Below are positions 1 to 64,000 of a DNA stretch of 64,000 nucleotides, piece after piece. How positions within the stretch are numbered: the stretch's first letter is position 1; each line of letters begins with the position of its first letter. Source of the DNA: Candidatus Moraniibacteriota bacterium (GTDB lineage: Bacteria > Patescibacteriota > Minisyncoccia > Moranbacterales > UBA1568); NCBI GenBank assembly GCA_030648835.1, contig JAUSGT010000002.1:309458-373457 (forward strand), given 5' to 3'. The notes under the pieces are model-generated. The model was not told the origin of the DNA and did not search any database. It was given only the letters and a program-made list of their open reading frames with translations. The translations under genes and the position numbers were made by a program.

Positions 1-389
1 TTCTCGTGCGACATCCATTTCCCGGTCCCGGTCTCATTGTTCGGATTGAAGGAGAAATTACGCGCGAGAAACTCGCTATGGCGCGGCAACTCGATGGTAT
101 CTACATCGAAGAACTGCGCCGATTCGGCCTTTATCATCTGGTTTGGCAAGCCGGTGTCGTGGTGACACTATCGGAGCATACCTATACGAAAGGGGATGAT
201 GCCGGTATGGGCGTCGTGGTGATCTATTGGGCAGTGTGGAGTGTCAACGGATTTACGGCTCAAGCCGCAGAACTGCCACATGAGTTCCATAAGGTGATTC
301 AGCGACGTTTCGGTAACGAGGTATCCGGTATCGGCGCGACGGCTTATCGTACATCCAACAAGCCCTATTCCACCATCGAGTGGGGTTAG
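1..389 (+). CDS. guaA: GMP synthase, C-terminal fragment; gene starts upstream of window
   Basis: C-terminal tail ...NEVSGIGATAYRTSNKPYSTIEWG matches the conserved GuaA C-terminus (..NEVKGI..V.YDIS.KPP.TIEWE); ORF runs off 5' edge. Confidence 0.7.
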   Translation, partial: LVRHPFPGPGLIVRIEGEITREKLAMARQLDGIYIEELRRFGLYHLVWQAGVVVTLSEHTYTKGDDAGMGVVVIYWAVWSVNGFTAQAAELPHEFHKVIQRRFGNEVSGIGATAYRTSNKPYSTIEWG

Positions 390-433
390 GAAACTATTTC
401 ATATTGAAGAAAGGAGAACAACAAGCTCAAGGG

Positions 434-479
434 GGATTCAGTCGCGCGAATGTGCGTGAGTGAATCCTTTTTCTTTTTG
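434..479 (+). terminator. Rho-independent terminator after guaA
   Basis: ggattca...tgaatcc stem followed by tttttctttttgt. Confidence 0.6.
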
Positions 480-598
480 TGTAATTTCGTTGACTGTCAG
501 GAGAACTTTTGCTAGTCTGAAATATGGTCTTTAAAAATTAGCAGTTTAAGGCTTATTTAAGCCTTACTTTTTTAACCGTTTTTCCAGAGGAGGTTGCG

Positions 599-1297
599 AT
601 GAGCAGAAAATCCAAGCTGAACCTTATACTGATAGCCTCTGGACGAGGAACGGACGCGACTGCCATTATGGCTGCCTGGAGGAACGGACGGATACCGGAA
701 GTCAGTAATATCATTCTGGTAAGTACGTGCGCGGAGGCTGAGTGTCTGGAGAGGGCGGCCGAACATGGTGTGAAAGCGATCACCTTGGTGCCGCCGAATA
801 ATCCTCTGACCTCCGAAGATATGCCAATCTATCAAGACGCCCTTGCGCAGGTTGTGAAAGAGCATGATGCTGACATGATTTTCCTCGTCGGCTGCAATGT
901 GATCATGCCACTTATTATGGGCGTGCCTATGTTCAATATTCATCCGGCACATACTATCCTGCATGGTGGTTACAGAATGCATGGTCTGAGGCCGCACCTG
1001 CATGTTCTTGCTGCGATTCAGGATGAAATCAGTCGCGGGATGAAAAAGCTCGGTCGGGATACGTTTTTTACCTACCCTACGGTGCACGAGGTAACAGAAG
1101 TGGTCGATGGCGGGCCGCCGTTGCTCCAGGTACCTGTCGAAATTCCTGAGGAAATAATTCGTTGGTACGATATTTCCAAAGTGGGTGCGGCCGAACTGCT
1201 GCAGAAGCACGTGTTGCCGTTCGAGTGGGAGATGCTGCCAAAGGCTGTCAGTCTGGCAGCTGGCCAAATACTTTCCGGAAGCCGTTCCATTCCGTAA
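599..1297 (+). CDS. purN: Phosphoribosylglycinamide formyltransferase
   Basis: LILIASGRGT N-terminal motif, NIHPA motif, TVHEVTEVVDGGP catalytic Asp region; position in pur cluster. Confidence 0.85.
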   Translation: MSRKSKLNLILIASGRGTDATAIMAAWRNGRIPEVSNIILVSTCAEAECLERAAEHGVKAITLVPPNNPLTSEDMPIYQDALAQVVKEHDADMIFLVGCNVIMPLIMGVPMFNIHPAHTILHGGYRMHGLRPHLHVLAAIQDEISRGMKKLGRDTFFTYPTVHEVTEVVDGGPPLLQVPVEIPEEIIRWYDISKVGAAELLQKHVLPFEWEMLPKAVSLAAGQILSGSRSIP

Positions 1298-1332
1298 TTT
1301 TTTCTGTGTAGTCAATCGAGAAGGAAATCACC

Positions 1333-1563
1333 ATGCAATTTGCAGTCACGAGAAAGCACAGCGAGAAGGGAGCGGTTCAGCTCGTCCGTATTTTGGATAC
1401 TGCAACTATGGAAGCGGCAGCGGCAGAGCTCAATATTCCGTTTGATCGTCTCCATGAGTGCATCGGCGTGAATGATGTGCCCTTCAAGCGTGGGTTTGCG
1501 GGGGACGGAGCCTGGGCATATCATGTCGCTCACATCGATGGAGTCGTTCCGGTCGTCGTCTGA
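1333..1563 (+). CDS. Hypothetical small protein between purN and purL
   Basis: 76-aa ORF with RBS-like context; no recognisable motif (does not resemble PurS). Confidence 0.3.
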   Translation: MQFAVTRKHSEKGAVQLVRILDTATMEAAAAELNIPFDRLHECIGVNDVPFKRGFAGDGAWAYHVAHIDGVVPVVV

Positions 1564-1819
1564 TCAGCTCCACCTAATTACAAGTTTTTTGTTTCAAATC
1601 TTTGCCGTTGGCCAACTGTATTATGAATACGGCCAGCGGTTTTTCTTTTTTGCCTATTTTAAGGCATTTTGATAGACTATCAGGTCCTGCTATGGCAGGT
1701 TTAGGCTCTTTGACAACTTGTATTCTAACAAAGAGCGACACAGCATTTTAGCTTGTGGAGGCCATTTCGACCTTCACGCAGTCTTTGTAATTTAGTGTAG
1801 TCAACCAGAGGAGAAAACC

Positions 1820-4564
1820 ATGATCATCACTCGAATCATCACCGTGCCGAACAAGCCGGGAGTGACTCCGGATATTTATCGAATCATCAATCTGGAAACG
1901 AACGAGCCTATTCTGGATGTCGCGGCGCTTCACTCATTGTTTTCCGATGGCATCACGACGCGCGTTGCGGAAGCGATGCCGTCCGATCCGTCAGTGAAAT
2001 TCAAGGAAGTGATGTATCAGAACGGCGTCATCGATCCGCAGGAAACGATGATTATCGAACTCTGCGCCAAGCGGGGCGTCACAGTCGACGCGGTGAAAGT
2101 GGGCTATCGGTATTATGGAAAACGTATGGATGGCCTGTATGTGAACAAGGCCGTGCATATCGCCTACACCGCAGAGCCACAGCTTTCGACGCTCAAACCG
2201 CGCGGGGTTCGTCAGGAGACGCAGTATTATGATCTCCGCGCGATGGGCGACGCAGAGCTCACACAGTTGAGCAAAAATCGTGAGCTGCATCTTTCGCTTT
2301 CGCAGATGAAGAAGTTGGTGCAGTTTCAGGGGAGACTCGGCCTCTTTGTAGTGTCCGACGTCTATCTGGAAACATTCGCCGCTTTTTGGAGCGAACACTG
2401 CTTCCATACTTTGTGGAAAGCACTCGGTCTGTTCCAGATGCTCAAGGATGCAACGGCGAAGATCAACAATCCCAATCTGTTGTCGGCGTTTATCGACAAT
2501 GCCGGCGTGTGGGATTTTTACGATGGGTTGGCTCTCCTGTTCAAACTCGAGACGCACAATTCTCCCACGCAGTCTGAGCCTTTCGGCGGACAGATGACAA
2601 AACTGGGTGGGGTTATTCGGGACATTCTGGAAAACGGTCTCGGAGCCAAACCGATCGGCAATGTGGAACTTACCGTCATCGGTGAGCGGGTTCGCAAGCG
2701 CTACCCGAAATTGGAAGGAGCCATGTCGGCGTCCGTGATAGCTCGGGAGACCGTGCGTGCCATTGCTGGTTACGGAAACCCGATGGGTATTCCGATGGAT
2801 TTGGCGCGTATGATGAATCACCCGGACTATAGCGGCAAGCCGTTCGCGTTGGGCGGCACTGTCGGTATTACGACCCATGCCGCGGCGAAAAAAGGTACGC
2901 CGCACAAAGGCGACTTGGTAGTACTCGTCGGCGGACGAACCGGCAATGACGGATTGCACGGAGCGACTATCAGTTCTGGCGGGATCACCGAAAAAACCGA
3001 TACCGGAGACAGCACGCATGTGCAAATCGGTCTCCCGTATACGGAACAAAAAATGATGCGGGCCGGAGTCGCGCTCCGTGACGCGGGATGCTGCAGCGCG
3101 CGCAATGACTTTGGCGCGGCCGGAATCGTGTCGTGTTTTGGTGAAATGGGCAAGGGTACCGATGGAGTGGGTGGCATTATCGTCAATCTCGCCCTGGTAC
3201 CGCTCAAATGCGCCGATATGGCACGTTGGCAGATCGCTCTCTCCGAAAGCCAGGAGCGGTTCGGTCATGCGGTAAAGCCGGAAAAATACGCTGAGGCCAT
3301 GGCTATTTACGAAAAGTACGGGCTGGAAGCGACAGTCATCGGTGTGTTTACCGACAGCGGCCGATTCCAGATGTTCTCTGATCCCGGCGTCGTTCCTAGC
3401 GTCGGTATGCAGCTGTCCGGAGAAATCGATTTGGATGTGCCGTATGCGTATTTTGACGAGTGTCCCTTGCCTTCAGTCGAGGTACGGGCGCCGGCAGAGA
3501 AGACGCAGATGGCAACATACCCGGAAATCACGCTTGGGAATGTGGAAGCAATGGGACTCGCAGTCGTTGGACACTTTGATGTCTGCGATCAATCCTCGGC
3601 GACGACACAGTATGATTCCACAGTGCAGGGCATCACGTATCAGGGCCCGCTTTACGGAGAAAATTACAACGTTGCTTCGTCACTTGCGGTTCTCCGTCCG
3701 GTGTTCGGGAAACCTTACGGCGCTACGGTCAGTATCAGTTTTTCACCGTGGCATTTCGAAGCGGATCCGGTCAGCGCGGCCGTCAATACCATGATGGACG
3801 CGATCGCGACCCAAGTGGTAGCCGGTGTGCAATTGCAAGACATCGCGCTGGCTGACAACTTCTATACCGATGGTGCTGATCCGGTGTCGCTGTGGTATTT
3901 GAGGGAACAAGTGAAGGCGCTTGTTGACCTTTCACTTGCTACCGGGACGCCGTTCATTACCGGCAAAGACAGTTCGGCAGGGCGCGGGACATTCGGTGGC
4001 GTTATCGTCAAAGTACCGCCGAGTGTTGCCATTACCGCTTTGGGCAAAGTGTCTGATGCGCGCCGGCTGGTTTTGCATCGGTGGAAAGGGGTAGGCAATA
4101 TACTCGTCGCTTTGGGATCGCACGCTACGCGTCTCGATGGGTCAATTCTCTCTTCGAGCCTGGGCATTACCGGGACGAAGTTGGACCGGTTTCCTATCGA
4201 AGAAGCGCAGTGTTACCTGGAGGGGATAGGAAGATTGGCGCGTCAAGGCGTTTTCATATCGGCTGTGCCAATCAACCGGGGTGGAATTTTCCTTCGTTTA
4301 TTCGAAGGCATCGAAGCTTCGGGGTTCGGATTCGAAGCGGAGATATGTACCGAACTCTTTCCGGAAAGTTTGGGAGGGGTGCTGGTGGAAGTTTCGCTGG
4401 ATGCATTGCAGACTTATCGGGGTTTTCCGGAACTCAACCCGCGAGTGGTGGGTACCATTTTGCCGGAGCGGAGGTTCGTGGTTCAAGGGAAAGTTCTCAA
4501 TCTCAATCTGCTCCGTCAAGCGTGGCAGGGTACATTCAAGGAGGTGCTTTATGGCAACACGTAG
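1820..4564 (+). CDS. purL: FGAM synthase PurL, apparently with N-terminal PurS-like domain (PurS-PurL fusion)
   Basis: 914 aa; N-terminus MIITRIITVPNKPGVTPD resembles the PurS beta1/VLDPQG motif; PurM-superfamily motifs (GNDGLHGATISSG) follow; next gene is purQ. Confidence 0.85.
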   Translation: MIITRIITVPNKPGVTPDIYRIINLETNEPILDVAALHSLFSDGITTRVAEAMPSDPSVKFKEVMYQNGVIDPQETMIIELCAKRGVTVDAVKVGYRYYGKRMDGLYVNKAVHIAYTAEPQLSTLKPRGVRQETQYYDLRAMGDAELTQLSKNRELHLSLSQMKKLVQFQGRLGLFVVSDVYLETFAAFWSEHCFHTLWKALGLFQMLKDATAKINNPNLLSAFIDNAGVWDFYDGLALLFKLETHNSPTQSEPFGGQMTKLGGVIRDILENGLGAKPIGNVELTVIGERVRKRYPKLEGAMSASVIARETVRAIAGYGNPMGIPMDLARMMNHPDYSGKPFALGGTVGITTHAAAKKGTPHKGDLVVLVGGRTGNDGLHGATISSGGITEKTDTGDSTHVQIGLPYTEQKMMRAGVALRDAGCCSARNDFGAAGIVSCFGEMGKGTDGVGGIIVNLALVPLKCADMARWQIALSESQERFGHAVKPEKYAEAMAIYEKYGLEATVIGVFTDSGRFQMFSDPGVVPSVGMQLSGEIDLDVPYAYFDECPLPSVEVRAPAEKTQMATYPEITLGNVEAMGLAVVGHFDVCDQSSATTQYDSTVQGITYQGPLYGENYNVASSLAVLRPVFGKPYGATVSISFSPWHFEADPVSAAVNTMMDAIATQVVAGVQLQDIALADNFYTDGADPVSLWYLREQVKALVDLSLATGTPFITGKDSSAGRGTFGGVIVKVPPSVAITALGKVSDARRLVLHRWKGVGNILVALGSHATRLDGSILSSSLGITGTKLDRFPIEEAQCYLEGIGRLARQGVFISAVPINRGGIFLRLFEGIEASGFGFEAEICTELFPESLGGVLVEVSLDALQTYRGFPELNPRVVGTILPERRFVVQGKVLNLNLLRQAWQGTFKEVLYGNT

Positions 4565-5195
4565 AAGGGTGAGCGTGCTCTATGCGCCCGGAACCAACAC
4601 GGAGATAGAAACGATGGAAGCGCTTCGGCTCGCCGGCGGTGATCCTTACCTGGTTTTTTTGAAGGATATCATCAAAGGCAAAGTGCGGATTACGGACTGC
4701 AGCTGTTTCGTCGTCCCGGGTGGGTTCTCGTATGGGGACTATCCCGACACCGGCGTGGCAGTCGCGGAACTACTTCGTGAGCACCTTACTCTTCTCGCTG
4801 ACTCGGGAATTCCGATTATCGGGATTTGTAACGGTATGCAAACTTTGATTCGCGCCGGGGTGTTCTTCGGGTCAGGGCTGGCGATGGCCGAGAACGAGTC
4901 GGGTGATTTTGTCAGTCGGCCAGTTCTCCACCGTGTCGAAGATGCGGACTGTGTGTGGACTCGGGGGTTAGAGGGGCGAGTACTTGTCTTCCCCGCTGCT
5001 CACCGGTTTGGCAAGCTCGAAGGCACGGGCAGGGTGAACGTCGTTATGACGTATGAAGGCGCATCGCCGAGCGGGAGCAAAGTCGCGGCAATTTGCGACG
5101 ATACCGGCAGGGTGATGGCCATGATGGATCATCCGGAACGGCCGCCGGACAGCGAGCAAGGTCTTGCGATTTTTCGCAACGGTCTCACCGCCTGA
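4551..5195 (+). CDS. purQ: FGAM synthase glutaminase subunit
   Basis: Start ATG overlaps purL stop (MATRRRVSVLYAPGTN...); class I GATase with GICNGMQ nucleophile Cys motif and HPER near C-terminus. Confidence 0.85.
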   Translation: MATRRRVSVLYAPGTNTEIETMEALRLAGGDPYLVFLKDIIKGKVRITDCSCFVVPGGFSYGDYPDTGVAVAELLREHLTLLADSGIPIIGICNGMQTLIRAGVFFGSGLAMAENESGDFVSRPVLHRVEDADCVWTRGLEGRVLVFPAAHRFGKLEGTGRVNVVMTYEGASPSGSKVAAICDDTGRVMAMMDHPERPPDSEQGLAIFRNGLTA

Positions 5196-5226
5196 AACAG
5201 GAGGTAAAGAAAGGAGACAAACGAAG

Positions 5227-5266
5227 CCCTGCCGGTCAACTGACCAGCAGGGTTTCTTCATTTTTA
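5227..5266 (+). terminator. Rho-independent terminator after purQ
   Basis: ccctgc-loop-gcaggg hairpin followed by tttcttcatttttat. Confidence 0.6.
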
Positions 5267-5375
5267 TACATAAATTTGCCTATTTAAAGCTCTTCTGATA
5301 GGGTTTAGTCACAGGAGGCTGGGTCAGCGTACCTAGTCGTTTTTTAACAGAATTGCTTATAAAAGAGGTGATGAG

Positions 5376-6545
5376 ATGGCTGATTTTGTGCGTCCTCAGG
5401 CTGACCTGTACAAACAAGACGGAGTGAATGTCCCTCTCGGTGACATTTTCAGCAAGTTTTCCGGTACCTTGTGCCAGCAAACCTATCGGAACTGTCCGCA
5501 TCTCGTTGTTCATGATCTTTCGGATGGTCTTTTCCGCGGCCCGCGTTTTTTTGAGTCGATAGGGTTGCCGACCGGAACAGGTTTTCATCTGGCGCCCGAT
5601 GGAATCGGTACCAAGCAGATCATTACGGATGCCGCCTTTCGCCACAAGCACTCGGCGCGCGATTGGGTCGCAATGTGCGCTGGCGATGTGACGCGCTATG
5701 GGGGAAATCCTGCCTTGCTCGTCAATGACTTGAGCGTCAAGTCACTTGGCGCTGATGAAGAATCCTCGACTTTCCATGCTGCCTGCAAGCTTATGCTCGG
5801 TCTCAAGGAAGTGGCTGATGAGAACGGTTATGTGATGTACAACGGTGAGACAGCAGAGCTGGGGCCGTGCATCTCTTCGGACAACCTACAGGCTACTCTG
5901 ATGTACATCTGGTCCGGAATAGTGTTTGGGTTTTTCAACCGGAAGAACGCCATTACCGGGAAAGATGTCAGGGTAGGACAAAAGATCGTTGCATTGCGGG
6001 AATTTGGCCCGCGGAGCAATGGTGGTTCAAGTATGCGCAAAGCGTTCAATATGCGGTTTGGCAGCAACTGGTATGCGGAAAACGAGGCCCAAGCGTACAT
6101 TCAGAAGGCAGCTGAGCCGTCAGCTCTCTATGATAACTTCCTTGCCTACATGAATGGCTGGTCTTCGGATGACCTGTCCCCAATCGTGAAATCGTCGCTC
6201 ATCGTCCATCTGACAGGAGGGTCATTTCGTGGGAAGTTCTATGAAGACTTTCTAAAGCGTCATGGCTTTTCGGCCGTGCTTGACGACCTTTACGATCCGC
6301 CGGAAATCCTGCAGTTGTGTGGTAACTGGCGTGGTTTCGATTCGGCTGGCTTTTATGACACTTTCCACGGCGGTCAGGGGGTCATCGTTGTGATGGATAA
6401 GGAAGATGTCAGCGGGTATATTCGTTCTGCAATTGCAGCGGGACATGAGGCCAAGGAGTGCGGCGAAATTACAGACCGTTCTGGGGAGCCTCAACTCATC
6501 ATTGACTCCAAATTCAAGAAGGGAGAAACGGTAACGATTCCATAG
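5376..6545 (+). CDS. purM: Phosphoribosylformylglycinamidine cyclo-ligase (AIR synthase)
   Basis: N-terminal YKQDGVNVPLGD and DGIGTK motif. Confidence 0.85.
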   Translation: MADFVRPQADLYKQDGVNVPLGDIFSKFSGTLCQQTYRNCPHLVVHDLSDGLFRGPRFFESIGLPTGTGFHLAPDGIGTKQIITDAAFRHKHSARDWVAMCAGDVTRYGGNPALLVNDLSVKSLGADEESSTFHAACKLMLGLKEVADENGYVMYNGETAELGPCISSDNLQATLMYIWSGIVFGFFNRKNAITGKDVRVGQKIVALREFGPRSNGGSSMRKAFNMRFGSNWYAENEAQAYIQKAAEPSALYDNFLAYMNGWSSDDLSPIVKSSLIVHLTGGSFRGKFYEDFLKRHGFSAVLDDLYDPPEILQLCGNWRGFDSAGFYDTFHGGQGVIVVMDKEDVSGYIRSAIAAGHEAKECGEITDRSGEPQLIIDSKFKKGETVTIP

Positions 6546-6564
6546 CGGTGGCAACATTGCGGTG

Positions 6565-6618
6565 CGCTCGGTCTTGGCTGATAGTAACATCATCAGTCGG
6601 GGCCGAGCGATTTTTTTA
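6565..6618 (+). terminator. Rho-independent terminator after purM
   Basis: cgctcgg ... ccgagcg stem followed by atttttttat. Confidence 0.55.
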
Positions 6619-6695
6619 TCCACCATTTATTTTCTTGACAAGCTTTTAAGGCAGATGTATTATTCACTATGTAAGTAGGGTAAACTGTATTATTA

Positions 6696-6718
6696 CGATA
6701 TGTAGATGTTACATATCG
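6696..6718 (+). promoter_or_regulatory. Candidate LexA operator (palindrome CGATATGTA-N5-TACATATCG) upstream of lexA
   Basis: Perfect 9-bp inverted repeat 19 bp upstream of the lexA start codon; TGT-N7-ACA core. Confidence 0.4.
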
Positions 6719-6736
6719 CTGTAAACACAAAAGCAT

Positions 6737-7387
6737 ATGCAAATTTTAACTCAGAAGCAGAAGATCGTCTTGCAGGCGATCAAGACGTATTTTACCGAGA
6801 ACGGTGTAATGCCGACGGTGCGGGAAATCAAGAGCGAGACGGGAAAACTCGGGCTCAAATTGAAGAGCCTGCGTAGCTTTTTTCTCTATTTGAACGCGCT
6901 CGAGGACAAGGGGTACATCGAGCGGACGAGCGAGGACAGAGGGATACTTTTGAAGGGCGTGAATGCGGATACGTTCATCCAGGTGCCGGTGTTTGGCGCA
7001 TCGAGCGCGGGCGCGGCGACGATGTTTGCCGACCAGTACATCGAGGGTTATCTCAGGGTGTCCAAGCGTTTGGTAAAAGATCGAAACGTTTTTGCGGTGC
7101 AAGTCTCCGGGACGTCGATGAACAAGGCGAAAGTGAATGGAAAAACCATTCAGAGCGGGGATTTCATTTTGGTGGACGCGCAGACGAAGGAATATCGGAA
7201 TGGCGACCGTGTTCTCGTGGTGATCGATGGATTGGCGACGGTGAAGACGTATCGATCGCTCGATGGCAAGATGATTGCCTTGCTTCCGGAATCCACGGAC
7301 AAGATACACAAACCGATTTTTCTCACTCCCGAAGACAATTTTGTCATCAACGGCAGGGTAATCGATGTGCTCAAAATGCCGAGATAG
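6737..7387 (+). CDS. lexA: LexA repressor (S24 peptidase, winged-HTH N-terminus)
   Basis: N-terminal MPTVREI HTH region; VFGASSAG cleavage-site region; GTSM Ser nucleophile; ATVKTY Lys. Confidence 0.8.
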   Translation: MQILTQKQKIVLQAIKTYFTENGVMPTVREIKSETGKLGLKLKSLRSFFLYLNALEDKGYIERTSEDRGILLKGVNADTFIQVPVFGASSAGAATMFADQYIEGYLRVSKRLVKDRNVFAVQVSGTSMNKAKVNGKTIQSGDFILVDAQTKEYRNGDRVLVVIDGLATVKTYRSLDGKMIALLPESTDKIHKPIFLTPEDNFVINGRVIDVLKMPR

Positions 7388-7578
7388 AGCATGATTGAAC
7401 GTGGATAATTATGGCTTATAATAGCCTTTAAATTATTTTTCTCTTGCTTATTTCTTAAAAGCACTTTTATTTTGATGTATAATGAGGGTGTATAAAAAGG
7501 AATAAATCACGCAGTAAGAGTCTGCTAAAACAGGCTCCAGGGTCGATACCGGCGTTTTAAAAAATAAATGTAAAACAT

Positions 7579-7794
7579 ATGAAATTACACAATGTCACTT
7601 TTATCCTTCTGGTGGTAGGGGGACTCAATTGGTTAGCAGTAGGTTTGTTTAATTGGGATATCAGCGCAGTGCTCGGTGGTCCGGCATCGCTCGTTTCCAA
7701 AGCAGTCTACGTGCTTGTCGGCCTCTCAGCTGTTTATGAGGTGGTAGCTCATAAGGAGAACTGCAAGGCTTGTACATCGGCACCGTCGGTGTAG
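7579..7794 (+). CDS. DUF378-family small membrane protein
   Basis: VGGLNWLAVGLFNWD motif typical of DUF378. Confidence 0.6.
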   Translation: MKLHNVTFILLVVGGLNWLAVGLFNWDISAVLGGPASLVSKAVYVLVGLSAVYEVVAHKENCKACTSAPSV

Positions 7795-7932
7795 TACGAT
7801 TTTCTTTACAGAAAACACCCTGAGCCTGTTCACCTTGGTGAAAGCCTTAGCGAGACAGGTCGAAGGGTGTTTTGTTTTTGACGAAGAGACGGATTTGTGG
7901 GAGGCTGAAGGGGGTAAAGAATAAGGAACACT

Positions 7933-8460
7933 ATGGCATATCTCACTACTCCACAGCTTATATTCCCGGTGGAACAGTATAAGGTAAACGGCGTACCTTT
8001 TGGCAAGCGCTCTGTTTATGAAGGCGTTTTATGGGGTTTGCACCTCGGTGAGGACTGCGAGCTGCCGGCAGGCACCGATGTGCGTTCTTGTGGTCGCGGC
8101 AGGGTGGTATATTCGGCTCTTCATCCCGGGACGAAGGAGAAGGGCAATTGGGGGCATATTATCATCATCCGTCACAAACATATCAAAACGCGTAAGACAT
8201 TCTATTCCGTTTACGCCCATCTTGGGACGTGTTTCAAGCGTATCAATGATAGAGTGGAACTGGGCGAGCCACTGGGATTCATCGGTGAAGGCAATACTCC
8301 GGAAAACGGGTTTTGGGATGCCCATTTGCACTTCGCTATCTATGTTGGGCCTTGGAAAAACGAGGTATTGCCCGGGTACTGGAAAGAAGGGGAAAAACGC
8401 ACGCGTCCGGAGTGGTGGCGAAGCCCCAGCGAATTTATTAACAACTACAAAAATCTGTAG
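7933..8460 (+). CDS. M23 family metallopeptidase
   Basis: HLGEDCELPAGTDV (HxxxD) and HLHFAI (HxH) motifs. Confidence 0.6.
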   Translation: MAYLTTPQLIFPVEQYKVNGVPFGKRSVYEGVLWGLHLGEDCELPAGTDVRSCGRGRVVYSALHPGTKEKGNWGHIIIIRHKHIKTRKTFYSVYAHLGTCFKRINDRVELGEPLGFIGEGNTPENGFWDAHLHFAIYVGPWKNEVLPGYWKEGEKRTRPEWWRSPSEFINNYKNL

Positions 8461-8478
8461 TGGTGAAATGATATTAGG

Positions 8479-8643
8479 GTGTGCGCTCGGAGGGGATCTC
8501 CCTCGACTAAACTTTTGTCGTCACAAAAGTTTGTCTGGGCGCCGCTTCGTGATTTCGTCTGTTGACGAAATAACACTTCAGCGTTCGATTCCCTACGTAC
8601 GCCAAGCAGTTGGCGTACTCCTCGTGTGCGCTCGGAGGGGATC
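8479..8643 (-). mobile_element. tRNA-linked mini-insertion (family A): 20-bp direct repeat of the tRNA-Arg 3' end (8479-8498 and 8624-8643) flanking a 125-bp element
   Basis: gtgtgcgctcggaggggatc occurs twice; internal hairpin tcgactaaacttttgtcgtcacaaaagtttgtct; same family as 30.8 kb and 33.8 kb copies. Confidence 0.6.
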
Positions 8644-8700
8644 GAACCCCCGACCCTCTGGTTCGAAGCCAGATGCTCTAATCCACTGAGCTACGAGCGC
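8627..8700 (-). tRNA. tRNA-Arg (anticodon UCG)
   Basis: Cloverleaf: acceptor gcgctcg/cgagcgc, anticodon loop cttcgaa, T-arm ggttcgatcc; CCA not encoded. Confidence 0.8.
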
Positions 8701-8794
8701 AGATACAATACTTTTACCCTACTTTAAATACCACTCCACGTCAACAAGAGAATGGTGTATACTGGAAGCACTTTTAAGCACTAACTTTTTCAAT

Positions 8795-9562
8795 ATGACA
8801 GAGGAACAAATGAAGCAGATGAAGAGTGTGGCAGTCGTTGTGTTGGCGCTCTCGGCGGTTATTTATGTTTATCACTATGGGCGTTCCATTGATCAGGCAT
8901 ATCCGAACAAAACTTTTTCCGTTGATGGCGAGGCCAAAATGGAAACGGCTACCAATATTGCGACATTTACGGCGAGCGTCGTGACGGAAGGTGGAAAAAA
9001 TGTGGCTGATGTTCAGAAACAGAATGTGGACAAGATGAATACTATCAATGCTTTTTTGCAGGAGAAGGGTGTTGAGAAAAAAGACTTGCAGACGAGCCAG
9101 TATTCTCTGACACCGCGTTACACATATTTCCCTTGTGATGGTCGCAGTATTTGTCCGCCGGCGGTTATTTCCGGGTACACGTTGACCCAGACACTCTCTG
9201 TCAAAGTGCGCAATTTGGAATCAGTCGGTGATATCCTTTCGGGTATCGTGGAGAAGGGTGCCAACAATGTTTCTGGTATCAGTTTCACGGTAGATGACGA
9301 TACGGATGCGAAACAAGCGGCGCGGACGGAGGCTATAGCCAAAGCCAAGCTGAAGGCTGAGCAAATCGCCAAAGCCGGAAACTTTCGGATCGGAAAACTT
9401 GTTTCTTTGTATGAGGACTCCGGTGTCACTCCGGATGCCCCGACCGGTTATGGAGGCTTGGGCGGTGTCGCTATTGATGCCAAGTCGGTAGCTCCGGTAA
9501 TCGAGCCCGGTACTGCGATTGGCACGGTGCATATGAATCTCACCTACGAGATTATCAATTAA
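8795..9562 (+). CDS. SIMPL/DUF541 domain protein with N-terminal TM anchor
   Basis: Signal-anchor then SIMPL-like layout (FSVDGEAKMETATNIATFTASVV..., C-terminal GTAIGTVHMNLTYEI). Confidence 0.55.
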   Translation: MTEEQMKQMKSVAVVVLALSAVIYVYHYGRSIDQAYPNKTFSVDGEAKMETATNIATFTASVVTEGGKNVADVQKQNVDKMNTINAFLQEKGVEKKDLQTSQYSLTPRYTYFPCDGRSICPPAVISGYTLTQTLSVKVRNLESVGDILSGIVEKGANNVSGISFTVDDDTDAKQAARTEAIAKAKLKAEQIAKAGNFRIGKLVSLYEDSGVTPDAPTGYGGLGGVAIDAKSVAPVIEPGTAIGTVHMNLTYEIIN

Positions 9563-9752
9563 TCTTATATCAAGTTGTATTGACTGGTTGTAGGTCATTT
9601 GATATGCTACGACCACTGTTTGAAGTATCCTTCAAACGAGTTCTTTTTTTTGGGCACATAGCTTCCGCCCAAGGCGGACCAGCCTTGGGCTGGCAGTTGG
9701 TAGGTGTATATAATCTCGGATTCTTAAGTTATTTTTTGAAGTATAAGAATTT

Positions 9753-9825
9753 GGGCACATAGCTCAGTTGGTAGAGCAGCGGCCTCTTAAGCCGACGGTC
9801 GCAGGTTCGATCCCTGCTGTGCCCA
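9753..9825 (+). tRNA. tRNA-Lys (anticodon CUU)
   Basis: gggcaca/tgtgccc acceptor, anticodon loop ctcttaa, T-arm ggttcgatcc. Confidence 0.85.
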
Positions 9826-9829
9826 CAAA

Positions 9830-9904
9830 GCCCTCGTAGCTCAATGGATAGAGCCGCGGACTTCTAAGCCGTTAATGTTGGTTCGATTCCAACCGAGGGC
9901 ACCA
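9830..9904 (+). tRNA. tRNA-Arg (anticodon UCU), CCA encoded
   Basis: gccctcg/cgagggc acceptor, anticodon loop cttctaa, T-arm ggttcgattcc. Confidence 0.85.
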
Positions 9905-9943
9905 GCCGGGGGTAGGTAAACAAAAATTTGAAGCCCTCATAGG

Positions 9944-10016
9944 GGTGACTATCGTTCAACGGTTAGGACTGCGGTTTGTGGTACCGCTAATCTGGGTTCG
10001 ATTCCCAGTAGTCACC
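9944..10016 (+). tRNA. tRNA-His (anticodon GUG) with encoded G-1
   Basis: G-1 pairs with C73; acceptor gtgacta/tagtcac; anticodon stem gcggt/accgc with loop ttgtggt. Confidence 0.8.
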
Positions 10017-10090
10017 CCTCTGGGGGTTTTTGTTTTGCTTAAAAATTCCGAGTATATAAACTCGCAGAAAATTTATTTGTCATTGAATGA

Positions 10091-10126
10091 TTATTTTATT
10101 ATACGCGACCGCGTATAATAAAATAA
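10091..10126. repeat. Perfect 17-bp-arm palindrome (ttattttattatacgcg ac cgcgtataataaaataa)
   Basis: Read directly; lies between the convergent tRNA cluster and the GC-rich secreted-protein gene. Confidence 0.7.
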
Positions 10127-10353
10127 CAAGTATAGGAATTTAGAAAGTGGATTTTTTGAATAAAAATAAAAAAAGACCCGGAACCCCTTTAAGAGTGGAA
10201 TAGAAAAGTAAAAGCCCCCGATACCTAAAAGCAAGGTGGTACCAGGGGCAGGATGCCAGACGAGGTCTGGCGCGGAACCTCCCAGAGGGGAGGATTCGAT
10301 TGTGTTGAATCTTGTGTGGCGGATTTTCCGCTCTTATTCTACTGCAAGGTGCT

Positions 10354-10941
10354 TTACTTGTTCGGCGCGCCGCCCGACTGGCTGCTGTTGCCGATCGACA
10401 TGAAGGTGTTGCCGGCGAGCTCGAGGCCGTGAGCGTAGCGCGCGGGATAGCTGACCATGATCGCGGTCGCATTGGTCACGCCGTTTTTCTCAACGAGTGG
10501 CGCCTGGTGGCTGATGGCAGTTCTGCTTAAGCCCGGCGCGCCGATGTTGACGCTCTTCATCGCGTTGACGTCGACCATTTCTTTGCCGTTGATGTAGCCC
10601 GCACCGTCCATGTTTGCACCGAGGTTCGCCTGTTCCAGGGTGTTGGCGCCATTGAACGTGTACTTGGCAGCGAGGGAACCCAGCGCGGCAGCATCGATCC
10701 TGGTGCCGATCGTGGTAAATCCGGGCGCCATTTCTTTGGCTGCGGCGGTCAGGTTCATTTCGGCGTTGAGGGAACCCAGCTCGGCAATGTCAGGCAGCAC
10801 GGTGGCCTTTGCATCGAGCAGGCTGGCAGCGGTGAGTCCCTGGGTCGGTATCTGCGCCGGCGGTTGCAGTGCGATCGCGGGAGCGGCCAGCGCGGCGACC
10901 ATGGCAGCGGCCATCAGGGTGAAACGAAGTTTCGTTTTCAT
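10354..10941 (-). CDS. Secreted Ala/Gly-rich protein of unknown function (signal peptide MKTKLRFTLMAAAMVAALAAPAIA)
   Basis: ORF with clear signal peptide; gene region is markedly GC-rich relative to surroundings. Confidence 0.5.
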   Translation of the reverse strand: MKTKLRFTLMAAAMVAALAAPAIALQPPAQIPTQGLTAASLLDAKATVLPDIAELGSLNAEMNLTAAAKEMAPGFTTIGTRIDAAALGSLAAKYTFNGANTLEQANLGANMDGAGYINGKEMVDVNAMKSVNIGAPGLSRTAISHQAPLVEKNGVTNATAIMVSYPARYAHGLELAGNTFMSIGNSSQSGGAPNK

Positions 10942-11152
10942 CGGTGAGTCCTTTTCAGGTTGATGGTACGAAGATTGCAATCCCCGTTTAAGTGGAACAT
11001 CCTTCCTATTCCTAAACGGCAGGGTAGAGGGCATATAAATAAATTTCTAATATCTAATTCCTAATGAATGATCAGTTCATTAAATATGCTCTCCATTCTG
11101 CCGCCTCGGAATGAGGAAAACGCAGTAGAATATGTTGTTAAATGACTAAAAT

Positions 11153-11234
11153 GTCATCCTGAACGCAGTGAAGGATCTCGGTAAACAATCCGCAGCCTTT
11201 TTATAAGGGGATTCTTCGCTTTGCTCAGAATGAC
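11153..11234. repeat. Small inverted-repeat element (25-bp imperfect TIRs gtcatcctgaacgcagtgaaggatc / gattcttcgctttgctcagaatgac), copy 1
   Basis: Termini are reverse complements; second copy at 40893-40992. Confidence 0.55.
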
Positions 11235-11353
11235 AACGTACTCTTTATTTGTTTTAAATTATACGCTTTATACGATATATTTCAATTTTCTGTCAATAGT
11301 GTTAATTTTCTCGTATTTAAGCCAAATTCAAAATACTATATTCGATATTCTAA

Positions 11354-12661
11354 TTAGGGATGTATTTTCTTGTATTCGGACCACTGTTTTTCAGACCAGC
11401 CTTTGGGCTTGGTTGCAAAGACCGGTTCTTCGCCGGGATGTGGGAAAAGACTGGGGGACTTGTAGTTGCTCCAGAAGCTGTCGTTGATGAGGCTTTCGCC
11501 GGTTGCATCCGTTACCAATTGGCTGAAGACGGTTTTCATGCTCCCATCGCCGCCCCTTTGCAAAATATGCGGGCCATCGACAGTGACGGTTCGCCCATCT
11601 TTGGTACCGTAGAAACGAAATGTCAGTTCCGTGTCATTGATAGTTGATTGCATGAGAATGGCGCCGGGGGTGTTGTTGGTGAAACCGAGATCGGGCTTGG
11701 GGATGTAGACGGTAGCATCCATCCCATAAGGAGTGTAGTATTTGACGGGGTAGGCGTGGTTGCGGCGCTCCGTAATCTTCATTCCGCTATAGATGGCGGC
11801 GCGGAAAACAGTGGTGGAAACTTGGCAGATGCCGCCGCCGAATTCCGGTGTGGTCTGATTGTTCTTGATGACCAGTTCCGGGAGATAACCGTGTTCGCCG
11901 TCGACCTCGCCCAAGTATTTCACGAAAGAGAATTCCTCACCGGGCGCGATGATGACATTTTGGAATTGTTCCAAGGCACGTTTGATATTGTAGATGCGAT
12001 TCTTGGGGGAGCCTTTGAAATTGGTGCGCCCCTCACCGACGAGCTCTCTTAGCCCGAGGCGTTCGCGATCAGCGGCCACGAGTTTGGCTTGTGTCACTTC
12101 AGTGGGGAGAGTAATTCTGATTGTTTCCGTCTCAGTATTTTGGAGGGCGTTTGCGAGAAGTTCCAAACTTTCTTTTTCTTGCAGACGGCGGCCGACTTTT
12201 TCCAGCTCGGCAACAATCACTCGATCACCTTCGGCGGAAAATACGACGTCGACGGGATCCTGGTTGATTCTTTCGGCAAGTCTCACAATGAATTCTTTGA
12301 GAGCTGGAGTGTCGGTGGTGCGGAAAAGAGTATTGTGGAGATGACGCGAGGTATAACGTGAAAGAGAGAAGTCGCAGAAAAGTTTTTGGGCCGGGCAAAA
12401 AGCGGTATTTTCCACTTCGGAAAGAGCGGGGGGAGTATAGGCGAGATGAGTATCCAGTCGCGTGAAAGCGGAGATAGTGGGGGAAGAGACAGTCTCCGTG
12501 TAATCACCGGAGCGGATGACAAGAGAGTTCAATGTCACGGCGGATGTCTTGTACGGGAAGAAAATACCAACGCACACAGCGCCCAGGATGAGGGTTTTGG
12601 TGATGGGAGAGCGAGATGAATGGGGCGCCGATATTTTCATGGAACGAGAGAGAAAAAACAA
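11354..12661 (-). CDS. VanW-family protein (start codon uncertain)
   Basis: GGGICQVSTTVFRAA motif characteristic of VanW domain; N-terminal TM segment. Confidence 0.7.
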   Translation of the reverse strand: MFFLSRSMKISAPHSSRSPITKTLILGAVCVGIFFPYKTSAVTLNSLVIRSGDYTETVSSPTISAFTRLDTHLAYTPPALSEVENTAFCPAQKLFCDFSLSRYTSRHLHNTLFRTTDTPALKEFIVRLAERINQDPVDVVFSAEGDRVIVAELEKVGRRLQEKESLELLANALQNTETETIRITLPTEVTQAKLVAADRERLGLRELVGEGRTNFKGSPKNRIYNIKRALEQFQNVIIAPGEEFSFVKYLGEVDGEHGYLPELVIKNNQTTPEFGGGICQVSTTVFRAAIYSGMKITERRNHAYPVKYYTPYGMDATVYIPKPDLGFTNNTPGAILMQSTINDTELTFRFYGTKDGRTVTVDGPHILQRGGDGSMKTVFSQLVTDATGESLINDSFWSNYKSPSLFPHPGEEPVFATKPKGWSEKQWSEYKKIHP

Positions 12662-12728
12662 AGCCGATTCCAGTAGAGCGGAAACGGCAAAGTATTGAAA
12701 TATTCTGTAGAGGCGTTTCAGAGGCCCT

Positions 12729-13280
12729 TTAGAAGCCGCGTACTTGGATTTTCTTGGTTTTGGTTGTGTCAGCCTTCGGCAAACGAATAGTCAAGATACC
12801 GTTTTTGAGCGACGCGTCAGCTTTTTCCGGGAGGACATCCACCGGCAAGAGGACAGTACGGGCGAAGGAACCCCAGTAGCATTCTTGGTAATAGTAATTG
12901 CCGTTTTCTACGATCTCCTCGTTTTTCCGCTCGCCTTTGACCGTAACCATATCATTGTTGATGGAAACATCGAGGTCTTCCGGTTTGACGCCGGCGATAG
13001 TGGACTTGATGACGATATCGTTTTCAGTCTGGTAAACATCGATCGTAAGCTGTCCTTCGGCGCCATCATTTTCGTGTGGCTGGTTCGGACTGGCTGCGGC
13101 GGTAGGCGCCCAAGCTTCCTCACTATTGCGGGGAGCGGCAAAAGCAGGCGCTGGTTCACGCATAGCGACCAAGGTCTCCTCTTCCTCGGTGTAGATAGGG
13201 ACAGATTCGCGATAGTTGTTGCCCTGGACGTCTTTGGCACCCGTGAGACGCTCAAAAAAGGAGTGTTTTTGTTTTATCAT
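12729..13280 (-). CDS. Hsp20/alpha-crystallin small heat-shock protein
   Basis: C-terminal alpha-crystallin domain incl. GILTIRLPK motif. Confidence 0.8.
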   Translation of the reverse strand: MIKQKHSFFERLTGAKDVQGNNYRESVPIYTEEEETLVAMREPAPAFAAPRNSEEAWAPTAAASPNQPHENDGAEGQLTIDVYQTENDIVIKSTIAGVKPEDLDVSINNDMVTVKGERKNEEIVENGNYYYQECYWGSFARTVLLPVDVLPEKADASLKNGILTIRLPKADTTKTKKIQVRGF

Positions 13281-13389
13281 AGGGATAAAATTCTCAAGTG
13301 ATTAGATAGTAAAATATCGCTTTTAGTATAGATGATTTTGTAAAGTGGCGCAAGTCCCGTTATTTTTGTATAGCGTAAAAGGTGTTTTT

Positions 13390-13923
13390 TTAGAATAAAA
13401 GTAGGATAGCCAGGTTATAGAGCGTGTGAAAGACAAGAGCGGCGGAAATGAGGGAGAGGGATCCGAATTGACGCTTCTTTGGTTCTTGAGGAGAGGAGTT
13501 TGAAGGGGAAAAAAGAAACAGAGCAAAAGCGATACTGGTCGCTATATGTAGGCCGAGGATTCCCGGCACCGCGAAAGAGGAGTGGAGTGTGGACGTATTC
13601 AAAACGAAAAGAGTTTCCAGGATGGCAAAGCCGAGTCCGAAGAGTGTACCGAGAATAAGGGAATGGTTGAAAGAGGTTCCGCCACGGGCAAAAAAACGTA
13701 AGGAGTATTGACGAAGAAATATATATTTGGTGGTTTCCTCGATGAACGCGATGCCGAGGAGGATGAAGAAGGATTCGAGTGAAAACACCCCATCGAAAGT
13801 AAAGGGGATGGCGGTGAAAAGAGTCTGATCGGGGAGGGAGAGCAGACTCACCGAGAGAAGTTCGAGAATGAGCGCGAAGCTCGAAGCGAGAGCGCCGAAA
13901 AGAATGATGACGATGAAAGGCAT
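13390..13923 (-). CDS. CPBP/CAAX-type intramembrane protease-like membrane protein
   Basis: Polytopic membrane protein with EE..K, F..H and HxxxN motifs. Confidence 0.45.
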   Translation of the reverse strand: MPFIVIILFGALASSFALILELLSVSLLSLPDQTLFTAIPFTFDGVFSLESFFILLGIAFIEETTKYIFLRQYSLRFFARGGTSFNHSLILGTLFGLGFAILETLFVLNTSTLHSSFAVPGILGLHIATSIAFALFLFSPSNSSPQEPKKRQFGSLSLISAALVFHTLYNLAILLLF

Positions 13924-13993
13924 ATTTGAATAGTATCAAGTAGAAGGTATCAAGTATCAAGTATGGGGACGGAGGCAATGAGAAAAGAAATTT

Positions 13994-16627
13994 TTAGACG
14001 AGCGAAGCGAGGTGGTGTTCGAAATCAGCGAGCTGTTTTCTCGCCTCTTCCAACTTCAACCGCTCCGCAACAACCACGTCCGGTTTGGCGCGTTCGATAA
14101 AGTTTTTATTTGAGAGTTTTGTTTCAAGAGTCGCGATGTATTTTGCTTTTTCGGATTTTTCATTTTCGAGACGTTTTGTTTCGGCATCAAAATCAATCAC
14201 GCCTTCAAGCTCAATAAATGTCTGAAGCGATCCGCATTGCGCAAGCGCTGTATGTGGTGGGAGGGTTTCGGAAAAATGAATTTCATTGATACGGGCGAGG
14301 CGTTTGAAAATTGCTTCATTCTTCTGAATGGATTGTTGTGATTCGCCGCGGACGGTAATACTGAGTTTTGTAGCCGGATCGATTTGGTAGAAGGCTTTTA
14401 TGGCGCGAATTTCTTGAATGAGCCCGATAACGAGTTGGAAGCTTGATGCTCCGTCTACTGCAGGTTTACCCTCCGAAGCTTTGGCGAAGGAGGGCCACTG
14501 TTCGACCATGAGGAGATTTTTTGTGTTATTGCCGGATATTCCCCAAAGCGCTTCGGTGACGTATGGCATAAAGGGGTGCCACAATTTGAGAAGCGTTTCA
14601 AAAACAAAACAGAGTACAGTATCATTCTTTTCAACCTTATGAATTTCTACATACCAGTCGGCAAATTCAGTCCAAGTAAAATCACGTAGTTTTTCTCCGG
14701 CGAGAGAGAGCTGGTAGTTTTCGATGAGTCGTGTCACTTCTCCTGCCGTATCTTGTAGTCGTTTCAGTATCCAATGATCCGCATCGCTTTTTGGTATCGG
14801 AACTATCGTAGGTTGTGAATCGCTAGTCGTGAGTTGAGTTTGAACATATCGTCCGATATTCCAGAGTTTATTCGTGAAATTTCGGAAACTGATAATCTTT
14901 TCGTCGCCAACCCGAACATCATTTCCGGGGGAGGATCCGATAACCAGGGCGAGACGCAACGCATCCGCACCGTAGTCAGCAATCATATCCAGCGGATCGA
15001 TAATGTTGTCCAAACTCTTACTCATCTTGTGGCCTTGTTCATCGCGTACGAGTCCGTGGAGATACACCGTTTTGAAAGGCACAGTATCGAGGAGATAGGT
15101 GGTCATAAGAATCATACGAGCTATCCAGAAAAAGAGGATATCATAGCCGGTTTCGAGTAATGCAGTTGGATGGTATGTTTTCAAATCCTCAGTGTGTTCC
15201 GGCCAGCCCAAAGTAGAGAATGTCCACAATCCGGATGAAAACCACGTATCAAGTGTGTCTGGGTCTTGTTGCCAGTCATCGCCTTCAGGTGCTTCGATGC
15301 CGCAATATATTTCCTCGTTTTTATACCAAACGGGTATCCTATGACCGTACCAAATTTGCCGTGAAATACACCAATCACGGAGGTTGTCGATCCAGTGGAA
15401 ATATACTTTTTCAAAACGTTCGGGGAGGATTTTGATTTTTCCTGATCGCACAGCATCCTGCATGAGTGACTTGAGCGTTACCGTTTTTCCGGCACGCTCA
15501 AATTCTTTGTTGACATTGATCCACCATTGTTTTTTGACTTGGGGTTCGATAACACCCCCTCCGCGACTGTTGGTGGCTATATTATGAGCATATTGTTCGT
15601 CGACCTTTACGACGAGTCCTTTGGTCTTAAGCTTCTCGACAATTTTTTTGCGAGCCTCCTTTATTCCTTGTCCCGCAAATTCCTTCGCAATAGGCAGGAG
15701 TTTTCCTTGGTCGTCGATAATTTGCTCGATATCGAGACCGTGCCTCTTTGCGATTTCGAAGTCTATACGCGAATGAGCGGGAGTAATGGTCATAACGCCG
15801 GATCCGAATGTCATATCGCCCGCCGTGTCTTTGATAATGGTGGCCGTGATGGGCCCATTTATCCATTCCAGGTCGATTTTTTGTCCATGCTGGTATTCTT
15901 TGTAGCGTTCATCATCCGGATGCATGACCACATACTTGTCGCCGAATTTGGTTTCAGGGCGTACCGTACCGATGACGAAGGGGCCGTACTGGAAATAATA
16001 GAAAGGGCTATTTTTTTCCACGTAATCGATTTCATCGTCAGAGACGGTCGTTTGCATCTCTGGATCCCAGTTGACGATACGCTCACCGCGATAAATTATT
16101 GCCTCATCAAACATTTTTTTGAAAGCGGTACGAACGGCAAAGTTACGTTTTTCATCCAAGGTGTAGGCTTCGCGCGACCAGTCGAGCGAGGAACCTATTT
16201 TTTTTGTCTGGTGGATGATAGTGTCATGGCTTGCCTTCGCGAATGTTTCAACACGTTTCAACAGTTCCTCACGCCCCAGATCATGGCGAGTCTTTCCCTC
16301 TTCTTCGAAAATAATCTTTTCGACTTTGCTCTGGGTGGCGATAGCGGCATGATCGGTGCCGGGCAGCCAGAGGGTGCGATAACCCTGCATTCGTTTGAAA
16401 CGAACAATCAGATCCTCAATCGCCAGCATACAGGCGCTCCCGGTGTGGAGCGTCCCTGTCACATTCGGTGGGGGAAGAACAATACTGAAAGGAACGGCAT
16501 CCACTTTTGTGACGCCGGCTTCAATGCATTTGTCCGGGTTGAAAAAACCACTCTCTTCCCAAGCGTGGTAGAGCTTGTCTTCCCAATCTTTGGCATCGTA
16601 GGCTTTGGGGATTTCTTGTCCGTTCAT
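13994..16627 (-). CDS. valS: Valine--tRNA ligase
   Basis: PPPNVTGTLHTGS (HIGH-region variant), KMSKS, C-terminal coiled coil; 877 aa. Confidence 0.9.
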   Translation of the reverse strand: MNGQEIPKAYDAKDWEDKLYHAWEESGFFNPDKCIEAGVTKVDAVPFSIVLPPPNVTGTLHTGSACMLAIEDLIVRFKRMQGYRTLWLPGTDHAAIATQSKVEKIIFEEEGKTRHDLGREELLKRVETFAKASHDTIIHQTKKIGSSLDWSREAYTLDEKRNFAVRTAFKKMFDEAIIYRGERIVNWDPEMQTTVSDDEIDYVEKNSPFYYFQYGPFVIGTVRPETKFGDKYVVMHPDDERYKEYQHGQKIDLEWINGPITATIIKDTAGDMTFGSGVMTITPAHSRIDFEIAKRHGLDIEQIIDDQGKLLPIAKEFAGQGIKEARKKIVEKLKTKGLVVKVDEQYAHNIATNSRGGGVIEPQVKKQWWINVNKEFERAGKTVTLKSLMQDAVRSGKIKILPERFEKVYFHWIDNLRDWCISRQIWYGHRIPVWYKNEEIYCGIEAPEGDDWQQDPDTLDTWFSSGLWTFSTLGWPEHTEDLKTYHPTALLETGYDILFFWIARMILMTTYLLDTVPFKTVYLHGLVRDEQGHKMSKSLDNIIDPLDMIADYGADALRLALVIGSSPGNDVRVGDEKIISFRNFTNKLWNIGRYVQTQLTTSDSQPTIVPIPKSDADHWILKRLQDTAGEVTRLIENYQLSLAGEKLRDFTWTEFADWYVEIHKVEKNDTVLCFVFETLLKLWHPFMPYVTEALWGISGNNTKNLLMVEQWPSFAKASEGKPAVDGASSFQLVIGLIQEIRAIKAFYQIDPATKLSITVRGESQQSIQKNEAIFKRLARINEIHFSETLPPHTALAQCGSLQTFIELEGVIDFDAETKRLENEKSEKAKYIATLETKLSNKNFIERAKPDVVVAERLKLEEARKQLADFEHHLASLV

Positions 16628-16659
16628 ATCGTTCAGAATACCATTAGAAAGCCTTTACT

Positions 16660-17226
16660 TCAACCTTTTACATCATTCAGTATGCGGAGAAAGATTTCAT
16701 CGCCCGAGGTTTGGTCAATGAGATGTTCAGGATGGAATTGAAGTCCCCAGAGCGGGCGTGAGCTATGTTTGAATATTTCCTTGCCGTCTTCAGACTCCGC
16801 AAGGACATCGAATGACTCCGGGAGTTTTTTGATTGCCCAAGAATGGCCCTCATATACTTGAAAAGGAGAATGGATGCTGAGTATCCGTGTGCCAGTTTCT
16901 GTCGGTAAGACAGTGATGATTCCCTGTCGTTTTTTTCCGAGGAATTCAAGCTCTGCGTCAAATGCATTCGCAATAATCTGCGCTCCGAGACAAATGCCAA
17001 TGATCGGTTTTTCTGATCCGAGAATGATGCTTTTTTGGATGAGAAAAAATTCTTCGTATTCTGTGACGGACGGAACGTTCGTTCCACCGGAAAGAATGAT
17101 GAGATCACGTCCGAGCGCGTCAGTAGCAGAGAGTTTATTCCATGGCACAACAGTCGGAGTATCCGGAAGAAGTCTGCAGATTTTTTCGAGATGTTTTGTC
17201 TGGTTGTCGATGAGGAGAATGTTCAT
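16660..17226 (-). CDS. Class I glutamine amidotransferase-like protein
   Basis: GICLGAQ nucleophile elbow and QFHPE motifs. Confidence 0.65.
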   Translation of the reverse strand: MNILLIDNQTKHLEKICRLLPDTPTVVPWNKLSATDALGRDLIILSGGTNVPSVTEYEEFFLIQKSIILGSEKPIIGICLGAQIIANAFDAELEFLGKKRQGIITVLPTETGTRILSIHSPFQVYEGHSWAIKKLPESFDVLAESEDGKEIFKHSSRPLWGLQFHPEHLIDQTSGDEIFLRILNDVKG

Positions 17227-17231
17227 AATAT

Positions 17232-18419
17232 TTAAGATTTTAGATTTTGGAGTGGCAGGTTGGCATCGGGGTCGAGAGTGAGGGGAGTGTCCATAAGTTC
17301 CTTTCTCTGTTGTACACTCATATGTTCGTAACGGAAGGCGGCGGCGATGCCGATCATAGCCGCGTTATCGAGCGAGTAGGCAAATTCCGGTGTCAGAAAG
17401 GTTATCTTATCCTGATTTGGAAGCTCGGCTTCCAAATTGAGAGAATCGATGATTTTTTGCAATTGTTCGCGGAGACGTACGTTTGCGGAGACACCGCCGG
17501 CGATGACAAGCGTTTGGGGTGAATAGAGTTCAATCGCTTTTTTTGTCTTAGTCACCAACACATCGACGACGGCTTCTTGAAACTCACAACAGACTTGATC
17601 GATGAATTTCTCGTTTCTCATCCCTGCCGTATGTTTTTTCAGAAAGTAGAGAACTGCTGTTTTCAATCCGGAAAATGAGAAATTGAAATCATCGCTGTTT
17701 AACATTGGTCTCGGAAAGGTAAATTTAGTGTCATCCCGAACTTGTCGAGGGATCTCGTTTTTTGTATCAACAACTTGGGTATTACGGGATTCCTCACTAT
17801 GTTCAGAATGACGCTGTCTAAAATCATCGGCACGTTTCGCGACGATTGGTCCACCAGGGTAGGTGAGGCCGAGAAGTTTAGCTACTTTATCAAAAGCTTC
17901 GCCCGCGGCGTCATCTTGTGTTTCCCCAAGCACTTCGTATTGGAAATGACCGCGCATCAAGACAAGTTCGGTATGTCCACCGGATACAATCAGAGCAATC
18001 AAAGGAAAAATATCTTTTTGGTTTTTGGTTATTGGTGATTGGTTATTGCCAATGAAATTGGCGTATATATGTCCCTCGAGATGATTGATGCCGATAAGCG
18101 GCTTTTTCCAAATAAGCGCCAGAGTTTTGGCGGCGCTGACACCGACCAAGAGGGCCGGCATCAGTCCGGGTCCTTGGGTGACGGCGATGAAGTCAATAGT
18201 ATCCGGTTTTGTGCCGGAGCGGGTGAGTGTTTCTTCTATGACAGGAACGATGTTTTTCATATGTTCTCGTGAAGCGAGATTCGGGACCACACCACCCCAT
18301 TTTTCATGGACTGTCTGCGTGGAAACGGTATTGGCAAGCACGGTAGCTTTGGAATCGGTCCATTCTATAATAGCGGCCGCCGTGTCATCACAGGATGTTT
18401 CGATGCTCAAAATGCGCAT
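17232..18419 (-). CDS. tsaD: tRNA N6-adenosine threonylcarbamoyltransferase (Kae1/TsaD family)
   Basis: MRILSIETSCDDTAAAI N-terminus, HxEGH (NHLEGH) metal site; about 35-aa insertion relative to typical TsaD. Confidence 0.85.
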   Translation of the reverse strand: MRILSIETSCDDTAAAIIEWTDSKATVLANTVSTQTVHEKWGGVVPNLASREHMKNIVPVIEETLTRSGTKPDTIDFIAVTQGPGLMPALLVGVSAAKTLALIWKKPLIGINHLEGHIYANFIGNNQSPITKNQKDIFPLIALIVSGGHTELVLMRGHFQYEVLGETQDDAAGEAFDKVAKLLGLTYPGGPIVAKRADDFRQRHSEHSEESRNTQVVDTKNEIPRQVRDDTKFTFPRPMLNSDDFNFSFSGLKTAVLYFLKKHTAGMRNEKFIDQVCCEFQEAVVDVLVTKTKKAIELYSPQTLVIAGGVSANVRLREQLQKIIDSLNLEAELPNQDKITFLTPEFAYSLDNAAMIGIAAAFRYEHMSVQQRKELMDTPLTLDPDANLPLQNLKS

Positions 18420-18459
18420 GATTGTGTTGAATAGGATATACTGTAACTGTATCAAGCCT

Positions 18460-19095
18460 ATGACAAAGCGCAAGTATTCCAAGGAAGTTGGCAAGGATGT
18501 AACCGATGAAGAGTTGGTGGCTTTGGTACGGCGCGTTGACCCGGGCTACTATGAGGCAATAGTCACTCGTTATCGGAAGAAGTTACTCCCATATTTTTGG
18601 CGCTTGATCGGTGTCGGTGATGAAGCGGAAGATTTGCTTCAGAATGTTTTTATCAAAGTATTCGAGCACTTAGCCGACTTCGATATACAGCGGAAATTTT
18701 CCCCGTGGATTTATCGTATCGCGCACAATGAGGCGGTGAATTATCTCAAGAAAAAAAGCTATCGCCAGCTGATAGCCTGGGAAGATATCACCAGTGTCAA
18801 GGAGATGACGAGCGCCAGAGATGAGGGTGAAACACCGGAAGAAGCGCGGATGAGAGATGAGGCGCGTATCGCACTCAGAAGAGCGCTTAATACGCTCCCC
18901 AAAAAGTATCGGGAAATTCTTCAACTGCGTTATTATCTGGATAAGTCATACGCCGAGATGAGCCGGATTTTGAAGAAACCCGAGAATACGGTGGCCAGTA
19001 TGCTGAGCCGGGCGAAGAAACAACTCTTCAAAAGTCTCGGTGAACGCAATAGAGATGTTACAAGCCCATTTGATCCGGAAAGGTTTTTCTTGTAG
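18460..19095 (+). CDS. RNA polymerase sigma-70 family (ECF-type) sigma factor
   Basis: Region 2 (DLLQNVFIKVF...WIYRIAHNEAVNYLKK) and region 4 (YREILQLRYYLDKSYAEMSRIL); start chosen at first ATG not overlapping divergent tsaD. Confidence 0.75.
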   Translation: MTKRKYSKEVGKDVTDEELVALVRRVDPGYYEAIVTRYRKKLLPYFWRLIGVGDEAEDLLQNVFIKVFEHLADFDIQRKFSPWIYRIAHNEAVNYLKKKSYRQLIAWEDITSVKEMTSARDEGETPEEARMRDEARIALRRALNTLPKKYREILQLRYYLDKSYAEMSRILKKPENTVASMLSRAKKQLFKSLGERNRDVTSPFDPERFFL

Positions 19096-19609
19096 TTTTA
19101 GGAATAAATTTACTCCCCGTATATGTTTCCTTTTCCTTTAGCAATTCTTCTTGCATATGGGCAAAGTGACCAAAAAAATCATCAACAATATCCGCATCCA
19201 CGGAAGGTTTGACCACGTTTCTGGCGCCTCCGTCTATCATGCGTTGTGAGTGGATGAGTATCTTGTCAATTTTCAAAGTACGATTATAGCCTCCGTCAGT
19301 GAAAATTTCCACATCGTGACCGCCCAACGCCCCTGAAAAATGTTTCCCAACAAAACCTTTTTGGTTGAATGTTTTTCTTGATTCTGTCATCGAGAGATTT
19401 CGATACTCGTCCCTCGTAGCTTTTTCCAATACATTCTCGACCAGAGCAGCCTCCCTCGTCGTATCGATGTAATTCTCCATGGTTCTCTTCTGCTGTTTCT
19501 TCAAAGTTTTTCTTGCGGGGGCGCCGGCTTCGCCTAATGTGGCCATCGCTTCCTTCTGAGCTTTGATGAGCGCTTCATAGTCTTGCCTATCGGGTGAAAA
19601 TTCTGGCAT
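19058..19609 (-). CDS. Hypothetical protein
   Basis: 183-aa ORF convergent with the sigma factor gene; no recognisable motif. Confidence 0.35.
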   Translation of the reverse strand: MPEFSPDRQDYEALIKAQKEAMATLGEAGAPARKTLKKQQKRTMENYIDTTREAALVENVLEKATRDEYRNLSMTESRKTFNQKGFVGKHFSGALGGHDVEIFTDGGYNRTLKIDKILIHSQRMIDGGARNVVKPSVDADIVDDFFGHFAHMQEELLKEKETYTGSKFIPKTTRKTFPDQMGL

Positions 19610-19747
19610 AGAGTGGAAAGGTTAATTCTTTCTCATAGAATAACACAAAATCCTTAGAATCTGTATTCGTTACCGAGAAACGAAGAAAGCGCTTTTTACT
19701 CCAGGTAAAAAGCGCTTATTATGAGTCATCTTTTCGATACTCTCTGG

Positions 19748-19996
19748 CTAACGTCTGACAGCCTTGAGAATGGCGATGAGAACGACGGCGCCGACAAGCG
19801 CGACGACAAAGCTCGAAAGGTTGAAACCACTGACGTCCCCACCGAAGCCAAAGAAATTGAAAAGCCAGCTTCCCAAGACAGATCCGACGATGCCGACGAT
19901 GACATTGAGGAGAATGCCTTGTTGCGCGTCAGTATTCATGAGGAGTGACGCTACCCACCCGACGATGCCTCCGAAAATGATATAGACGAGAAAACT
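19748..19996 (-). CDS. GlsB/YeaQ/YmgE-family (transglycosylase-associated) membrane protein
   Basis: IIFGGIVGWVASLLM ... GSVLGSWLFNFFG pattern typical of this family. Confidence 0.6.
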   Translation of the reverse strand, partial: SFLVYIIFGGIVGWVASLLMNTDAQQGILLNVIVGIVGSVLGSWLFNFFGFGGDVSGFNLSSFVVALVGAVVLIAILKAVRR

Positions 19997-20036
19997 CATA
20001 TGTTTTGTGATAATTATTATGTATGCTTGAAGTAAA

Positions 20037-20267
20037 CTACTTCTTGATATTGACGTCGATTTTGTCAGGGACAGGGATATTGACAGTCGTTCCGGTATTT
20101 TCACTATTTGCGTTTTGGGAGCCTCGCATAGCAGGCCATCCGTAAATGACGAAAAGAAAAATGACTACGATTGCCACCAAGATGCCGACAATCATTCCCA
20201 TCCCGCTACCTCCATCCGAAGAAGCTGGTGCTGGGTTTGTAGGGGGAGTGTTGATTATAGTTGTCAT
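20037..20267 (-). CDS. Small membrane protein, hypothetical
   Basis: 76 aa with one TM helix. Confidence 0.3.
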   Translation of the reverse strand: MTTIINTPPTNPAPASSDGGSGMGMIVGILVAIVVIFLFVIYGWPAMRGSQNANSENTGTTVNIPVPDKIDVNIKK

Positions 20268-20291
20268 AAATTGTGAGTTTAAAAGTTATAC

Positions 20292-20648
20292 TTACTGGTC
20301 CTGCCGATCCAGCTTTACGGCTGCCTCCGGTGTGGAGACGGTCTTTCCCATAACGAGGAGCTTGATGATGCCGAGAGCCACTACCCAATAAACGAACATA
20401 GCCAAGATAGTCGTCCATTCGAAAACGCTGCCTTGAGCCTTTGATACTTTGAATACAGCGACGAAAGGCGCAGCAAATGGCGCTGTTACTGAATAGATGA
20501 AACTGGTGAATCCGGCCCCCGCATTGGCACCGAGCAGTTTCAATACGAGGCGGAAAGCGAGCAATACTTCCACGAGCCCTAGGATGTAATAGACTATCTG
20601 CGTTCCGCGATAGAGCGGCTTGGTGCTGCCTGATGACATGGCATCCAT
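20292..20648 (-). CDS. YggT-like membrane protein
   Basis: Two TM helices, YILGLVEVLLAFRLVLKLL pattern reminiscent of YggT/Ycf19. Confidence 0.45.
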   Translation of the reverse strand: MDAMSSGSTKPLYRGTQIVYYILGLVEVLLAFRLVLKLLGANAGAGFTSFIYSVTAPFAAPFVAVFKVSKAQGSVFEWTTILAMFVYWVVALGIIKLLVMGKTVSTPEAAVKLDRQDQ

Positions 20649-20844
20649 ATGTTTGAAGTTAATAATTATGTGTTTACGGTTTCAATAAACTGAATAGAAT
20701 CATGGTTTTATGTCGTTAATGATGATGTATTTATTGCGAACCTTTTGGTACGCATTTAAATGGCCTATTTAAAGTATACTCCTTATCTAAGTTACTTAAC
20801 ATAGTTAAATACATTATAGCAAACATCATAGCCTTGTCAAACGA

Positions 20845-21276
20845 TTAAGAGGGCTTTTTCCCAAGACTTTTTCCGTTGCGGACAATACCTGTTAAGACTT
20901 CCTTATATACTTCTATCTTTTTGGAAGGAATTCCTCGCAGTATTCTTCCAAGAATTTTTTGAATATCTTTCTCAATTTGAGCGAGCCTCTTTTTTCCCTT
21001 CACAGTAATGTCTACACATTTCACGCGTCTGTCTCGCGAGTGTTTCCCTATGACAATATTCTTCTTATACAAGAGCGTTTTGAGTGTCCGAGTAATCAGT
21101 GGCGTGCGGACAGCCAGTTTTCCTGCGATTTCCGTAACTCGAAGCTCTCCTTCGTCATGCACCAATTCCAAAAGCTTCCACTCCGTATGGGTGGTGCGGT
21201 ACTTGGCAAGAATTGGGTTGTGAAAAGCCTCAAGGGTACGATAGGCCTTCCACTGGAGCAGTCCCGTGCGGCGCAT
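20845..21276 (-). CDS. MarR-family transcriptional regulator
   Basis: Winged HTH (LRVTEIAGKLAVRTPLITRTLKTL...RRVKCVDITVKG). Confidence 0.75.
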   Translation of the reverse strand: MRRTGLLQWKAYRTLEAFHNPILAKYRTTHTEWKLLELVHDEGELRVTEIAGKLAVRTPLITRTLKTLLYKKNIVIGKHSRDRRVKCVDITVKGKKRLAQIEKDIQKILGRILRGIPSKKIEVYKEVLTGIVRNGKSLGKKPS

Positions 21277-21356
21277 AATGCTTAACTTAGTTAAATGATA
21301 TGAGTAGGATACCTCATTATCACAAACCAGTCAAGCACGTCACTGTGTTGCTTCTA

Positions 21357-21569
21357 TGTAGCCCCAAGGGGAGTTCCGCCTCGCTGTCTTTTGACAGCTT
21401 CGTTGCCCTGGGCAGCGCTGAATGCTCGCTTGCTCACATTCATCGACACTCGCCAGTCTCGCCTACGCTCGAAGGCTCGCACCTGCCCGTCCGACTCCCT
21501 AAAGAATATAAACAAAATTCCCACCCATGAAGATGAGTGGAAATTTTTGTTTGTAGCCCCAAGGGGAGT
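21357..21569 (-). mobile_element. tRNA-linked mini-insertion: perfect 18-bp direct repeat tgtagccccaaggggagt (21357-21374 and 21552-21569) flanking a 177-bp element at the tRNA-Glu 3' end
   Basis: Repeat read directly; second copy is the 3' end of tRNA-Glu. Confidence 0.6.
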
Positions 21570-21625
21570 CGGACCCCTCTTACCAGGATGAAAACCTGGT
21601 GTCCTAACCGATAGACGATGGGGCC
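21554..21625 (-). tRNA. tRNA-Glu (anticodon UUC)
   Basis: ggcccca/tggggct acceptor, anticodon stem accagg/cctggt with loop ttttcat. Confidence 0.8.
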
Positions 21626-21839
21626 CTTTTTCGCTAAAGCTTCATAAGGGCGAAGCCATATCTCTTCCTTGATATAAAGAAAAAGCAGTCTGTCAACTGC
21701 CTTGATATGGTAGCATAAAAACTTGTTTTAGCAAGAGTGAGTCGCATTGCTTTTTTATTGACAAATAAGGTGAGATTTTACATACTGGCGATGCTATCCA
21801 AATGGGTGGCACATTTCAAACAACCGGGAGTAGATACCA

Positions 21840-22139
21840 ATGTCGTTAAATAGGCACAGCCGTATCATTACCTGCTTGCAGGAGGCAGGTGGGACGCTTT
21901 CTTTCCTCGAAGTCATCAAACGTGTTAACGCTTCATCCGGGCGAGATTACACGGAATCCATGATGGCGCTGGACATGAGAGCCCTTTCCTTTGGTGGGTT
22001 GGTCTCTGTCACTGGCCAGGGTGGACAGGCGATGGTTTCCTTGACCGAGGAAGGGAAAATGAAGCAGGTGAATTTCGTTCCGAGTGCATCTGGGCGAGGA
22101 CACAGCAAACCTCACGCGGAACAGCAGACAAACATGTAA
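21840..22139 (+). CDS. Hypothetical protein
   Basis: 99-aa ORF with upstream TTGACA-like promoter element. Confidence 0.3.
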   Translation: MSLNRHSRIITCLQEAGGTLSFLEVIKRVNASSGRDYTESMMALDMRALSFGGLVSVTGQGGQAMVSLTEEGKMKQVNFVPSASGRGHSKPHAEQQTNM

Positions 22140-22201
22140 CCAGCGCGTCCAGCGCGACGCACAACACGAGCGGGAGACCTTTTGAGGAAAGGCTCCCGTT
22201 G

Positions 22202-23473
22202 TTAATTTTCCGAGGCACTATCCGGAAGTTCAAGAGCATTTTCTTTGCAGATTTTGGCGTAGGCGAGGGCACTCGGGCGGACGGTGCGTTTTTGGGTAGC
22301 ATAGTCGATTTCAATTAATCCGAAGCGCGGCCAAAAACCTTTGTCCCATTCGAAATTATCCAGGAGCGACCAATGGAGATAGCCGCGCACGTCGGCACCA
22401 CTTTGGATGGCTGTGTGGAGGGAAGCGAGCGCTTCGCGGATGAAGCGGGGGCGGAGATCGTCGTCGGCATCGGCGAGACCGTTTTCCGTAATATAAATCG
22501 GCTTTCCGTATTTTGTCAGTTCCATAACCGTTTGCCCGAGAGACTGCGGATAAAATTCCCAACCAAAATCCGTTTGGATCTCGTTTTTGTTCTTATTGTA
22601 GCCGCCGGTGATGCGGTGATGATGGTAGTGATTCAAGCCGATGAAATCCTGATGAGCGACAATTTTTTTGAGAAACCAATCATTCCAGAGAGAGTCCGCC
22701 AGTCTTTTAAGCAAGCGGTTCACGAGCGTATTGTCGGTGGCCTCGAACCAGATGTTGTGTTTCGCGACGCCTACCCGGGATTCCGGGAAAATTTTCTTTA
22801 TGACGGCGTAGGCTTTTTTGTGGGCGTCGGCTTGCCGTCGCAACGCCTTGAAGAATGAAAAAATATTTTTCTTTTGGGGCGGCCAGATGCCTTTCATATA
22901 AGCGCCACCGGCAAAGACGTCCGGCTCATTGATGGTTATCCAGTAGTGGATATGCTCTCCGAGAGCCTGGGCTACTTTTTCGGTATAGCGTTCAAAACAA
23001 TCGGGGAAATCTTTATGGAGTACACCTCCTTTTTTTGAAAGCCAGAGAGGGAGGGTGAAATGGAGAAGCGTGACGAATGGCTCGAGACCGCGTTCTCGGA
23101 GCGAGAGAAGGACAACACGGTAATGCTCGATGGCTTTTTCATCGAATCTTCCCTCTTCCGGCTCGATCCGCGACCATTCGATAGAAAAGCGGTGGGCATT
23201 GTGGCCCAGATCTTTCGCGAGATCGAAATCTTCTCGGAAACGATTATAGTGATCGCAAGCGAGGCCGGAAATATAATTTTTGGGGTTCGTCGCTTCTCCC
23301 TCAAATTCCTTCCAATGAGGATTCCAGCGGAAGTCCTTTTCCGATTCGCGCGCCAGGCGCTCGGCATTTGCTTTCTCCCATTCGCTCCAATCGTTGTGTT
23401 GCCCTCCCTCAACTTGATGGGCAGCGGTCGCCGCGCCCCAATAAAATTTTTCAGGAAATTTGAGAATCTTCAT
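22202..23473 (-). CDS. GH1 family beta-glucosidase
   Basis: WGAATAAHQVEGG, TINEPDVF (acid/base Glu), YITENGLA (nucleophile Glu). Confidence 0.85.
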   Translation of the reverse strand: MKILKFPEKFYWGAATAAHQVEGGQHNDWSEWEKANAERLARESEKDFRWNPHWKEFEGEATNPKNYISGLACDHYNRFREDFDLAKDLGHNAHRFSIEWSRIEPEEGRFDEKAIEHYRVVLLSLRERGLEPFVTLLHFTLPLWLSKKGGVLHKDFPDCFERYTEKVAQALGEHIHYWITINEPDVFAGGAYMKGIWPPQKKNIFSFFKALRRQADAHKKAYAVIKKIFPESRVGVAKHNIWFEATDNTLVNRLLKRLADSLWNDWFLKKIVAHQDFIGLNHYHHHRITGGYNKNKNEIQTDFGWEFYPQSLGQTVMELTKYGKPIYITENGLADADDDLRPRFIREALASLHTAIQSGADVRGYLHWSLLDNFEWDKGFWPRFGLIEIDYATQKRTVRPSALAYAKICKENALELPDSASEN

Positions 23474-23799
23474 ATTGTCAGTATAAAAGAATTCAAGCTG
23501 CTTGGGAATACCAGGCAGCTTGATGGGTGTGGGTTCGAGTTTGGCTTAGCCAGGATGATTCGGGTACCGAATCAGGGGTTTCCATTGCTTGCGCAAGTTA
23601 TATGCCCAGATTCAAATGCGGAACCACTATCACCAGCTTTCCCGACTTAGATTCATGAGGTAAACCCCATTTCAGTTTCGGGTGGCTGTTCCACATGCAG
23701 AAGTTTCTCTGCGTGAGGAGTCTCTTTTGATTTCCTCCAAACTCTTACTGACAGAATAGTACGATAGCCAATTTGTGTCAATAGCATTTTGTTGACTTT

Positions 23800-25527
23800 T
23801 TGGCTCAGAATAGGTATTATTTGAAACATATTATGCAACCATTTTCTTTTCCTGATCCGCGGACGACGGAACCGGCCAAAAGGCGGGCTCAGCGGGCTAT
23901 TGAGATGATTCCAGGACTTCTTACCTGGACGACGCTTTTGGGTATGGTCGTTTTTTCTTTTTTTCTGCCGGTGTGGGCGGCGATTTTTGTGATCGTTTTT
24001 GATATTTACTGGATCCACAAGGCGCTCTACATTTCTCTTTTTTCACTCGCCGGACAGCGTGATGTCGTCGAGGGGAAGCGTATCAATTGGTGGGAGCGTT
24101 GTCAGAATATTGCCCACCCGGAGGAATACAGTGAAATGCTCAAAGAGCGCATCAAAAGTCTCTATGCCGGTATGAAAGAAATGTCTTTTTTCGCCGTGCG
24201 CGATCGCTATACGATGAAGAAAGAGATTCGGCGTTTAAAAAAAATTCAGAGAGAAACGCGGGAACTTTTCTCTCTCAAAGATCAGATTTTGGATTGGCGC
24301 GATATTATTCACGTGGTACTTCTTCCGACAGCCGGGGAGCCGGCGGAAATCATCGAGCCGGCTATTCGGTCGCTGGCAGAGAGCAATTTTCCCAAAGAGC
24401 AGATGATCGTTCTTTTGGCGACGGAAGAGCGCGAGGACTCGAAAACCCGTTTGGCGAAAGTGGAATACCTGAAAAAAAAATTCGGTGGAGTATTCCGTGA
24501 TTTTCTCGTGACGACGCATATCGTGGTGGAAGGAGAATTGAAATGCAAAGCTTCCAACGCCGGATTTGCCGCCCGCGAGCTTATGAAATATCTGGATGAA
24601 CACAACATCGATTACAAGCGGGTGATTTTCTCCAACTTCGATTGTGACAGCGTGGCGCATCGGGAATATTTCGCGGCCCTGACGTACCGCTACATCACCG
24701 ATCCCAAGCGTCTCCAGCGCGCCTATCAGCCTCTCCCGACATATCACAACAATCTCTGGGATACGAACGCCTTCGTGCGTCTCGTGGTGACGGGATCATC
24801 GTTCTGGCATTTGTACCAGAGTACACGGCAGGAAATGGTGACGTTCTCCTCGCATTCGGAGCCGTTCGACACGTTGGTAAAAGTGGGTTTCTGGCCGGTG
24901 AATATGATCAGCGAAGACTCGATCATCTATTGGAAATGTCTCGCTTATTTTCACGGTGATTACAAGGTCCAGCCGATCCATTTGCCGATATCGCTGGACG
25001 CGGTGTTGGCCAGTACGTACTGGAAGACACTGGTCAATCAGTATAAGCAGAAACGGCGCTGGGCGTATGGCATCGAAAATTTTCCGGTGACGATGCGCGC
25101 CGTCTGGCCGGACAAATTGATTTGTCTCCGCACCAAATTGCGGGTGACGTTTGAGATGCTTGAGGGGCACTACTCGTGGGCGACGACGTCTTTTATCCTG
25201 ACTTTCCTAGGTTGGTTGCCGCTTCTTTTCGGTGGGGCAGCTTTTCGAGAAAGCGTGCTTGCACACAATCTTCCATTCATTACCAAAACACTAATGACAT
25301 TGGGGTTGATGGGTTTGTGTATTTCTATCCCGATGTCGCTTTTGTCGTTACCTCCGCGTCCGAAAAAATATCATTGGTCACGACATTTTCTTATGTTGTT
25401 TCAATGGATACTTATTCCGCTGGTTGGATTCCTTTCGGCCTTTCCGGCGGTCGACTCGCAGACACGTATCCTTCTCGGCAAGTACTTTGGTGAATTCTGG
25501 GTAACGGAGAAAATGCGTAAGGGCTAG
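23800..25527 (+). CDS. Processive family-2 glycosyltransferase (cellulose-synthase-like) with N- and C-terminal TM segments
   Basis: GT2 core with D..D and QKRRW (QxxRW) motif; multiple TM helices. Confidence 0.7.
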   Translation: MAQNRYYLKHIMQPFSFPDPRTTEPAKRRAQRAIEMIPGLLTWTTLLGMVVFSFFLPVWAAIFVIVFDIYWIHKALYISLFSLAGQRDVVEGKRINWWERCQNIAHPEEYSEMLKERIKSLYAGMKEMSFFAVRDRYTMKKEIRRLKKIQRETRELFSLKDQILDWRDIIHVVLLPTAGEPAEIIEPAIRSLAESNFPKEQMIVLLATEEREDSKTRLAKVEYLKKKFGGVFRDFLVTTHIVVEGELKCKASNAGFAARELMKYLDEHNIDYKRVIFSNFDCDSVAHREYFAALTYRYITDPKRLQRAYQPLPTYHNNLWDTNAFVRLVVTGSSFWHLYQSTRQEMVTFSSHSEPFDTLVKVGFWPVNMISEDSIIYWKCLAYFHGDYKVQPIHLPISLDAVLASTYWKTLVNQYKQKRRWAYGIENFPVTMRAVWPDKLICLRTKLRVTFEMLEGHYSWATTSFILTFLGWLPLLFGGAAFRESVLAHNLPFITKTLMTLGLMGLCISIPMSLLSLPPRPKKYHWSRHFLMLFQWILIPLVGFLSAFPAVDSQTRILLGKYFGEFWVTEKMRKG

Positions 25528-25686
25528 CATGAGGAAGAGAGAATCAGGAATGAAGAGAAGTGTAATGAAACGGATTGATATCCGTCTCAATATATAGTTG
25601 GTTTTTGCGGCGGGAGCCTGTTGTGAGGGTGGCTCGGGTTGTTTTTTGTGGCAAAGGAGAAAAAAGGGAGATTAATATGATATTCA

Positions 25687-26292
25687 TTGTACATGGAGAC
25701 GCTCATCGTTTTTCAAAATATTCTTATCGGCAACGCGCTTGCTTTCCTGGTGCTTATTCCGACCACTTCCTTATTTATTGATATGGGATTCGTCCTGAAG
25801 GGAGTGCTATACACAATTTCGTTTGGCGCCGTCTTTTTGGTTATGCTCGTGCGTCCATTGGCGGATATTTTTACCGAGCAGCTGTGGCTCCGCCGTCTGG
25901 TGATCTTGCGCAAAGGACTGGGCATCTTGTCGGCGTCAATCATTGTCGGTTTTATGCTCTCGGCTATCATTGCCCCGGAGTCTATTTATTCGCAATCTCT
26001 TTTTACGGTAGATTTCTATTCTTTCGATAACTATCGTTTTTTCGCGCATATCGGAGATATCTCAGGCTTCATCCTTCTCATCACATCAAACATATTTTCC
26101 CAAAAACTTCTCAAGCGGAATTGGAAGCGTATACAGAGGCTTTCCTATGTGTATTTCTATGCTGGTGGCATCTATGAGGCGTTTGCCCTCAAGAGTATGT
26201 TTGCCTTTTACGCTTTGTTAATTGTTACCGCTCTGACCACACTAGCGTGGGCTGCTAAAATCTTGCGCAGGAATCTCGTCTTGGGTAGTTAA
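25687..26292 (+). CDS. Polytopic membrane protein, hypothetical
   Basis: 201 aa, about 5 predicted TM helices. Confidence 0.35.
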   Translation: MYMETLIVFQNILIGNALAFLVLIPTTSLFIDMGFVLKGVLYTISFGAVFLVMLVRPLADIFTEQLWLRRLVILRKGLGILSASIIVGFMLSAIIAPESIYSQSLFTVDFYSFDNYRFFAHIGDISGFILLITSNIFSQKLLKRNWKRIQRLSYVYFYAGGIYEAFALKSMFAFYALLIVTALTTLAWAAKILRRNLVLGS

Positions 26293-26392
26293 AAATCAAG
26301 AAAAAGAAGAAAATCAAAACCCGCCTCTGATTGATATTCCAATCATTGGCGGGCTGGAGTTAAGAGGGACGAAAAAGTGCGCGCGTTTGTTG

Positions 26393-26752
26393 TCAGTAGC
26401 CGAATCTGGGGCGCCATGGTCGCCATTCTGGTACCGGTTCGGCGGCGATGCGCGCAAATCTTGCGGCCTCTTCTGCTTCTCTGACCTTTCTGTTTTCCGC
26501 GTTTTCTCTTTCTCGGATGCAGACAGTACAGGTGCCGGCTCCTTTGCACCGGCAGTCGCGCATCCACCCATTCGGATGTACAGGCTTTGGTTTTGGGGAG
26601 ACACCTGCCAGACTGGCGTATTTGTTCACGCTGTGATGAGTGACATTGTTATTGGATCTCTTTCTTTTTTGTCCGCTCGTGTGCCTCACTTGCGATTCGA
26701 AGGTTTTCCCGCCGCCTTTGCGCTTCTGTTGCCCCGATAGCACCTTGCTCAT
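26393..26752 (-). CDS. Possible small basic zinc-ribbon protein in GC-rich patch (uncertain; an opposing ORF of similar length also exists)
   Basis: C-x-C-x6-C-x2-C cluster; Lys/Arg-rich N-terminus. Confidence 0.2.
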   Translation of the reverse strand: MSKVLSGQQKRKGGGKTFESQVRHTSGQKRKRSNNNVTHHSVNKYASLAGVSPKPKPVHPNGWMRDCRCKGAGTCTVCIRERENAENRKVREAEEAARFARIAAEPVPEWRPWRPRFGY

Positions 26753-26934
26753 TGTTGTCCCCTCGTTGTGATGTTAACGGAAAAAAGACGAATAAATAAT
26801 TTTTTAAAAAGCAATATAGTATTGTCAGCCTTTCTTTTCAAAAAGTCAAATTTATCCAGCACCTTCTAAAATACCCCGTGGTCTTGTCACGGGGATGAAC
26901 GGGAATACAAATCCTTGCGGTGAAGATGCTGGAT

Positions 26935-29022
26935 TTACTCCAAGTGAATCTGTTCCTCGAATTTTTGGAGAGCATCTTTGAGGAGCGGGTGATCGACAAG
27001 GAGAGCATCTTCGGAAAGGATGAGCTTGGCTTCCTCACGGGCAATCTGAATAAGTTTCATATTGGTGAGGTTTTCCATCGCGATATCCGGCATGCCTGAT
27101 TGGCGCGTGCCGAAGAACGCTCCCGGACCGCGGATACCGAGATCGGCCTCGGCAATTGTGAAACCATTGGTGGTTTTTTCGAGAATTTTCAATCTTTCGT
27201 TTATCGATTGAGCTTCTTGATGTGGAAACAGGAAACAGTATGATTGGTGTTCGGCGCGACCGACGCGTCCGCGGAATTGATGTAGTTGGGCCAGTCCGAA
27301 ACGCTCGGCCTCCTCGATAATAATAATGCTGGCGTTGGGAACATTGATACCGACTTCGACGACCGCGGTGGCAACGAGAATATCGTATTTTTTCTCCTGA
27401 AAATCGCGCATTACTTCTTCTTTTTCTTTTGCCTTCAATCTGCCGTGGAGCAAGCCTATTTTCAAATGCGGAAAAACTTCTTCTTCGAGGCGTTTATGTT
27501 CCGCCACCGCCGCCTTGATTTCTTTGAGAGCCAACGATTCTTCAACGAGTGGGAAAATGATGAAAGCCTGGCGGCCTTTGGCAATTTCACTCCGCACCAG
27601 TGCGTATGTTTTTTCGCGCTCACTGTTACTTGCGGCGATGCGGGTGATAATCGGTTTGCGGTCTTTGGGGAGCTCATCGAGAAGTGAGAGATCGAGATTA
27701 CCGAAAAACGCCAGCGTTAGCGTGCGTGGGATGGGGGTGGCTGTCATACTCAAGAAATGCGGCACTATTTCTTTCGATTCATCAAGACTTGTATATGAGA
27801 GCTCTTGCAATCGCGCTCTCTGTGAGACGCCGAAGCGATGCTGTTCATCCACAACGATGAGAGCCAGGTTGTCGAAAGCGACATCGTTTTGAAGGAGGGC
27901 GTGGGTACCGACGATGATTTTTGGGATGCCGGCGCTGATGGCTTTGAGAAGGGTCGGGCGTGTCACGGTTGTGCCACCAAAGATTCGATAACTGCCGGTG
28001 AAAAGGGTGATATCATGTTGTGTCTCTCTAAAGATTTTGGAGAGGCTTTCGAAGTGTTGTCTCGCCAGGACTTCGGTCGGAGCGAGTATAGCGGTCTGTA
28101 AACCGTTTTCTGCGGCAACAAAAGCGGCTATGGCTGCGACGATAGTTTTTCCTGACCCAACATCACCATTCAAGAGTCGGTTCATCGGGCGTGTTTTTTT
28201 CAGATCGGCGAGGATTTCCGTGCTGGCTTTCTTTTGGGCATTGGTGAGAGTGAAGGGGAATGTGGCTATGAATTTTTTGAGCGCGGTTTCATCACAAGTA
28301 AGAGGATTCCCTCTGGCCGTTTCAAAAAGCGCCTTTACCTGTAAAGCTTTGAGCTGGACGAAGAACATTTCATCAAAAGCAAAGCGTTTGCGCGCCAAGA
28401 GAGCGAACTTCTCGCTTTTGGGGAAGTGAATATAGAAGAGAGCTTGTTTGAGGGAAGGTAGATGGAGACGATCAAGGATTTCTTCCGGTACGGGGTCGGG
28501 GAATTGCGCGAGTTTTTGGAAAATGCCGGTCAATTGCCAGCGAAAAAATCTGGAGGTCAGGCCGGAAGTTTCCGGATAGACAGGTACGAGGCGACCGGTG
28601 TGGGTGGCATCGCGCTCGCTTCGCTCAAAGGCGGGGTTTTGCATGATGAGTCCATCGCGGTCACGGCTCACCTTCCCGCTGACGCGGATTTGCATATCCG
28701 ATTTCAGAGTTTGCGCGACGAAGCGCTGGTTGAACCAGATGAGACGAATCTGTCCGCTTTCATCTACGAGTGTCGCTTCGGTGAGCAGCATTTTTTTCTT
28801 CCAGGTGCGACCGGCTTTGATGTCTGTCACTGTTCCGACGAGCGTGCATTTTTCGTCGGGTATGAGGGAATCGATGGGGTGGATTTCCGTGTAATCCTCG
28901 TAGCGATGCGGGAAATGATACAACATATCGCGCACGCTGAAAATTTCCAGACGCTGTAGTTTTCCGAGCGTCAGTTTTTTGATGGAAGGAATGTTCGCGA
29001 GCGGGGTATCGAAAGTAAACAT
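26935..29022 (-). CDS. recG: ATP-dependent DNA helicase RecG
   Basis: Wedge domain then GDVGSGKT (Walker A), VVDEQHRFG (DEQH), helicase C motifs. Confidence 0.9.
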   Translation of the reverse strand: MFTFDTPLANIPSIKKLTLGKLQRLEIFSVRDMLYHFPHRYEDYTEIHPIDSLIPDEKCTLVGTVTDIKAGRTWKKKMLLTEATLVDESGQIRLIWFNQRFVAQTLKSDMQIRVSGKVSRDRDGLIMQNPAFERSERDATHTGRLVPVYPETSGLTSRFFRWQLTGIFQKLAQFPDPVPEEILDRLHLPSLKQALFYIHFPKSEKFALLARKRFAFDEMFFVQLKALQVKALFETARGNPLTCDETALKKFIATFPFTLTNAQKKASTEILADLKKTRPMNRLLNGDVGSGKTIVAAIAAFVAAENGLQTAILAPTEVLARQHFESLSKIFRETQHDITLFTGSYRIFGGTTVTRPTLLKAISAGIPKIIVGTHALLQNDVAFDNLALIVVDEQHRFGVSQRARLQELSYTSLDESKEIVPHFLSMTATPIPRTLTLAFFGNLDLSLLDELPKDRKPIITRIAASNSEREKTYALVRSEIAKGRQAFIIFPLVEESLALKEIKAAVAEHKRLEEEVFPHLKIGLLHGRLKAKEKEEVMRDFQEKKYDILVATAVVEVGINVPNASIIIIEEAERFGLAQLHQFRGRVGRAEHQSYCFLFPHQEAQSINERLKILEKTTNGFTIAEADLGIRGPGAFFGTRQSGMPDIAMENLTNMKLIQIAREEAKLILSEDALLVDHPLLKDALQKFEEQIHLE

Positions 29023-29050
29023 ACGTTCAGTATACCACCTGCAAAAACCG

Positions 29051-29099
29051 TTTTTAGATAAAAAAAGCCGATACTAAACACGCGCGTGCTAGTATCGGC
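29051..29099 (-). terminator. Rho-independent terminator (minus strand) after gene 29175-29525; A-run on the other side
   Basis: gccgatacta...tagtatcggc stem followed on the minus strand by TTTTTTTATCTAAAAA. Confidence 0.6.
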
Positions 29100-29174
29100 A
29101 AATGCCAAGAAGGAGAAATTAACTTGGCAGCGAAGTTGAGGGTTTAAAGAAACGTACTGAGTTGAATCAGCGGC

Positions 29175-29525
29175 TTAACGTATGGAAGCCGGCCGCCAGC
29201 GGGTTTTTTCCAACCGGGTCATTCGAAGCGCCGTTTTCTTGGGCGGTTTGACCGGGGTAACTTCCCCAATATCGAGGTATTGCAAGTTGGCAAGAATATG
29301 AAACTCCGTCAGACCCTGGGATTTTCCCATTCTCGTTAACAGGATCCGCCGGTTTCCCACATCCAAAGCCAGATGGGGGCGATCCCGGTGTGTTGCGTTA
29401 AATTTCCGTTGAAGTGTCCGAAGAGATCCCGCATGGCCATTGATCGGCTCACGGCTCTCAACCTCAGCCACGACAGATTTTCCTTCAGGGTTTATCTTAA
29501 CTTTCTTCACGCTAAACTGAGACAT
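29175..29525 (-). CDS. Hypothetical basic protein
   Basis: 116-aa ORF with own terminator; no recognisable motif. Confidence 0.3.
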   Translation of the reverse strand: MSQFSVKKVKINPEGKSVVAEVESREPINGHAGSLRTLQRKFNATHRDRPHLALDVGNRRILLTRMGKSQGLTEFHILANLQYLDIGEVTPVKPPKKTALRMTRLEKTRWRPASIR

Positions 29526-29616
29526 GTTTTTCCTTTTGTTTGAAGTTCACCTTTTTATCTTTTAGCCCTCTTATTGTTAAACAACATTGTCTTTATATCA
29601 GTAAAGGGGTGTTCTG

Positions 29617-29766
29617 TCAACCCCGCGCCTATTTTGCCGCTATTAGCATATCTTGTGTTTACAAATACCATTCGTTTTATTGAAATGACGGTGCTGGTCC
29701 GAATAGGACCGGGCTATTCGCCCGCGCACCGTACCTAAGGCAACGGCAAAATAGGTGCGGGGTCAA
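29617..29766. mobile_element. MITE copy 1: about 150 bp with 19-bp TIRs ccccgcgcctattttgccg / cggcaaaataggtgcgggg, flanked by TCAA
   Basis: TIRs and shared internal segment cgggcgaatagcccggtcctattcggacc (present here in reverse orientation) with copy at 41619-41769. Confidence 0.7.
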
Positions 29767-29804
29767 TCCCCGCCTCAGGGGGATTATTCTACCATCAAAA
29801 GCAA

Positions 29805-30605
29805 TCAAGAATTGGGGCTACAGGGGATGATTGGGAAATTGCCTATCCACTCATGGATGGCTTTTGTATAGGTGGGAGTGACTTTGGTCAAGAAAAATTC
29901 GCGCTGGGAGTCACGAGCGAGGACCTCTTCTATTTCCGCGTGTCTGACGAGATAACTTTTTAGTTTCTCTGGAATAATTTCTTCTTGGGCCAGGATATGC
30001 AAGTCGGGGAAAGCCTCACGCAGCTTAACTTTAAGAAGCCCATAGTGGGTGCATCCCAATATGAGCGTATCCGGATGAGACGGAAGGATTTTGTTTCGGA
30101 TGAGAGCAACCGCTTCTTCCTCAGCTTTTTGAAGCAGGCTTTGTTCGATGAGCGGGACAAGGGTGGGGGTGGCAAGAGTGATGACGTTGATTTGAGAATC
30201 AAGTTTCGAGAGTTCGCGATTGTATTTATCGGAATGAATGGTACGTTCGGTACCGATGATAGCTACCGTTTTAGATTTGTTAGTGATGACCGTTTCGACG
30301 GTAGGAATAATGACACCAAGTACTTTGCGATCGGGAAAAAATTCGGGAAGAAATTCATTTTGGATACGCCTGAGCGCTGTGACGGAGGCGGTGTTGCAGG
30401 CAAAGACTACCAGCTTACAGTCATGGTCAAAAAGCATTTGAAGGCTTTTCTTAACGAGCGTATATATTTCATCATCATTTTTTGTTCCGTACGGAACATT
30501 GACGGTATCGCCGAGGAAAACATAGTGATAGGCAGGCAGTTCTTGTATGACATGTCGTAAAACAAAGAGTCCGCCCAGACCTGAATCGAAAAATCCGATA
30601 TTCAT
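29805..30605 (-). CDS. murI: Glutamate racemase
   Basis: FDSGLGGL, ACNTAS and GCTHY catalytic Cys motifs. Confidence 0.85.
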   Translation of the reverse strand: MNIGFFDSGLGGLFVLRHVIQELPAYHYVFLGDTVNVPYGTKNDDEIYTLVKKSLQMLFDHDCKLVVFACNTASVTALRRIQNEFLPEFFPDRKVLGVIIPTVETVITNKSKTVAIIGTERTIHSDKYNRELSKLDSQINVITLATPTLVPLIEQSLLQKAEEEAVALIRNKILPSHPDTLILGCTHYGLLKVKLREAFPDLHILAQEEIIPEKLKSYLVRHAEIEEVLARDSQREFFLTKVTPTYTKAIHEWIGNFPIIPCSPNS

Positions 30606-30727
30606 CCCGTTAGAGATTATTATTTACTAAGCTATGATTTACAAGTCCAAAGCATATTTCCAGAACGAATCTTAAATCGTGAAGCAATCTCTAACGGGAT
30701 TCATATCTTTTGAGAAGTTACTTGAGG

Positions 30728-30874
30728 GTGCGCTCGGCAGAGAATCGGTCACAAATATTTTTCCTGACGGAAAAGTTTTTCGACTGCAGCGTTCCGACTT
30801 TCGATGCCTGACGTAAGTGAAGCAGCTCACTTACTCCTCAGCTCACTCACTTCATTCGTGTGCGCTCGGCAGGA
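30728..30874 (-). mobile_element. tRNA-linked mini-insertion (family A): about 14-bp duplication gtgcgctcggcag of the tRNA-Arg(CCG) 3' end flanking an approx. 120-bp element
   Basis: Direct repeat at 30728-30740 and 30860-30872; element end gctcactcacttcattcg matches the 33.8 kb copy. Confidence 0.55.
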
Positions 30875-30932
30875 ATCGAACCTGCATTTCATCCTTCGGA
30901 GGGATGTGTCTTATCCATTATACGACGAGCGC
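30861..30932 (-). tRNA. tRNA-Arg (anticodon CCG)
   Basis: gcgctcg/cgagcgc acceptor, anticodon stem catcc/ggatg with loop ctccgaa, T-arm ggttcgattcc. Confidence 0.75.
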
Positions 30933-31037
30933 GTAGCTTTCTTATACTAGCAATAAAAACCATTTAGGCAAAAGAAATGGGCCACGAGCAGGAATGTTGC
31001 CTGCAAGAGCCCAGTGTGATGAGTGGCGTGTGGTTCG

Positions 31038-31541
31038 TCATTGTTCTCTCACAAAGATGTTATAGCTGATTATGACGTTACCTCGTTTCAATCCTGTCAC
31101 CATGAGGTGAGCAAACTTTTTTTCTTTTTGACAGCGATATTTGACAAAAAAGGGAGTGTTGAAAAAACCGGGGCCTTTGTACGAAAGACAAATTGTCTCG
31201 CTGAGTGCTTTTTCTATGTGTGGTATCACCTCATTTTGCGAAAGTTCGACTATCTTGTCATTGCGTCCTGCGAAGCAGCTCCCGCCTAGGTTTGAGGCCA
31301 TGCTTTTTATTTCTACCTTAAATCCAGTGATGGAGCTGAGGAAAACCTCAAAAGTTTGGCGGTTCAGGCGTGATGTCGTGGTAGCGGGCCCGTAAATCAT
31401 CTCATCAGGATTCACTTTGTATTCCTTTGTTAAAGAGTGTGTATTCCCCCAATTATTTCTCGAGAAAGATTTCTTTGTGCGCTTGGCCCTCCTTCGTAAA
31501 ACTTCGGACGGGCGGGCAGGAAATTTCTTTGACAACTTCAA
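31038..31541 (-). CDS. Hypothetical protein
   Basis: 167-aa ORF in AT-rich segment; no motif recognised. Confidence 0.3.
   Translation of the reverse strand: MKLSKKFPARPSEVLRRRAKRTKKSFSRNNWGNTHSLTKEYKVNPDEMIYGPATTTSRLNRQTFEVFLSSITGFKVEIKSMASNLGGSCFAGRNDKIVELSQNEVIPHIEKALSETICLSYKGPGFFNTPFFVKYRCQKEKKFAHLMVTGLKRGNVIISYNIFVREQ
31477..31523. repeat. Repeat gtgcgcttggccctccttcgtaaaacttcggacgggcgggcaggaaa (copy 1)
   Basis: Direct copy (partly tandemly duplicated) at 32737-32813; the two bracket two small membrane-protein genes. Confidence 0.6.
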
Positions 31542-31575
31542 GTTTTTCTTTAGCGGCGCTATAAATCAGAAATAT

Positions 31576-32061
31576 TTATGTTGGATAAATTATTTGTTTT
31601 GCCAGAAAAAGATTTCGTGTACAGATATAAATGAGAGCAAAATCAAAGCCAATTGCCGTAGCATAATTGAAATAGTTCCAATAATTGGAATGGGAAAAAT
31701 AGTCAAATAGTTTTAAATTTGAATCAAAAAGAAATGGGTGGAAATTATTTGTCAGAGAAATTACTACGAAGAAGCCAATAAGGATCGCGTAATATTTATT
31801 GCGAGGGAAATTAATAATCAGATGAAAAATATAAACCAAAACCAATAATGTACTAAAAGCTGACAAGATTCCATATGGCATTCCGTATCCGGTGTAAAAA
31901 ATGGTGTGTATGATAGCCAAAAAGAAAGTGTTACCATTAATAGCCATTGACAAGCCAAAAACGGTTAGTAGGCCTCCCAAAAAAATCCATAGAGAATGTA
32001 AAACATAAATTGAAGCAATAATGCTCACTGCGACATCAGTTATCATTAAGATTTTTTTCAT
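31576..32061 (-). CDS. Polytopic membrane protein, hypothetical
   Basis: 161 aa, about 5 TM helices, AT-rich. Confidence 0.35.
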   Translation of the reverse strand: MKKILMITDVAVSIIASIYVLHSLWIFLGGLLTVFGLSMAINGNTFFLAIIHTIFYTGYGMPYGILSAFSTLLVLVYIFHLIINFPRNKYYAILIGFFVVISLTNNFHPFLFDSNLKLFDYFSHSNYWNYFNYATAIGFDFALIYICTRNLFLAKQIIYPT

Positions 32062-32170
32062 AATTTTATATTCTTAATTTATAAAAAACAACTTCGATTC
32101 TATGGTTAAAAGTTTTTCCCCTTAAAGTTAAAAAATATGGCCTGAGCGTGCGGAGTGCATACCCGCTCTT

Positions 32171-32713
32171 TTACAATTTAGATTGCCTTTTAGCTGCAAA
32201 ATATTCTATAGCACCTTTGATAAGTAGGACGATCCCCAATGGAATAGAAATAAATGATACGAAGAAAATTATTGTGCCTATAAACTCGAATAGGGAATTA
32301 ACTAAAGATGTCGGCTCAACGGAGTAAGTTGGAGGTGCTGAAAGTAAAGAAAGAATGGTCATCAAGAGATCAGGGACAAATATTAATGCAACACTAGGCC
32401 AAATGATACGCTTTGCTTGTTTGGGGTCATAGACAGTATCGGTGTCCGTCCCCTCTTTCTTCGAGAAAAGAAAACTTATAGCAGCAACCGCGGCGACTGT
32501 TAGACCTATAGGAAACGTAAAGAACACCATGAATGATATGTCTTGTTCTTGAAATAATAATTCTCGCAAGAACGGCCAGAATGCAAAAAGAAATCCACCA
32601 TAAACCCACATTCTTCGAGTCATAAAGAGTAGGTGATAAGTAATTTTGTAATTGTATGCATAAAAAATGTTCTCCCCACAAAATGTGAAACCACCAATTC
32701 GTTTTTGTCTCAA
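32171..32713 (-). CDS. Polytopic membrane protein, hypothetical
   Basis: 180 aa, 4-5 TM helices. Confidence 0.35.
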   Translation of the reverse strand: MRQKRIGGFTFCGENIFYAYNYKITYHLLFMTRRMWVYGGFLFAFWPFLRELLFQEQDISFMVFFTFPIGLTVAAVAAISFLFSKKEGTDTDTVYDPKQAKRIIWPSVALIFVPDLLMTILSLLSAPPTYSVEPTSLVNSLFEFIGTIIFFVSFISIPLGIVLLIKGAIEYFAAKRQSKL

Positions 32714-32736
32714 AACCCTTTAACTTTTCCTCTTTG

Positions 32737-32835
32737 GTGCGTTTGGCCCTCCTCCGTAAGACTTCGGACTGGTAAACCCTCCTTCGTAAAACTTCGGACG
32801 GGCGGGCAAGAAACTCCCTCGACTAAACTTCTGTC
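32737..32835. repeat. Composite repeat: 1.5 tandem copies of the 31477-type repeat followed by a truncated family-A element head (ctccctcgactaaacttctgtc) next to tRNA-Ser
   Basis: Read directly; shares gtcgactaaactt motif with tRNA-linked elements. Confidence 0.5.
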
Positions 32836-32873
32836 ATTCGTGTTGGCTTCTGCTTCTTTCGTTCGTTAACGTT

Positions 32874-32962
32874 GGCGGAGGCGGAAGGATTCGAACCTTC
32901 GATACCCTTTCGGGCATAACAGTTTTCAAGACTGTCTGTTTCAACCACTCACACACGCCTCC
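32874..32962 (-). tRNA. tRNA-Ser (anticodon UGA), long variable arm, CCA encoded
   Basis: ggaggcg/cgcctcc acceptor, anticodon stem acagt/actgt with loop cttgaaa, long extra arm. Confidence 0.75.
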
Positions 32963-33099
32963 TCTAAACACATTTTCCCTAAATACTTGCCATTTCATCC
33001 TAGCAAGTCGAACACGCTTTGTACAGACTTTTTTCCTCTCAAAAAAACACTGTTTTATGAAAAAATATGCTATAGTAAATAAGAATTAATGCCTTTCAT

Positions 33100-33621
33100 A
33101 TGCCACAAGATTTTTCCTCTGAAATGCCTCAACAAGAACACAACCTCTCTCCCGCCTATGGCGAGGTACTGCTTCATTGGCAAGCTCCGGAACACGAGCC
33201 CTTGGAACTCGGCCCCCGTTCGCGCATCATCGTTACAATTCTCCTTATCGCCATCATCGCCTATGCTCTCTACACCAACAGCCCGCTCATGGCTATCACC
33301 TTCATCCTGATTGGCGTCGTTGGTTACCTCTCGCTTTATCGTGAACCGCGCATTCTTTCTTTTTTTGTTACTGCCAAGGGCATCATTGCCGGTAATGAAT
33401 TCTATGAATTTGACACGCTCCAATCCTTTTTTATCTATACCGATCCGCCATTTGAAAATATCTTGAGCATCCAGACCGCGGGCAAACTTGTCCCCTATGT
33501 GCATATTCCGGCTATGACAGTCGATATCGATGTATTGCGTGATACGCTCGATGAGTTTATCCCCGAAGAAAAGCACGATCCCGGCTTAGTTGACACATTG
33601 GAGAAATTACTGCATATTTAA
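33100..33621 (+). CDS. Membrane protein, hypothetical
   Basis: 173 aa, two central TM helices. Confidence 0.4.
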   Translation: MPQDFSSEMPQQEHNLSPAYGEVLLHWQAPEHEPLELGPRSRIIVTILLIAIIAYALYTNSPLMAITFILIGVVGYLSLYREPRILSFFVTAKGIIAGNEFYEFDTLQSFFIYTDPPFENILSIQTAGKLVPYVHIPAMTVDIDVLRDTLDEFIPEEKHDPGLVDTLEKLLHI

Positions 33622-33625
33622 AAAT

Positions 33626-33655
33626 GCCTTCCAGAGGAAGGCTTTTGGTTTTAAA
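33626..33655 (+). terminator. Rho-independent terminator
   Basis: gccttcc aga ggaaggc stem then ttttggtttt. Confidence 0.6.
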
Positions 33656-33656
33656 T

Positions 33657-33729
33657 GCGCTTGTAGCTCAGTGGATAGAGCATCTGGTTGCGGTCCAGAG
33701 GGTCGCAGGTTCGATTCCTGCCAAGCGCA
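33657..33729 (+). tRNA. tRNA-Arg (anticodon read as GCG; unusual, ACG expected)
   Basis: gcgcttg/caagcgc acceptor, anticodon stem tctgg/ccaga with loop ttgcggt. Confidence 0.65.
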
Positions 33730-33894
33730 CACGAACGAAGTGAGTGAGCCGAAGAGCGAGTGAACTGTTTCACTCGCGCCAGGAATCGAACGCCGGAGTG
33801 TTATTTCGTCAGGAGACGAAATCACGAGGCGGTGCCTAGACAAACTTTTATGTCGACAAAAGTTTAGTCGAAGGAGTTTCCTGCCAAGCGCACA
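33715..33894 (+). mobile_element. tRNA-linked mini-insertion (family A): 17-bp direct repeat ttcctgccaagcgcaca (33715-33731 and 33878-33894) flanking a 146-bp element
   Basis: Element is about 85% identical (reverse complement) to the 8.5 kb copy, incl. hairpin gtcgacaaaagtttagtcga. Confidence 0.65.
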
Positions 33895-33907
33895 TTTCAA
33901 AAACTTT

Positions 33908-34252
33908 ATGGGCCAAATAACGGGGGATGATTTTGAGAAAGTGGATATTCGCGTCGGAAAGATTATTGAGGTTTTGGATTTTCCGGAGGCGCGTAAGCCG
34001 GCGTATAAGCTGAAAGTTGATTTCGGATCTGAAGTCGGCATCAAACAATCAAGCGTCCAAGCCGTCGGTGCGCACACGAAGGAGGAGCTTCTCGGATCGC
34101 TCGTGTGTTGCGTGGTCAACTTTCCGTCCAAACAGATAGGCCCGTTCACGTCCGAAGTCTTGACACTGGGTTTCAGAAACAACGCAGGCGAGGGATGGAT
34201 TCTTATTGAGCCCAAGAAAACTGCTGTCGATCTCGGTAGCAGACTTGCCTAG
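33908..34252 (+). CDS. tRNA-binding protein (CsaA/Trbp111-like EMAP domain)
   Basis: VDIRVGKIIEV...KPAYKLKVDFG motif of the tRNA-binding OB fold. Confidence 0.7.
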   Translation: MGQITGDDFEKVDIRVGKIIEVLDFPEARKPAYKLKVDFGSEVGIKQSSVQAVGAHTKEELLGSLVCCVVNFPSKQIGPFTSEVLTLGFRNNAGEGWILIEPKKTAVDLGSRLA

Positions 34253-34276
34253 AGGAATAGAAAAACTATTCACCGT

Positions 34277-35233
34277 TTGAACGAATTTCCAATATTGTTT
34301 TTTGCTTCCATGAAAGATTATTTTCCAATCAGAACCTCATCAGCTTTCGGCGTGCTGGAGCTGGTGTTGGCTTCTCTCATTCGCGGCTTTCAGGGGTTTT
34401 TCGTGCGTGTTACGGAGTGGACTCCGAATCATATCATTCCACTTGCTTTTTTTCGTTTATCTGTACCAGCAGCATTAATATATGTTTACCTATTCCTTAC
34501 TGGTAGACGAATACGAGGGATTTTTACCAAAGAAAAGCTGCCTCTGCATCTTATCTCGCTTCTTACAGCCATCAGGATGAGTTTTTTCTTTCTTGGCTAC
34601 GCCTACGCGGATTTGTCGAGTGCGACGCTTATATTTTTTGCCTCTGGGATTTTTATCACTCTTCTGGAGCCATTTTTTTTGAAAGAAAAGTTTTCTCGGC
34701 AAACACTGTGGCTGGCTCTTTTGGGATTTGTTGGTATCGCTTTTGTTTTTCTTGATCAAACCATATCGCTAAAAAGCGCGGGTTTTATCGGATTGGTCTT
34801 TATGGGCATTTCTTGTTTTTTGGTGATTTTTGAAAATATATGTAAGAAGAGTTTCATTGGACGAGCCTCAAATTTCGAGTGGGTCTTTTACCAGGGTTTT
34901 GTCAGCTCTCTTTTTCTTTCTGTCACTCTTTTCTTTTTTCCGCTTCCGGATGCCAGGGCATTTTTGTGGATTATGGCATTTGCTCTCATAATAGGGATAG
35001 GCGCTTTCGTGCTGGATATGTCTGCTATCCGTAAAGTACGGATTTCCGATTTATCCGTTGTCCGTTACGTCGAGCCGATTGCGACCATGTGTGTCGGATT
35101 CTTCCTGTATAACGAGGCGATAACTATGAACAAGTTGATCGGAGCGGTCCTTATTTTTTCATCCGTATACTTTGTTTTTAAGAAGCAGTCTATCCAGCGT
35201 ATGGAGCAAGAAATGAGTAATGTACCGCGCTAA
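34277..35233 (+). CDS. DMT/EamA-like permease
   Basis: 318 aa, about 10 TM helices in 5+5 arrangement. Confidence 0.45.
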   Translation: MNEFPILFFASMKDYFPIRTSSAFGVLELVLASLIRGFQGFFVRVTEWTPNHIIPLAFFRLSVPAALIYVYLFLTGRRIRGIFTKEKLPLHLISLLTAIRMSFFFLGYAYADLSSATLIFFASGIFITLLEPFFLKEKFSRQTLWLALLGFVGIAFVFLDQTISLKSAGFIGLVFMGISCFLVIFENICKKSFIGRASNFEWVFYQGFVSSLFLSVTLFFFPLPDARAFLWIMAFALIIGIGAFVLDMSAIRKVRISDLSVVRYVEPIATMCVGFFLYNEAITMNKLIGAVLIFSSVYFVFKKQSIQRMEQEMSNVPR

Positions 35234-36098
35234 TTGTTTTTTTATGGAGTTTTCTTGGTTTCCATTTTCTCTTGTTGCCACATTGTTTTTTGGTGTGGCA
35301 ATGGCTTTTTATAAACTCCCTTCAGCAAAAAATCACAATCGGTTTGTGGTCACTTTCTGGTCAATGACAATTCCGACTGTTTTAGCTTTTGCGTTTTTCC
35401 ATTCATATCTTTTTTTGAGTACGGGAGAGATGGTGGGGACGGCGCTTTTATGGGGAGTTACATTTGCTTGTATCGTCCTTCTCCAGATGTATGCGCTTCA
35501 CCATATTGATACCAATGTCTTGTTTCCTATTACCACGACTGCAAGCCTCATTATCACCGTTCTTATAGGAATACTTTTCTTTGGTGAACATATTTCTTCT
35601 ATTCAAACTCTTGGCGTCATTCTCGCAATCGTTACAATACTTTTGTTTCTTTACAAAGGCGGAAAACTTCAGTATTCTCGACTCCTCATTGGCGTCGGTT
35701 CCGGCATTGTTTTCATATCCGCCTTCAATAAAGTCTTGCAAAAAATCGTTGCTGACAGATTTGATATTCATGCTTTTCAAATTTATCAATATCTTTTCGC
35801 AGCAATATTTTCTTTACTGGTTTATTTGATTCTTCATCGGCGAGATTGGAAAACTCATATTTTTTCCGGCGGACTCGGCATCGGAAGCTTGATAGGTGTC
35901 TTTAGTTTTTTTGGTGGCTACTCGCTTTATCTAGCTCTCACAAAAGGCCCATTCTCACTGATTACTTCCATCCACTCACTTTATATTTTGATAACGGCAT
36001 TGACCGCGTATTTTCTTTTTCAGGAAAAGTTGACCCTTAAAAAGATTTTACTTCTCTTTCTTGCTATCGTTGCTGTGGTTCTCATTCGTATCGGATAA
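35220..36098 (+). CDS. DMT/EamA-like permease
   Basis: 292 aa, about 10 TM helices; overlaps upstream gene by 14 nt. Confidence 0.45.
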   Translation: MYRANCFFMEFSWFPFSLVATLFFGVAMAFYKLPSAKNHNRFVVTFWSMTIPTVLAFAFFHSYLFLSTGEMVGTALLWGVTFACIVLLQMYALHHIDTNVLFPITTTASLIITVLIGILFFGEHISSIQTLGVILAIVTILLFLYKGGKLQYSRLLIGVGSGIVFISAFNKVLQKIVADRFDIHAFQIYQYLFAAIFSLLVYLILHRRDWKTHIFSGGLGIGSLIGVFSFFGGYSLYLALTKGPFSLITSIHSLYILITALTAYFLFQEKLTLKKILLLFLAIVAVVLIRIG

Positions 36099-36118
36099 AT
36101 GTTGTTACAAATGAAGGT

Positions 36119-36850
36119 ATGAAAAAATTGTTGCTTATCATAATCGGCATCTTGATACTTGGAGTGGTTGGTTTTGTGTTGTTTGGGAAGAAACAGCCAG
36201 TGCAGGTCGGATGTACGATGGAGGCCAAGGTTTGTCCGGATGGGTCGGCGGTGGGACGCAGTGGTCCAACTTGCGAATTTGCACCGTGTCCCGATGTCTC
36301 GACGAAAACACCAACGGATGCGTCATCAAAAATAAGCGCACCGGAATTTGTGGCACCCCTTGAGAGAGCAGGAGAGCGTGTGACGAAAAAACCATTTGGC
36401 ATTTTTATCGATCCCAAGACGTCGCCGATCCAACCGGAGAAATTTCGAGGCTACCATACCGGAACAGATTTTGAGACTTTTCCGGAAGAAGCGAAGAGTG
36501 ATGTCCCTGTCCGTGCGATTTGTAGTGGTTCGCTTGAAACAAAACGCAGTGCGACAGGATATGGCGGAGTGGTTGTACAAAAATGCGAATTCAAAAATGA
36601 ACTAATCACAGTCATTTATGGGCATATGCGACTGACAAGCGTCGAAGCAGCTATCGGAAAAGATATAGCGGCCGGCGATATTATTGGTGTCTTGGGTACA
36701 GGTGGGAGCAAGGAGACCGATGGCGAGCGCAAGCATTTACATCTGGGGATTCACAAAGGGAACATGGTGAATATCCGCGGCTATATCGCTTCAAAATCAG
36801 AGCTCAGTGAGTGGCTCGATGCCTGCCAGCTTTTCAGCTGTTCTTTGTAG
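36119..36850 (+). CDS. Membrane-anchored M23 metallopeptidase
   Basis: N-terminal TM, YHTGTDF (HxxxD) and HLHLGIH (HxH). Confidence 0.7.
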   Translation: MKKLLLIIIGILILGVVGFVLFGKKQPVQVGCTMEAKVCPDGSAVGRSGPTCEFAPCPDVSTKTPTDASSKISAPEFVAPLERAGERVTKKPFGIFIDPKTSPIQPEKFRGYHTGTDFETFPEEAKSDVPVRAICSGSLETKRSATGYGGVVVQKCEFKNELITVIYGHMRLTSVEAAIGKDIAAGDIIGVLGTGGSKETDGERKHLHLGIHKGNMVNIRGYIASKSELSEWLDACQLFSCSL

Positions 36851-37210
36851 ACGAAAGCCTTTTAAAAATGCAGCGAGGGGGAAGTAAGTATACTCCCGCC
36901 CTCTAATTTCTGCTTAGTAGCGCCACCAGTGAGCGAAGTCGCTTTGCGTTTCTTGCCACCAGTTGATGACGATTCTCCGAAAGCAGAAACGCATGTGTCT
37001 GAACTCGCGGCGCGCTTTTTCGAAGGTCGTTACCTTTCGTAACGAATTGTATTTCATCTCTTTCTCCTCTCGCGGTCGGATTGCTGATAATGCTATTATA
37101 GCATGTCAGGGAGGGACCGAAGGAAATCGAGAGTACCTTTTTTGACTACAGTCAAGTAAAAAAATAGTGGTGTATAATAAATTTGTAAGAAAGATCTTAT
37201 AAATAGAAAT

Positions 37211-37798
37211 ATGGAGATACAGAGACCGCTATCAAGACAGCCGATACCGGATGACGCGAAATGCGTGTTCAAAGGTACGATGTTTGATGTGTATCAGTGG
37301 GAGCAGAGATTATTTAATGGGAGCAAAGCAATTTTTGAAAAAGTGAAACGTCCTGATACCGTCGTCGTTTTTCCTATCCTTCCGGATGGAAAAATTCTTC
37401 TGACGGAGCAGGAGCAGCCGGGCAAAGAGCCTTTCATCGGTGCGACGGGTGGGCGCGTGGACGAAGGCGAGGATGTTATGGCAGCAGCCAAGAGGGAATT
37501 ACTGGAAGAAAGCGGCTACGAGGCAGAGCAGTATATCTTGTGGCACGCGGAGCAGCCGGTAAGCAAGATGGAATGGGCGGTCTATGTTTTTATCGCGAAA
37601 GGATTGAAAAAAGTGGCAGGCCTTGATCTTGATGGGGGAGAGAAAATCACTCTGAAGCCCGTGACCTTCGACGAATTCATCGATCTTGGTACGCAGGAGA
37701 ATTTTTCGGAAAAAGAAATCGTTTTCAAGTTGTTGGAGGCTAAAGTCTACCCGGAAAAGAAAGAGGAACTACAAAAATTATTTGATGCAATCTTATGA
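37211..37798 (+). CDS. NUDIX hydrolase
   Basis: Nudix box GGRVDEGEDVMAAAKRELLEESG. Confidence 0.75.
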   Translation: MEIQRPLSRQPIPDDAKCVFKGTMFDVYQWEQRLFNGSKAIFEKVKRPDTVVVFPILPDGKILLTEQEQPGKEPFIGATGGRVDEGEDVMAAAKRELLEESGYEAEQYILWHAEQPVSKMEWAVYVFIAKGLKKVAGLDLDGGEKITLKPVTFDEFIDLGTQENFSEKEIVFKLLEAKVYPEKKEELQKLFDAIL

Positions 37799-38178
37799 AA
37801 ACGATCCTTGCCGATGCGGTGTATGCGTTCGTATCGGATAAAGGAGAAATATTTCAGCCGTTGTTTGAGCTGATGGAAAAATACCCGAATCGGAAAATTA
37901 TCTTGACGGGAGCCGACGACGAGCAGCACAAGGCATTTGGTTTGGACAAGATGCCGTATGAAGTTTTTACCTTGAAGCATAATCCGGAGAAGACCGATCC
38001 GGCGTATTACGAGAAGATGCTGCAGCGCTTCGGTTTAGGGAAAGAGAATGTTGTTTATTTTGAACACAATTTGGATGCGGTAAAAAGCGCCCAGTCCGTC
38101 GGCATCAAATCGTATCATTACGATCAGGAGAAAAAAGATTTGGTTGGTCTGAAAAATTTTCTGGATGAAAATCTCTAG
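37795..38178 (+). CDS. HAD-like hydrolase fragment/short form
   Basis: TGADDEQ motif; only 127 aa. Confidence 0.3.
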   Translation: MKTILADAVYAFVSDKGEIFQPLFELMEKYPNRKIILTGADDEQHKAFGLDKMPYEVFTLKHNPEKTDPAYYEKMLQRFGLGKENVVYFEHNLDAVKSAQSVGIKSYHYDQEKKDLVGLKNFLDENL

Positions 38179-38527
38179 CGCTATGCCGAAAGATGAATCG
38201 TTTCATGAGTACGTCGTTGATCTGCTTCGGAATTTTCCCGGGATTACCAGCCGAGGAATGTTTAGCGGATGGGCGCTGTATCAGGATGGTATAGTCTTCG
38301 CTCTCATTGCCGAGGGCGAGCTGTATTTCAAGTCGGATAAAAGTATTCAAATTTACTTTGAACAGGCGGACAGCCACCCGTTTGTTTATATGCGGAAAGA
38401 TTCCAAACCAATCACTCTAGCGTATTGGTCAGTGCCGGAGGAAGTATTGGAAGATGAAGAGGCACTTTCGTTGTGGACAGAGCGTTCGGTAGAAGCGAGT
38501 AAACGAGCCGGGAAAACCAAGGAGTAA
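38165..38527 (+). CDS. TfoX N-terminal domain protein
   Basis: GMFSGWALYQDGIVFALIAEGELYFK matches the TfoX_N core. Confidence 0.55.
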   Translation: MKISSAMPKDESFHEYVVDLLRNFPGITSRGMFSGWALYQDGIVFALIAEGELYFKSDKSIQIYFEQADSHPFVYMRKDSKPITLAYWSVPEEVLEDEEALSLWTERSVEASKRAGKTKE

Positions 38528-38615
38528 GAAAGGAAGAAAGGCGGCTTCCAAAGAACAGCTTTTTGCTGTATACTAGGGAGGTTCTTTTTTTAATCATTTT
38601 TAATACTACAAACCT

Positions 38616-39137
38616 ATGGAAAAAATATCCATGTACAATGTGACGGTGCCAAACTTTGTGAGAGTGCTCGGAAATCTGAAAAATATTTTGGTGAAGGCAC
38701 AAGCTTGGGCCGAAGAAAAGAAGATCGACGAAACGACTCTTTTGGGCGCGCGCTTGGCGTTGGATCAGTTTTCTTTCGTGAAACAGGTGCAGGTCGCGTC
38801 GGACAATGCCAAAGGCACGGCCGCCCGGCTCATCGGAGCCGAATCACCGATGATGGAGGATAACGAACAAACCATTGCCGCACTTGTGGAACGTATCGAA
38901 AAAACCATTGCCTATTTACAGACACTCAAACCCGAGCAATTCGAGGGGAGTGAGGAACGCCAGGTGACGCTCAAATATTTTCCGGGCAAGTACATACTCG
39001 GTTTGGACTACGTGAACGGATACGGACTGCCGAATTTTTATTTCCACGTGAATGTCGCTTATTCAATCCTTAGACACTACGGATTGTCCATCGGCAAGGC
39101 GGACTATATTGGAGACCTGCCTTTCAAGAATTTGTAA
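38616..39137 (+). CDS. DUF1993-family protein
   Basis: N-terminal YNVTVPNFVRVLGNLKNILVKA pattern. Confidence 0.5.
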   Translation: MEKISMYNVTVPNFVRVLGNLKNILVKAQAWAEEKKIDETTLLGARLALDQFSFVKQVQVASDNAKGTAARLIGAESPMMEDNEQTIAALVERIEKTIAYLQTLKPEQFEGSEERQVTLKYFPGKYILGLDYVNGYGLPNFYFHVNVAYSILRHYGLSIGKADYIGDLPFKNL

Positions 39138-39139
39138 TA

Positions 39140-40069
39140 TTGTCTGTTATGCCAGCGGCTTTGTCGGTGAAACAACTGAGAAAGGTTTACCCCAATGGCG
39201 TGGTAGCGCTCAAGGGGATTGATTTGGTGGTGCCGGAAGGGGAATTTTTCGGTCTGCTCGGGCCCAACGGCGCCGGCAAGACAACCATCATTGGTATCGT
39301 CGTTGGTCTGGTCAACAAGACGAGCGGGACGGTGGAAGTGCTGGGACACGATGTGGACACGGAAACCAGTCAGGCCCGAGCGAGCGTCGGTATCGTCCCG
39401 CAGGAATTCAATTTCAGTATCTTTGAAAAAGTGATCAATATCGTGGTGGATCAAGCGGGGTATTATGGTATTCCTCGGAGTGTCGCGTTGCCTCGGGCAG
39501 AGAAATATTTGAAGCAATTGGGGTTGTGGGAAAAAAGGAATTCCGCAGCACGTATGCTTTCCGGCGGGATGAAGCGGCGCCTCATGATCGTGCGCGCTCT
39601 CATTCATGAGCCGAAACTGCTTATCTTGGATGAACCGACGGCCGGTGTGGATATCGAGCTCAGGCGGGAGATGTGGGTATTCTTGAAAGAACTCAACACG
39701 GCGGGGCGGACGATTATCCTCACGACGCATTATTTGGAAGAAGCGGAACAGCTTTGTCGGAGCGTGGCCATCATCCATCAGGGCGAAATAGTCGAGCAGG
39801 GTCTCGTCAAAGATCTCTTGAGTCAGATGCACATTGAGACATTCGTTTTTGATTTGGAAGCGCCGCTCACTTCTGAGGTGGAAAAATTGCTTGCGAACTT
39901 CGGCGTTCAAAAAGTAGATAGTCATACCATAGAGATGAGCCTCGGAAAAGATGAAACGCTTAATGATGCCATCGCGGCGCTCAATCGTCTGGATATCCGG
40001 GTCAGGAGTATGCGCAATAAGGCCAACCGTCTGGAAGAGCTCTTTCTCCATTTAACCAAAAAGATATGA
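39140..40069 (+). CDS. ABC transporter ATP-binding protein
   Basis: Walker A GPNGAGKTT, signature LSGGMKRR, Walker B LILDEPT. Confidence 0.85.
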   Translation: MSVMPAALSVKQLRKVYPNGVVALKGIDLVVPEGEFFGLLGPNGAGKTTIIGIVVGLVNKTSGTVEVLGHDVDTETSQARASVGIVPQEFNFSIFEKVINIVVDQAGYYGIPRSVALPRAEKYLKQLGLWEKRNSAARMLSGGMKRRLMIVRALIHEPKLLILDEPTAGVDIELRREMWVFLKELNTAGRTIILTTHYLEEAEQLCRSVAIIHQGEIVEQGLVKDLLSQMHIETFVFDLEAPLTSEVEKLLANFGVQKVDSHTIEMSLGKDETLNDAIAALNRLDIRVRSMRNKANRLEELFLHLTKKI

Positions 40070-40839
40070 CAACGAGAGAAATGTGGGTAGCTTATATGAC
40101 GATCGTGCGCAAAGAGAGCGTGCGGTTTTTGCGTATCTGGCCGCAAACGCTTCTGCCTTCGGTAGTGACGACGACTTTGTATTATGTGGTGTTCGGCACC
40201 TTTATCGGTTCGCAGATCAGAGGGTTCGGCGATTTCAGCTATATCCAATTCATCGTGCCGGGACTGGTGATGATGGCGGTCATTACCAATTCCTTTTCCA
40301 ACGTGGCCGGGTCATTCTTCGGTTCCAAGTTTCAGAAGTCGATAGAAGAATTGCTCGTTTCACCGATCACACCCTTTCTCGTGGTGGCAGGTTACGTGAC
40401 CGGTGGAATACTCCGGGGGCTCATCACGGGGGTTCTGGTCTTGAGCGTGTCGCTTTTCTTCACTCATTTGACGATCCATAGCCTCATTTTGACAGTGGTG
40501 TTTATTTTTCTCACGTCGCTTCTTTTCGCTCTGGCGGGACTCTTGAATGGCATCTATGCCAAAGATTTCGATGGCGTGTCTATCGTTCCGACATTCGTTC
40601 TGACTCCGCTCACCTACCTGGGCGGCGTGTTCTATTCCATCAGCGCCCTGCCGCCCATCTGGCAGAAAATTTCCTTGTGGAATCCCATCCTCTATATGGT
40701 CAACGGCTTCCGCTACGGCTTTTTGGGAGTATCGGATGTCGGCGTCGGTGAAAGTCTCTTTATATTAATGAGCTTAAGTGTGGCACTTCTTTTTGCCAAT
40801 ATCTATCTTTTCAAGACGGGGCGGGGATTGAGGACGTGA
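40066..40839 (+). CDS. ABC-2 type transporter permease
   Basis: 6 TM helices, overlaps ATPase gene stop (atga). Confidence 0.7.
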   Translation: MTTREMWVAYMTIVRKESVRFLRIWPQTLLPSVVTTTLYYVVFGTFIGSQIRGFGDFSYIQFIVPGLVMMAVITNSFSNVAGSFFGSKFQKSIEELLVSPITPFLVVAGYVTGGILRGLITGVLVLSVSLFFTHLTIHSLILTVVFIFLTSLLFALAGLLNGIYAKDFDGVSIVPTFVLTPLTYLGGVFYSISALPPIWQKISLWNPILYMVNGFRYGFLGVSDVGVGESLFILMSLSVALLFANIYLFKTGRGLRT

Positions 40840-40892
40840 GGGGGAAAAGAATAGTGAATTGTGAGTCAAGAATTAGGCGTTTCGCTACTCTT

Positions 40893-40992
40893 GTCATTCT
40901 GAGTGAAGCGAAGAATCCCATTGTTCTTAGATGATTTTTTGAAAGAGATCCCTGCCTACCGGCAGGCAGGCTTCGACTGTGCTCAGGATGAC
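40893..40992. repeat. Small inverted-repeat element copy 2 (TIRs gtcattctgagtgaagcgaagaatc / ...gctcaggatgac)
   Basis: Termini match copy at 11153-11234; inner palindrome cctgcctaccggcaggcagg. Confidence 0.55.
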
Positions 40993-41064
40993 ATTAAGAA
41001 ATGTCAAAAGTTTCCTAAAAATAATACGAGGCAGCTTGCGCGGTTGCACAAACTGCCTTGAGGT

Positions 41065-41310
41065 TCAGTGACTTGAAGCGTGGTGGGTGGAGAGGGTTTT
41101 TCTGGTCCGTTTCTGTGGTGCTGTTTTGAAGTACTCGTAGCAACCGCCGCAGATGGCAAGGAGCAGGAGCGCCTGACCGAGTATGACCAGGTCGTTTTTG
41201 AAAAACTCTGGAGCAATCTCGGCATATTGGATGGCGCCGAGGACAGCGCTAACGATGGCGCTGGCAATCATTATCGCGAGCGGAACTTCTTTACCTGACT
41301 GAATTTTCAT
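41065..41310 (-). CDS. Small membrane protein, hypothetical
   Basis: About 80 aa, two TM helices. Confidence 0.3.
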   Translation of the reverse strand: MKIQSGKEVPLAIMIASAIVSAVLGAIQYAEIAPEFFKNDLVILGQALLLLAICGGCYEYFKTAPQKRTRKTLSTHHASSH

Positions 41311-41618
41311 GGTTATCTCTCTGAGATGAAGGGTTGGAGGAGCAGGATTAGTGCTGGCCTGCGAGCTTTGCAAGGCTTTCCAGCAGGTCGGGAATGGCAG
41401 GGGGCTGATTGAGCGGTATGCTTCTGATATTGACTGTATACCGTCTCCGGCTCATTTTGTAAGGTCGAGTTTTGCGATCAGAAAAGCGAGCAGGACGATC
41501 CATAGGTATCACCGGTAATTGGGAGTTGTACCAAGATTGCATCACAGCCTCCTTGACTAGGTTGATCGGGTTGGGAACGAACAACAACCGTGTATGATAG
41601 CACAAAAACGGTGAAAAG

Positions 41619-41769
41619 TCAACCCCGCACCTATTTTGCCGTTCTCTCGGGTGCGACGCGCGGGCGAATAGCCCGGTCCTATTCGGACCAGCGTCGCTAT
41701 TTCAAAGAAGTATAAAGTGATTGAAAACATAAAACGTTATTAATGATGGCAAAATAGGTGCGGGGTCAA
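41619..41769. mobile_element. MITE copy 2: perfect 18/19-bp TIRs ccccgcacctattttgcc(g) / ggcaaaataggtgcgggg flanked by TCAA
   Basis: Same TIR and internal core as copy at 29617-29766; internal region in opposite orientation. Confidence 0.7.
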
Positions 41770-41966
41770 TAGTACAGGTAGCGGGGTTGCCATTTTTTCT
41801 GCTTTCTGCTACTGTAGAAGCGTTGTAAGTTTTTCTTTCTGGAGTAACGCTCGACAGACAGAGGTTGCCAAATCTCGGATGTTCGTAGTAGGGCCAGGCG
41901 GAGCTCTTTTAAATGAGCTCTAGGGAAAGGTCACCTTACACGGTAATCAAGTTAGTAGATTCGAAT

Positions 41967-42314
41967 ATGGCAACCAAATTGTATGTTGGTGGCGTGTCCT
42001 ACGGTACGACCGAGGATAGCTTGCGTGAGGCTTTTGCCCAGGCAGGCAATGTCGTTTCTGCCAAGATCATTATCGACAAAATGACAGGCCGCTCACGCGG
42101 TTTCGCATTCGTCGAAATGGGTTCGGAGGAAGATGCCCAAAAGGCTATCGCCCTCTGGAATGGCAAGGAACTGGACGGACGCACCCTCACTGTCAATGAA
42201 GCTCGTCCTTTGGAAGAGCGTGCTCCTCGCACTGGTGGTTCCGGCGGATTTCGTGGTGGCAATGGTGGCAACCGCGATTACGGTTCGGGCAACCAAGGCG
42301 GAAGCCGTTGGTAA
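41967..42314 (+). CDS. RRM-type RNA-binding protein with Gly-rich tail
   Basis: RNP2 LYVGGV, RNP1 RGFAFVEM, C-terminal GGSGGFRGGNGG. Confidence 0.8.
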   Translation: MATKLYVGGVSYGTTEDSLREAFAQAGNVVSAKIIIDKMTGRSRGFAFVEMGSEEDAQKAIALWNGKELDGRTLTVNEARPLEERAPRTGGSGGFRGGNGGNRDYGSGNQGGSRW

Positions 42315-42329
42315 GTGAAAAACAAAAAA

Positions 42330-42362
42330 ACACCCTCTCGCTTGTCGAAGGGTGTTTTTTGT
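42330..42362. terminator. Bidirectional rho-independent terminator between RRM gene and tag
   Basis: acaccct...agggtgt stem with A-run upstream and T-run downstream. Confidence 0.65.
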
Positions 42363-42874
42363 TACCTGCGTTTTTTGAAGAGGAAACAGTCGAGGCTATG
42401 ATCGTTTATTATACCAACGGCCTGTATGTAGGCATGGCAGATAGTGGGGCCGAAGAACCGGAATCCGCGTTTTCGCATATCGGCGGAAAGCAATTTGGCA
42501 TCCTGGTCTTTCCATGACCACACATATTCGGAAAATGATCCATATTCTTTTTGGAGAGTGATAAATATCTGGGCATTGCTGATGGCCGCTTCGATTTTGA
42601 GGCGGTTGCGGATAATGCCGGCATTTTGCATCAGTTTTTTGACATCGTGTTTGGTAAACTGTGCCACTTTCTTGACATTGAAGTTGGCAAAAGCTTTTTT
42701 GTAGGCCGCACGTTTTTTGAGCACGGTTTCCCATGACAGTCCGGCCTGGGCGCTTTCCAAAATGAGGAATTCAAAGAGGACACAATCATCGTGAATCGGC
42801 CTGCCCCATTCTTCATCGTGATATTTTTCGTAGAGTGCGTTGCCTTTCGGCACCCACTGACAACGTCTTTTCAT
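42362..42874 (-). CDS. tag: DNA-3-methyladenine glycosylase I
   Basis: CQWV...LYEKYHDEEWGRPIHDD N-terminus typical of Tag. Confidence 0.85.
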   Translation of the reverse strand: MKRRCQWVPKGNALYEKYHDEEWGRPIHDDCVLFEFLILESAQAGLSWETVLKKRAAYKKAFANFNVKKVAQFTKHDVKKLMQNAGIIRNRLKIEAAISNAQIFITLQKEYGSFSEYVWSWKDQDAKLLSADMRKRGFRFFGPTICHAYIQAVGIINDHSLDCFLFKKRR

Positions 42875-42984
42875 AAGTTTTTGAGCTTTCCATTTATTCT
42901 ATCATGCGTACTTGATTTCATGGTTAATAGTTGCTAGGCTTAGGCAGCGTATGAGAAAGACGTTGTTTTTTCTTATTCAAGCAA

Positions 42985-43075
42985 GGAGAGGTGGCTGAGC
43001 GGCTGAAAGCGGCAGGTTGCTAACCTGTTATAGGACCTTAAAATCCTATCGAGGGTTCGAATCCCTCCCTCTCCG
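42985..43075 (+). tRNA. tRNA-Ser (anticodon GCU), long variable arm; left boundary of island
   Basis: ggagagg/cctctcc acceptor, anticodon stem cagg/cctg with loop ttgctaa, long extra arm. Confidence 0.75.
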
Positions 43076-43123
43076 CATCAAGCATTTAGTATCGAGAGAG
43101 ACCCGAGAGCCTCGAGTTAATGT

Positions 43124-43834
43124 ATGAAAAATCAAGCACAGCACAGCCCCCTGGCTTTAACAACAAATGGCCTAATTGTGCCAGTTGGTTTTCCCGTAGC
43201 TTCATACGAATCAATCCACAGTATTGTAAGCACTGCTCAAGCGAGTCATTTATTGTATGAACACTACGCGGGAGCTTGGAATGCTTTAGCTTATCGTTTT
43301 AGGGCATCAATGGATCATGGTGATGCCTTCGTACTTCTGTTCAATAGTAATGGTCCTACACCTCCACCAGAAGAGCGGTACATGCAAGAGAAAGCCCTAT
43401 TTGATTTCTTTAGTGCAGGATTTTCGGTTTTTGAATCAACATTTTATGGTTTATATGTGATAGGCGCCTTTTTATCGCCCACTCTATTTTCTCTCTCATC
43501 CCAAAAAGAGCAACAGCAAATTACTCCAAACCGAACTAGAGATACATTTACCCGCGCATTTCCTTCCGATCCAATTTTGAATACCTTTTCAGCGCTGTTT
43601 ATGGATCCCGAATACCAAAAGTGGCGGGAAATTCGAAATGTACTTACGCATCGTACTGCGCCAGGTCGTCGAATATATGTAAGTATCGGAAGTGATGATG
43701 CACCACCTACAGAATGGAAGCTTAATAATAGCGTACTTGATGCTTCAATTGTGACAAATGGGAAAAGTGAACTTTCCCGTCTCTTAACTTGTTTATTAGA
43801 GGGCAGTGCAAAGTTTGTGGCAACACGATTATAA
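43124..43834 (+). CDS. Hypothetical protein (island cargo)
   Basis: 236-aa ORF, no motif recognised. Confidence 0.4.
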   Translation: MKNQAQHSPLALTTNGLIVPVGFPVASYESIHSIVSTAQASHLLYEHYAGAWNALAYRFRASMDHGDAFVLLFNSNGPTPPPEERYMQEKALFDFFSAGFSVFESTFYGLYVIGAFLSPTLFSLSSQKEQQQITPNRTRDTFTRAFPSDPILNTFSALFMDPEYQKWREIRNVLTHRTAPGRRIYVSIGSDDAPPTEWKLNNSVLDASIVTNGKSELSRLLTCLLEGSAKFVATRL

Positions 43835-43848
43835 AAATATTGATAAGT

Positions 43849-44823
43849 ATGGCAAAACGTAACCTAATAAAAATTCCTCAAGTAATACTTGAACGTATTC
43901 GCACCTTTGATCAAGATGATATTGTGGTTGCTTGCGCTAAACTTCTCCGCCCGGAAGATATTTCGCGGTATGCTCATTTAGGGTTGGCGTTAGTGGATGG
44001 AAAATTGATCATCCCGTCACCTGCCATACCGAATCCAGACGCCGGTCGATATTCTAAAGCAAATGTTGAGGGGTATGAAAAGATTCGAAAGGATTTACCA
44101 AAAGTGCCTAAGGAATTTTCGTTTGAAGCACCGGATTGGGGAGATTGGTCGAATGGATCTCATACAGTTGCATGGACACGCAACGTTTACCGGAGAGACT
44201 TTTATCCTCCTAAGGAAGTTGAACTTTCGATTACGTTAGTTGAGGAAAAAAGCACAGGTTTTGTTGTGAAGTTTGCAATTGATCAAGTGATGAATCGAAG
44301 AACTGAAAACTTTGAACAAGAATTATTTTACAACCTTAATCTTCTCCAAGAAAATGTTGGTGCGGCAGATGTTTTCCGATATACGGCATCTTTAGCTGAT
44401 TACGCAGCTACAATACGAGTAGACTGGGTAATTTTACCACCCGGTACCGTTGATGAGGTAATACGCGGAATGCTCAAAGGGAAGAGTAAAATTACTCCTG
44501 CGCAAGAGGCTACTATGAAGGAAAGGGTGACGTTGATGTCTCGGCTTGAACCGGAAGTATATATTGCTGGTAGTGACGGTTTTCTGCGATACTTTGGTGC
44601 GAAATTTGGTGACGATTTTGTAGCCTTTGAAAATATTCGCTATGGCAATGCAATTTATGTTATGTACGATTCATGGGAAGAGCTAAGTAAAAAGAGTCGA
44701 ATTGACCTTTTAAGTGGTCCGCGTGACAGTTTCGATCGCATCGAACATAGGGATGGATGGGAAGAACGATTTAGTGCGATGGTTCAGGGATACCGTGATA
44801 AGAAAAAAAATAAGAAGTCTTGA
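43849..44823 (+). CDS. Hypothetical protein (island cargo)
   Basis: 324 aa from MAKRNLIKIPQ; no motif recognised. Confidence 0.4.
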   Translation: MAKRNLIKIPQVILERIRTFDQDDIVVACAKLLRPEDISRYAHLGLALVDGKLIIPSPAIPNPDAGRYSKANVEGYEKIRKDLPKVPKEFSFEAPDWGDWSNGSHTVAWTRNVYRRDFYPPKEVELSITLVEEKSTGFVVKFAIDQVMNRRTENFEQELFYNLNLLQENVGAADVFRYTASLADYAATIRVDWVILPPGTVDEVIRGMLKGKSKITPAQEATMKERVTLMSRLEPEVYIAGSDGFLRYFGAKFGDDFVAFENIRYGNAIYVMYDSWEELSKKSRIDLLSGPRDSFDRIEHRDGWEERFSAMVQGYRDKKKNKKS

Positions 44824-44897
44824 ATCTGGTCCGAGAGCCTCGAAATGAGCAATAAAAAAAACAGCAGTTTTTACCGCTGTTTTTTTATTGTTTAATT

Positions 44898-46247
44898 TTA
44901 TGACAAAGCAGTTTCATATTTCCTGAGGATTAATTTTTTCTCTTTTGTCAGAATGAGTCGACTTTTGAGACTAGCGAGCAATTCCCGCTTTTCAATCATC
45001 TTTCCCTCTTTGAGAATATATTTAGCATACGTGCGTATATCAAAGGCCTCTTTCTTATCGACATCACTTTCTTTGCCATCCATTCTAAGAACCGTATGTT
45101 GGAACTTGTTGTAGCGATCGACCTCTTCTTCAAATTGTTTCTTCAGTCCGATTTCATTGATATCAATCTCATCGATAACATGGAGCATTTGTAAGATGAG
45201 TGCCTCTTCCCGCAAATAACCAAGCTTGCAAGTAAGATCTCTTGAGCGAGTGCATCCGTAGTAGATATACTTTGTTGTGCTGCCGTTTTTCAGTTTCTTG
45301 TATTTTTCATCAGCCGTAATGCCTGATCCGCAGAGTTCGCAGGTGAGGAGTTTGGTGAAGGCGAACTCTTTGCTGTCCCGTGTTATGCGATCGCGCTTCA
45401 GTTGCTCTTGGGTAAGTTCGAAAAGCTCTTTAGTAATAATGGGTTCGTGCTTGCCTTCATACCATTTACCACTCCCTCTTGGAAATTCAAAGGGGCCAGA
45501 GTAGAAAGATGTCTGGAGTATGCGATAAATGTTCCCGAGTGAAAGATTTTTGTTACCTTTAGACTTGAAGTTGATATCAAATTTGAGCCAGTGATAAACT
45601 TTCCGCCCGCTCCAGCGTTCGTAAGCCACTCTTTCAAACATTTTTCTGATGACTGGTCCGCGCTCAGGATCAACAATGACTTGGCCTCTACGATCAGGCG
45701 AGGTGACATTGAGATACCCGGTTGGCGCGCACGTTGGCCACATGCCCATCTCACAGCGCATACGGAGACCACGCTTCACATTCACGCCTCGATTATCATT
45801 TTCCAGTTTCGCTTGTGAGCCGAGAATCATCAGAAGAAACTTCTCATTGGGAGAATTTGTGAAAGATTGTCCGAAGGTACGAATTTCTTTGAGCTGTTTG
45901 GAATCCATCAGATCCACCAGTGATCCGAGGTCACCAGCATTTCTGCTCAATCGATCCGGCGCCCAGGTAAGGATGCCATTGAATCGATCTTTCCTGATGT
46001 CCTCAATGAGTTCGTTGTATACTGGCCGTTGTCCTGAGTTTTTGGCTGAATGGCTTTCCCTTCGAATCTCTATAATCTCTAGTCCATCTCGCTCAGCGAT
46101 CTGGAGCATTTCCTTTACTTGAGAATCTATGGAAAGCACCTGTCTTTCCTCTGATTCACTGCTCTTTCGAGCGTAGAGGCAGTACCTCGTTTTTAGTGGT
46201 ATTTCTGCCTCTACAGCTATTCGATTGGCCGGACTGTGTATATTCAT
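44898..46247 (-). CDS. Large serine recombinase
   Basis: YARKSS catalytic Ser region, recombinase domain, Cys4 zinc ribbon (CELCGS...YYGCTRSRD), C-terminal coiled coil. Confidence 0.85.
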   Translation of the reverse strand: MNIHSPANRIAVEAEIPLKTRYCLYARKSSESEERQVLSIDSQVKEMLQIAERDGLEIIEIRRESHSAKNSGQRPVYNELIEDIRKDRFNGILTWAPDRLSRNAGDLGSLVDLMDSKQLKEIRTFGQSFTNSPNEKFLLMILGSQAKLENDNRGVNVKRGLRMRCEMGMWPTCAPTGYLNVTSPDRRGQVIVDPERGPVIRKMFERVAYERWSGRKVYHWLKFDINFKSKGNKNLSLGNIYRILQTSFYSGPFEFPRGSGKWYEGKHEPIITKELFELTQEQLKRDRITRDSKEFAFTKLLTCELCGSGITADEKYKKLKNGSTTKYIYYGCTRSRDLTCKLGYLREEALILQMLHVIDEIDINEIGLKKQFEEEVDRYNKFQHTVLRMDGKESDVDKKEAFDIRTYAKYILKEGKMIEKRELLASLKSRLILTKEKKLILRKYETALS

Positions 46248-46363
46248 AGGTTTGTTCTTTACCCAATGAATGACGCAGACCGATGAACTAGTCCAGACCC
46301 CTCAAAAAGCCCTCAAACTGCCTATAATTTCACATTTTTGACAGAATGGAAGTGCACAAACAA

Positions 46364-47830
46364 TCATATAATCCATATCCTTGGTATGATCGGCGGATCT
46401 TCCATAGTGCTTAAAACGACGTTTGAAAACGCATCAGCAAGATCATCGTGAGCCTCAACACCGAAATGCACGATCTGATTAATTAACTCCTCGCATCCTT
46501 CTCGTGGAAAGAGTATTTTTCCGCTCTTGACTGCATAGGCTGTCAGTATGAGTCGCGTGCGCTTATCTTGATTTCCTGGTCTCGTTGTTTTGACCTTTCT
46601 GATACCCTCGCTTTGCAACTGTTGCGGTAGAGACCTCTGATACGCAACATCTTCAATAACAAATATAGGATGTTTGTCATTCTCTTTAAAGTAGGAACTA
46701 TCTATTGCTTTGCACATGTCCACTGTTTCTGGGAAATCCATCTTCCTATTTACTATTTGTGGCAAGATATATACCCTCAAATCTTTCCCGTCGCCATACA
46801 GCATTGCCGGTACCATGGCCGTATAATCCGCTGTGTCCTTTTTTGAGATCGCCAGGTCAACCCCGATACGCACTTCAACGTGTTTGTCATACCCTTGGCA
46901 ATCCTTTTCGCCATGCGGTAACTCATCATAAAATTGGATCCATTCTCGGTGAATAGCTTGTTCTTCATCGGCAACGATGTGAAGCATATATTCTCGCTCC
47001 CAAGCAAATTCGTTTCCCGCTTTTCTTTTTTCACTTTCAATATCTTCCATAGAAAGATATTTTCCAGGCCATAAAATCTCCTGACCTCTTATGATGGGGA
47101 ATTCTTTGAATACGCCATCGATTCTTTCTTTTTCTACATCTTCCTTGATTCGCATAAGAAGCGAATCTTCGTGAAGCAGATTCCCAACGATAACCAGTCT
47201 CGTATTGCGATCTCCTGTAGGAATAACTTCTGCGGTCAGCCACTGATATGTCTTATTTCTTCCTTCGCGAGTCTTGGTAGAAGCCATGTCTTCCACATCG
47301 TCACAGATAATAAGGTCTGGTCGATGTTGATTGTGCCGCAAACCACGGATACTTTGTTCGCGAGAAGCAGCTGTAATTCGGGCATTGAGTTGAGAAAATA
47401 CAAGAGACGATGAACCCCATTCATCGGACTCCTCACGAAATGGCCCAAGATCATTCTTGAGAGTCGCGTTATTCTCTAGCTCTTGCCGGAGGTTCATCAT
47501 ATGTTGCTTCGCCTGTGATTGAGTCTGGCAAAGGATGAGCGCAAATTTTTTCTGTTGTCTGCCAAGAATCGCCCAGATTGGGTAGGAGGTGGTAAGTATC
47601 GTAGATTTTCCGCTGCCTCGGAAAGCGACAACGAAGAAATTACCAGCATTTTCGTTTTCCGAAAGATCAAACATCTCTGCTTGGAACTGAGCGGTCGGGT
47701 ATTTAACGTAATGGGCGAAGTAAAAATGGAAAAAGTGCCAGTGGCTTTCTTTAATGATTGCCACTCTGACTTTTCGATCCCTGATCATCGCCTCCGCTAA
47801 CCCCGGGGTTATTGTCCTTCTGTTGTTCAT
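46364..47830 (-). CDS. Phage terminase large subunit
   Basis: Walker A AFRGSGKST, Walker B ICDDVED, C-terminal RNaseH-like nuclease (IGVDLAISKKDTADYT). Confidence 0.8.
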   Translation of the reverse strand: MNNRRTITPGLAEAMIRDRKVRVAIIKESHWHFFHFYFAHYVKYPTAQFQAEMFDLSENENAGNFFVVAFRGSGKSTILTTSYPIWAILGRQQKKFALILCQTQSQAKQHMMNLRQELENNATLKNDLGPFREESDEWGSSSLVFSQLNARITAASREQSIRGLRHNQHRPDLIICDDVEDMASTKTREGRNKTYQWLTAEVIPTGDRNTRLVIVGNLLHEDSLLMRIKEDVEKERIDGVFKEFPIIRGQEILWPGKYLSMEDIESEKRKAGNEFAWEREYMLHIVADEEQAIHREWIQFYDELPHGEKDCQGYDKHVEVRIGVDLAISKKDTADYTAMVPAMLYGDGKDLRVYILPQIVNRKMDFPETVDMCKAIDSSYFKENDKHPIFVIEDVAYQRSLPQQLQSEGIRKVKTTRPGNQDKRTRLILTAYAVKSGKILFPREGCEELINQIVHFGVEAHDDLADAFSNVVLSTMEDPPIIPRIWII

Positions 47831-48221
47831 AAGATTGTGTCGTTATTTGATTTACTGAAGATAATCGCAGTGCTTCGCGAACGATCTCTTCCTGCTCTGG
47901 AGTAAGCACATCCTGAGACTGAATGTTGGCCGTTACTTCTACGCGCTCACGGAATTTCTGATGTCGGTGCCGGAGCCAGAAGCTGATCGCTTGATAACTC
48001 TTATCTCTGATAAGCGAAATGAGCTGAGATTCAGACATGTCGTTGATAAGCGCCTCGCCTTCGCTCAAAGCTTCTTCGAGTGATTGGCGAAACTTCTCGT
48101 CCTCATCTCGCCAGCGGTAGACGGAAGAACGCGCGACACCGACCTTTTCGCACGCCACCTGGATAATGGGAATCTTGCGGAGTTGCTCGAGAAATAAAAT
48201 CTTGGCTCGATCCTTTTTCAT
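47751..48221 (-). CDS. Terminase small subunit-like HTH protein
   Basis: N-terminal HTH VGVARSSVYRWRDE; immediately upstream of and overlapping terL. Confidence 0.5.
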   Translation of the reverse strand: MKKDRAKILFLEQLRKIPIIQVACEKVGVARSSVYRWRDEDEKFRQSLEEALSEGEALINDMSESQLISLIRDKSYQAISFWLRHRHQKFRERVEVTANIQSQDVLTPEQEEIVREALRLSSVNQITTQSYEQQKDNNPGVSGGDDQGSKSQSGNH

Positions 48222-49549
48222 AAGATTTTTTTCGGCTTTAATCCGGTTAATTTCGACCAGCGATTCAGAATCACCTCAGCGTAGATGGGGCTTTTTTCCA
48301 TCAGAAAACACTTGCGCTGCATTTTCACCGCTGCAATCAAAGTCGAACCGCTTCCACCATAGGGCTCAAAGATGAGATCGCCTCGCTTGGTCAGTATCTT
48401 GATGTAGGGAATAAGTATTTCCAGAGGTTTCGTGCCGAAAATAATTCCCTGTCCGGAAGATTTTTCATCGGCAGCGATATGCTCAATAAAATCAGTTGGG
48501 CAATACTTCTTGCCTTTGCCATAAGATTCCCAGTGGGGACTGCCCGAGGTTGCGAAAAGCGCCGTTTCGTATTCGGTTTGAAGCAATGCATCCGATTCTG
48601 GTTCAACGTTCAGCTCAACCTTGCCCGAAGTGCCGACCATTGCGAAGTCATGCTTATTGAAGAATTTATATTTGGCGCTAAATCCTTGAACGCGATTGGG
48701 GATATGCCAAATAATTGTATTTCTGTATTTCCAATGTTTTTCTAACTCATTCCAGATAGTCCGAAGATTTTTTGGATTCTCATAGACGATGATCGAAAAG
48801 TCTGGCTCCTGAATCTTGGCGACATTGTTCATCCAGAGTTCGGTAAAGTTGTCCGGGAGTGTTTCAGTGCCTAGATACACTCGATCGCGTTTTAACCCGA
48901 AGCCTTTGGTTACATTGCCGTTTTTCTTTTTCTTACCCTTGAGGTAATCCAGAAGATACGGAGGGTCCGTGAAGCACATATGCGCCTTATGTCCGTCAAA
49001 AAGTGTTAGAACATTTGCTTCAATTGTGGAATCCCCAATCATTACTCTGCTACCGTTTAGGTCGTATACTTCGCCGCTCTTTACTTTGATTTTTGTTATG
49101 TCTAACTTCGCCAGTTCTTTCTCTAAATCAAATACTTCTGGCGTTTCATCAATTCCAAAAATTTCGTCCATTTCTTCGCTCGAGAACCCAACGCTCCCGA
49201 GGAACTGTTCGCTGAAGTTGGAAAGAATATCCCAATCGAACTCGCCGGTGTTTTTATTCAGGCGAATATTCAGTTCCTTTTCTTTTTCCAAATCAGGAAT
49301 AGAAATGTATACCACTGGTACCTCTTTGATGCCGAGCTTCTTGGCCATAGCCAGGCGGAAGTGGCCACCGATGAGAATGTTCATTCGTTCCGATGCCGAA
49401 TTTACTACGAACGGGTCGACCAACCCGAATCGTTTGATACTTTCCTGAAGCTGGGTTTCTGCCTCCTTGCTCCATTTGCGCGGATTATATTCTGACGCCT
49501 TGAGGAGCGTGACGTCGACGTACTGCACCTGCAATTTTTCTTTTGGCAT
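48218..49549 (-). CDS. ParB-like nuclease domain fused to N4/N6 DNA methyltransferase (phage-type orphan MTase)
   Basis: N-terminal ParB/Srx motif (YNPRKWS...GGHFRL), MTase motif IV TDPPY and motif I FEPYGGSGST. Confidence 0.8.
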   Translation of the reverse strand: MPKEKLQVQYVDVTLLKASEYNPRKWSKEAETQLQESIKRFGLVDPFVVNSASERMNILIGGHFRLAMAKKLGIKEVPVVYISIPDLEKEKELNIRLNKNTGEFDWDILSNFSEQFLGSVGFSSEEMDEIFGIDETPEVFDLEKELAKLDITKIKVKSGEVYDLNGSRVMIGDSTIEANVLTLFDGHKAHMCFTDPPYLLDYLKGKKKKNGNVTKGFGLKRDRVYLGTETLPDNFTELWMNNVAKIQEPDFSIIVYENPKNLRTIWNELEKHWKYRNTIIWHIPNRVQGFSAKYKFFNKHDFAMVGTSGKVELNVEPESDALLQTEYETALFATSGSPHWESYGKGKKYCPTDFIEHIAADEKSSGQGIIFGTKPLEILIPYIKILTKRGDLIFEPYGGSGSTLIAAVKMQRKCFLMEKSPIYAEVILNRWSKLTGLKPKKIL

Positions 49550-49708
49550 AATGTTTGCCTTAATGTTTATCAGGCACTCCTGCCTGTCAGGCTATATGCT
49601 GAAATTTCAGCCACTAAGAAACCTTTGCTTTATATGAAGCAATAAAATATTTTGCATAAAGAAAAAAGCCCGCTGTAATTTCAGTGGGCTACTAATAATC
49701 AGATTGGG

Positions 49709-50686
49709 TTAGTATGAATCTTCGTTTGGCTGAGGGTCTTCTTTGAATCCTTTCTTTTTCCGGGTAATAAACGTTTCCCCGCTACCCCTTAGACCAACGG
49801 GTGGTATAAGGATAAATCTAGAATGATAGTATCCATATTCTGAATAATTGAAAAACGGTTCTTCGTCTATACCGAATACCTGCCTCAGATGCTTTGATAG
49901 TATACTCTTAGTCGCATGAAGAGCATCCTTTTGTTTGAAATGTTCGTTACCAAGTAAATTATTTACCGTTGGTTGCTCACCTTTCCCCAGCTTAAAAGCC
50001 GAGAGTAAAAGGAGGAGAGTCCAGGCTTTGTTCGGAGTTTTATCTTTAGTGTTTGTTTTTACAAACCGAAGAACTTCTCGATCGAAACGACCGATAAATT
50101 TTTTCCCACATCGGATTTCTACCTCAATGTCGCTGGTAAATGCGAAGGTGATGTCTTCCCATCGGGTACCTGATGGCAATGTTACTATGGCTGTTCCTGA
50201 AAGGAGTTTTTGTGCTCTCTCCTTTGCTCGTTCCTCGACTTTCTCAAGAACTCTATTGGTTATAGTCTCAACGAGATCATCCTGGTGTAGGACTACTTCT
50301 CGCGTCTGTGGTCTTATCGGTCGAGTGGCGATAACTTCCGTTGGGATGTTGGGGACAAAGCGATTCCAAGAATCAACTATCTGACTGACGGATAGTACGA
50401 TCCGCTCCCGTTCTTTTTGAGCCCTTTGGATTTGTTCCTGCAGGTTGCCAAAGACTTCAAATGCATGTCTGTAGGTTTCGACAGCATAGTTCATCTGTTT
50501 TGCTAGGTTTTGCAAAGCCCCCGCTTGTTGCTGGAAGAACTGGTGGAGCAGAACCCGTTGTCTGAGAAACGGCTCTATATTGAAGGCAATCTCTTTTTGG
50601 ATGGCTAAAACATTAAACATAGGCACTAAGGCCATTTGTTGTGTGCTTTTTCCTTTTGGATTGGACGCTTTACTTTTGACTTTCAT
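49709..50686 (-). CDS. Hypothetical protein
   Basis: 325-aa ORF divergent from defence operon. Confidence 0.4.
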   Translation of the reverse strand: MKVKSKASNPKGKSTQQMALVPMFNVLAIQKEIAFNIEPFLRQRVLLHQFFQQQAGALQNLAKQMNYAVETYRHAFEVFGNLQEQIQRAQKERERIVLSVSQIVDSWNRFVPNIPTEVIATRPIRPQTREVVLHQDDLVETITNRVLEKVEERAKERAQKLLSGTAIVTLPSGTRWEDITFAFTSDIEVEIRCGKKFIGRFDREVLRFVKTNTKDKTPNKAWTLLLLLSAFKLGKGEQPTVNNLLGNEHFKQKDALHATKSILSKHLRQVFGIDEEPFFNYSEYGYYHSRFILIPPVGLRGSGETFITRKKKGFKEDPQPNEDSY

Positions 50687-50715
50687 AGTTGTAAACTAAT
50701 AGTAACTCATATCTT

Positions 50716-50916
50716 ATGAAGAATCAAACGAAGAAAATCGAGGAATACCCGGAGATTTTGACGCTCCAGGAAGCTTGTGAGGTTTTGAATTGCCACCCAA
50801 ATACGCTTCGGAATTGGGATAACAAAGGCATCCTCAAGGCAATTCGGTTTGGCACGAGGAAGGACAGAAGGTACAAAAAGGAGGATGTGTTGAAAGTTAT
50901 CAATAAAGGCCACTAA
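50716..50916 (+). CDS. Excisionase/MerR-family HTH DNA-binding protein (possible controller or Xis)
   Basis: 66 aa; LTLQEACEVLNCHPNTLRNWDNKGIL HTH; 3 nt upstream of the SNF2 gene. Confidence 0.6.
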   Translation: MKNQTKKIEEYPEILTLQEACEVLNCHPNTLRNWDNKGILKAIRFGTRKDRRYKKEDVLKVINKGH

Positions 50917-50919
50917 AGT

Positions 50920-53862
50920 ATGGCGAAAATTACTTCCTATCATGCAAAATATTTTGCCCACGAGCTAACTAAGCGGTGTTCTTCGGATAGCTTAGAAAAA
51001 CTATCCTCAACACTTTCTAACGCTCAAGTTGATCTGAACCCTCATCAGATTGAGGCGGCACTTTTTGCATTTAAATCGCCGCTTTCTAAGGGAGCAATTC
51101 TGGCTGACGAAGTTGGTTTAGGGAAAACAATTGAAGCCGGCTTGGTGCTGTCTCAAAAATGGGCGGAACGAAAAAGAAAGATTTTATTAATAGTGCCGTC
51201 TAGTCTTAGAAAGCAGTGGAACTCAGAACTTCGAGAAAAGTTTTTTTTGCCATCAATAATTTTAGAAGCAAAATCTTTTAATCAAACTGTCAAAGAAGGT
51301 AATCTCAACCCTTTTAATCAGGATAACGCAATTATCATTTGTTCTTATCACTTCGCTAGAGCCAAATCATCCTATATCAAACAAACCCCTTTTGATTTAG
51401 TGGTTATTGATGAAGCACATCGTCTGCGTAATGTTTATAAAACGAGTAGTAAAATTGCCCGAGAAATAAAAGATGCCATTCAAGAATATCCTAAGCTACT
51501 TCTCACTGCCACTCCTTTGCAAAATTCTTTACTCGAGCTATACGGATTAACCAGTATTATTGACGACCATATTTTTGGGGATCTCAGTAGTTTTAAGGCG
51601 AATTATGCCAAAGTTTCACGAGAGCAGGATATTTACGAAAACGAGCTTGGTTTAGTTGAGCCGAGACAAGAAATGTTTGCTGATTTGCGTAATAGACTAA
51701 AGCCAATTTGTATTCGTACACTGCGTCGCCAGGTTTTGGAATATATTAATTATCGCGATCGCAAACCAATCACTCAGGACTATGTACCGACTGAGCAAGA
51801 AATTGAACTTTATGATGGGATGACTGAGTATCTTCAACGCCCACGTCTTTATGCTTTGCCGTTTAGCCAGCGTCAGCTTATGACGCTTATTTTACGCAAA
51901 CTTTTAGCCTCGTCATCATTTGCTATTGCCAGTACGCTCAATGGATTGGTCTATAAGTTAGAAAAATTGGAAGAAGAAATAAGAAAAAAATCAGCGGTGT
52001 TAGACGAAACACTTCCTTTAGGGATTGAAGAAAATTATGAGGCTTTTGAAACTACAGCTGATGAATGGATTGACGATGAGGAAGAAGAGATTGATGACAA
52101 GATAAAAGAAAAGAAAAAGTATACACTCGAAGATATTCCTTTGATTCAATCAGAAAAAACAGACCTAGAAAAATTTAGAGACTTAGCAAGAGCCATTTTC
52201 AAAAATTCCAAAGGAGAATCCTTGCTCATTGCTTTAGAAAAAGGTTTCGAAATGACTGCAACGCTTGGTGCTCAGAAAAAAGCAGTTATTTTTACAGAAT
52301 CAAGAATCACTCAGGATTATCTCTGGAAACTACTTTCGGATAGTGGTTACAAAGACAAAATGCTCTTATTCAATGGTTCTAATAATGATCAAAAGTCAAA
52401 AGATATTTATGCTGAATGGTTGAAGAAAAATAAAGACACTGACAACATAACAGACTCGAAGACCGCAGACCTTCGTGCCGCACTGGTGGACTACTTCAAG
52501 TCGGATGCCGAGATTATGATTGCTACTGAAGCGGCTGCTGAAGGCATCAACCTACAATTCTGTTCACTTGTTATCAACTATGATCTCCCATGGAATCCTC
52601 AAAGAATTGAGCAGAGAATTGGCCGTTGTCATCGTTATGGACAAAAACATGATGTAGTTGTGGTCAACTTTGTAAATCGAAAAAACGCTGCTGATCAGCG
52701 CGTTTATGAACTGCTTGATCAAAAGTTCAAACTTTTCAAAGGCGTTTTTGGGGTAAGCGATGAAGTGCTTGGTAGTATTGAGTCAGGGGTTGATTTTGAA
52801 AAACGTATTGCAGCTATTTACCAATCCTGTCGCACCGAGGAGGAAATCAACAATGCTTTTGACACCTTACAGACAGAAATGGACGATTCGATTCAGGAAG
52901 GCATGCGCGGAGCGAAAGAAAAACTTCTGGAAAATTTTGACGCGGATGTACATGAAAAACTCAAGATAAATTTGCGTGAGAGCAAGGGATATTTAGAAAC
53001 TTATGAAAAGTGGCTCTGGGATATCTCTCAGTACTTTCTAGGTGACAAAGCGGTTTATGCTGAAGATGAATATTCTTTTACACTTAAACGCAATCCATTT
53101 CCTGATGAAGATATTGATGAAGGTCCTTATAAAATTGGTAAAAATATTGATGATGCTCACATTTACCGTCCAGGACATCCTCTGGCTGAGAGAATTTTGC
53201 GTGAGGTAAAAGCACAGTCGTTATCAAGCGCTGAAATAGTTTTTGATTATTCCAATCACGGAAATATTATTTCTCCAATTAAAGAGTTGGTTGGTACTAG
53301 CGGTATTTTACAAGTATCAGAATTGACTATTGACTCGTTTGAAACCGAAGACAATATTCTGGTGACAGCAATAAAAAACAATAGCGAAGTAATTGAAGAA
53401 GATGTCGCAAAAAAACTTTTCTTACTCAGTGCTGAGGTGAAGGGAGATACTATCAAAACAGTAAGCGAAGAGGTTCAACAAAGAGAGCAGGAAAAGGTAA
53501 ATATTCTTACTGCAAGCATTGCCGGACGTAACAGCGAATTTTTTGATGATGAGGTAGACAAGCTTGATAAGTGGGCTGAAGATGTGAAAAAGAGTATGGA
53601 AATAGAACTCAAGCGTATGGATATTGATATTAAAACAATGAAAACGAACGCCAAAAAAGTCTTGAATTTAGGAGAAAAGGTAAAACTTCAACGAGAAATA
53701 AAGGATTTAGAAAAGAAACGAAACGATATGCGTCAGAAACTTTATAAGGCACAAGACGAAGTAGATGTGAAGAAAGAGAATTTACTGGAGAAAGTAGAAG
53801 CACAGCTGAAACAAAAAATGACGCTTGCACCATTATTTACAATACGATTTAAGGTGATATAA
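50920..53862 (+). CDS. SNF2-family helicase/ATPase with about 380-aa C-terminal coiled-coil extension
   Basis: Motif I DEVGLGKTIEAG, II DEAHRLRN, III LLLTATPLQNSLLELY, VI NPQRIEQRIGRCHRYGQ. Confidence 0.85.
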   Translation: MAKITSYHAKYFAHELTKRCSSDSLEKLSSTLSNAQVDLNPHQIEAALFAFKSPLSKGAILADEVGLGKTIEAGLVLSQKWAERKRKILLIVPSSLRKQWNSELREKFFLPSIILEAKSFNQTVKEGNLNPFNQDNAIIICSYHFARAKSSYIKQTPFDLVVIDEAHRLRNVYKTSSKIAREIKDAIQEYPKLLLTATPLQNSLLELYGLTSIIDDHIFGDLSSFKANYAKVSREQDIYENELGLVEPRQEMFADLRNRLKPICIRTLRRQVLEYINYRDRKPITQDYVPTEQEIELYDGMTEYLQRPRLYALPFSQRQLMTLILRKLLASSSFAIASTLNGLVYKLEKLEEEIRKKSAVLDETLPLGIEENYEAFETTADEWIDDEEEEIDDKIKEKKKYTLEDIPLIQSEKTDLEKFRDLARAIFKNSKGESLLIALEKGFEMTATLGAQKKAVIFTESRITQDYLWKLLSDSGYKDKMLLFNGSNNDQKSKDIYAEWLKKNKDTDNITDSKTADLRAALVDYFKSDAEIMIATEAAAEGINLQFCSLVINYDLPWNPQRIEQRIGRCHRYGQKHDVVVVNFVNRKNAADQRVYELLDQKFKLFKGVFGVSDEVLGSIESGVDFEKRIAAIYQSCRTEEEINNAFDTLQTEMDDSIQEGMRGAKEKLLENFDADVHEKLKINLRESKGYLETYEKWLWDISQYFLGDKAVYAEDEYSFTLKRNPFPDEDIDEGPYKIGKNIDDAHIYRPGHPLAERILREVKAQSLSSAEIVFDYSNHGNIISPIKELVGTSGILQVSELTIDSFETEDNILVTAIKNNSEVIEEDVAKKLFLLSAEVKGDTIKTVSEEVQQREQEKVNILTASIAGRNSEFFDDEVDKLDKWAEDVKKSMEIELKRMDIDIKTMKTNAKKVLNLGEKVKLQREIKDLEKKRNDMRQKLYKAQDEVDVKKENLLEKVEAQLKQKMTLAPLFTIRFKVI

Positions 53863-53866
53863 AAAT

Positions 53867-55570
53867 ATGAGCAATAACAAACAAAAACTAGAGCTCACGT
53901 GGATCGGGAAAAATAACCCCGAGTATGATATCTCCAACATTGAACCGCGCATCTTGGAAGAGCGGACTGATTTGTCATATGGTGATAAGGAGAGTGAGAA
54001 CATGATCATCCATGGTGACAACCTCCTCGCACTCAAGGCGCTTCTACCTGAATATGAGGGCAAAATAAAATGTATCTATATTGACCCACCATACAATACA
54101 GGTAATGCCTTTGAACATTACGACGATAGCGTGGAACACTCAACATGGCTCTCACTAATGAAGCCGCGGTTGGAACTTTTAAGAATGCTATTGAGTGAAG
54201 ATGGTGTTATTTTTATTCAAATAGACAATTCGGAGCAAGCGTATTTGAAAGTTCTATTAGACGAGGTTTTCCAAAGAAACAACTTTATTACGTCGTTTAT
54301 TCTTAAAGTTAGACATTCGGAACGAATGCTAAAAGGAGATAAAGATATTCATGATGTTGCTGAATACGTGCACTGTTATCAAAAATCAAATCAATTTAAA
54401 ATCTCAAAGAGAAAACAGGTAGTCGCAGATGATCCATACGAAGATTATCAGTGGGCAGTAAAAACAATTGGAACTGGAAAAACACTTGTATTGGGAAATA
54501 AAGAGTGCCGTGTTTTTAAGCCCGGTGAATATGAATTAACACGTTTAGACGGAAATAAAAGCGGGTTCAAAAAGATCAACATTCGTGGCGGACTAAGAGA
54601 AGGAAATAGTAGTGGTAGATTTTATGTTGCTCATATTGAACAAAGACTTCAGAATGATGGTTATAACGTTTTATACGAGGTACCTAATATTGGTGATGAT
54701 GGGACAGGACGCAGATATTTTCTTTTACCAGAAAATATGAAAAAGAAAAATGGTAATTATTTTCAGGGAGTACCACAAACACGAACTTCATCAAAAGATC
54801 TTCCATACCCATCTTTCTTCGATGTCTCTGCAGCTTTTAACCGTGTCGGCTACGAAGGAGTTGTCGAATTTCGAAATTCTAAAAAGCCGGAATCACTCAT
54901 TAAGACTTTTTTTGAAATAGCAAATTTGTCTAGCAACGATTGGATTTTAGATTCATTTCTTGGTTCTGGTACCACGGCTGCAGTAGCCCACAAAATGAAT
55001 TTTAATTATATCGGCATAGAAATGGGCAACCATGCTTATTCTCATGTCCATAAACGAATGAAAGCCGTTATTGATGGCGAGGATCATAGTGGAATCAGCG
55101 AAGCTGTGAACTGGCACGGAGGAGGAGGATTTAAATTTTATGAGCTTGCACCGAGTTTTATTGTGAAAGACGAATTTGGGAATCCTGTGATTGATAGTTT
55201 TTATAATGACGCTAAACTTATTAAAGCCATGTGTAAGCTGATGAACTTTACATATCAGCCAAGTCAAACAGAATATTGGAAGCACGGCGTGGGTCAAGGA
55301 AAGAACTATCTTTATGTTACTACTCAGCTTTTGACAAGCGGGATGATTCAGCAGATTGCAGGACATCTTACTGAGGGTGAGTCTTTGATAGTTTGTCCGA
55401 AGAAGTTTGAACCTGGTGCGGATAAAATTGATAGCCGTATTACTATTAAAAAAATACCGCAGTCGGTTCTGAAAGCTTGTCACTTTGGCAAAAAGGAATA
55501 TCTACTTCCAATCAAGGAATCCGCTCTGGAAGAGATAGAGGATGAATCACTAGAAGATGATAACGAATAA
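53867..55570 (+). CDS. N6-adenine DNA methyltransferase, beta-class (type III Mod-like)
   Basis: Motif IV IYIDPPYNTGN precedes motif I DSFLGSGTTAAVA; EHSTWLSLMKPRLELL region typical of Mod; 4 nt after SNF2 stop. Confidence 0.85.
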   Translation: MSNNKQKLELTWIGKNNPEYDISNIEPRILEERTDLSYGDKESENMIIHGDNLLALKALLPEYEGKIKCIYIDPPYNTGNAFEHYDDSVEHSTWLSLMKPRLELLRMLLSEDGVIFIQIDNSEQAYLKVLLDEVFQRNNFITSFILKVRHSERMLKGDKDIHDVAEYVHCYQKSNQFKISKRKQVVADDPYEDYQWAVKTIGTGKTLVLGNKECRVFKPGEYELTRLDGNKSGFKKINIRGGLREGNSSGRFYVAHIEQRLQNDGYNVLYEVPNIGDDGTGRRYFLLPENMKKKNGNYFQGVPQTRTSSKDLPYPSFFDVSAAFNRVGYEGVVEFRNSKKPESLIKTFFEIANLSSNDWILDSFLGSGTTAAVAHKMNFNYIGIEMGNHAYSHVHKRMKAVIDGEDHSGISEAVNWHGGGGFKFYELAPSFIVKDEFGNPVIDSFYNDAKLIKAMCKLMNFTYQPSQTEYWKHGVGQGKNYLYVTTQLLTSGMIQQIAGHLTEGESLIVCPKKFEPGADKIDSRITIKKIPQSVLKACHFGKKEYLLPIKESALEEIEDESLEDDNE

Positions 55571-55575
55571 ATACT

Positions 55576-58401
55576 ATGAGACCTGAGGAAGCGCTCAAAT
55601 ACCTCAATGGCGCGATGAGTTTGCACGCTCCGCAAGTAAAGAGTCTGGAGCTTTTTGCTCATTATTTGCAGTCACCAGCTGGGCAAAAATTGTTGTTACG
55701 CATGAAAAAAGAAGTGCGTGGCAATACAGCTGAGATATTAGCAGAAAGCAAAGCATACTTCAGTACTGTTCCCGAAGCACGCGAGTTTGAGGAATATGAA
55801 AGAGCGTTCCCGGCTTACACCTTTGCACTCGCTACCGGCGTAGGCAAAACCAGGTTGATGGGTGCTTTCGTAGCATATTTGTATTTGGTATATAATATTC
55901 AGCACTTTTTGATTGTTGCACCAAACCTGACTATTTATCGCAAGCTCTATGATGATTTTAGTAAGGCAAATAATCCTAAGTATGTTTTTAAGGGTATTCA
56001 AGAAGTAAATACAAATACGGTAAAAGTCATTACCACAGAAAATTACGCTAACTATAGACAGCAATCACTCTTTCTTAATCAGATTGAAATCAATATTTTT
56101 AATATCCAACAGTTCGCACAGAGGGATATGACCAGTGAGCGCGGTATTACGAAAGCGTGGGAAACCGCTGGGGAGTCCTATTTTGACTATTTAAAAGCGC
56201 ATGATGATTTAGTGGTGATGTTAGATGAAGCCCACCACTACCATGCGGATGCGGCCCTTGGCGCACTCGATTTGATGGATCCTCTATTTGGACTAGAAAT
56301 GACTGCTACACCATACCTTGGGACTCAAGGTACGGGCAGAAATGCAAGACAAATCAGAATGAAAAATGTTTTGTATTCCTATAACCTTGGTGATGCTATC
56401 CGAGGCAAGCTTGTCAAAGATCCATGGATAGGCACTGAAGCAGATGTGGATTTCAGTCAATTTGATCCTGACTCTATTGATACTGACGCGCGCAAATTGC
56501 AACTGGCGGCTTTTTTTCACGAACGTGCTAAAAATGCACTGAAGGAGTATGCGTTGGAAAATAATAAGCCGATTGTAAAACCGGTTATGTTGGTGGTAGC
56601 AAAAGACACAACACACGCAGGAGAGTTACGCGCTTTGATTGATAGCGATAATTTTCGTGGTGGAGAATTTAAGGGAAAGGTTATTGAGATACACACTAAA
56701 CTTCGTGGAGATGAGGCAGATGAAAATATTGATAAATTAATTTCACTTGAACACCCCGATAATCCAGTGGAGATTGTGATTCACGTCAATATGCTCAAGG
56801 AAGGTTGGGATGTGACAAATGTGTATACCATTGCGCCTTTGCGTGAGGCAGCTGCCGCGATTTTGACCGAGCAGACAATCGGGCGTGGTTTACGCTTACC
56901 TTACGGAGAACGCACCGGCATACCTTTGGTAGACAGACTGGTGCTCGTTGCTCACGAACAGTTTGCTAAAGTTGTGGCACTTGCTAAAGACTCACCACTT
57001 ATTCAAGGACAGGTTGAACAAATTTCAGAGAGAGAAGCTAAAGAAGTTAAAGTGTTCACCGAAGTTCAGTCCGTTGCTCTTGATGCCGTTAAAGATGCAA
57101 TAACGCAAAATGAAGTGGTGATGCAAGAGGTTGAAAAACAAGTTGAAGAAGAGATTGCTAAAATGCCGCAAGCAGATTTAATGGATGAATCAGTAAAAGG
57201 AAAAATGAAAGAAACCAAGACAGATGAAAAAGTAACTGGCTTATCAAAAATTGTATGTGGAATTAATACATTTTCTAGTTATCACGGGCAAAAACTGAGT
57301 GTTTCACCAGAGCTGTCCTTTGGAACTGATACATTGTTTGGATTTTTCAGTGATGAAGCAAAAGGTGAGCTCTCAAGGATTGCAAAAAAATCTGGAGAGG
57401 CAATGGAAGAAAGAAATATACCAATTCCGCGTTTGATGCTTACCCCGCACTTTGGTGAACTTTTGATAGAACAATTTGATTTGGATACGAGTGTATTACG
57501 TACATATACTAATGAGCGAGCTATTCTTGAAGAACAATTACAAAATGATCGTGAGAAAAATTTATTTGATGAAGAAGTTCCAGGACGTCGAATGACTGAA
57601 GTAACAAGAATAAGCAGTTTTGGTGCGCATACGAGACAGACTCCACAAAGCACTATAATTGCTTCGCTTCTTGATTTTCCGTTGGTTGATTATGATGATC
57701 CTTCGCAAAAACCATTGCTTCTGAGATTAGCAGAGCAAGCTGTCATACATTATCGAGAAAAGGCGATTGATGAAGATAATCTTGCCCTGATTGTTGAAAG
57801 TAACGCGCGTACAATTGCCGAAGATATTTATCAGCAGATTTTGACACATAAAGAATTGAAGTCTGAGGGATATCTTGAGTCCGATGTGCGTGAACCGAAA
57901 CCATATTTGGAACAGTATAATATTTCCTTGTTGTTTGGAGAAAAACCTGTTTCTCTTGAATCACAGCTAAATACTTTTAGTGCCAAACTTGTCTATGGAC
58001 AGTTTCAAAAGGCCTGCCACTCAATGTATCGTTTTGATTCTTCAGATGAAGTACGTCTAGCGTATTTATTAGATCGTGAAGATTCAGTTGAAGATTGGTT
58101 ACGCCCAGCCCCTAATCAATTTGAGGGCTTGTATTGGCGTGATATAGAAGGAGAGTCTCATCATCGCTACGAACCAGATTTTGTTGTTGAATTTGAAAAT
58201 GAGATAGTAATGATAGAAGTGAAGCCGGAATTAGAAATCCAAGCTCTAAGCGTACAGGCAAAAAAACAAACCGCAGAAAAATACTGTGAGGTAGTGAATA
58301 AAAATATTGGAAAGTTTGGTATCATAAAGCCATGGCGGTATGTGATTGTTCCCACAGAAAAAATAACAATAAGTTCTACGATAGATGGATTGTTGAGTTG
58401 A
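55576..58401 (+). CDS. Type III restriction Res-like subunit: DEAH helicase + C-terminal PD-(D/E)xK nuclease
   Basis: Walker A ATGVGKT, motif II VVMLDEAHHY, III EMTATPY, VI QTIGRGLRLPYG; C-terminal EPDFVVEFENEIVMIEVKPE. Confidence 0.8.
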   Translation: MRPEEALKYLNGAMSLHAPQVKSLELFAHYLQSPAGQKLLLRMKKEVRGNTAEILAESKAYFSTVPEAREFEEYERAFPAYTFALATGVGKTRLMGAFVAYLYLVYNIQHFLIVAPNLTIYRKLYDDFSKANNPKYVFKGIQEVNTNTVKVITTENYANYRQQSLFLNQIEINIFNIQQFAQRDMTSERGITKAWETAGESYFDYLKAHDDLVVMLDEAHHYHADAALGALDLMDPLFGLEMTATPYLGTQGTGRNARQIRMKNVLYSYNLGDAIRGKLVKDPWIGTEADVDFSQFDPDSIDTDARKLQLAAFFHERAKNALKEYALENNKPIVKPVMLVVAKDTTHAGELRALIDSDNFRGGEFKGKVIEIHTKLRGDEADENIDKLISLEHPDNPVEIVIHVNMLKEGWDVTNVYTIAPLREAAAAILTEQTIGRGLRLPYGERTGIPLVDRLVLVAHEQFAKVVALAKDSPLIQGQVEQISEREAKEVKVFTEVQSVALDAVKDAITQNEVVMQEVEKQVEEEIAKMPQADLMDESVKGKMKETKTDEKVTGLSKIVCGINTFSSYHGQKLSVSPELSFGTDTLFGFFSDEAKGELSRIAKKSGEAMEERNIPIPRLMLTPHFGELLIEQFDLDTSVLRTYTNERAILEEQLQNDREKNLFDEEVPGRRMTEVTRISSFGAHTRQTPQSTIIASLLDFPLVDYDDPSQKPLLLRLAEQAVIHYREKAIDEDNLALIVESNARTIAEDIYQQILTHKELKSEGYLESDVREPKPYLEQYNISLLFGEKPVSLESQLNTFSAKLVYGQFQKACHSMYRFDSSDEVRLAYLLDREDSVEDWLRPAPNQFEGLYWRDIEGESHHRYEPDFVVEFENEIVMIEVKPELEIQALSVQAKKQTAEKYCEVVNKNIGKFGIIKPWRYVIVPTEKITISSTIDGLLS

Positions 58402-58467
58402 ACTGAAGGCTTGATACTTTAGGGGCGAAGATGATAATTGAAAGAGTAATAGATTTGATTAAAAAAT

Positions 58468-58830
58468 ATGGAAATTGATGATAAAAAAATTGGACAAATA
58501 CTTGGAAATTTAGAATCTGCGATTGGAAAAATTATTAGAATAGATATGTGGTTGCCTGAAGCTATAGATTATGCTATAAATGGCCATCGTGGAACTTTGG
58601 ATCGAGCGGATATTGATAGAGCGACCAGGGAGAAAAAGGAGGATAATAAAATTCAAATAGAAATTGACAGTTTGCGTAGTCAAGTTGAAGAATCACAAAA
58701 ACAAACCCAAGAAATAAAGAAGCAGACGCGCTACTTATTGTATGCATTCATTATCGCTATTTTTAGTTTTTCATTAAATGCCATTTTGCAAATAAGCCCG
58801 AATCTGTTTGGCCTACTAAATACAAAATAA
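58468..58830 (+). CDS. Hypothetical coiled-coil protein with C-terminal TM helix
   Basis: 120-aa ORF in AT-rich defence block. Confidence 0.35.
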   Translation: MEIDDKKIGQILGNLESAIGKIIRIDMWLPEAIDYAINGHRGTLDRADIDRATREKKEDNKIQIEIDSLRSQVEESQKQTQEIKKQTRYLLYAFIIAIFSFSLNAILQISPNLFGLLNTK

Positions 58831-58913
58831 AGAAGATGCCAACTTGTTTATAAACTCTACGATCTCACCCCAGAAGAAATTGAAATTATAGAAAATTCAA
58901 GTAAGAAATAATC

Positions 58914-59516
58914 ATGCTTTCACTTGATCAAAAAGAGATAGAAGCCAAGCTGGATACATTTAATTGGAATTTTAAAGTTGGGGATAATATAAAACACAAC
59001 ATTGAAGAAGTGTTTTTCTTGTACAAAATAAAAGAAGAAAATTGTTCATATACTAGGGAAAAACAATTTATAAATAAACATATATCAATAACCCTAGTTG
59101 CTATTATTGAAGGAATTTTACACGACTTTGTTGTAAGACTAAGCGAAGCCACAAACCACTTTCCGTTAATCATTGATGATAAGAAAAAGAAGGATATCAA
59201 AAAATATATTTCAGAGCAAAAAGTACCTTTTAAGTATAAAAAACTTGAGGGTAGAATACTCAGAGTCAAAAACTATTCATTCGCTCAGATTCTCAAGTTG
59301 CTTCAAAACTTCGAGCTGTTAGAGTCAAAAAATAGCCCAATCTACAATACGTTAGAGGCCGCCACTCATTTTAGAAATCGCATCCATATTTATAATTGGT
59401 TTAATAACTTTGAGACCGACGAGAGGGATGTTTTTACGGATAAACGGTTAGAAGTTCTCGAGTGGTTAGTTATTTACATCTTAACTACAATGGAGGCCAA
59501 GTACTCACGGCCTTGA
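58914..59516 (+). CDS. Hypothetical protein with HEPN-like R-N-x-I-H motif (paralog of 59766-60389)
   Basis: TLEAATHFRNRIHIYNW aligns with EIAEEIRIARNKIHVSG of the next protein. Confidence 0.4.
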   Translation: MLSLDQKEIEAKLDTFNWNFKVGDNIKHNIEEVFFLYKIKEENCSYTREKQFINKHISITLVAIIEGILHDFVVRLSEATNHFPLIIDDKKKKDIKKYISEQKVPFKYKKLEGRILRVKNYSFAQILKLLQNFELLESKNSPIYNTLEAATHFRNRIHIYNWFNNFETDERDVFTDKRLEVLEWLVIYILTTMEAKYSRP

Positions 59517-59765
59517 GAAGAGGGTTGTGAGGGAGTATCTGTTCAAAGAAGGTTTGTGGATTATGAATTTGGACTAGCAACCTAGTGGAATGGCGTATTT
59601 TTTGCTACAATAAAAACATGTCAAAACAGATTAGAAAAAAGAGAGAAGATACTAAGATTGGGACCATAGAAAAAAAATATGATCGTGATTTTGGTGTGCG
59701 ATCAGATAAGAAACTAGGAAACTATCTTAAGGAACAAGGGTTTCCATCGTTAAGTAAGCTTCTCG

Positions 59766-60389
59766 ATGAAACAAAGCGAGGAAAAAAGTGATGAGGTTAT
59801 TGATGAGTTGATGCCAAAAGAAACCTTTGAGAAAAGGTTCTCTTTTATTACAAACGATACTCTAAAAAAGAATATCGCGATTGCTTTTGAATATATTGTT
59901 TTTCTAATTGATACTGCAGGAAAGGAAAATCATAAGCAATTGATTAGAAGTTCTCTTTATAAGGATGCGACCGTTTATACAGGGACTATTGTTGAGGCCT
60001 GTCTTTGTCATGTACTTATGAAATATTTCTCAGTAAACAAATTACAAAAAACAAAAGTTTTGACTCCAGAATGGAAAGAAGAAGCACAAGGGTTTATACA
60101 CGAGTTTAGTAAAAAAAAGAGGATCCGTTATGTTATTGAGCATATAAGCTACGAAGATATTAGAGATTCATCAAACTTTATCGAAATAAATCGTGCTTGT
60201 CTTCGTGGCAGGATACTTTCTAAAAAAGAATACGAAATTGCAGAAGAAATAAGAATAGCTAGGAATAAAATTCACGTATCTGGATTAAAGGAAATAGATA
60301 ATTCATACAGCAAAGAGAAGCTTGATGAAATCTTTTCTAAAGCAAATAAAATTATTAGAAAAGTAGAAAAGAAACTTTTGAAGCTTTAG
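59766..60389 (+). CDS. Hypothetical protein with HEPN-like Rx6H motif (RIARNKIH)
   Basis: Motif as above; possibly fused by frameshift to upstream 68-aa ORF 59585-59791. Confidence 0.4.
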   Translation: MKQSEEKSDEVIDELMPKETFEKRFSFITNDTLKKNIAIAFEYIVFLIDTAGKENHKQLIRSSLYKDATVYTGTIVEACLCHVLMKYFSVNKLQKTKVLTPEWKEEAQGFIHEFSKKKRIRYVIEHISYEDIRDSSNFIEINRACLRGRILSKKEYEIAEEIRIARNKIHVSGLKEIDNSYSKEKLDEIFSKANKIIRKVEKKLLKL

Positions 60390-60673
60390 GGGGTTTTTTT
60401 TCAGAGAGTAAAAAAATAGTCAGGTACCATTTTGGTAGGAATTTTCTCAGCCCTGGTTCGTTTTTAGTGGCTTGATTTATTCTTCAAAAAGAGTAGGATA
60501 CAAGCACAACTGAATAGTGAATTATCTAGAGAGTGGCGAGAGCACTGGCTCACTGACCCACCGGCAACCCTTGGCAACAAGAAGGTGCCCCATCCAGCCC
60601 TGGAAAGGGAAAGATATCGGTCGATTCTTTCTCTGTCTCTGGACAGAGTTTTTGATTTTCTAACGATAATACT

Positions 60674-61099
60674 ATGAAAAATATCTACTATAAAGCAAAA
60701 GAAGAAGATGAGACTCCTCTCCATATGTCTGGATTTGTTCCGTTCCGTTTGGAACTTAAAAATTTCCCAAAATATGACAATTTTCCATACAATATTTTGT
60801 TCGCAGGAGATGCCAACATAGACGGAGTGGACATGTCCGGCAGTGCTCTGTATTTTCCCGATTTTTCAACGTTTCAGGAAAGTGAGAAAAAACAGTCTAT
60901 GACTTATTTTAACCAATATAGTCGCGAATGGACGGTGGTGATTGAGTATGACAAGCAAAGGGGTTCGTGGGAAGGATCAAAATATTACAAAGGTGAATTC
61001 AAAGGCGGTGGCGGTGGTACAGAGTGGAGAATGGCTTTTGCACATCTGACTATGGCTGGATTGGCGAATGGTGAAAGGGTGGAATTTGAAAAGATTTGA
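60674..61099 (+). CDS. Hypothetical protein
   Basis: 141-aa ORF; stop overlaps next start (atga). Confidence 0.35.
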   Translation: MKNIYYKAKEEDETPLHMSGFVPFRLELKNFPKYDNFPYNILFAGDANIDGVDMSGSALYFPDFSTFQESEKKQSMTYFNQYSREWTVVIEYDKQRGSWEGSKYYKGEFKGGGGGTEWRMAFAHLTMAGLANGERVEFEKI

Positions 61100-61542
61100 A
61101 AAGTTTTTTTAACGCTAAAATCATGAAAAATATGGACAACAATCAAAACAGGGAATCGCTTTCCCAGGTTAAGGTAAAAGAAGTAGCTTCGCGCTACATT
61201 AGCGGATGTGATAAGTGGTATAGAATGTATGCTGGCATTGCTTCGAATCTAGAAAGATATGAAAGCGGTATTATGTATCTGCGGATAGAAAATACCGAGA
61301 AAACAAAACCTTCAAGCTATGAAACGGCCGTTGAGTTCGCTCGCAAATGGGTGGGATACAATGCAGAATTAAAAGACGCGAAAGGGTTCGTTGTTTCGTT
61401 CTATACCAGCGGGGCGACTGGTTTTGTATTGAATGGTGCCACTGATAAAGGTATTGCTAGCGATTTGGTTCAGCAATTCATAAGGGCTTCGCAGCAAGAA
61501 AAAAAACTAGTGAATATTTTTTCTGGAGAGTTGAAAGTTTGA
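61096..61542 (+). CDS. Hypothetical protein
   Basis: 148-aa ORF translationally coupled to previous. Confidence 0.35.
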   Translation: MKSFFNAKIMKNMDNNQNRESLSQVKVKEVASRYISGCDKWYRMYAGIASNLERYESGIMYLRIENTEKTKPSSYETAVEFARKWVGYNAELKDAKGFVVSFYTSGATGFVLNGATDKGIASDLVQQFIRASQQEKKLVNIFSGELKV

Positions 61543-61589
61543 AAGAAAAGATGCAAAGCAGACAGTAATATCTTTTTTACCAAGTTCTA

Positions 61590-62930
61590 TTAGTCGAGCT
61601 CTGTTGAAAAAGTTGGTATCCCAACTCTCTTTCGACTTGTTTCACCTTTGAAGAGGTGATTTTTTCTTTCTGGTACTCTACCTCGTTCTCCTGAGTGCTG
61701 AGTAAATTGGTGTGCAAGAAAGGAAGCGCCAAAGTGAATAGTGTGTTTCCCATACTTGGCTCTTACTTCATCGATTTTTTCATAAAGTCTGCGAAAACCG
61801 TCAATTTTCAGTGAAGACCCAAACAAATCTGGCTGCAGATTCGGTTCTTGAAGTTCAATCAAGCCGATCATAGTTGCTCGATAGAGTACCCCTTTTTTAA
61901 ACAAATTATCAAACTCAGGTTTTAATAAATCAATCAGTTCATGAGCGAAGTTTGTCGGTCGAGAAAGCTTTACTTCAGTCGAATGGTGTTCGTAGTTCTG
62001 GGTGCGGAGGAGAATATATACTTTTTTGGCTTCCAGTTTATAGCCTCTCGCTTTCATGCAAGCGGATTCGATGTTCTTACAGAGCTGAGCAAAGACAAAA
62101 CGAGGATCATTGGATGGAGGAGTGAACGTCTTCATCTTCTGGATAGAATAGTGATCTGCGCGAGGCTCTATCTGTAGTGGCATGACGCTTTCTCCTCTGA
62201 GCTCTGACCAGATTTCTTGGATCGGTTTTGGAAAATATTTTTGTACCCACTCCTTATCTCTGCGGACGAAATCCAAACAGGTATGAACTCCGTATTTTTG
62301 AAGCAGTGAAGATGTTTGCGGTCCAATACCCCAGGGCTTACCAATAGGCAGATTTTCTAGATAAAGATGAATCTTTCTGTTGGGGATAGCTGTCAGGCCA
62401 TTGGGCTTATTCCATTTAGAACCAAGCTTAGCTAGTACCTTCGTAGAAGCAAGGCCGATAGAGAAGGTAAAACCAAGTTCTTTGGTCAGATCATCTTGGA
62501 GCTTCTCTGCAATCTTCGTATAGCTCATGTGAAACGGCCTCTGCCAGCCTGTTAGGTCGGCAAAGCACTCGTCTATCCCATATTCTTCTACGTCTGGCGT
62601 ATAACGCCTCACAATATCAAAGAAACGTTTGGAAAGAAGGGAATAAGTCTCATAGTCAGAAGGGAGAATAATAGCTTCAGGGCAGAGCTTTTTAATCTCA
62701 GAGAGTCTCATGGCTCTCGTTACTCCCTTGGCTTTAGCTTCGTAGCTCATGGAAGCGGCGATGCCTCGTTCTTTGCCGGTGATGACTGGCTTACCTCGCA
62801 GTTCTGGGTTTCTGGCTTGTTCACAAGAGGCAAAGAAAGCATCTCCGTCGATATGGAGGATGGCGCGGGGAAACTTACCAAGAGCAATAGGGGCAGACAT
62901 ACTAGTACTTTCTGATGATAGCTGTGACAA
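61590..62930 (-). CDS. Y-family DNA polymerase (DinB/UmuC-like)
   Basis: ILHIDGDAFFASCE and GIDECFADLTG catalytic motifs. Confidence 0.85.
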   Translation of the reverse strand: MSQLSSESTSMSAPIALGKFPRAILHIDGDAFFASCEQARNPELRGKPVITGKERGIAASMSYEAKAKGVTRAMRLSEIKKLCPEAIILPSDYETYSLLSKRFFDIVRRYTPDVEEYGIDECFADLTGWQRPFHMSYTKIAEKLQDDLTKELGFTFSIGLASTKVLAKLGSKWNKPNGLTAIPNRKIHLYLENLPIGKPWGIGPQTSSLLQKYGVHTCLDFVRRDKEWVQKYFPKPIQEIWSELRGESVMPLQIEPRADHYSIQKMKTFTPPSNDPRFVFAQLCKNIESACMKARGYKLEAKKVYILLRTQNYEHHSTEVKLSRPTNFAHELIDLLKPEFDNLFKKGVLYRATMIGLIELQEPNLQPDLFGSSLKIDGFRRLYEKIDEVRAKYGKHTIHFGASFLAHQFTQHSGERGRVPERKNHLFKGETSRKRVGIPTFSTELD

Positions 62931-63477
62931 TAGCCTCTATTCGCAATTCTTCTTTGGGATAGATAGTAGGAAACTTCGGATTGGCTGGCACCAAGACAAT
63001 TTTTTTACCGGGAAGAATATGGTAATATTTCATCGTCCATTTTCCATCGACACAGGCAATGACAATGTCACCATGTTTTGGTTGTTTTCCTCGTTCTACA
63101 AGAGCAGTGTCTCCGGGACGAATACCAGCATTGATCATTGATTGGCCCTTCACTTCGAGCATATAGGTGGCTTCCCGTCTTTGGATAAGCCATTCATCAA
63201 GAGTCATGGTATCTAGGAGCTCTTCTTCAGCCGGGGAAGGAAAACCAGCTTCAACAAAACCAAGCTTCTTTACGCTGGTGAAAAGGTTAGTAGGAGTTAA
63301 CTTTCCTTTTTTGTCTCGTCTCAAAACACCTTCATCCACGAGAGCGTCTACGAGCTCTTTTGTTTTCCTCATGGATTTTGTACGAATTATTCTATCTCTA
63401 ATTTCTCGTACTGATGGCATACGCTTGTTATCCTCGTAAAATGCCTGAATTTTTTGATAGAGTATAATAGAATCCAT
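62902..63477 (-). CDS. LexA-like repressor paralog (HTH + S24 peptidase), co-operonic with Y-family polymerase
   Basis: MPSVREIRDRI HTH similar to chromosomal lexA; GQSM Ser and MKYY Lys; overlaps polymerase gene start. Confidence 0.75.
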   Translation of the reverse strand: MDSIILYQKIQAFYEDNKRMPSVREIRDRIIRTKSMRKTKELVDALVDEGVLRRDKKGKLTPTNLFTSVKKLGFVEAGFPSPAEEELLDTMTLDEWLIQRREATYMLEVKGQSMINAGIRPGDTALVERGKQPKHGDIVIACVDGKWTMKYYHILPGKKIVLVPANPKFPTIYPKEELRIEAIVTAIIRKY

Positions 63478-63516
63478 AGGTATAAAGGGGCGTTAATAGT
63501 ACGATATACACTATAT

Positions 63517-63532
63517 GGGAACAAACGTTCCC
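63517..63532. promoter_or_regulatory. Cheo-type SOS box GGGAACAAACGTTCCC upstream of the lexA-like/polymerase operon
   Basis: Perfect GAAC-N4-GTTC palindrome 40 bp upstream of the lexA-like start. Confidence 0.6.
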
Positions 63533-63603
63533 AAGTCAAGTAAAATAACCATATGTGCGGACGTTATCTAAAAAGAGTATGCTTTGTGTAATATAAGAAA
63601 TCT

Positions 63604-64000
63604 ATGATTGCCACGATTGATATAAAAAGCAGACCATTGAAACTTGCCTTTTTGGTAGACCCTAAAAAGCAAAGAGAAATTTTAACTGCTATAGAACTTA
63701 GTTGTTCTTTATGGGGTGGTGCTTTTAACCCTATAATTCCTTTCTATACAAGTGTTCCAGAAAATTGGGATAAAATGCCTTACTCTAAAAAAAGAAAAGA
63801 AAAGCCTAGCAATATAGTTAATGGGTATATTAAAACTTTTGATCCGGACGTATTGGTGATTTGTAGCGATAGAGCTCTTCCTAAAGAAGTAGATACTTTT
63901 GGGCTTCGTGTGATCAAATCCGATGAATTATGGAAAAGTTTTTTGAGTAACGGAGAAGGTCAGCCTGATTATGGAATAGGGATTTTTGAAATCCTAAATG
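63604..64000 (+). CDS. Hypothetical protein, 5' part only (runs off window)
   Basis: Open frame from ATG at 63604 to window end in AT-rich DNA. Confidence 0.3.
   Translation, partial: MIATIDIKSRPLKLAFLVDPKKQREILTAIELSCSLWGGAFNPIIPFYTSVPENWDKMPYSKKRKEKPSNIVNGYIKTFDPDVLVICSDRALPKEVDTFGLRVIKSDELWKSFLSNGEGQPDYGIGIFEILN

Follow-up and report, generated by a model that had tools for sequence, protein, structure and literature searches.

What are the short segments that follow several tRNA genes in this stretch of DNA, and why does each of them end in a copy of the tRNA's own tail? The question is raised by three tRNA-Arg genes of the window, the whole 64-kb stretch of DNA analysed here, for which an earlier note had described inserts bounded by repeats of the tRNA end and had proposed either mini-elements mobilised in trans or a tRNA-linked small RNA family.

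Elements behind the tRNA-Arg genes of the window

The three genes and the segments attached to them are as follows, with scores from covariance model R1.

8626-8700, minus strand: tRNA-Arg(UCG), intact (ARAGORN; Rfam tRNA, 71 bits); anchor and target of copy 1
8624-8643, minus strand: proximal repeat of copy 1, spanning T-loop G57 to 3 nt beyond the tRNA 3' end; part of the functional tRNA-Arg(UCG)
8499-8623, minus strand: element copy 1, 125 nt, intact (sequence; R1 113.1 bits, E 2e-33 over 8478-8597)
8479-8498, minus strand: distal direct repeat of the tRNA-Arg(UCG) tail, 20/20 identical to 8624-8643
30860-30932, minus strand: tRNA-Arg(CCG) (ARAGORN, Rfam); anchor of copy 2
30747-30858, minus strand: element copy 2, 112 nt, decayed (alignment; R1 10 bits, E 0.3)
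30727-30746, minus strand: distal repeat of the tRNA-Arg(CCG) tail, aligned to 30859-30877 with one 1-nt insertion; longest exact run 13 nt
33657-33730, plus strand: tRNA-Arg(GCG), intact (ARAGORN, Rfam); anchor of copy 3
33732-33877, plus strand: element copy 3, 146 nt, intact (R1 109.8 bits, E 2.2e-32 over 33777-33896)
33878-33894, plus strand: distal direct repeat of the tRNA-Arg(GCG) tail, 17/17 with 33715-33731

As had been noted, the tRNA-Arg ends are repeated across the inserts, with 20/20 and 17/17 identical positions for copies 1 and 3 and 19 nt with one indel for copy 2; when the 300 nt downstream were shuffled, a repeat of at least 12 nt arose in 0 of 2000 shuffles. The three inserts are homologous and measure 125, 146 and 112 nt; they contain no ORF and are too small for any coding, the earlier judgement having been that they could not hold an integrase. 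Copies 1 and 3 are 84.3% identical over 121 aligned nt, where the earlier estimate was about 85%, and copies 2 and 3 are 75.9% identical. The hairpin said to be common to the inserts is present, and so is the GCGTTCGATTCC segment that had been called T-arm-like; this segment lies on the opposite strand and is therefore an inverted copy of the tRNA T-loop and 3' T-stem. The three copies belong to one homologous family, but only two of them are intact by the covariance model (113 and 110 bits), the low score of copy 2 (10 bits) being due to the deletion of its central hairpin.

Read in the tRNA sense, copy 1 contains hairpin 1 (8597-8618), an inverted copy of the T-loop and 3' T-stem (8579-8596), hairpin 2 (P3-P5, ~8541-8583) and a long hairpin 3 with a CCC/GGG base (8500-8539), after which the GAGGGA junction is present. 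Copy 3 has a linker with the GAACGAAGTGA motif, hairpin 1 (33756-33777), the inverted T-loop copy (33778-33796), hairpin 2 and then hairpin 3 (33835-33874). In copy 2, the linker, hairpin 1 and the inverted T-loop copy are discernible, a deletion has removed hairpin 2, and hairpin 3 is diverged. No terminator or promoter is predicted between the tRNA and the element for copies 1 and 3. The end of copy 3 is followed after 14 nt by a gene for a protein with a tRNA-binding domain (PF01588).

Two more segments of the window lie beside other tRNA genes.

32742-32872, minus strand: truncated relic beside tRNA-Ser(UGA) (GACAGAAGTTTAGTCGAGGGAG, which differs from the motif at one position; comparison with locus L003)
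21352-21552, minus strand: unit of the same layout with a different core, behind tRNA-Glu(UUC) at 21553-21625 (repeat finding, sequence)

The remnant formerly placed at 32814-32873 beside tRNA-Ser(UGA) is a real fragment, but its terminal repeat is of the tRNA-Arg(GCG) type and not that of tRNA-Ser. The relic opens with linker-like sequence, continues with the 3' half of hairpin 3 and GAGGGAG, and closes with the Arg(GCG)-type repeat (GTTTCTTG...CCAAACGCACC), which two 30-nt mini-repeats interrupt where T-stem and acceptor meet; L003 carries the same mini-insert in this position. The unit behind tRNA-Glu(UUC) has a palindromic terminator, the inverted copy AGGGAGTCGGAC of the T-loop, a structured core, ...GAGGCGGA and a repeat of the tRNA tail, in which 21352-21374 equals 21547-21569 at 21 of 23 positions. 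Its score with R1 is 6.6 bits, below significance, and it is a second, related family, counted outside the main family. Members or remains of the main family are found at 3 of the 9 tRNA genes in the window, and the related family is found at a fourth.

A family with target-derived arms and a covarying core

Pattern scans of genomes and metagenomes gave 111 distinct copies, the named sources of which are Patescibacteria only, and all 86 assignable copies lie on the tRNA/tmRNA strand, at most 300 nt downstream. The family, first described at tRNA-Arg genes with a remnant at tRNA-Ser, is not specific to tRNA-Arg; its anchors across Patescibacteria are ~20 tRNA identities and tmRNA, and at each the flanks are cognate to the adjoining gene. 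The elements are protein-less, strongly folded DNA modules of ~110–190 bp directly 3' of tRNA/tmRNA genes, previously undescribed. In the tRNA sense, the layout starts with the tRNA, a short linker or the tRNA's own terminator, and an inverted Watson-Crick copy of the acceptor 3' strand; hairpin 1 and an inverted copy of the 3' T-stem and T-loop (..GGAATCGAAC) follow; the core contains hairpin 2, which has an internal GGA/GA loop, then GGUGCCYA and the long hairpin 3; and the unit ends with GARGGA and positions G57 to ~C74 of the tRNA, copied in direct orientation. At many loci, a hairpin with a T-run stands between tRNA and element, which reads as a bidirectional intrinsic terminator and leaves no space for a promoter; perfect palindromes of 22–30 bp that include 8–12 nt of the tRNA are found at 14 of 74 loci.

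The distal repeat is recognisable in 64 of 74 copies (median 18 nt, range 6–38 nt), and its left end is fixed at G57 while its right end is variable. T-loop-class (P4-like) integrases reportedly leave an identity block that begins in the T-loop and extends as far as the tRNA 3' end. The attL/attR signature proposed earlier holds for this direct repeat, but plain attL/attR sites do not predict the inverted copy of the tRNA tail, which is present in every element copy and gives a direct-inverted-direct layout, and a covarying folded core is unexpected for lambda-type att arms. At non-Watson-Crick positions of the tRNA stems, the 5'-side strands of the elements are the complement of the tRNA 3' strand in 39 cases and a copy of the 5' strand in 1, and the pairing of the element extends through the discriminator and bases beyond. 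The idea of a tRNA gene duplicate with replaced arms is ruled out by this 39:1 comparison. The inverted copy has diverged from the tRNA by 12–13% and the distal repeat by 6%; the helix between element and distal repeat shows no compensatory co-evolution, the inverted copy following the tRNA by 41:2, and since the inverted copy is also more diverged overall, this test rules out compensation only. Near-identical cores are found behind different tRNAs on different contigs, each with perfectly cognate arms (Gln at L079/L128, Gly at L096); at L076 (Glu), the core is somewhat less close to the Gln and Gly cores and the arms are again perfectly cognate. The only case of non-cognate arms is a partial one, L018, in which tRNA-Arg(CCU) is followed by a Phe-type inverted T copy.

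Several helices meet in the core, a conserved junction that covaries strongly. Its hairpins 2 and 3 have 27 consensus pairs, 21 of which carry compensatory changes; 94.8% of the cells are paired, compared with 70.6% in shuffles and 36–46% in slid controls, and double-change cells number 757 against 229. Compensatory differences are also seen in hairpin 1 between L079 and L128, and ~35 unpaired core positions are near-invariant across deep lineages. A hand tally of pair types gave 59 G-U pairs, ~2% of the paired cells, and 36 A-C pairs, ~1.2%. The minimum free energy is lower for the tRNA-sense strand in 68 of 74 copies, and the strand bias is weak (G-T 59 vs A-C 36). A host function could just as well account for the very strong conservation of the unpaired nucleotides in the core.

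Occupancy differs among relatives. At tRNA-Arg(UCU), the site is empty in the window and in L134 and filled in L131/L132/L103; L134 and L131 have an identical tRNA and a conserved far flank and differ in occupancy. The tRNA-Arg(UCG) site is filled in the window, L129 and L005, decayed in L134 and empty in L131/L133, and the tRNA-Arg(GCG) site is filled in the window and L003 and empty in L001 and L004. The presence/absence polymorphism at orthologous tRNA genes to which the earlier note had looked is therefore seen at Arg(UCU), Arg(UCG) and Arg(GCG). The empty orthologous sites could reflect gain in one lineage as well as loss in another. Tandem or stacked units occur at L004, L127, L070, L002 and L041/L083, solo units at L007 and L112, and decayed copies include window copy 2 and that of L134. 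At L070, an IS110-family insertion sequence with its own inverted ends is nested in the element at AATCGA|TCGAAC; at L112, 3 kb of accessory genes lie between two units and encode a multicopper oxidase (NirK-like by sequence motifs) and a PNPOx-like protein, with no recombinase among them. An invertible segment was also considered and rejected, as the 86 of 86 assignable copies share one orientation relative to the tRNA.

Mobile DNA, structured RNA or replication product

We give about an even chance to the reading that the elements are non-autonomous, structure-dependent mobile DNA modules at tRNA/tmRNA 3' ends, plausibly moved by folded-strand site-specific recombination. The modules would insert at, and be lost from, these 3' ends through a recombinase or transposase encoded elsewhere, and the enzyme would recognise the folded core and not a linear sequence. 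In a single-stranded form, the inverted and direct copies would pair into a duplex replica of the tRNA gene 3' end beside the core; if this folded site recombined with the resident tRNA gene, the product would have an intact tail, an inverted tail, the core and a displaced tail, which is the order observed. Integron attC sites and the CTX-phi attP hairpin recombine as folded sites in such a manner. The anatomy, the covarying fold, the cognate repeats, the DNA-like Watson-Crick stems, the filled and empty sites, the arrays and the decay are observed; the single-stranded intermediate, the enzyme, the crossover point and the way in which the arms become cognate to each new tRNA are inferred. ATCGAAC/GTTCGAT departs from RYYYAAC/GTTRRRY by one mismatch and is also simply T-loop sequence; a junction after GGTTC in the T-loop fits a fixed motif, a fit that is inseparable from universal tRNA conservation. 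Against this reading, no recombinase is tied to the elements and no excised or circular form was seen; we know of no recombination mechanism that by itself gives arms cognate to each of ~20 different tRNAs. A folded-site model predicts non-cognate arms after a jump to a different tRNA, and only the partial case at L018 looks so. The unequal divergence of inverted copy (12–13%) and distal repeat (6%) also counts against this reading and fits no simple one-step model.

The search for an enzyme covered the window and the neighbourhoods of the other copies. Among the 39 window ORFs scanned against Pfam, which come from 64 kb of a contig of at least 636 kb, there was no tyrosine integrase and no HUH enzyme (Y1, TnpA/RAYT); the only recombinase was a large serine recombinase, which lies in a prophage-like block at 44.9–49.5 kb and is unrelated to the elements, so that no autonomous parent was found there. 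Clustering of 1416 ORFs from metagenome and genome loci gave only housekeeping genes as recurrent neighbours; no neighbouring protein family was present in more than 9 of ~127 loci, and no recombinase family was enriched. The bridge or seek RNA of IS110/IS1111 was excluded because the sole IS110 gene, at L070, is a nested insertion, and tblastn found none at the other loci. A TnpB/omega-RNA-like arrangement of scaffold plus 3' guide was also set aside: the segment that would act as guide pairs with a complement inside the element, and neither TnpB nor IscB genes were seen. The full gapped pattern had no match in the 2.9 million viral contigs of IMG/VR, and a 19-nt motif gave one chance match inside a coding region (L008), so a viral origin was dismissed. 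With Rfam 15, only tRNA and a SAM riboswitch reached the gathering score in the window; permissive searches gave nothing relevant, only hairpin noise, for copy 1 (E ≤10) and six full-length members (E ≤1), and the regions upstream of solo copies gave no match. Full-text literature searches brought up no description of such elements.

A more specific version of the mobile reading is put forward tentatively, with doubt outweighing confidence. The elements may be a class of gene-less mobile modules confined to the CPR, whose arms would be re-templated from the adjoining tRNA or tmRNA gene and whose inverted copy would act as a guide of 18 nt, made of DNA (or RNA), or as a duplex mimic of the target; such a module would be structure-guided, self-reprogramming and specific for the acceptor/T minihelix.

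It is rather unlikely, though still a serious competitor, that the elements are functional structured RNAs, transcribed with or after the tRNA as a 3'-trailer, with a closing helix that copies the acceptor/T minihelix. The junction would then be a binding site for a conserved protein or would have a part in tRNA processing, decoy activity or regulation, and the patchy occurrence would mean dispensability and not mobility. Strong covariation and conserved unpaired nucleotides speak for such an RNA. The sense strand is better folded in 68 of 74 copies, G-U exceeds A-C by 59:36 and the window copies have no terminator, and these observations therefore make an RNA role possible; since neither terminator nor promoter stands between the tRNA and window copies 1 and 3, read-through transcription is expected there. 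The topology is also tRNA-like, with a 5' acceptor-like strand, one hairpin, a T-stem-like strand, an expanded loop, the T-stem 3' strand and the acceptor 3' strand, and copy 3 lies 14 nt from the gene for the PF01588 tRNA-binding-domain product. However, G-U pairs make up only ~2% of the paired cells, near the A-C count, and typical RNA families differ in this; the G-U pairs of the tRNA are replaced by Watson-Crick pairs at 39:1, which argues that the tRNA is not mimicked as RNA. At many loci, a terminator-like hairpin with a T-run precedes the element with no room for a promoter, and the helix of element and distal repeat lacks compensatory co-evolution (the tRNA was followed by 41:2). The many copies per lineage, with decayed copies, arrays and filled or empty sites, and the absence of a relevant Rfam match at permissive E-values, point the same way. 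The near-absence of G-U pairs, together with the terminators between tRNA and element at many loci, tells against the small-RNA family that had been offered as a second option.

Less probable again is an origin with no dedicated enzyme, in which the direct-inverted-direct triplication would be the product of template switching during replication, with turn-arounds at the terminator hairpin and the T-arm, and gene conversion or copy-choice would carry the core from locus to locus, using the universal T-loop microhomology (TCGAAC at one side and GA at the opposite one). The layout is indeed a triplication with an inverted middle copy; its boundaries lie on nucleotides that all tRNAs share (G53-A58), so that every tRNA or tmRNA is a potential site; and the arms match the local 3' strand as Watson-Crick copies. 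The same origin would suit the perfect palindromes of 22–30 bp with 8–12 nt of tRNA at 14 of 74 loci, the near-identical cores with differing arms and hairpin 1, and the lack of an enzyme among 39 window ORFs and ~127 loci. Template switching does not explain the compensatory upkeep of the core helices or the ~35 near-invariant unpaired positions, the linker-type copies that have no palindrome centre, as in the window, or the position of hairpin 1 inside the inverted copy, and 6 nt of microhomology are weak for repeated, precise events.

Scars of integrase islands or prophages, in which the interior was deleted after T-loop integration and fused attL-attR arms remained between the tail copies, are very improbable, and this reading is largely refuted. 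The repeat from T-loop to 3' end and the use of tRNAs and tmRNA are said, after Williams 2002, to be typical of P4-like integrases, the stacked units look like tandem integrations, and the 3 kb of accessory genes at L112 lie between two units. But independent deletions would not leave one 120-nt structure of near-constant length in more than 100 loci, att arms are arrays of protein-binding sites and not covarying hairpins, no integrase adjoins any copy, the pattern is absent from 2.9 million viral contigs, and the inverted tRNA copy is not explained. The source is a metagenome-assembled genome of Candidatus Moranbacteria, and collapsed tRNA paralogues or chimeric joins, the artefact against which the earlier note had warned, have a negligible probability and are effectively excluded: the architecture recurs in more than 100 independently assembled contigs from many projects and assemblers, the orthologous copy in L129 is 88% SIMPL-linked, and the window copies differ mutually by 16–29%.

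Relation to known systems and significance

The elements match no described element or RNA family. Like P4-like tyrosine-integrase islands and prophages, they target the 3' part of tRNA/tmRNA genes, leave the gene intact, occur in tandem and have a direct repeat of 17–20 bp from the T-loop to the gene end on both sides; unlike them, they measure 110–190 bp and not kilobases, carry neither integrase nor cargo, have a covarying folded core in place of arm-type protein sites and an extra inverted copy of the target, and serve ~20 different tRNAs with one core family. With the attC sites of IntI and the CTX-phi attP hairpin of XerCD, they share a structure that is kept while the sequence covaries, two inverted target-like segments that pair into a duplex site, a direct-inverted-direct arrangement after integration, and a non-coding nature with a recombinase that would be supplied in trans (host- or platform-encoded). 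They differ from these sites in several respects: the target of the elements is a tRNA gene end, where attC and CTX-phi use attI or dif, the target copied by the stem changes from locus to locus, the loop is a large conserved junction, and the R-box is only approximated (ATCGAAC vs RYYYAAC).

REPINs with RAYT and the PATEs of IS200/IS605 are also short, non-autonomous, hairpin-based and multi-copy, show compensatory changes and presumably depend for their movement on a single-copy enzyme whose gene lies elsewhere, and REPs, like the elements, are landing pads for the IS110 family. REPINs and PATEs have no target duplication or target-derived arms and are dispersed in intergenic DNA, whereas the elements have a long target-derived repeat, are tied to tRNA 3' ends and have no linked Y1/HUH gene. 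MITEs and Rickettsia palindromic elements, the latter found also in RNA genes including tmRNA, resemble them in a size of 100–200 bp, the lack of an ORF, a stable predicted fold and a patchy occurrence among relatives. MITEs have element-specific terminal inverted repeats, duplications of 2–10 bp and a recognisable parent insertion sequence, while in the elements the only inverted repeat is the copy of the adjoining tRNA tail, different at each locus, the duplication is ~18 bp and no parent was found. Likenesses to tRNA-like RNAs (the tRNA-like domain of tmRNA, YrlA, mascRNA) and to 3'-trailer sRNAs are the acceptor/T-stem-like closing helix, the trailer location and the conserved structured body; in contrast, the helix of the elements is fully Watson-Crick through the discriminator and beyond, the G-U pairs of the tRNA are not kept, terminators often precede the elements, and these have no Rfam match and are multi-copy with decay.

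The tiny genomes of Patescibacteria encode each tRNA essentially once and are generally regarded as poor in mobile elements. One gene-less module family sits at a large share of tRNA/tmRNA 3' ends across the radiation. On either reading, mobile or RNA, it is a practical marker for Patescibacteria contigs and a likely source of rearrangements and of assembly and annotation errors at tRNA loci, and its conserved core offers a defined handle for the search for a partner protein. If the elements are RNAs, they would form a new and abundant tRNA-linked RNA class; if they are mobile, an unrecognised recombinase would be implied in Patescibacteria, and target-cognate arms together with a folded core would represent a way of safely targeting essential RNA genes.

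Inserts behind the tRNA-Arg genes

Nine tRNA genes are found in the window by ARAGORN and Rfam. Downstream of three tRNA-Arg genes among them, on the strand of the gene, lies an insert that ends in a second copy of that tRNA's tail, as listed below.

tRNA-Arg(UCG), 8626-8700, minus strand (ARAGORN, Rfam): copy 1 of the element, 8499-8623, 125 nt; tail repeat 8479-8498 = 8624-8643, 20/20
tRNA-Arg(CCG), 30860-30932, minus strand (ARAGORN, Rfam): copy 2, 30747-30858, 112 nt, decayed; tail repeat 30727-30746, matching the tRNA tail with a 1-nt indel
tRNA-Arg(GCG), 33657-33730, plus strand (ARAGORN, Rfam): copy 3, 33732-33877, 146 nt; tail repeat 33715-33731 = 33878-33894, 17/17

The tail duplications described in the earlier note are borne out, and repeats of at least 12 nt appeared in 0 of 2000 shuffles; copies 1 and 3 are 84.3% identical, in agreement with the homology of about 85% claimed for the inserts at 8.5 and 33.8 kb, and the fragment reported to adjoin tRNA-Ser(UGA) is real. 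In this truncated relic, two tandem 30-nt mini-repeats (CCCTCCTYCGTAARAYTTCGGAC..., 32742-32810) divide an Arg(GCG)-type repeat exactly at the T-stem/acceptor junction, and one unit occupies the same position in L003/L092 (L003 ~1155-1190; L-numbers denote loci or contigs of other genomes and metagenomes from pattern scans); the mini-repeats are a nested mini-insertion family. The gene for a 114-aa protein with a PF01588 tRNA-binding domain (CsaA/Trbp111-like, 33908-34252) begins 14 nt beyond copy 3's distal repeat, and no terminator intervenes. The SIMPL protein encoded next to copy 1 has 100% identity to one from a Candidatus Moranbacteria MAG, where its contig measures 635,596 bp.

Read along the tRNA strand, the window copies, L003 and L005 have a ~17-nt linker with the motif GAACGAAGTGA directly after the tRNA, whereas at the remaining loci a bidirectional terminator of the tRNA itself lies between tRNA and element. 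The acceptor 3' strand follows in inverted copy, completing at 14 of 74 loci a perfect 22-30 bp palindrome that takes in 8-12 nt of the tRNA; then come hairpin 1 and, again inverted, the 3' T-stem with the T-loop (NNGGAATCGAAC). The core runs in the order helix P3, GGA/GA internal loop, hairpin 2, GGUGCCYA, long hairpin 3 and GARGGA, where helix P3 is CGNC/GN'YG, with all four Watson-Crick combinations found at N/N', and the base of hairpin 3 (CCY/RGG) covaries. The last part is the distal repeat, a direct tRNA copy starting at G57; its N59 is often followed by a small insertion, of 1-3 nt in 26 copies and of at least 8 nt in 24, and 13 copies have none; ~20 of the 24 longer ones are, by eye, mini-hairpins of the GCGAAGC or GTGTAYTCAC type. 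From the inverted T-stem/T-loop copy to 20 nt beyond GARGGAG, most copies measure a near-constant 117-125 nt.

Fold of the core and source of the tail copies

RNAalifold predicts 27 pairs from 111 sequences, with compensatory changes in 21. Standard pairs fill 94.8% of cells in this structure, compared with 70.6% in column shuffles and 36-46% with slid partners, and cells changed on both sides number 757 against 229 expected; the element fold is under selection. The covariance model of the core (R1), built from an alignment of the copies, gives 113 bits for copy 1, 110 bits for copy 3 and 10 bits for copy 2. It finds 121 matches at E <=0.001 spread over 95 loci; a single locus often has two or three that score very differently, and several subfamilies of the element therefore coexist.

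At positions that set the tRNA apart from the distal repeat, the inverted copy sides with the tRNA in 41 cases and with the distal repeat in two, and overall divergence is 12-13% for the inverted copy vs 6% for the distal repeat; these figures indicate that the tRNA is probably the source of all three tail copies. The helix between inverted copy and distal repeat is not kept up by compensation.

Several other tRNA-linked repeats are observed. At tRNA-Glu(UUC) (21352-21625), a 178-nt insert is followed by a 23-nt tail repeat (21352-21374 / 21547-21569, 21/23); its layout is that of the element (terminator palindrome, inverted T-loop copy, structured core, ...GAGGCGGA), with a different core that R1 does not recognise (6.6 bits). 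The first 12 nt of tRNA-Lys(CUU), together with the 3 bases before them, recur exactly 101 nt upstream (9649-9663 and 9750-9764), and the 86 nt between include two short GC hairpins and a promoter-like pair, TTGGTA...TATAAT; this duplication is a 5'-end counterpart of the 3'-end duplications. A hairpin-bearing trailer, ATCAAGC..TAGTATCGAGRGWGACCCGAGAGCCTCGA, is conserved after two different tRNA-Ser genes (window 43077-43125; L001, downstream of tRNA-Ser UGA) and may be another tRNA-linked motif. In L131 (2965-3140, minus strand), a pseudo 5' half of tRNA-His, reaching the anticodon loop, is duplicated just upstream of the real gene, and in L130 (1150-1268) tRNA-Arg(UCU) is followed by another kind of insert, 78 nt long, that has a T-arm-like hairpin in direct orientation, GGAGGTTCGATTTCCTCC.

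Hosts, genes served and turnover

A 22-nt hairpin 3 motif has matches in seven species-representative genomes, six of them labelled as Patescibacteria lineages (Moranbacteria, Paceibacterota, 'Patescibacteria group') and the seventh as Bdellovibrionales, with Moranbacteria-like synteny. Because this record (L001, 'uncultured Bdellovibrionales bacterium') has the element and the tRNA-Ser/Arg/Arg synteny of Moranbacteria contigs, the bin is probably mislabelled or contaminated. A gapped pattern anchoring both hairpin 3 feet matched at least 120 metagenome contigs and had zero matches in viral contigs. Among the matches listed from the genome and metagenome scans there are at least 111 distinct copies, duplicates and two chance matches excluded; also among the matches listed, a tRNA or tmRNA gene on the same strand lies <=300 nt upstream of 86 copies, 16 copies are too near a contig end for the upstream gene to be judged, and 29 have none, being by eye mostly second array units or units behind degenerate tRNA tails. 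Among the genes served are those for five Arg isoacceptors, Ser, Glu, Ala, Trp, Gln, Lys, Asp, Asn and Gly, together with Leu, His, Val, Ile, Thr, Cys, Met, Tyr, Phe, a suppressor tRNA and tmRNA. The suppressor tRNA (L099 ~20-290; anticodon UUA, reads UAA) has a full-length element with the best score, 123.8 bits, a hint that the hosts may include a recoded organism or a phage-like replicon.

Presence/absence polymorphism at orthologous tRNA loci, to which the earlier note had looked, was found at three genes.

Arg(UCG), M23 peptidase / tRNA / SIMPL locus: filled in the window, L129 (88% SIMPL identity) and L005; decayed in L134 (75%); empty, with a plain terminator, in L131/L133 (79%)
Arg(UCU), Lys-Arg-His cluster: filled in L131/L132/L103 (163-nt element, 17-nt repeat); empty in the window and L134
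Arg(GCG): filled in the window and L003; empty in L001 and L004

In the Lys-Arg-His cluster the tRNA of L134 is identical to that of L131, and the far flank ATCCA(G/C)AGTGG is found in both. Units are tandem or stacked in L004, L127, L070, L002, L050 and L109, stacked with other core families in L041, L051, L083 and L022, and paired as solo units in L007 and L112. In the mixed arrays a second core family is seen (TCGAAGCCCGATTGAG ... GGGTACTGA-hairpin-TCGA, then tRNA tail), and each unit ends in its own tail copy. Two near-identical units in L112 (3100-6350; tail end, trailer, element, tail) surround 3 kb of cargo with genes for a PNPOx-like protein, an uncharacterised protein and a multicopper oxidase whose sequence motifs are NirK-like; the second unit and the solo units of L091/L108/L007 start at GTTC|GGAGC, with a conserved hairpin (CGAAC-ATCGTCCCARG-GTTYG) immediately before them. 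An element in L070 is interrupted by a complete insertion sequence of the IS110 family (816-1850, minus strand; PF01548 + PF02371; 344-aa DEDD transposase, ~14-bp inverted ends), which has entered the inverted T-loop copy at AATCGA|TCGAAC. The elements are thus landing pads, a role that REP sequences play for relatives of IS110.

Possible routes of insertion

By Pfam scan, 39 ORFs of the window comprise housekeeping genes and three other blocks, with no tyrosine recombinase or HUH enzyme among them; Rfam adds a riboswitch.

LexA and RecG (Pfam)
44898-49549: prophage-like block just downstream of tRNA-Ser(GCU), with a large serine recombinase (Resolvase + Recombinase + Zn ribbon), terminase large subunit and ParB-N/DNA methylase
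50920-58401: SNF2-family helicase, N6/N4 DNA methylase and ResIII-domain protein, next to the prophage-like block and likely a restriction or defence island
60519-60618, plus strand: SAM-I riboswitch (RF00162, 53.8 bits)

When 1416 ORFs from the loci were clustered, no protein family reached more than 9 loci. The unpaired positions of the folded core are nearly invariant, which, for a core kept by selection, implies a conserved partner reading the fold. Integron attC sites and the CTX-phi attP hairpin integrate as a folded single strand. If a folded strand with a stem of two inverted target-like segments integrated in this way, it would leave tRNA tail, inverted tail, core and tail, and the order of the element matches the integration product of those sites; on this analogy, structure-dependent site-specific recombination in trans is favoured, with about even confidence. 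Its weakest point is how the arms turn cognate to ~20 different targets; one partial mismatch between arms and tRNA (L018) is a hint of cores that move or convert without their arms.

The alternative of a co-transcribed structured RNA is judged rather unlikely. At non-Watson-Crick acceptor/T-stem pairs of the tRNA, the 5' side of the element is the complement of the tRNA 3' strand 39 times and a copy of the 5' strand once, and the inverted segment is thus a true inverted repeat of the gene tail; a duplicated tRNA half or RNA mimic is ruled out by this test. G-U accounts for ~2% (59) and A-C for ~1.2% (36) of paired cells in a tally over the RNAalifold structure; functional RNAs usually have G-U far above A-C. 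The low G-U share and the 39:1 result point to pairing at the DNA level; folding is better on the sense strand for 68 of 74 copies, which counts against a pure DNA reading. A terminator-like hairpin with a T-run stands between tRNA and element at many loci, and none was found before the window copies. Enzyme-free template switching via T-loop microhomology, set beside a fold under selection, is improbable. The family has some features in common with tRNA-targeting integrative elements and lacks others, and scars of classical integrase events are a very improbable source; an assembly artefact is practically dismissed.

Folded recombination sites likewise have some features in common with the family and differ from it in others. 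No matching family was found in Rfam 15, and no description of such elements in a full-text literature search; the family is judged a variant on tRNA-targeting integrative elements and folded recombination sites, itself undescribed in these sources, and a new class with target-templated arms is a tentative possibility. Small duplicative insertions have a general hot spot in the tRNA ends of this lineage, and the elements behave like selfish, non-autonomous DNA, being dispensable, patchy, multi-copy, stacked and decaying, and acting as landing pads.

Follow-up and report, generated by a model that had tools for sequence, protein, structure and literature searches.

The question raised by this locus is what kind of sequence separates a tRNA gene from a second, exact copy of its own 3' end. 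The window, i.e., the whole stretch of 64,000 nucleotides (64 kb) under analysis, belongs to a Candidatus Moraniibacteriota/Moranbacteria MAG (Parcubacteria, Patescibacteria), and the 18-mer TGTAGCCCCAAGGGGAGT occurs in it exactly twice, at positions 21357-21374 and 21552-21569; the chance expectation is approximately 0.01 matches, and none of 100 shuffled sequences gave two. The proximal copy (21552..21569, minus strand) matches exactly, in the tRNA register, positions A58 to 74 (plus one nucleotide) of the host gene, tRNA-Glu(UUC), located at 21553..21625 on the minus strand by ARAGORN and by Rfam (RF00005, 53.8 bits). The distal copy (21357..21374, minus strand) is also an exact match and lies 195 bp downstream of the proximal one in the reading direction of the tRNA; its first bases pair with an inverted segment described below, closing the element. 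The exact 18-bp duplication of the tRNA-Glu(UUC) 3' end proposed by the first-pass annotation is therefore confirmed, both for the two copies and for the placement of the tRNA. The possibility that the 18-mer might be part of a longer or of a low-complexity duplication was checked as well, and neither turned out to be the case: identity stops just outside the 18-mer, dropping beyond its edges (23 nt at 91%). An assembly artefact is excluded for the 177-bp insert, because a separate Logan assembly (L001) has it letter for letter. The distal copy is followed by CA, as in the gene, the tRNA genes considered here having no encoded CCA; the idea that it might be a retro-copy of a mature tRNA, with A58 acting as the reverse-transcriptase stop, was rejected because CA and not CCA follows.

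The host gene itself is unusual. In this lineage, the T-loop of tRNA-Glu is TCCGACT, with a C at position 55 (window 21553-21625; L002-L021), where U is nearly universal in tRNAs, and the 21-mer at the 3' end of the gene, loop included, is present in 20 species-representative genomes (L002-L021). In the syntenic relatives L105 and L110, the T-loop of tRNA-Glu is TTCGACT instead.

The gene lying downstream of tRNA-Glu is marR (20845-21276, minus strand), preceded by a promoter-like site, TTGACT-17-TATCCT (21306..21334, minus strand), which was disclosed by a promoter scan and whose conservation in relatives was assessed by alignment. It had been proposed that marR is divergent and that the insertion sits in its promoter region; this has to be corrected, because marR is located on the same minus strand as the tRNA, co-directional with it, and the promoter block is left intact, the element ending approximately 22 bp upstream of the conserved -35 box. 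Homology with the relatives picks up again right after the distal repeat.

Following the direction of the tRNA, the layout of the locus comprises the tRNA, a hairpin, an inverted copy of part of the tRNA, a structured core, and the distal repeat. The hairpin (21514..21547, minus strand), retrieved by a terminator scan, is terminator-like; it is located directly 3' of the tRNA, is made up of 15 pairs, and is followed by a T-rich tail. The inverted copy (IR-L; 21489..21499, minus strand), missed in the first reading of this sequence, corresponds to GGGAGTCGGAC, i.e., the exact reverse complement of tRNA positions G53-C63; it lies at position +54 and includes the unusual TCCGACT loop with the lineage-specific C55 variant. 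The core, approximately 115 nt long (21375..21488, minus strand), was defined by an alignment of 19 copies, RNAalifold, and a covariance model (R1), and contains, in this order, GGGCAG..GCGAG, hairpin 1, CGAGTGTCG, hairpin 2, GCGCTGCCCAGGGCAACGAAG, hairpin 3, and CGAGGCGGA. No conserved ORF is present in the 177-bp insert. The tRNA 3'-end repeat is thus more than an att scar, a simple duplication of that type predicting neither the host-matched inverted copy nor the structured core.

A read-through transcript embracing the tRNA and the element is predicted to fold far better than shuffled sequences (z = -5.1), the proximal 3' part of the tRNA pairing with the inverted copy and the tRNA body pairing with the distal repeat; this stability is a direct consequence of the repeats themselves. 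The element alone is no better folded than shuffled sequence (z = -0.6). Despite the pairing between the tRNA body and the distal repeat, a T-loop intron was rejected, because an intact tRNA and a terminator precede the insert and splicing would not be needed.

The pattern is found at four of the nine tRNAs of the window. Inserts of 125-146 bp, referred to as family A, follow tRNA-Arg TCG, CCG, and GCG (8479-8700, 30728-30932, and 33657-33894); their inverted T-loop copies are located at +29 to +61, their direct copies comprise 13-20 nt of the 3' end of their own tRNA, and their hairpins differ from copy to copy in a compensatory manner. The three tRNA-Arg inserts thus share the layout of the tRNA-Glu insert (referred to as family B) without being related to it in sequence, as had been stated: the covariance model R1 of family B, run on the whole window with the filters off, left family A unrecognised (approximately 3 bits) and found no second family-B copy. 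Twenty Moraniibacteriota loci retrieved by means of the tRNA-Glu 3' 21-mer display this pattern too, after tRNA-Glu, Tyr, Trp, Thr, and Ser genes. A family-A right-end fragment, AGAAGTTTAGTCGAGGGAGTTTCTTGCC (90-95% identity over 22-31 nt), is present at 32805-32835, 3' of tRNA-Ser(UGA); it looks decayed or displaced, because the remnant that it carries is tRNA-Arg-like and not tRNA-Ser-like.

Other copies of family B were searched for by means of a metagenome scan with the core 18-mer CTGCCCAGGGCAACGAAG, which returned 81 loci; approximately 28 of them are true family-B copies, the remainder being chance matches inside ORFs. A scan of viral contigs with the same 18-mer gave no matches. At least eight tRNA species act as hosts (Glu(UUC), Glu(CUC), Trp, Gln, Gly, Ser, Tyr, and Ala), and all the 17 copies for which an upstream tRNA was identified are located downstream of that tRNA and co-oriented with it. 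One of the contigs, from another Patescibacterium, encodes a PEP synthase 92% identical to a 'Patescibacteria group' MAG protein.

The tRNA-derived segments of these copies follow their hosts. The direct copy, which typically corresponds to the 17 nt A58-74 of the host, is exact in 7/17 cases and carries one mismatch in 4/17, being shorter or interrupted in the rest, while most copies contain the inverted host segment from G53 to approximately C64 at +42 to +70. The loop type of the IR-L (GTTCGATT, GTTCGAAT, or GTCCGACT) is that of the host in 11 out of 11 properly extracted copies; beyond the T-loop (positions 61-69), the match to the host is modest (5.0/9 vs. 4.1/9; 111/10000 in a permutation test). 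A hairpin with a T-run comes after the tRNA in 12 of the 13 distinct host-linked copies, although its sequence is not conserved. In some copies (L026 and L048), the distal repeats contain a mismatch, which suggests a weaker constraint on them. Units of the same family can be arranged in tandem (L080/L045 and L023), and one orphan copy without a tRNA (L055) was found. In the tRNA-Tyr locus L076 (oriented extract 559-605 and 758-800), the hairpins located after the tRNA and after the distal repeat have the same stem, and each loop is the reverse complement of the other (GTCC and AGGAC); the second one looks like a flipped copy of the first.

Family B is absent from Rfam and from the literature searched. 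When Rfam 15 was run on the window, on eight Moraniibacteriota loci, and on eight family-B loci (with gathering thresholds and with E<=10), no family covering the element was retrieved, the only matches being tRNAs, spurious miRNA hairpins on a long palindrome, and one sub-threshold RtT match elsewhere. The finding of a conserved scaffold of approximately 115-130 nt followed by a variable 17-nt segment matching genomic sequence might recall a guide-RNA gene, i.e., a scaffold with a variable 17-nt 3' guide, similar to the omega/reRNA of TnpB, that would target the tRNA gene or the tRNA. This is very improbable: the putative guide is always the 3' end of the adjacent tRNA itself, a second, inverted tRNA-derived segment is present on the other flank, no TnpB, IscB, or Cas-like gene recurs near the family-B loci, and no Rfam guide-RNA family matches.

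The distribution of the family also bears on another interpretation of such a repeat, according to which a large prophage or genomic island would have inserted at tRNA-Glu and later been deleted almost wholly, leaving the two 18-mers as its attL/attR scar. Repeats of tRNA 3' ends are in fact the classical signature of an integrase-mediated insertion, and a prophage-like region encoding a large serine recombinase (44898-46247) is indeed located in the window; but serine integrases make no 17-18 bp repeats, the same layout is found at three tRNA-Arg genes within 25 kb, and the 177 bp match a family that is conserved, covaries, and recurs at numerous tRNAs of numerous genomes, so that the scar hypothesis can be considered as effectively refuted. 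The prophage-like block itself (42985-49549) starts just after tRNA-Ser(GCU) (42985-43076), and besides the recombinase it harbors a terminase large subunit (46364-47830) and a ParB-N6/N4 methylase fusion (48218-49549).

The alignment of 19 distinct family-B copies revealed 40 invariant columns, including GGGCAG and most of CGAGGCGGA, with CTGCCCAGGGCAACGAAG being necessarily invariant, as it served to retrieve the copies. In the consensus fold, a first, closing helix joins the inverted and the direct tRNA-derived segments and exhibits compensatory changes; it is accompanied by an invariant GGGCAG/CTGCCC helix and by two hairpins rich in compensatory changes. Compensatory double changes were observed at 14 of the 33 pairs; 95.5% of the cells are paired vs. 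86.6% in shuffled alignments, and the double-change cells are 61 vs. 17.6, with none of 500 shuffles reaching the observed values and with slid controls giving 35-45% pairing. The covariance model R1 assigns to the copy in the window, which is one of its 19 training sequences, a score of 126.3 bits (E 1e-39; 21355-21504), and finds an independent, decayed copy in L012 (37.8 bits). A different role for CGAGGCGGA, as the pseudo T-stem of a tRNA-like minihelix, was rejected, given that CGAGGCGGA is invariant while the T-stems of the hosts differ.

On the whole, the element is real, structured, and non-coding, and belongs to a large family conserved in Patescibacteria. Judging from the alignment, in which compensatory changes maintain the hairpins and no variation is seen in the single-stranded motifs, a single-stranded fold is under selection; whether it is formed by RNA or by single-stranded DNA is a distinction that covariation does not allow. 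These data bear on the idea that local duplication or unequal crossing-over has produced the insert as a by-product devoid of function, the likeness between copies being due to a recent common copy. Unequal crossing-over does act on sequences of this kind, as witnessed by the tandem units (L080 and L023) and by the 3.14 x 178-bp array of E. coli; nevertheless, the core is found at different tRNA species in different lineages, and the compensatory substitutions in many stems, together with the 40 invariant columns, speak for purifying selection, so that a mere by-product is hardly credible.

The organization of the orthologous locus in related species was analysed by fetching the GH1/tRNA-Glu(UUC)/marR neighbourhoods via the MarR homologues, and empty, differently occupied, and inverted states were disclosed. 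A precise empty joint would read tRNA and then directly TAGAAGCAAC. In L105 and L108, the tRNA is located on the opposite strand and is followed only by a terminator, with no element, while in L107 (the closest relative, with 88% MarR identity) and in L104, neither the tRNA nor the element is present upstream of marR. L106 harbors what remains of a tRNA-Glu 3' end, then a hairpin and an inverted copy, and lastly the truncated core of a further family (D), which abuts the marR promoter. In L110-112, the tRNA is co-directional with marR and is followed by two elements of other families in tandem; tandem units are also present in L012 and L020, the locus in the window being a single unit. Since the relatives are empty, remnant-bearing, or filled by other families, it appears from this comparison that orthologous tRNA loci acquire, lose, and exchange such elements, which can also form tandem arrays. 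As for the inverted state, the segment comprising the tRNA-Glu and the promoter region (window 21553-21760) is inverted relative to GH1 and marR in L105 (2640-2800) and in L108, and not in L110; an inversion between the tRNA 3' end and its inverted copy is one possible cause of the arrangement in L105 and L108.

A Pfam search on the 30 ORFs of the window revealed no tyrosine integrase/recombinase, transposase, HUH enzyme, or reverse transcriptase, and the clustering of the ORFs located within approximately 4.5 kb of 26 family-B loci yielded no recurrent recombinase: the clusters consisted of housekeeping genes in synteny and of spurious ORFs spanning the element. Thus, of the miniature element integrating at tRNA 3' ends postulated by the first-pass annotation, the element stands, being discrete and bounded by a copy of the 3' end, whereas neither an integrase nor an integration mechanism was found; likewise, the generality claimed for this genome is borne out for the pattern, with integration being an inference from it.

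It is nonetheless conceivable that the insert is a miniature integrative element consisting of DNA only, lacking any RNA function and inserted at the T-loop/3' end of the tRNA by a recombinase supplied in trans. In single-stranded DNA, the two copies, inverted and direct, might then fold as a mimic of the target duplex, as attC and the CTX site do, and the repeat would be an attachment-site duplication. A folded single-strand attachment site of this type, with an enzyme acting in trans, is by analogy a serious rival. It would account for orthologous sites being either empty or occupied, for different families being arrayed at the same tRNA, for the fixed orientation, and for a repeat that extends from the T-loop to the end of the tRNA, as in classical tRNA attachment sites; moreover, the host-matched inverted copy pairs with the repeat, the terminator hairpin travels with the core of another family (C) in two genomes (L012 and L110), and the invariant single-stranded motifs could be protein-binding sites. 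On the other hand, no tyrosine recombinase, transposase, or HUH enzyme is encoded by the 30 window ORFs or recurs at the 26 loci, the viral-contig scan gave no copies, and a double-stranded circle of approximately 180-220 bp would be a poor substrate for recombination. Furthermore, a fixed attP cannot explain how a single core family is associated with the ends of at least eight tRNA species, and the identity to the tRNA starts from A58 and does not run across the 7-nt loop, unlike the T-loop crossover region. All in all, the DNA-only interpretation is rather doubtful, with perhaps one chance in a few.

The insert is flanked by direct repeats of the tRNA 3' end, as integrative elements are, with no cognate recombinase found; in contrast to the integrase-mediated insertions known at the T-loop of tRNAs, it is 177 bp long and without an integrase gene, its identity to the tRNA begins at A58 and does not embrace the whole loop, an additional host-matched inverted copy is present, and the same core is combined with many tRNA ends. 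With MITEs, REPs, and REPINs it shares the small size, the non-coding and structured nature, the multi-copy and intergenic occurrence, and the paired ends; it differs from them in that the paired ends are copies of the host tRNA that change with the host, in the strict position and orientation relative to tRNA genes, and in that no cognate transposase was found. Differently from MITEs, there is no short fixed target-site duplication, but a tRNA segment of 17-18 nt at a fixed register. The likeness to integron attC sites and to the CTX phage site, which is an analogy only, lies in the arrays of short units each ending in the same site and in the imperfect inverted repeats able to fold into a duplex mimicking the target; here, the units contain no ORF and the point of attachment is a tRNA.

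A closer counterpart is found in E. coli, to which a lead was provided by the sub-threshold RtT match (26.7 bits, threshold 45) obtained with a Tyr-linked element of another family in L017. The 178-bp repeats of the E. coli tyrT/tyrV locus, reportedly first described by Egan and Landy in 1978, correspond to the rtT RNA (gene rttR, Rfam RF00391). In this locus, the tRNA is followed by an inverted copy of the T-arm (+60), by hairpins, and by 19 nt of the tRNA-Tyr 3' end copied directly from A58 onwards, the direct copy being repeated three times in tandem with a 178-bp period (3.14 x 178 bp). Such sequences belong to the tRNA-linked repeats (TLRs), which are found in tRNA or rRNA operons and are recognised by a terminal stretch of 18-19 bp that repeats exactly the 3' end of the upstream gene; strain K-12 has 22 of them at 10 loci, including the 5S-linked rrA/rrB/rrF, with one to five units per locus (PMC8144298). 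The rrA/B/F elements are located between dual terminators, and read-through transcription and processing have been shown for these three only; the tRNA-linked TLRs are described there as having no known function, and no origin is proposed for them in that paper (PMC8144298).

The window element lies directly after tRNA-Glu, on the same strand, with an 18/18 identity to its 3' end; as in E. coli, the repeat starts at A58, an inverted T-arm is present (at +60 in tyrT/tyrV and at +54 here), and, counting the tandem loci of family B and of related families, one to several units occur per locus. The differences concern the phylum, i.e., Patescibacteria (Moraniibacteriota), the core, which is different and strongly conserved, with three hairpins, and the end of the repeat, which here stops at position 74 because these tRNA genes have no encoded CCA; moreover, many sequence families coexist here and replace one another at the same tRNA. 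Concerning the sequence, RtT (RF00391, gathering threshold 45 bits) gave no match at E<=10 in the window segment 21200-21800 or in the eight family-B loci, and R1, with the filters off, assigned 2-4 bits to the E. coli tyrT repeats, a score that is not significant, so that no sequence homology is demonstrated. Hence, by position, 3'-end identity, and number of units, the element is a TLR, albeit one outside the RtT sequence family. The body of the rrnB TLR contains GGATTTGAAC, which is inverted T-loop-like, followed by a GTTGCGAAGCAACGG hairpin, and recalls GGAATCGAAC and GCTGCCCAGGGCAACGA of family B; there is thus a hint that 5S-linked TLRs derive from tRNA-linked ones. The widely used rrnB T1-T2 terminator region (L113, NC_000913.3 4171757-4172056) includes the TLR with GGATTTGAAC, the host gene being that of the 5S rRNA.

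The interpretation that we favor, with a probability of roughly 0.58, is that the 177 bp represent one copy of a TLR-type non-coding module belonging to a conserved Patescibacterial family, including the steps of RNA release and recombination outlined hereinafter. By analogy with rrA/B/F, transcription from the tRNA gene would read through the first hairpin; the repeated tRNA 3' end would then act as the same 3'-processing signal that operates in the tRNA, leading to the release of a stable RNA closed by a stem. Read-through into the element may be rare, because a good terminator-like hairpin separates it from the tRNA. The copies would spread between tRNA genes and turn over by recombination via the tRNA-derived repeats and the universally shared T-loop sequence, with the inverted copy supplying complementarity to the target tRNA gene; recombination through the repeats and the shared T-loop sequence is the most economical proposal. 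No mechanism is known to us by which a core passing to another tRNA would have its inverted segment as well as its direct one re-matched to the new host, and this counts against the proposed scheme. A broader and more speculative view, rather unlikely, would see TLR-type elements as widespread structured, non-coding cassettes of overlooked mobility, from Enterobacteria to Patescibacteria, that home to tRNA 3' ends via the inverted copy, complementary to the T-loop/T-stem of the target gene, and are arranged in integron-like arrays of exchangeable RNA modules, the 3'-end copy serving both as a recombination site and as an RNA-processing signal.

To our knowledge, TLRs have hitherto been treated as a peculiarity of enteric bacteria, and their layout is now seen in a very distant lineage with tiny genomes. 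This points to a general class of non-coding modules attached to tRNA genes that has so far been overlooked. Family B and the turnover at the GH1/marR locus turn a single anecdote into a comparative dataset and yield testable rules, namely that the repeat starts at A58 and that the inverted copy ends at G53. From a practical viewpoint, the repeats made by these elements disrupt assemblies, and the elements could be wrongly annotated as att scars.

Some other repeats and structures were noticed in the window and in the related loci. An exact 15-nt duplication (9649-9663 and 9750-9764) involves the 5' end of tRNA-Lys(CUU) and three upstream bases, the other copy lying upstream, at a distance of 101 bp from the gene; between the two copies there are a GC-rich hairpin and a TATAAT-like box. 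This duplication is a 5'-end counterpart of the 3'-end repeats. In L014 (6267-6326) and L021 (251-312), tRNA-Glu(UUC) is followed, after a spacer of approximately 41 nt, by a copy of approximately 35 nt of the 3' half of the tRNA; this copy starts in the anticodon stem and is a longer and different duplication, more similar to a classical att scar. A 19-nt direct repeat (95% identity; 10672-10690 and 10768-10786, spaced 96 bp) lies in or near the ORF at 10354-11034, and a SAM riboswitch (RF00162, 53.8 bits) is located at 60519-60618 on the plus strand.

Follow-up and report, generated by a model that had tools for sequence, protein, structure and literature searches.

The Correia elements, which are confined to Neisseria, have 26-bp terminal inverted repeats (TIRs) and a TA duplication, and many other bacterial MITEs are likewise without a known autonomous partner. 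The Rickettsia palindromic elements are small, self-folding repeats that lie mostly in protein-coding genes, while a given type of REP sequence occurs in one lineage only, where it is associated with a flanked RAYT gene. The classical intervening sequences of 23S rRNA are extended stem-loops at helices 25 and 45 and have no terminal sequence in common. Elements of the IS1380 family have ends that begin with CC and produce a duplication of 4 to 5 bp. The tiny genomes of candidate-phyla bacteria are thought to carry few transposons.

The window, a stretch of 64,000 nucleotides, contains two copies of a short element with inverted ends (Table 1). A reading made from the sequence alone had described two copies of a 150-bp element with 19-bp TIRs. 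Both copies are present as described; the element proper, however, measures 142 or 143 bp and reaches 150 or 151 bp when both TCAA tetranucleotides are included, and the 19-bp TIRs belong to copy 1, with one G/A mismatch, whereas those of copy 2 are perfect over 18 bp. When the window was searched with an 18-nt end pattern allowing up to 3 mismatches, the four matches obtained were exactly the four element ends. The two copies are 80% identical (115/143) when one of them is reverse-complemented and 61.5% identical in the same orientation. Their shared core indeed lies in opposite orientations, as had been noted, because the entire elements are inverted relative to each other. Their intergenic location was confirmed by the gene neighbors: copy 1 lies between murI (29805-30605, minus strand) and the gene of a 116-aa protein (29175-29525, minus strand), and copy 2 between a small minus-strand gene and the gene of an RRM protein (41967-42314, plus strand). 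No open reading frame of at least 60 aa was found inside copy 1 or copy 2. The RRM protein is 100% identical to one from a Candidatus Moranbacteria MAG, which belongs to the Parcubacteria group of the Patescibacteria group (Candidatus Moraniibacteriota).

Table 1. Positions in the window of the two elements, their ends and cores, and the sites that adjoin them
Feature	Position	Strand	Remarks
Copy 1, 142 bp	29621..29762	+	AT-rich arm left, GC-rich core right on the + strand
Copy 1, left TIR CCCCGCGCCTATTTTGCCG	29621..29639	+	
Copy 1, right TIR CGGCAAAATAGGTGCGGGG	29744..29762	+	
Copy 1, left 4-bp direct repeat TCAA	29617..29620		Minus strand reads TTGA, bases 1-4 of a -35 hexamer
Copy 1, right 4-bp direct repeat TCAA	29763..29766		
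Copy 1, core	29688..29732	+	7-bp stem ACGGTGC / GCACCGT around two hairpins
Copy 1, hairpin GGTCC-GAATA-GGACC	29696-29710		
Copy 1, hairpin CGGGC-TATTC-GCCCG	29710-29724		
Promoter-like site abutting copy 1	29592..29620	-	TTGACA, 17 nt, TATAAA, TG upstream (TG-A)
Copy 2, 143 bp	41623..41765	-	Reversed relative to copy 1
Copy 2, left TIR CCCCGCACCTATTTTGCC	41623..41640	+	
Copy 2, right TIR GGCAAAATAGGTGCGGGG	41748..41765	+	
Copy 2, left direct repeat TCAA	41619..41622		Start of minus-strand -35 hexamer; kept in element-free relative L178
Copy 2, right 4-bp direct repeat TCAA	41766..41769		
Copy 2, core	41653..41697	+	Stem GCGACGC / GCGTCGC; hairpins 41661-41675 and 41675-41689
Promoter-like site abutting copy 2	41594..41622	-	TTGACT, 17 nt, TATCAT, 10/12, TG before -10
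Degenerate TIR-like end TAGTACAGGTAGCGGGG	41770..41785	+	Between copy 2 and the -35 box of the RRM gene; suggestive only

We consider it probable, at roughly 70%, that the two copies are old, non-coding and non-autonomous MITE-like mobile elements of about 143 bp in Candidatus Moranbacteria (Patescibacteria). The defining features of a MITE are present, with the exception of a known autonomous partner. The copies are small (142/143 bp) and non-coding, both carry TIRs of 18 to 19 bp, and both have TCAA on either side as a duplication of fixed length. They are dispersed, with two copies in 64 kb between unrelated flanks and two to three copies each in several CPR metagenome-assembled genomes (MAGs). 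Their presence also varies: copy 2 is missing from four related contigs, a nested element is absent from an orthologous locus, and relatives stand as insertions against conserved RNA genes. Such elements would have been inserted by a cut-and-paste enzyme of the DDE type that is supplied in trans and cuts with a 4-bp stagger.

To place the elements in a family, we scanned one genome per species with the exact 18-nt end, which yielded 50 loci, mostly single chance matches, and metagenomes, which yielded at least 120 loci. The single TIR matches inspected in both sets lay in coding sequence and look like chance. Samples of the Rifle and Crystal Geyser type, from groundwater, were a source of relatives. 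Among the metagenome matches listed, at least about 80 were relatives with paired ends, 49 to 179 bp long and falling into size classes of 49, 53, 76, 82, 103, 141-148 (the window type), 162-172 and 179 bp; ends paired 127 to 171 bp apart were found in MAGs of Uhrbacteria, Nealsonbacteria, Gribaldobacteria and Parcubacteria. Interiors are unrelated between size classes, and only CCCCGCACCTATTTTG / CAAAATAGGTGCGGGG is common to all. The relatives thus have their outer 9 to 16 bp in common (CCCCGCACCTATTTTG) and nothing else, and further small palindromes share just the outer CCCCGCACC, so that the signature of the superfamily is these outer 9 to 16 bp, CCCCGCACC(TATTTTG). Breaks between contigs in the source sample's short-read assembly were also considered as a sign of many copies; they fall in the 41-nt core common to both copies, and further copies are not proven by them. 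On one contig with a related element (L125), the gene order ValRS-TsaD-glycosyltransferase-RecG is the same as in the window.

The GC-rich classes of 82 and 103 bp adjoin DUF1501 and DUF1549/DUF1553 genes, pairs that are typical of Planctomycetota and their relatives. Judged by these neighbors, the ends are conserved across phyla, from Patescibacteria MAGs to Planctomycete-like contigs. A 16-bp end that is invariant across such hosts is more conserved than the ends of IS elements or MITEs usually are, and something besides a transposase may be constraining it. A literature search returned no paper with the end sequence and none of relevance on MITEs of candidate phyla or on MITEs in RNase P RNA or 23S rRNA, and the family was not described anywhere in the literature searched.

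We then looked at the flanks. The sequence-only reading had taken the TCAA on each side of both copies as a putative target-site duplication or target preference, which the relatives bear out. Exact 4-bp direct flanks were present in 15 of the 32 independent elements of at least 125 bp, against 0.12 expected, and flank lengths other than 4 bp gave no signal in this set. Thirteen of these duplications are TTGA/TCAA and two are TTTA/TAAA; three further elements have one mismatch, and no duplication was seen in 14/32 long relatives and in 12/12 short GC-rich ones. The repeated bases vary from element to element, with TTTA on both sides in L021, TAAG on both sides in L161 and CTTG, shifted by one, in L109. 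Because the four bases change together on both sides, they represent a copied target and not a part of the element.

This covariation is one argument against movement as single-stranded DNA by an HUH-type enzyme, in the manner of PATEs derived from IS200/IS605 or of REPIN/RAYT sequences, which we regard as unlikely. Such an element would insert beside TTGA and carry its own TTGA-like cleavage site, and the apparent duplication would not be the product of a staggered cut. Several observations fit this model. TTAC and TCAA are cleavage-site tetranucleotides of IS608, and TT is found at exactly one flank in 29/44 independent elements, a modest excess that includes many without a duplication. Moreover, covarying hairpins without strand bias dominate the element, hairpins and whole cores are flipped between orthologs, and several insertions lie in hairpin loops or helix tips. 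However, IS200/IS605 and REP elements lack long perfect TIRs, and no TnpA or RAYT-like gene was flanked by element ends in any locus. Membership in either group was consequently rejected, since long TIRs and duplications are both present and no flanked gene recurs.

Each copy consists of an AT-rich arm and a GC-rich core, the latter being a 7-bp stem that encloses two adjacent 5-bp hairpins with mutually complementary loops, GAATA and TATTC. Between copy 1 and copy 2, three pairs of the enclosing stem are changed on both sides (ACGGTGC/GCACCGT versus GCGACGC/GCGTCGC), and folding z-scores against shuffled sequence are -7 to -9 on both strands. The core of the 166-172-bp class has an extra, third hairpin between the other two. 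In an alignment of 12 cores of this class (alignment A3), 91.8% of the cells were paired, compared to 77.9% in shuffles and 29 to 45% when the partner was slid. Thirteen pairs showed changes on both sides, and the three hairpins were 96 to 98% paired. The loop-loop pairs showed no such double change, and three of the five were invariant.

The pairing is not confined to one strand. G.U pairs were equally frequent on the two strands (65/911 versus 57/909), no internal promoter of the sigma-70 type was found in 26 elements, and the interior can point either way with respect to the adjacent promoter and the neighboring genes. Some elements that are otherwise collinear differ by a flip of the entire core (L040 versus L075, and copy 2 of L022 versus its ortholog L062). 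The core is thus selected for pairing but not on one strand, and it behaves as a DNA palindrome rather than as a strand-specific RNA gene. Covariation together with invariant loops indicates selection on single-strand folding, which a simple parasite model alone does not explain. An inverton, that is, an invertible promoter switch, was considered and rejected: there is no internal promoter, flips occur only between species, and the sole recombinase of the window, a large serine recombinase, belongs to a separate island at a distance of about 3 kb.

Many relatives without a duplication sit inside or beside genes for structural RNAs. In L070, the element constitutes the P3 stem-loop of RNase P RNA, CGCCCCGCACCUA[86 nt]GGUGUGGGGAGGAAAGUCC, and in L121 and its copy L101, an element stands in place of P12 of the same RNA. 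A window-type element replaces the tip of a 23S rRNA helix in L064, at positions 573-600 of the Rfam LSU model, which we take to be helix 25, the classical site of rRNA intervening sequences. Other elements lie inside the 3' domain of 23S rRNA (L102), 12 nt upstream of a 16S rRNA gene (L081) and about 140 nt upstream of a 23S rRNA gene (L104). In the helix-tip insertions the terminal repeat continues the native helix, so that the long terminal stem simply extends it. An insertion of this kind is the one that a structural RNA should tolerate, and this suggests a reason why self-complementarity is preserved. The self-folding design may have been kept because a transcribed insertion then does no harm, because the enzyme depends on the fold, or for both reasons. 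The insertions in helix 25, P3 and P12 link MITE-like DNA to intervening sequences in stable RNAs.

The fold and the location in RNA genes would also be compatible with a quite unlikely alternative, in which the element is primarily a functional structured RNA or a regulatory DNA module of the host, for instance an RNase III site, a signal for processing or for a 3' end, or an insulator lying upstream of promoters, and its spread is secondary. The strength of the fold, the covarying core with its invariant complementary loops and the three compensatory pairs between the window copies can all be read in this way. The same is true of the presence of relatives within transcribed rRNA, RNase P RNA and ribosomal-protein operons, of the non-random position against promoters, and of the conservation of copy 1, with wobble-type changes, at the same locus in a related strain. 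Yet a search of Rfam 15 gave no match at the gathering score in the window, and copy 1 gave only chance-level matches (E of at least 0.25) when E values up to 10 were admitted. As stated above, the elements have no internal promoter, no strand difference in G.U pairs and no fixed orientation, and for these reasons and the negative Rfam search a strand-specific RNA gene was rejected. In addition, a close relative does without copy 2, and copy 1 and its ortholog have diverged no more slowly than the neighboring promoter region.

The position of the elements relative to promoters proved to be very precise. Reading outward from one end, copies of the Patescibacteria type show GGGG, then directly TTGAC(A/T), then 16 to 18 nt and a TATAAT-like hexamer. 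When -35/-10 matches of at least 9/12 were sorted by their offset from the element end, 14 flanks had an offset of 0, one had an offset of 1, and none had an offset of 2 to 11. A -10 match of at least 5/6 followed 9 of the 13 element-adjacent TTGAC, compared to 5 of the 32 other intergenic TTGAC in the window (Fisher p = 0.0009), and the association therefore exceeds a plain preference for TTGAC. In the window, the rule holds on the left side of both copies, on the minus strand. The promoter-like site at copy 1 is directed at the gene of the 116-aa protein (29525-29175); a stricter consensus scan omits it, its -10 hexamer having no T at position 6. The site at copy 2 is listed by the consensus scan and is followed by AAGGAGG and by an ATG near 41537; it precedes the small gene. 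The duplicated TTGA is thus the beginning of a sigma-70-type -35 hexamer that abuts the element, and this point is new. Since the four duplicated bases are the first four of the -35 hexamer (TTGA, rarely TTTA), the promoter is rebuilt intact against one element end in intergenic insertions.

Relatives in which the copy 2 site is empty show what was there before. In four contigs of closely related Moranbacteria (L178-L181), the RRM protein is 97% identical and the flanking DNA 84 to 95% identical to the window, and no TIR was found anywhere on these contigs. Their homology runs to ...AAAAAGTCAA and then stops exactly at the first base of copy 2. L178 keeps the promoter of the small gene, ...CGGGTTGGAAACGAACAACAACCGTGTATGATAGCATAGAAATGGTAAAAAGTCAA, 91% identical to window positions 41567-41622. 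Only the left junction gives a clean breakpoint; on the right, L178 is rearranged and has a 521-aa gene. Homology to L178 resumes at window position 41787, within the -35 box of the RRM promoter (TTGCCA, 41786-41791), directly after the degenerate TIR-like end TCAATAGTACAGGTAGCGGGG. This end might be what is left of another insertion, next to a second promoter, but as evidence it is no more than suggestive. In L183, a more distant relative, 46 bp stand in place of 980 bp of the window.

Because L178 has TTGACT-17-TATCAT without an element, copy 2 was inserted into a -35 box and did not bring the promoter with it. For copy 2, this contradicts the very improbable possibility that the element itself carries a -35-like TTGAC and makes hybrid promoters wherever it lands, with no targeting of existing ones. 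Many IS elements create hybrid promoters, and GGGG followed by TTGAC at one end of most Patescibacteria-type copies would be expected from such a mechanism, but the hexamers vary by site (TTTACT, TTAACA, TTGAAT, TTGCTT) and their first four bases are repeated on the far side.

The comparison of presence and absence in related strains, which the sequence-only reading had proposed, accordingly gave a variable site for copy 2, whereas copy 1 was present in the one related strain that was found. In this strain (L174), copy 1 is kept at the same locus with about 14 substitutions (90% identity), among them wobble-type changes and a double substitution that turns the outermost TIR pair from C..G into T..A. 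No empty site was recovered for copy 1, the adjacent 116-aa protein having only one homolog, which comes from the element-bearing strain. Retention of copy 1 with this many substitutions indicates that the copies are old and not visibly active in this lineage. Elsewhere, elements lie within or next to one another: in L062, a hairpin loop contains an 81-bp variant that the ortholog L022 lacks, a 53-bp element lies inside a 145-bp one in L106, and L169 contains a tandem pair with one TCAA in common.

That the copies merely resemble each other by chance or are parts of a segmental duplication, for which the sole point is that just two of them lie in the 64-kb window, deserves next to no credence, given four end matches against 0.05 expected (none of 100 shuffles reached four), 200-nt flanks whose 54 to 60% identity is background and thus excludes a segmental duplication, and dozens of relatives elsewhere. 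The earlier view of two independent insertions is therefore upheld by the unrelated flanks and by same-ended relatives at dozens of unrelated loci in many genomes; the outcome that would have spoken against it, two copies only and within a segmental duplication, was not observed.

We also searched for the enzyme that would have moved these elements. The element had been called non-autonomous, with no transposase in the window, and indeed no DDE transposase was found among the scanned window proteins, the sole recombinase there being of the large serine type (44898-46247) and belonging to a separate island of low GC content. The TIR had furthermore been proposed as a handle on the cognate transposase. 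A database search with it did recover further copies, but neither a full-length, transposase-bearing element nor any transposase was reached in the window, in the more than 170 loci, in viral contigs or in plasmids. Within the scope of this search (the genome scan with the exact 18-nt end and the metagenome matches listed), no locus had an open reading frame between paired ends, a transposase or an autonomous copy, and clustering of the open reading frames of 66 loci gave no recurrent transposase. Two long-spaced pairs of ends, L057 (1521 bp) and L116 (787 bp, a large palindromic contig), contained no transposase, and pairs of 9-nt outer ends 0.3 to 4 kb apart turned out to combine separate small elements. 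Viral contigs gave only two matches, both attributable to chance, and BLAST of the element end against plasmids gave nothing relevant.

The class of the enzyme can be approached through the ends. The piggyBac elements generate a 4-bp duplication, for which TTAA is the rule and TCAA and TAAA are variants, and their TIRs begin with a conserved CCC (PMC10813416); their prokaryotic counterparts are IS1380-like transposases (PMC5718144). The present elements share this signature, with duplications of TTGA, TTTA and TTAA-like sequences and ends that begin with CCCC. From the CCC... ends and the TTNA-type 4-bp duplication, we tentatively suggest a piggyBac/IS1380-like transposase, as one possibility. 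Neither the window nor the fetched loci yielded a PF13701 or PF13843 transposase, and a tblastn search of the window and every locus for sequences similar to the ISEcp1 transposase, which is weak for distant relatives, returned nothing below E = 0.08. The ends of ISEcp1 begin with CCTAG.

A more far-reaching interpretation, which we put forward as doubtful, is that the elements belong to an undescribed cut-and-paste system of Patescibacteria and Planctomycete-like bacteria that homes to sigma-70 promoters, colonizes RNA helix tips and is a source of rRNA intervening sequences. The enzyme would cut the opening tetranucleotide of the -35 box and might recognize the promoter, or sigma factor bound there, rather than TTGA alone; the self-folding cargo would allow the system to settle in helix tips of rRNA and RNase P RNA as well. 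If true, this system would be a concrete source of the long-unexplained rRNA intervening sequences. The MITE-like elements themselves would add a widespread, undescribed family of mobile DNA to candidate-phyla bacteria. The exact fit between duplication and -35 box shows how a gene-dense genome can accommodate an element whose insertions leave promoters intact, and it raises the testable idea of promoter-directed integration. The end that is invariant across phyla offers a precise handle on the enzyme, with CCCCGCACC / GGTGCGGGG as the pair of opposite ends. The identity of TCAA/TTGA with the first four -35 bases, the covarying fold of the core and the cross-phylum family all lie beyond what the sequence-only reading had reached.

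Among described systems, the Correia elements of Neisseria come close: they are non-coding, 100 to 170 bp long, with perfect or near-perfect TIRs, a short duplication and many intergenic copies near promoters, and MITEs of this type likewise form a long hairpin when transcribed and have an unknown cognate transposase. The present elements differ from them in the 4-bp TTGA duplication on the -35 box and in ends, CCCCGCACC..., that are unrelated to the Correia 26-bp ends; identity with the Correia elements was rejected on these grounds. They differ further in combining ends that do not vary across phyla with unrelated interiors, and in a core that is a covarying multi-hairpin fold. With piggyBac/IS1380 they have in common a 4-bp duplication of the TTAA type (PMC10813416) and TIRs beginning with CCC, but TTGA is preferred here instead of TTAA, and the TIR is unrelated to that of ISEcp1. 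The REPIN/RAYT and IS200/IS605 palindromes are also short hairpin repeats spread by an enzyme encoded elsewhere; unlike the present elements, they have neither long TIRs nor duplications. Integron attC sites are imperfect palindromes of 57 to 141 bp conserved only at their ends, and they were rejected since the RYYYAAC / GTTRRRY core sites, cassette arrays and an adjacent integrase are all absent.

The Rickettsia palindromic elements are comparable as small palindromic repeats that are tolerated inside genes, RNA genes included, by virtue of self-folding. However, their sequence is unrelated, most of them lie in protein-coding genes, and they lack the ends and the duplication described here. 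The intervening sequences of 23S rRNA at helices 25 and 45 resemble the element of L064, an extended stem-loop that replaces a helix tip, and the replacement of P3 and P12 tips in RNase P RNA is of the same kind; the window copies, in contrast, lie outside rRNA, and classical intervening sequences have no common terminal sequence. Overall, the elements are set apart from described MITEs by a duplication that is part of the -35 box, a 16-bp end shared across phyla, a covarying core with invariant loops and the occupation of RNA helix tips.

In the Gribaldobacteria-type contigs, we found a conserved leader of 45 to 60 nt after the TIR element, a non-coding, MITE-like element (see table). This leader consists of TGTAAGAAyyTGTAAC, followed by a hairpin whose arms vary between loci and then by TCTAACATG. 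It lacks a Shine-Dalgarno sequence and directly abuts the start codon in five different genes, three of which are rplX, an rpsN-like gene, and a gltX-like gene, as judged by eye. The repeated unit in these contigs takes in a promoter or leader besides the TIR element.

Within the window, the interval from the ABC-2 permease gene to the RRM gene (40842-41821), which harbors copy 2 of the TIR element, is a variable spot among related Moranbacteria. It is occupied here by small genes and the TIR element, in the closely related contigs L178 to L181 by a 521-aa gene, and in the more distant relative L183 it measures 46 bp.

A homologous non-coding trailer of about 100 to 165 nt was found 3' of all three tRNA-Arg genes listed in the window. 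The three copies share 79 to 85% identity, and each ends with a direct repeat of the final 16 to 17 nt of its own tRNA. No Rfam family matched the trailers at E values up to 1, and no integrase is present inside them. They look like a miniature element integrated at the 3' end of tRNA-Arg genes.

The window harbors other short repeats as well. The 32-nt motif may be another small repeat family, and a similar block (GTCATTGCGAGC...GCAATGAC) is located inside the 172-bp TIR element that sits in the 23S gene of L102, one of the loci fetched in the search for TIR element relatives. The 22-nt inverted repeat is flanked by murI and tRNA-Arg(ccg); a hairpin resembling it (CCCGTTAGAAGTC) was found in the recG-tRNA interval of another such locus, L125. 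Further short repeat families occur in a low-GC, tRNA-rich stretch (30.8 to 34 kb), where they partially overlap the tRNA trailers as well as the beginning of ORF 31038-31541.

Separately, positions 43100 to 61600 form a low-GC island (34 to 44% GC versus about 48%), which is probably a prophage remnant or a defence island. It also harbors a SAM riboswitch, downstream of which lie two small ORFs (60674-61099 and 61096-61542) that had no match in Pfam.

Coordinates of repeats, trailers, island features, leaders, and RNA-borne elements (L-numbers, fetched genome or metagenome loci)
Feature	Locus	Position	Strand	Remark
32-nt inverted pair	window	11205-11236, 40891-40922		91% complementary; TTGTCATTCTGAGTGAAGCGAAGAATCC
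22-nt inverted repeat	window	30597-30618, 30686-30707		91% complementary; GATATTCATCCCGTTAGAGATT
Short repeat families (CCCTCCTTCGTAAAACTTCGGACGGGCGGGCA...)	window	31474-31533, 32734-32823, 32805-32835, 33855-33885
tRNA-Arg(tcg)	window	8626-8700	-	trailer 8460-8625
tRNA-Arg(ccg)	window	30860-30932	-	trailer 30700-30859
tRNA-Arg(gcg)	window	33657-33730	+	trailer 33731-33894
tRNA-Ser(gct)	window	42985-43076		adjoins low-GC island
Large serine recombinase	island	44898-46247	-	Pfam scan
Terminase large subunit	island	46364-47830	-	Pfam scan
HTH small-terminase-like protein	island	47751-48221	-	Pfam scan
ParB-DNA methylase	island	48218-49549	-	Pfam scan
SNF2-type helicase, second methylase, restriction-type helicase	island	50920-58401		translations judged by eye only
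SAM riboswitch (S box)	island	60519-60618		53.8 bits
Leader	L022	4946-5006
Leader	L022	6100-6160
Leader	L062	3816-3876
Leader	L125	11359-11404
Leader	L168	about 6710-6771	reverse
RNase P RNA	L070	2004-2464		P3 is TIR element
RNase P RNA	L121	8600-9036		P12 is TIR element
23S rRNA	L064	1-2949		helix at Rfam model positions 573-600 is TIR element

At three of the fetched loci, the TIR element constitutes a helix of RNase P RNA or 23S rRNA. At these sites, the native helices end in CCCC...GGGG tips, which resemble the ends of the TIR element.
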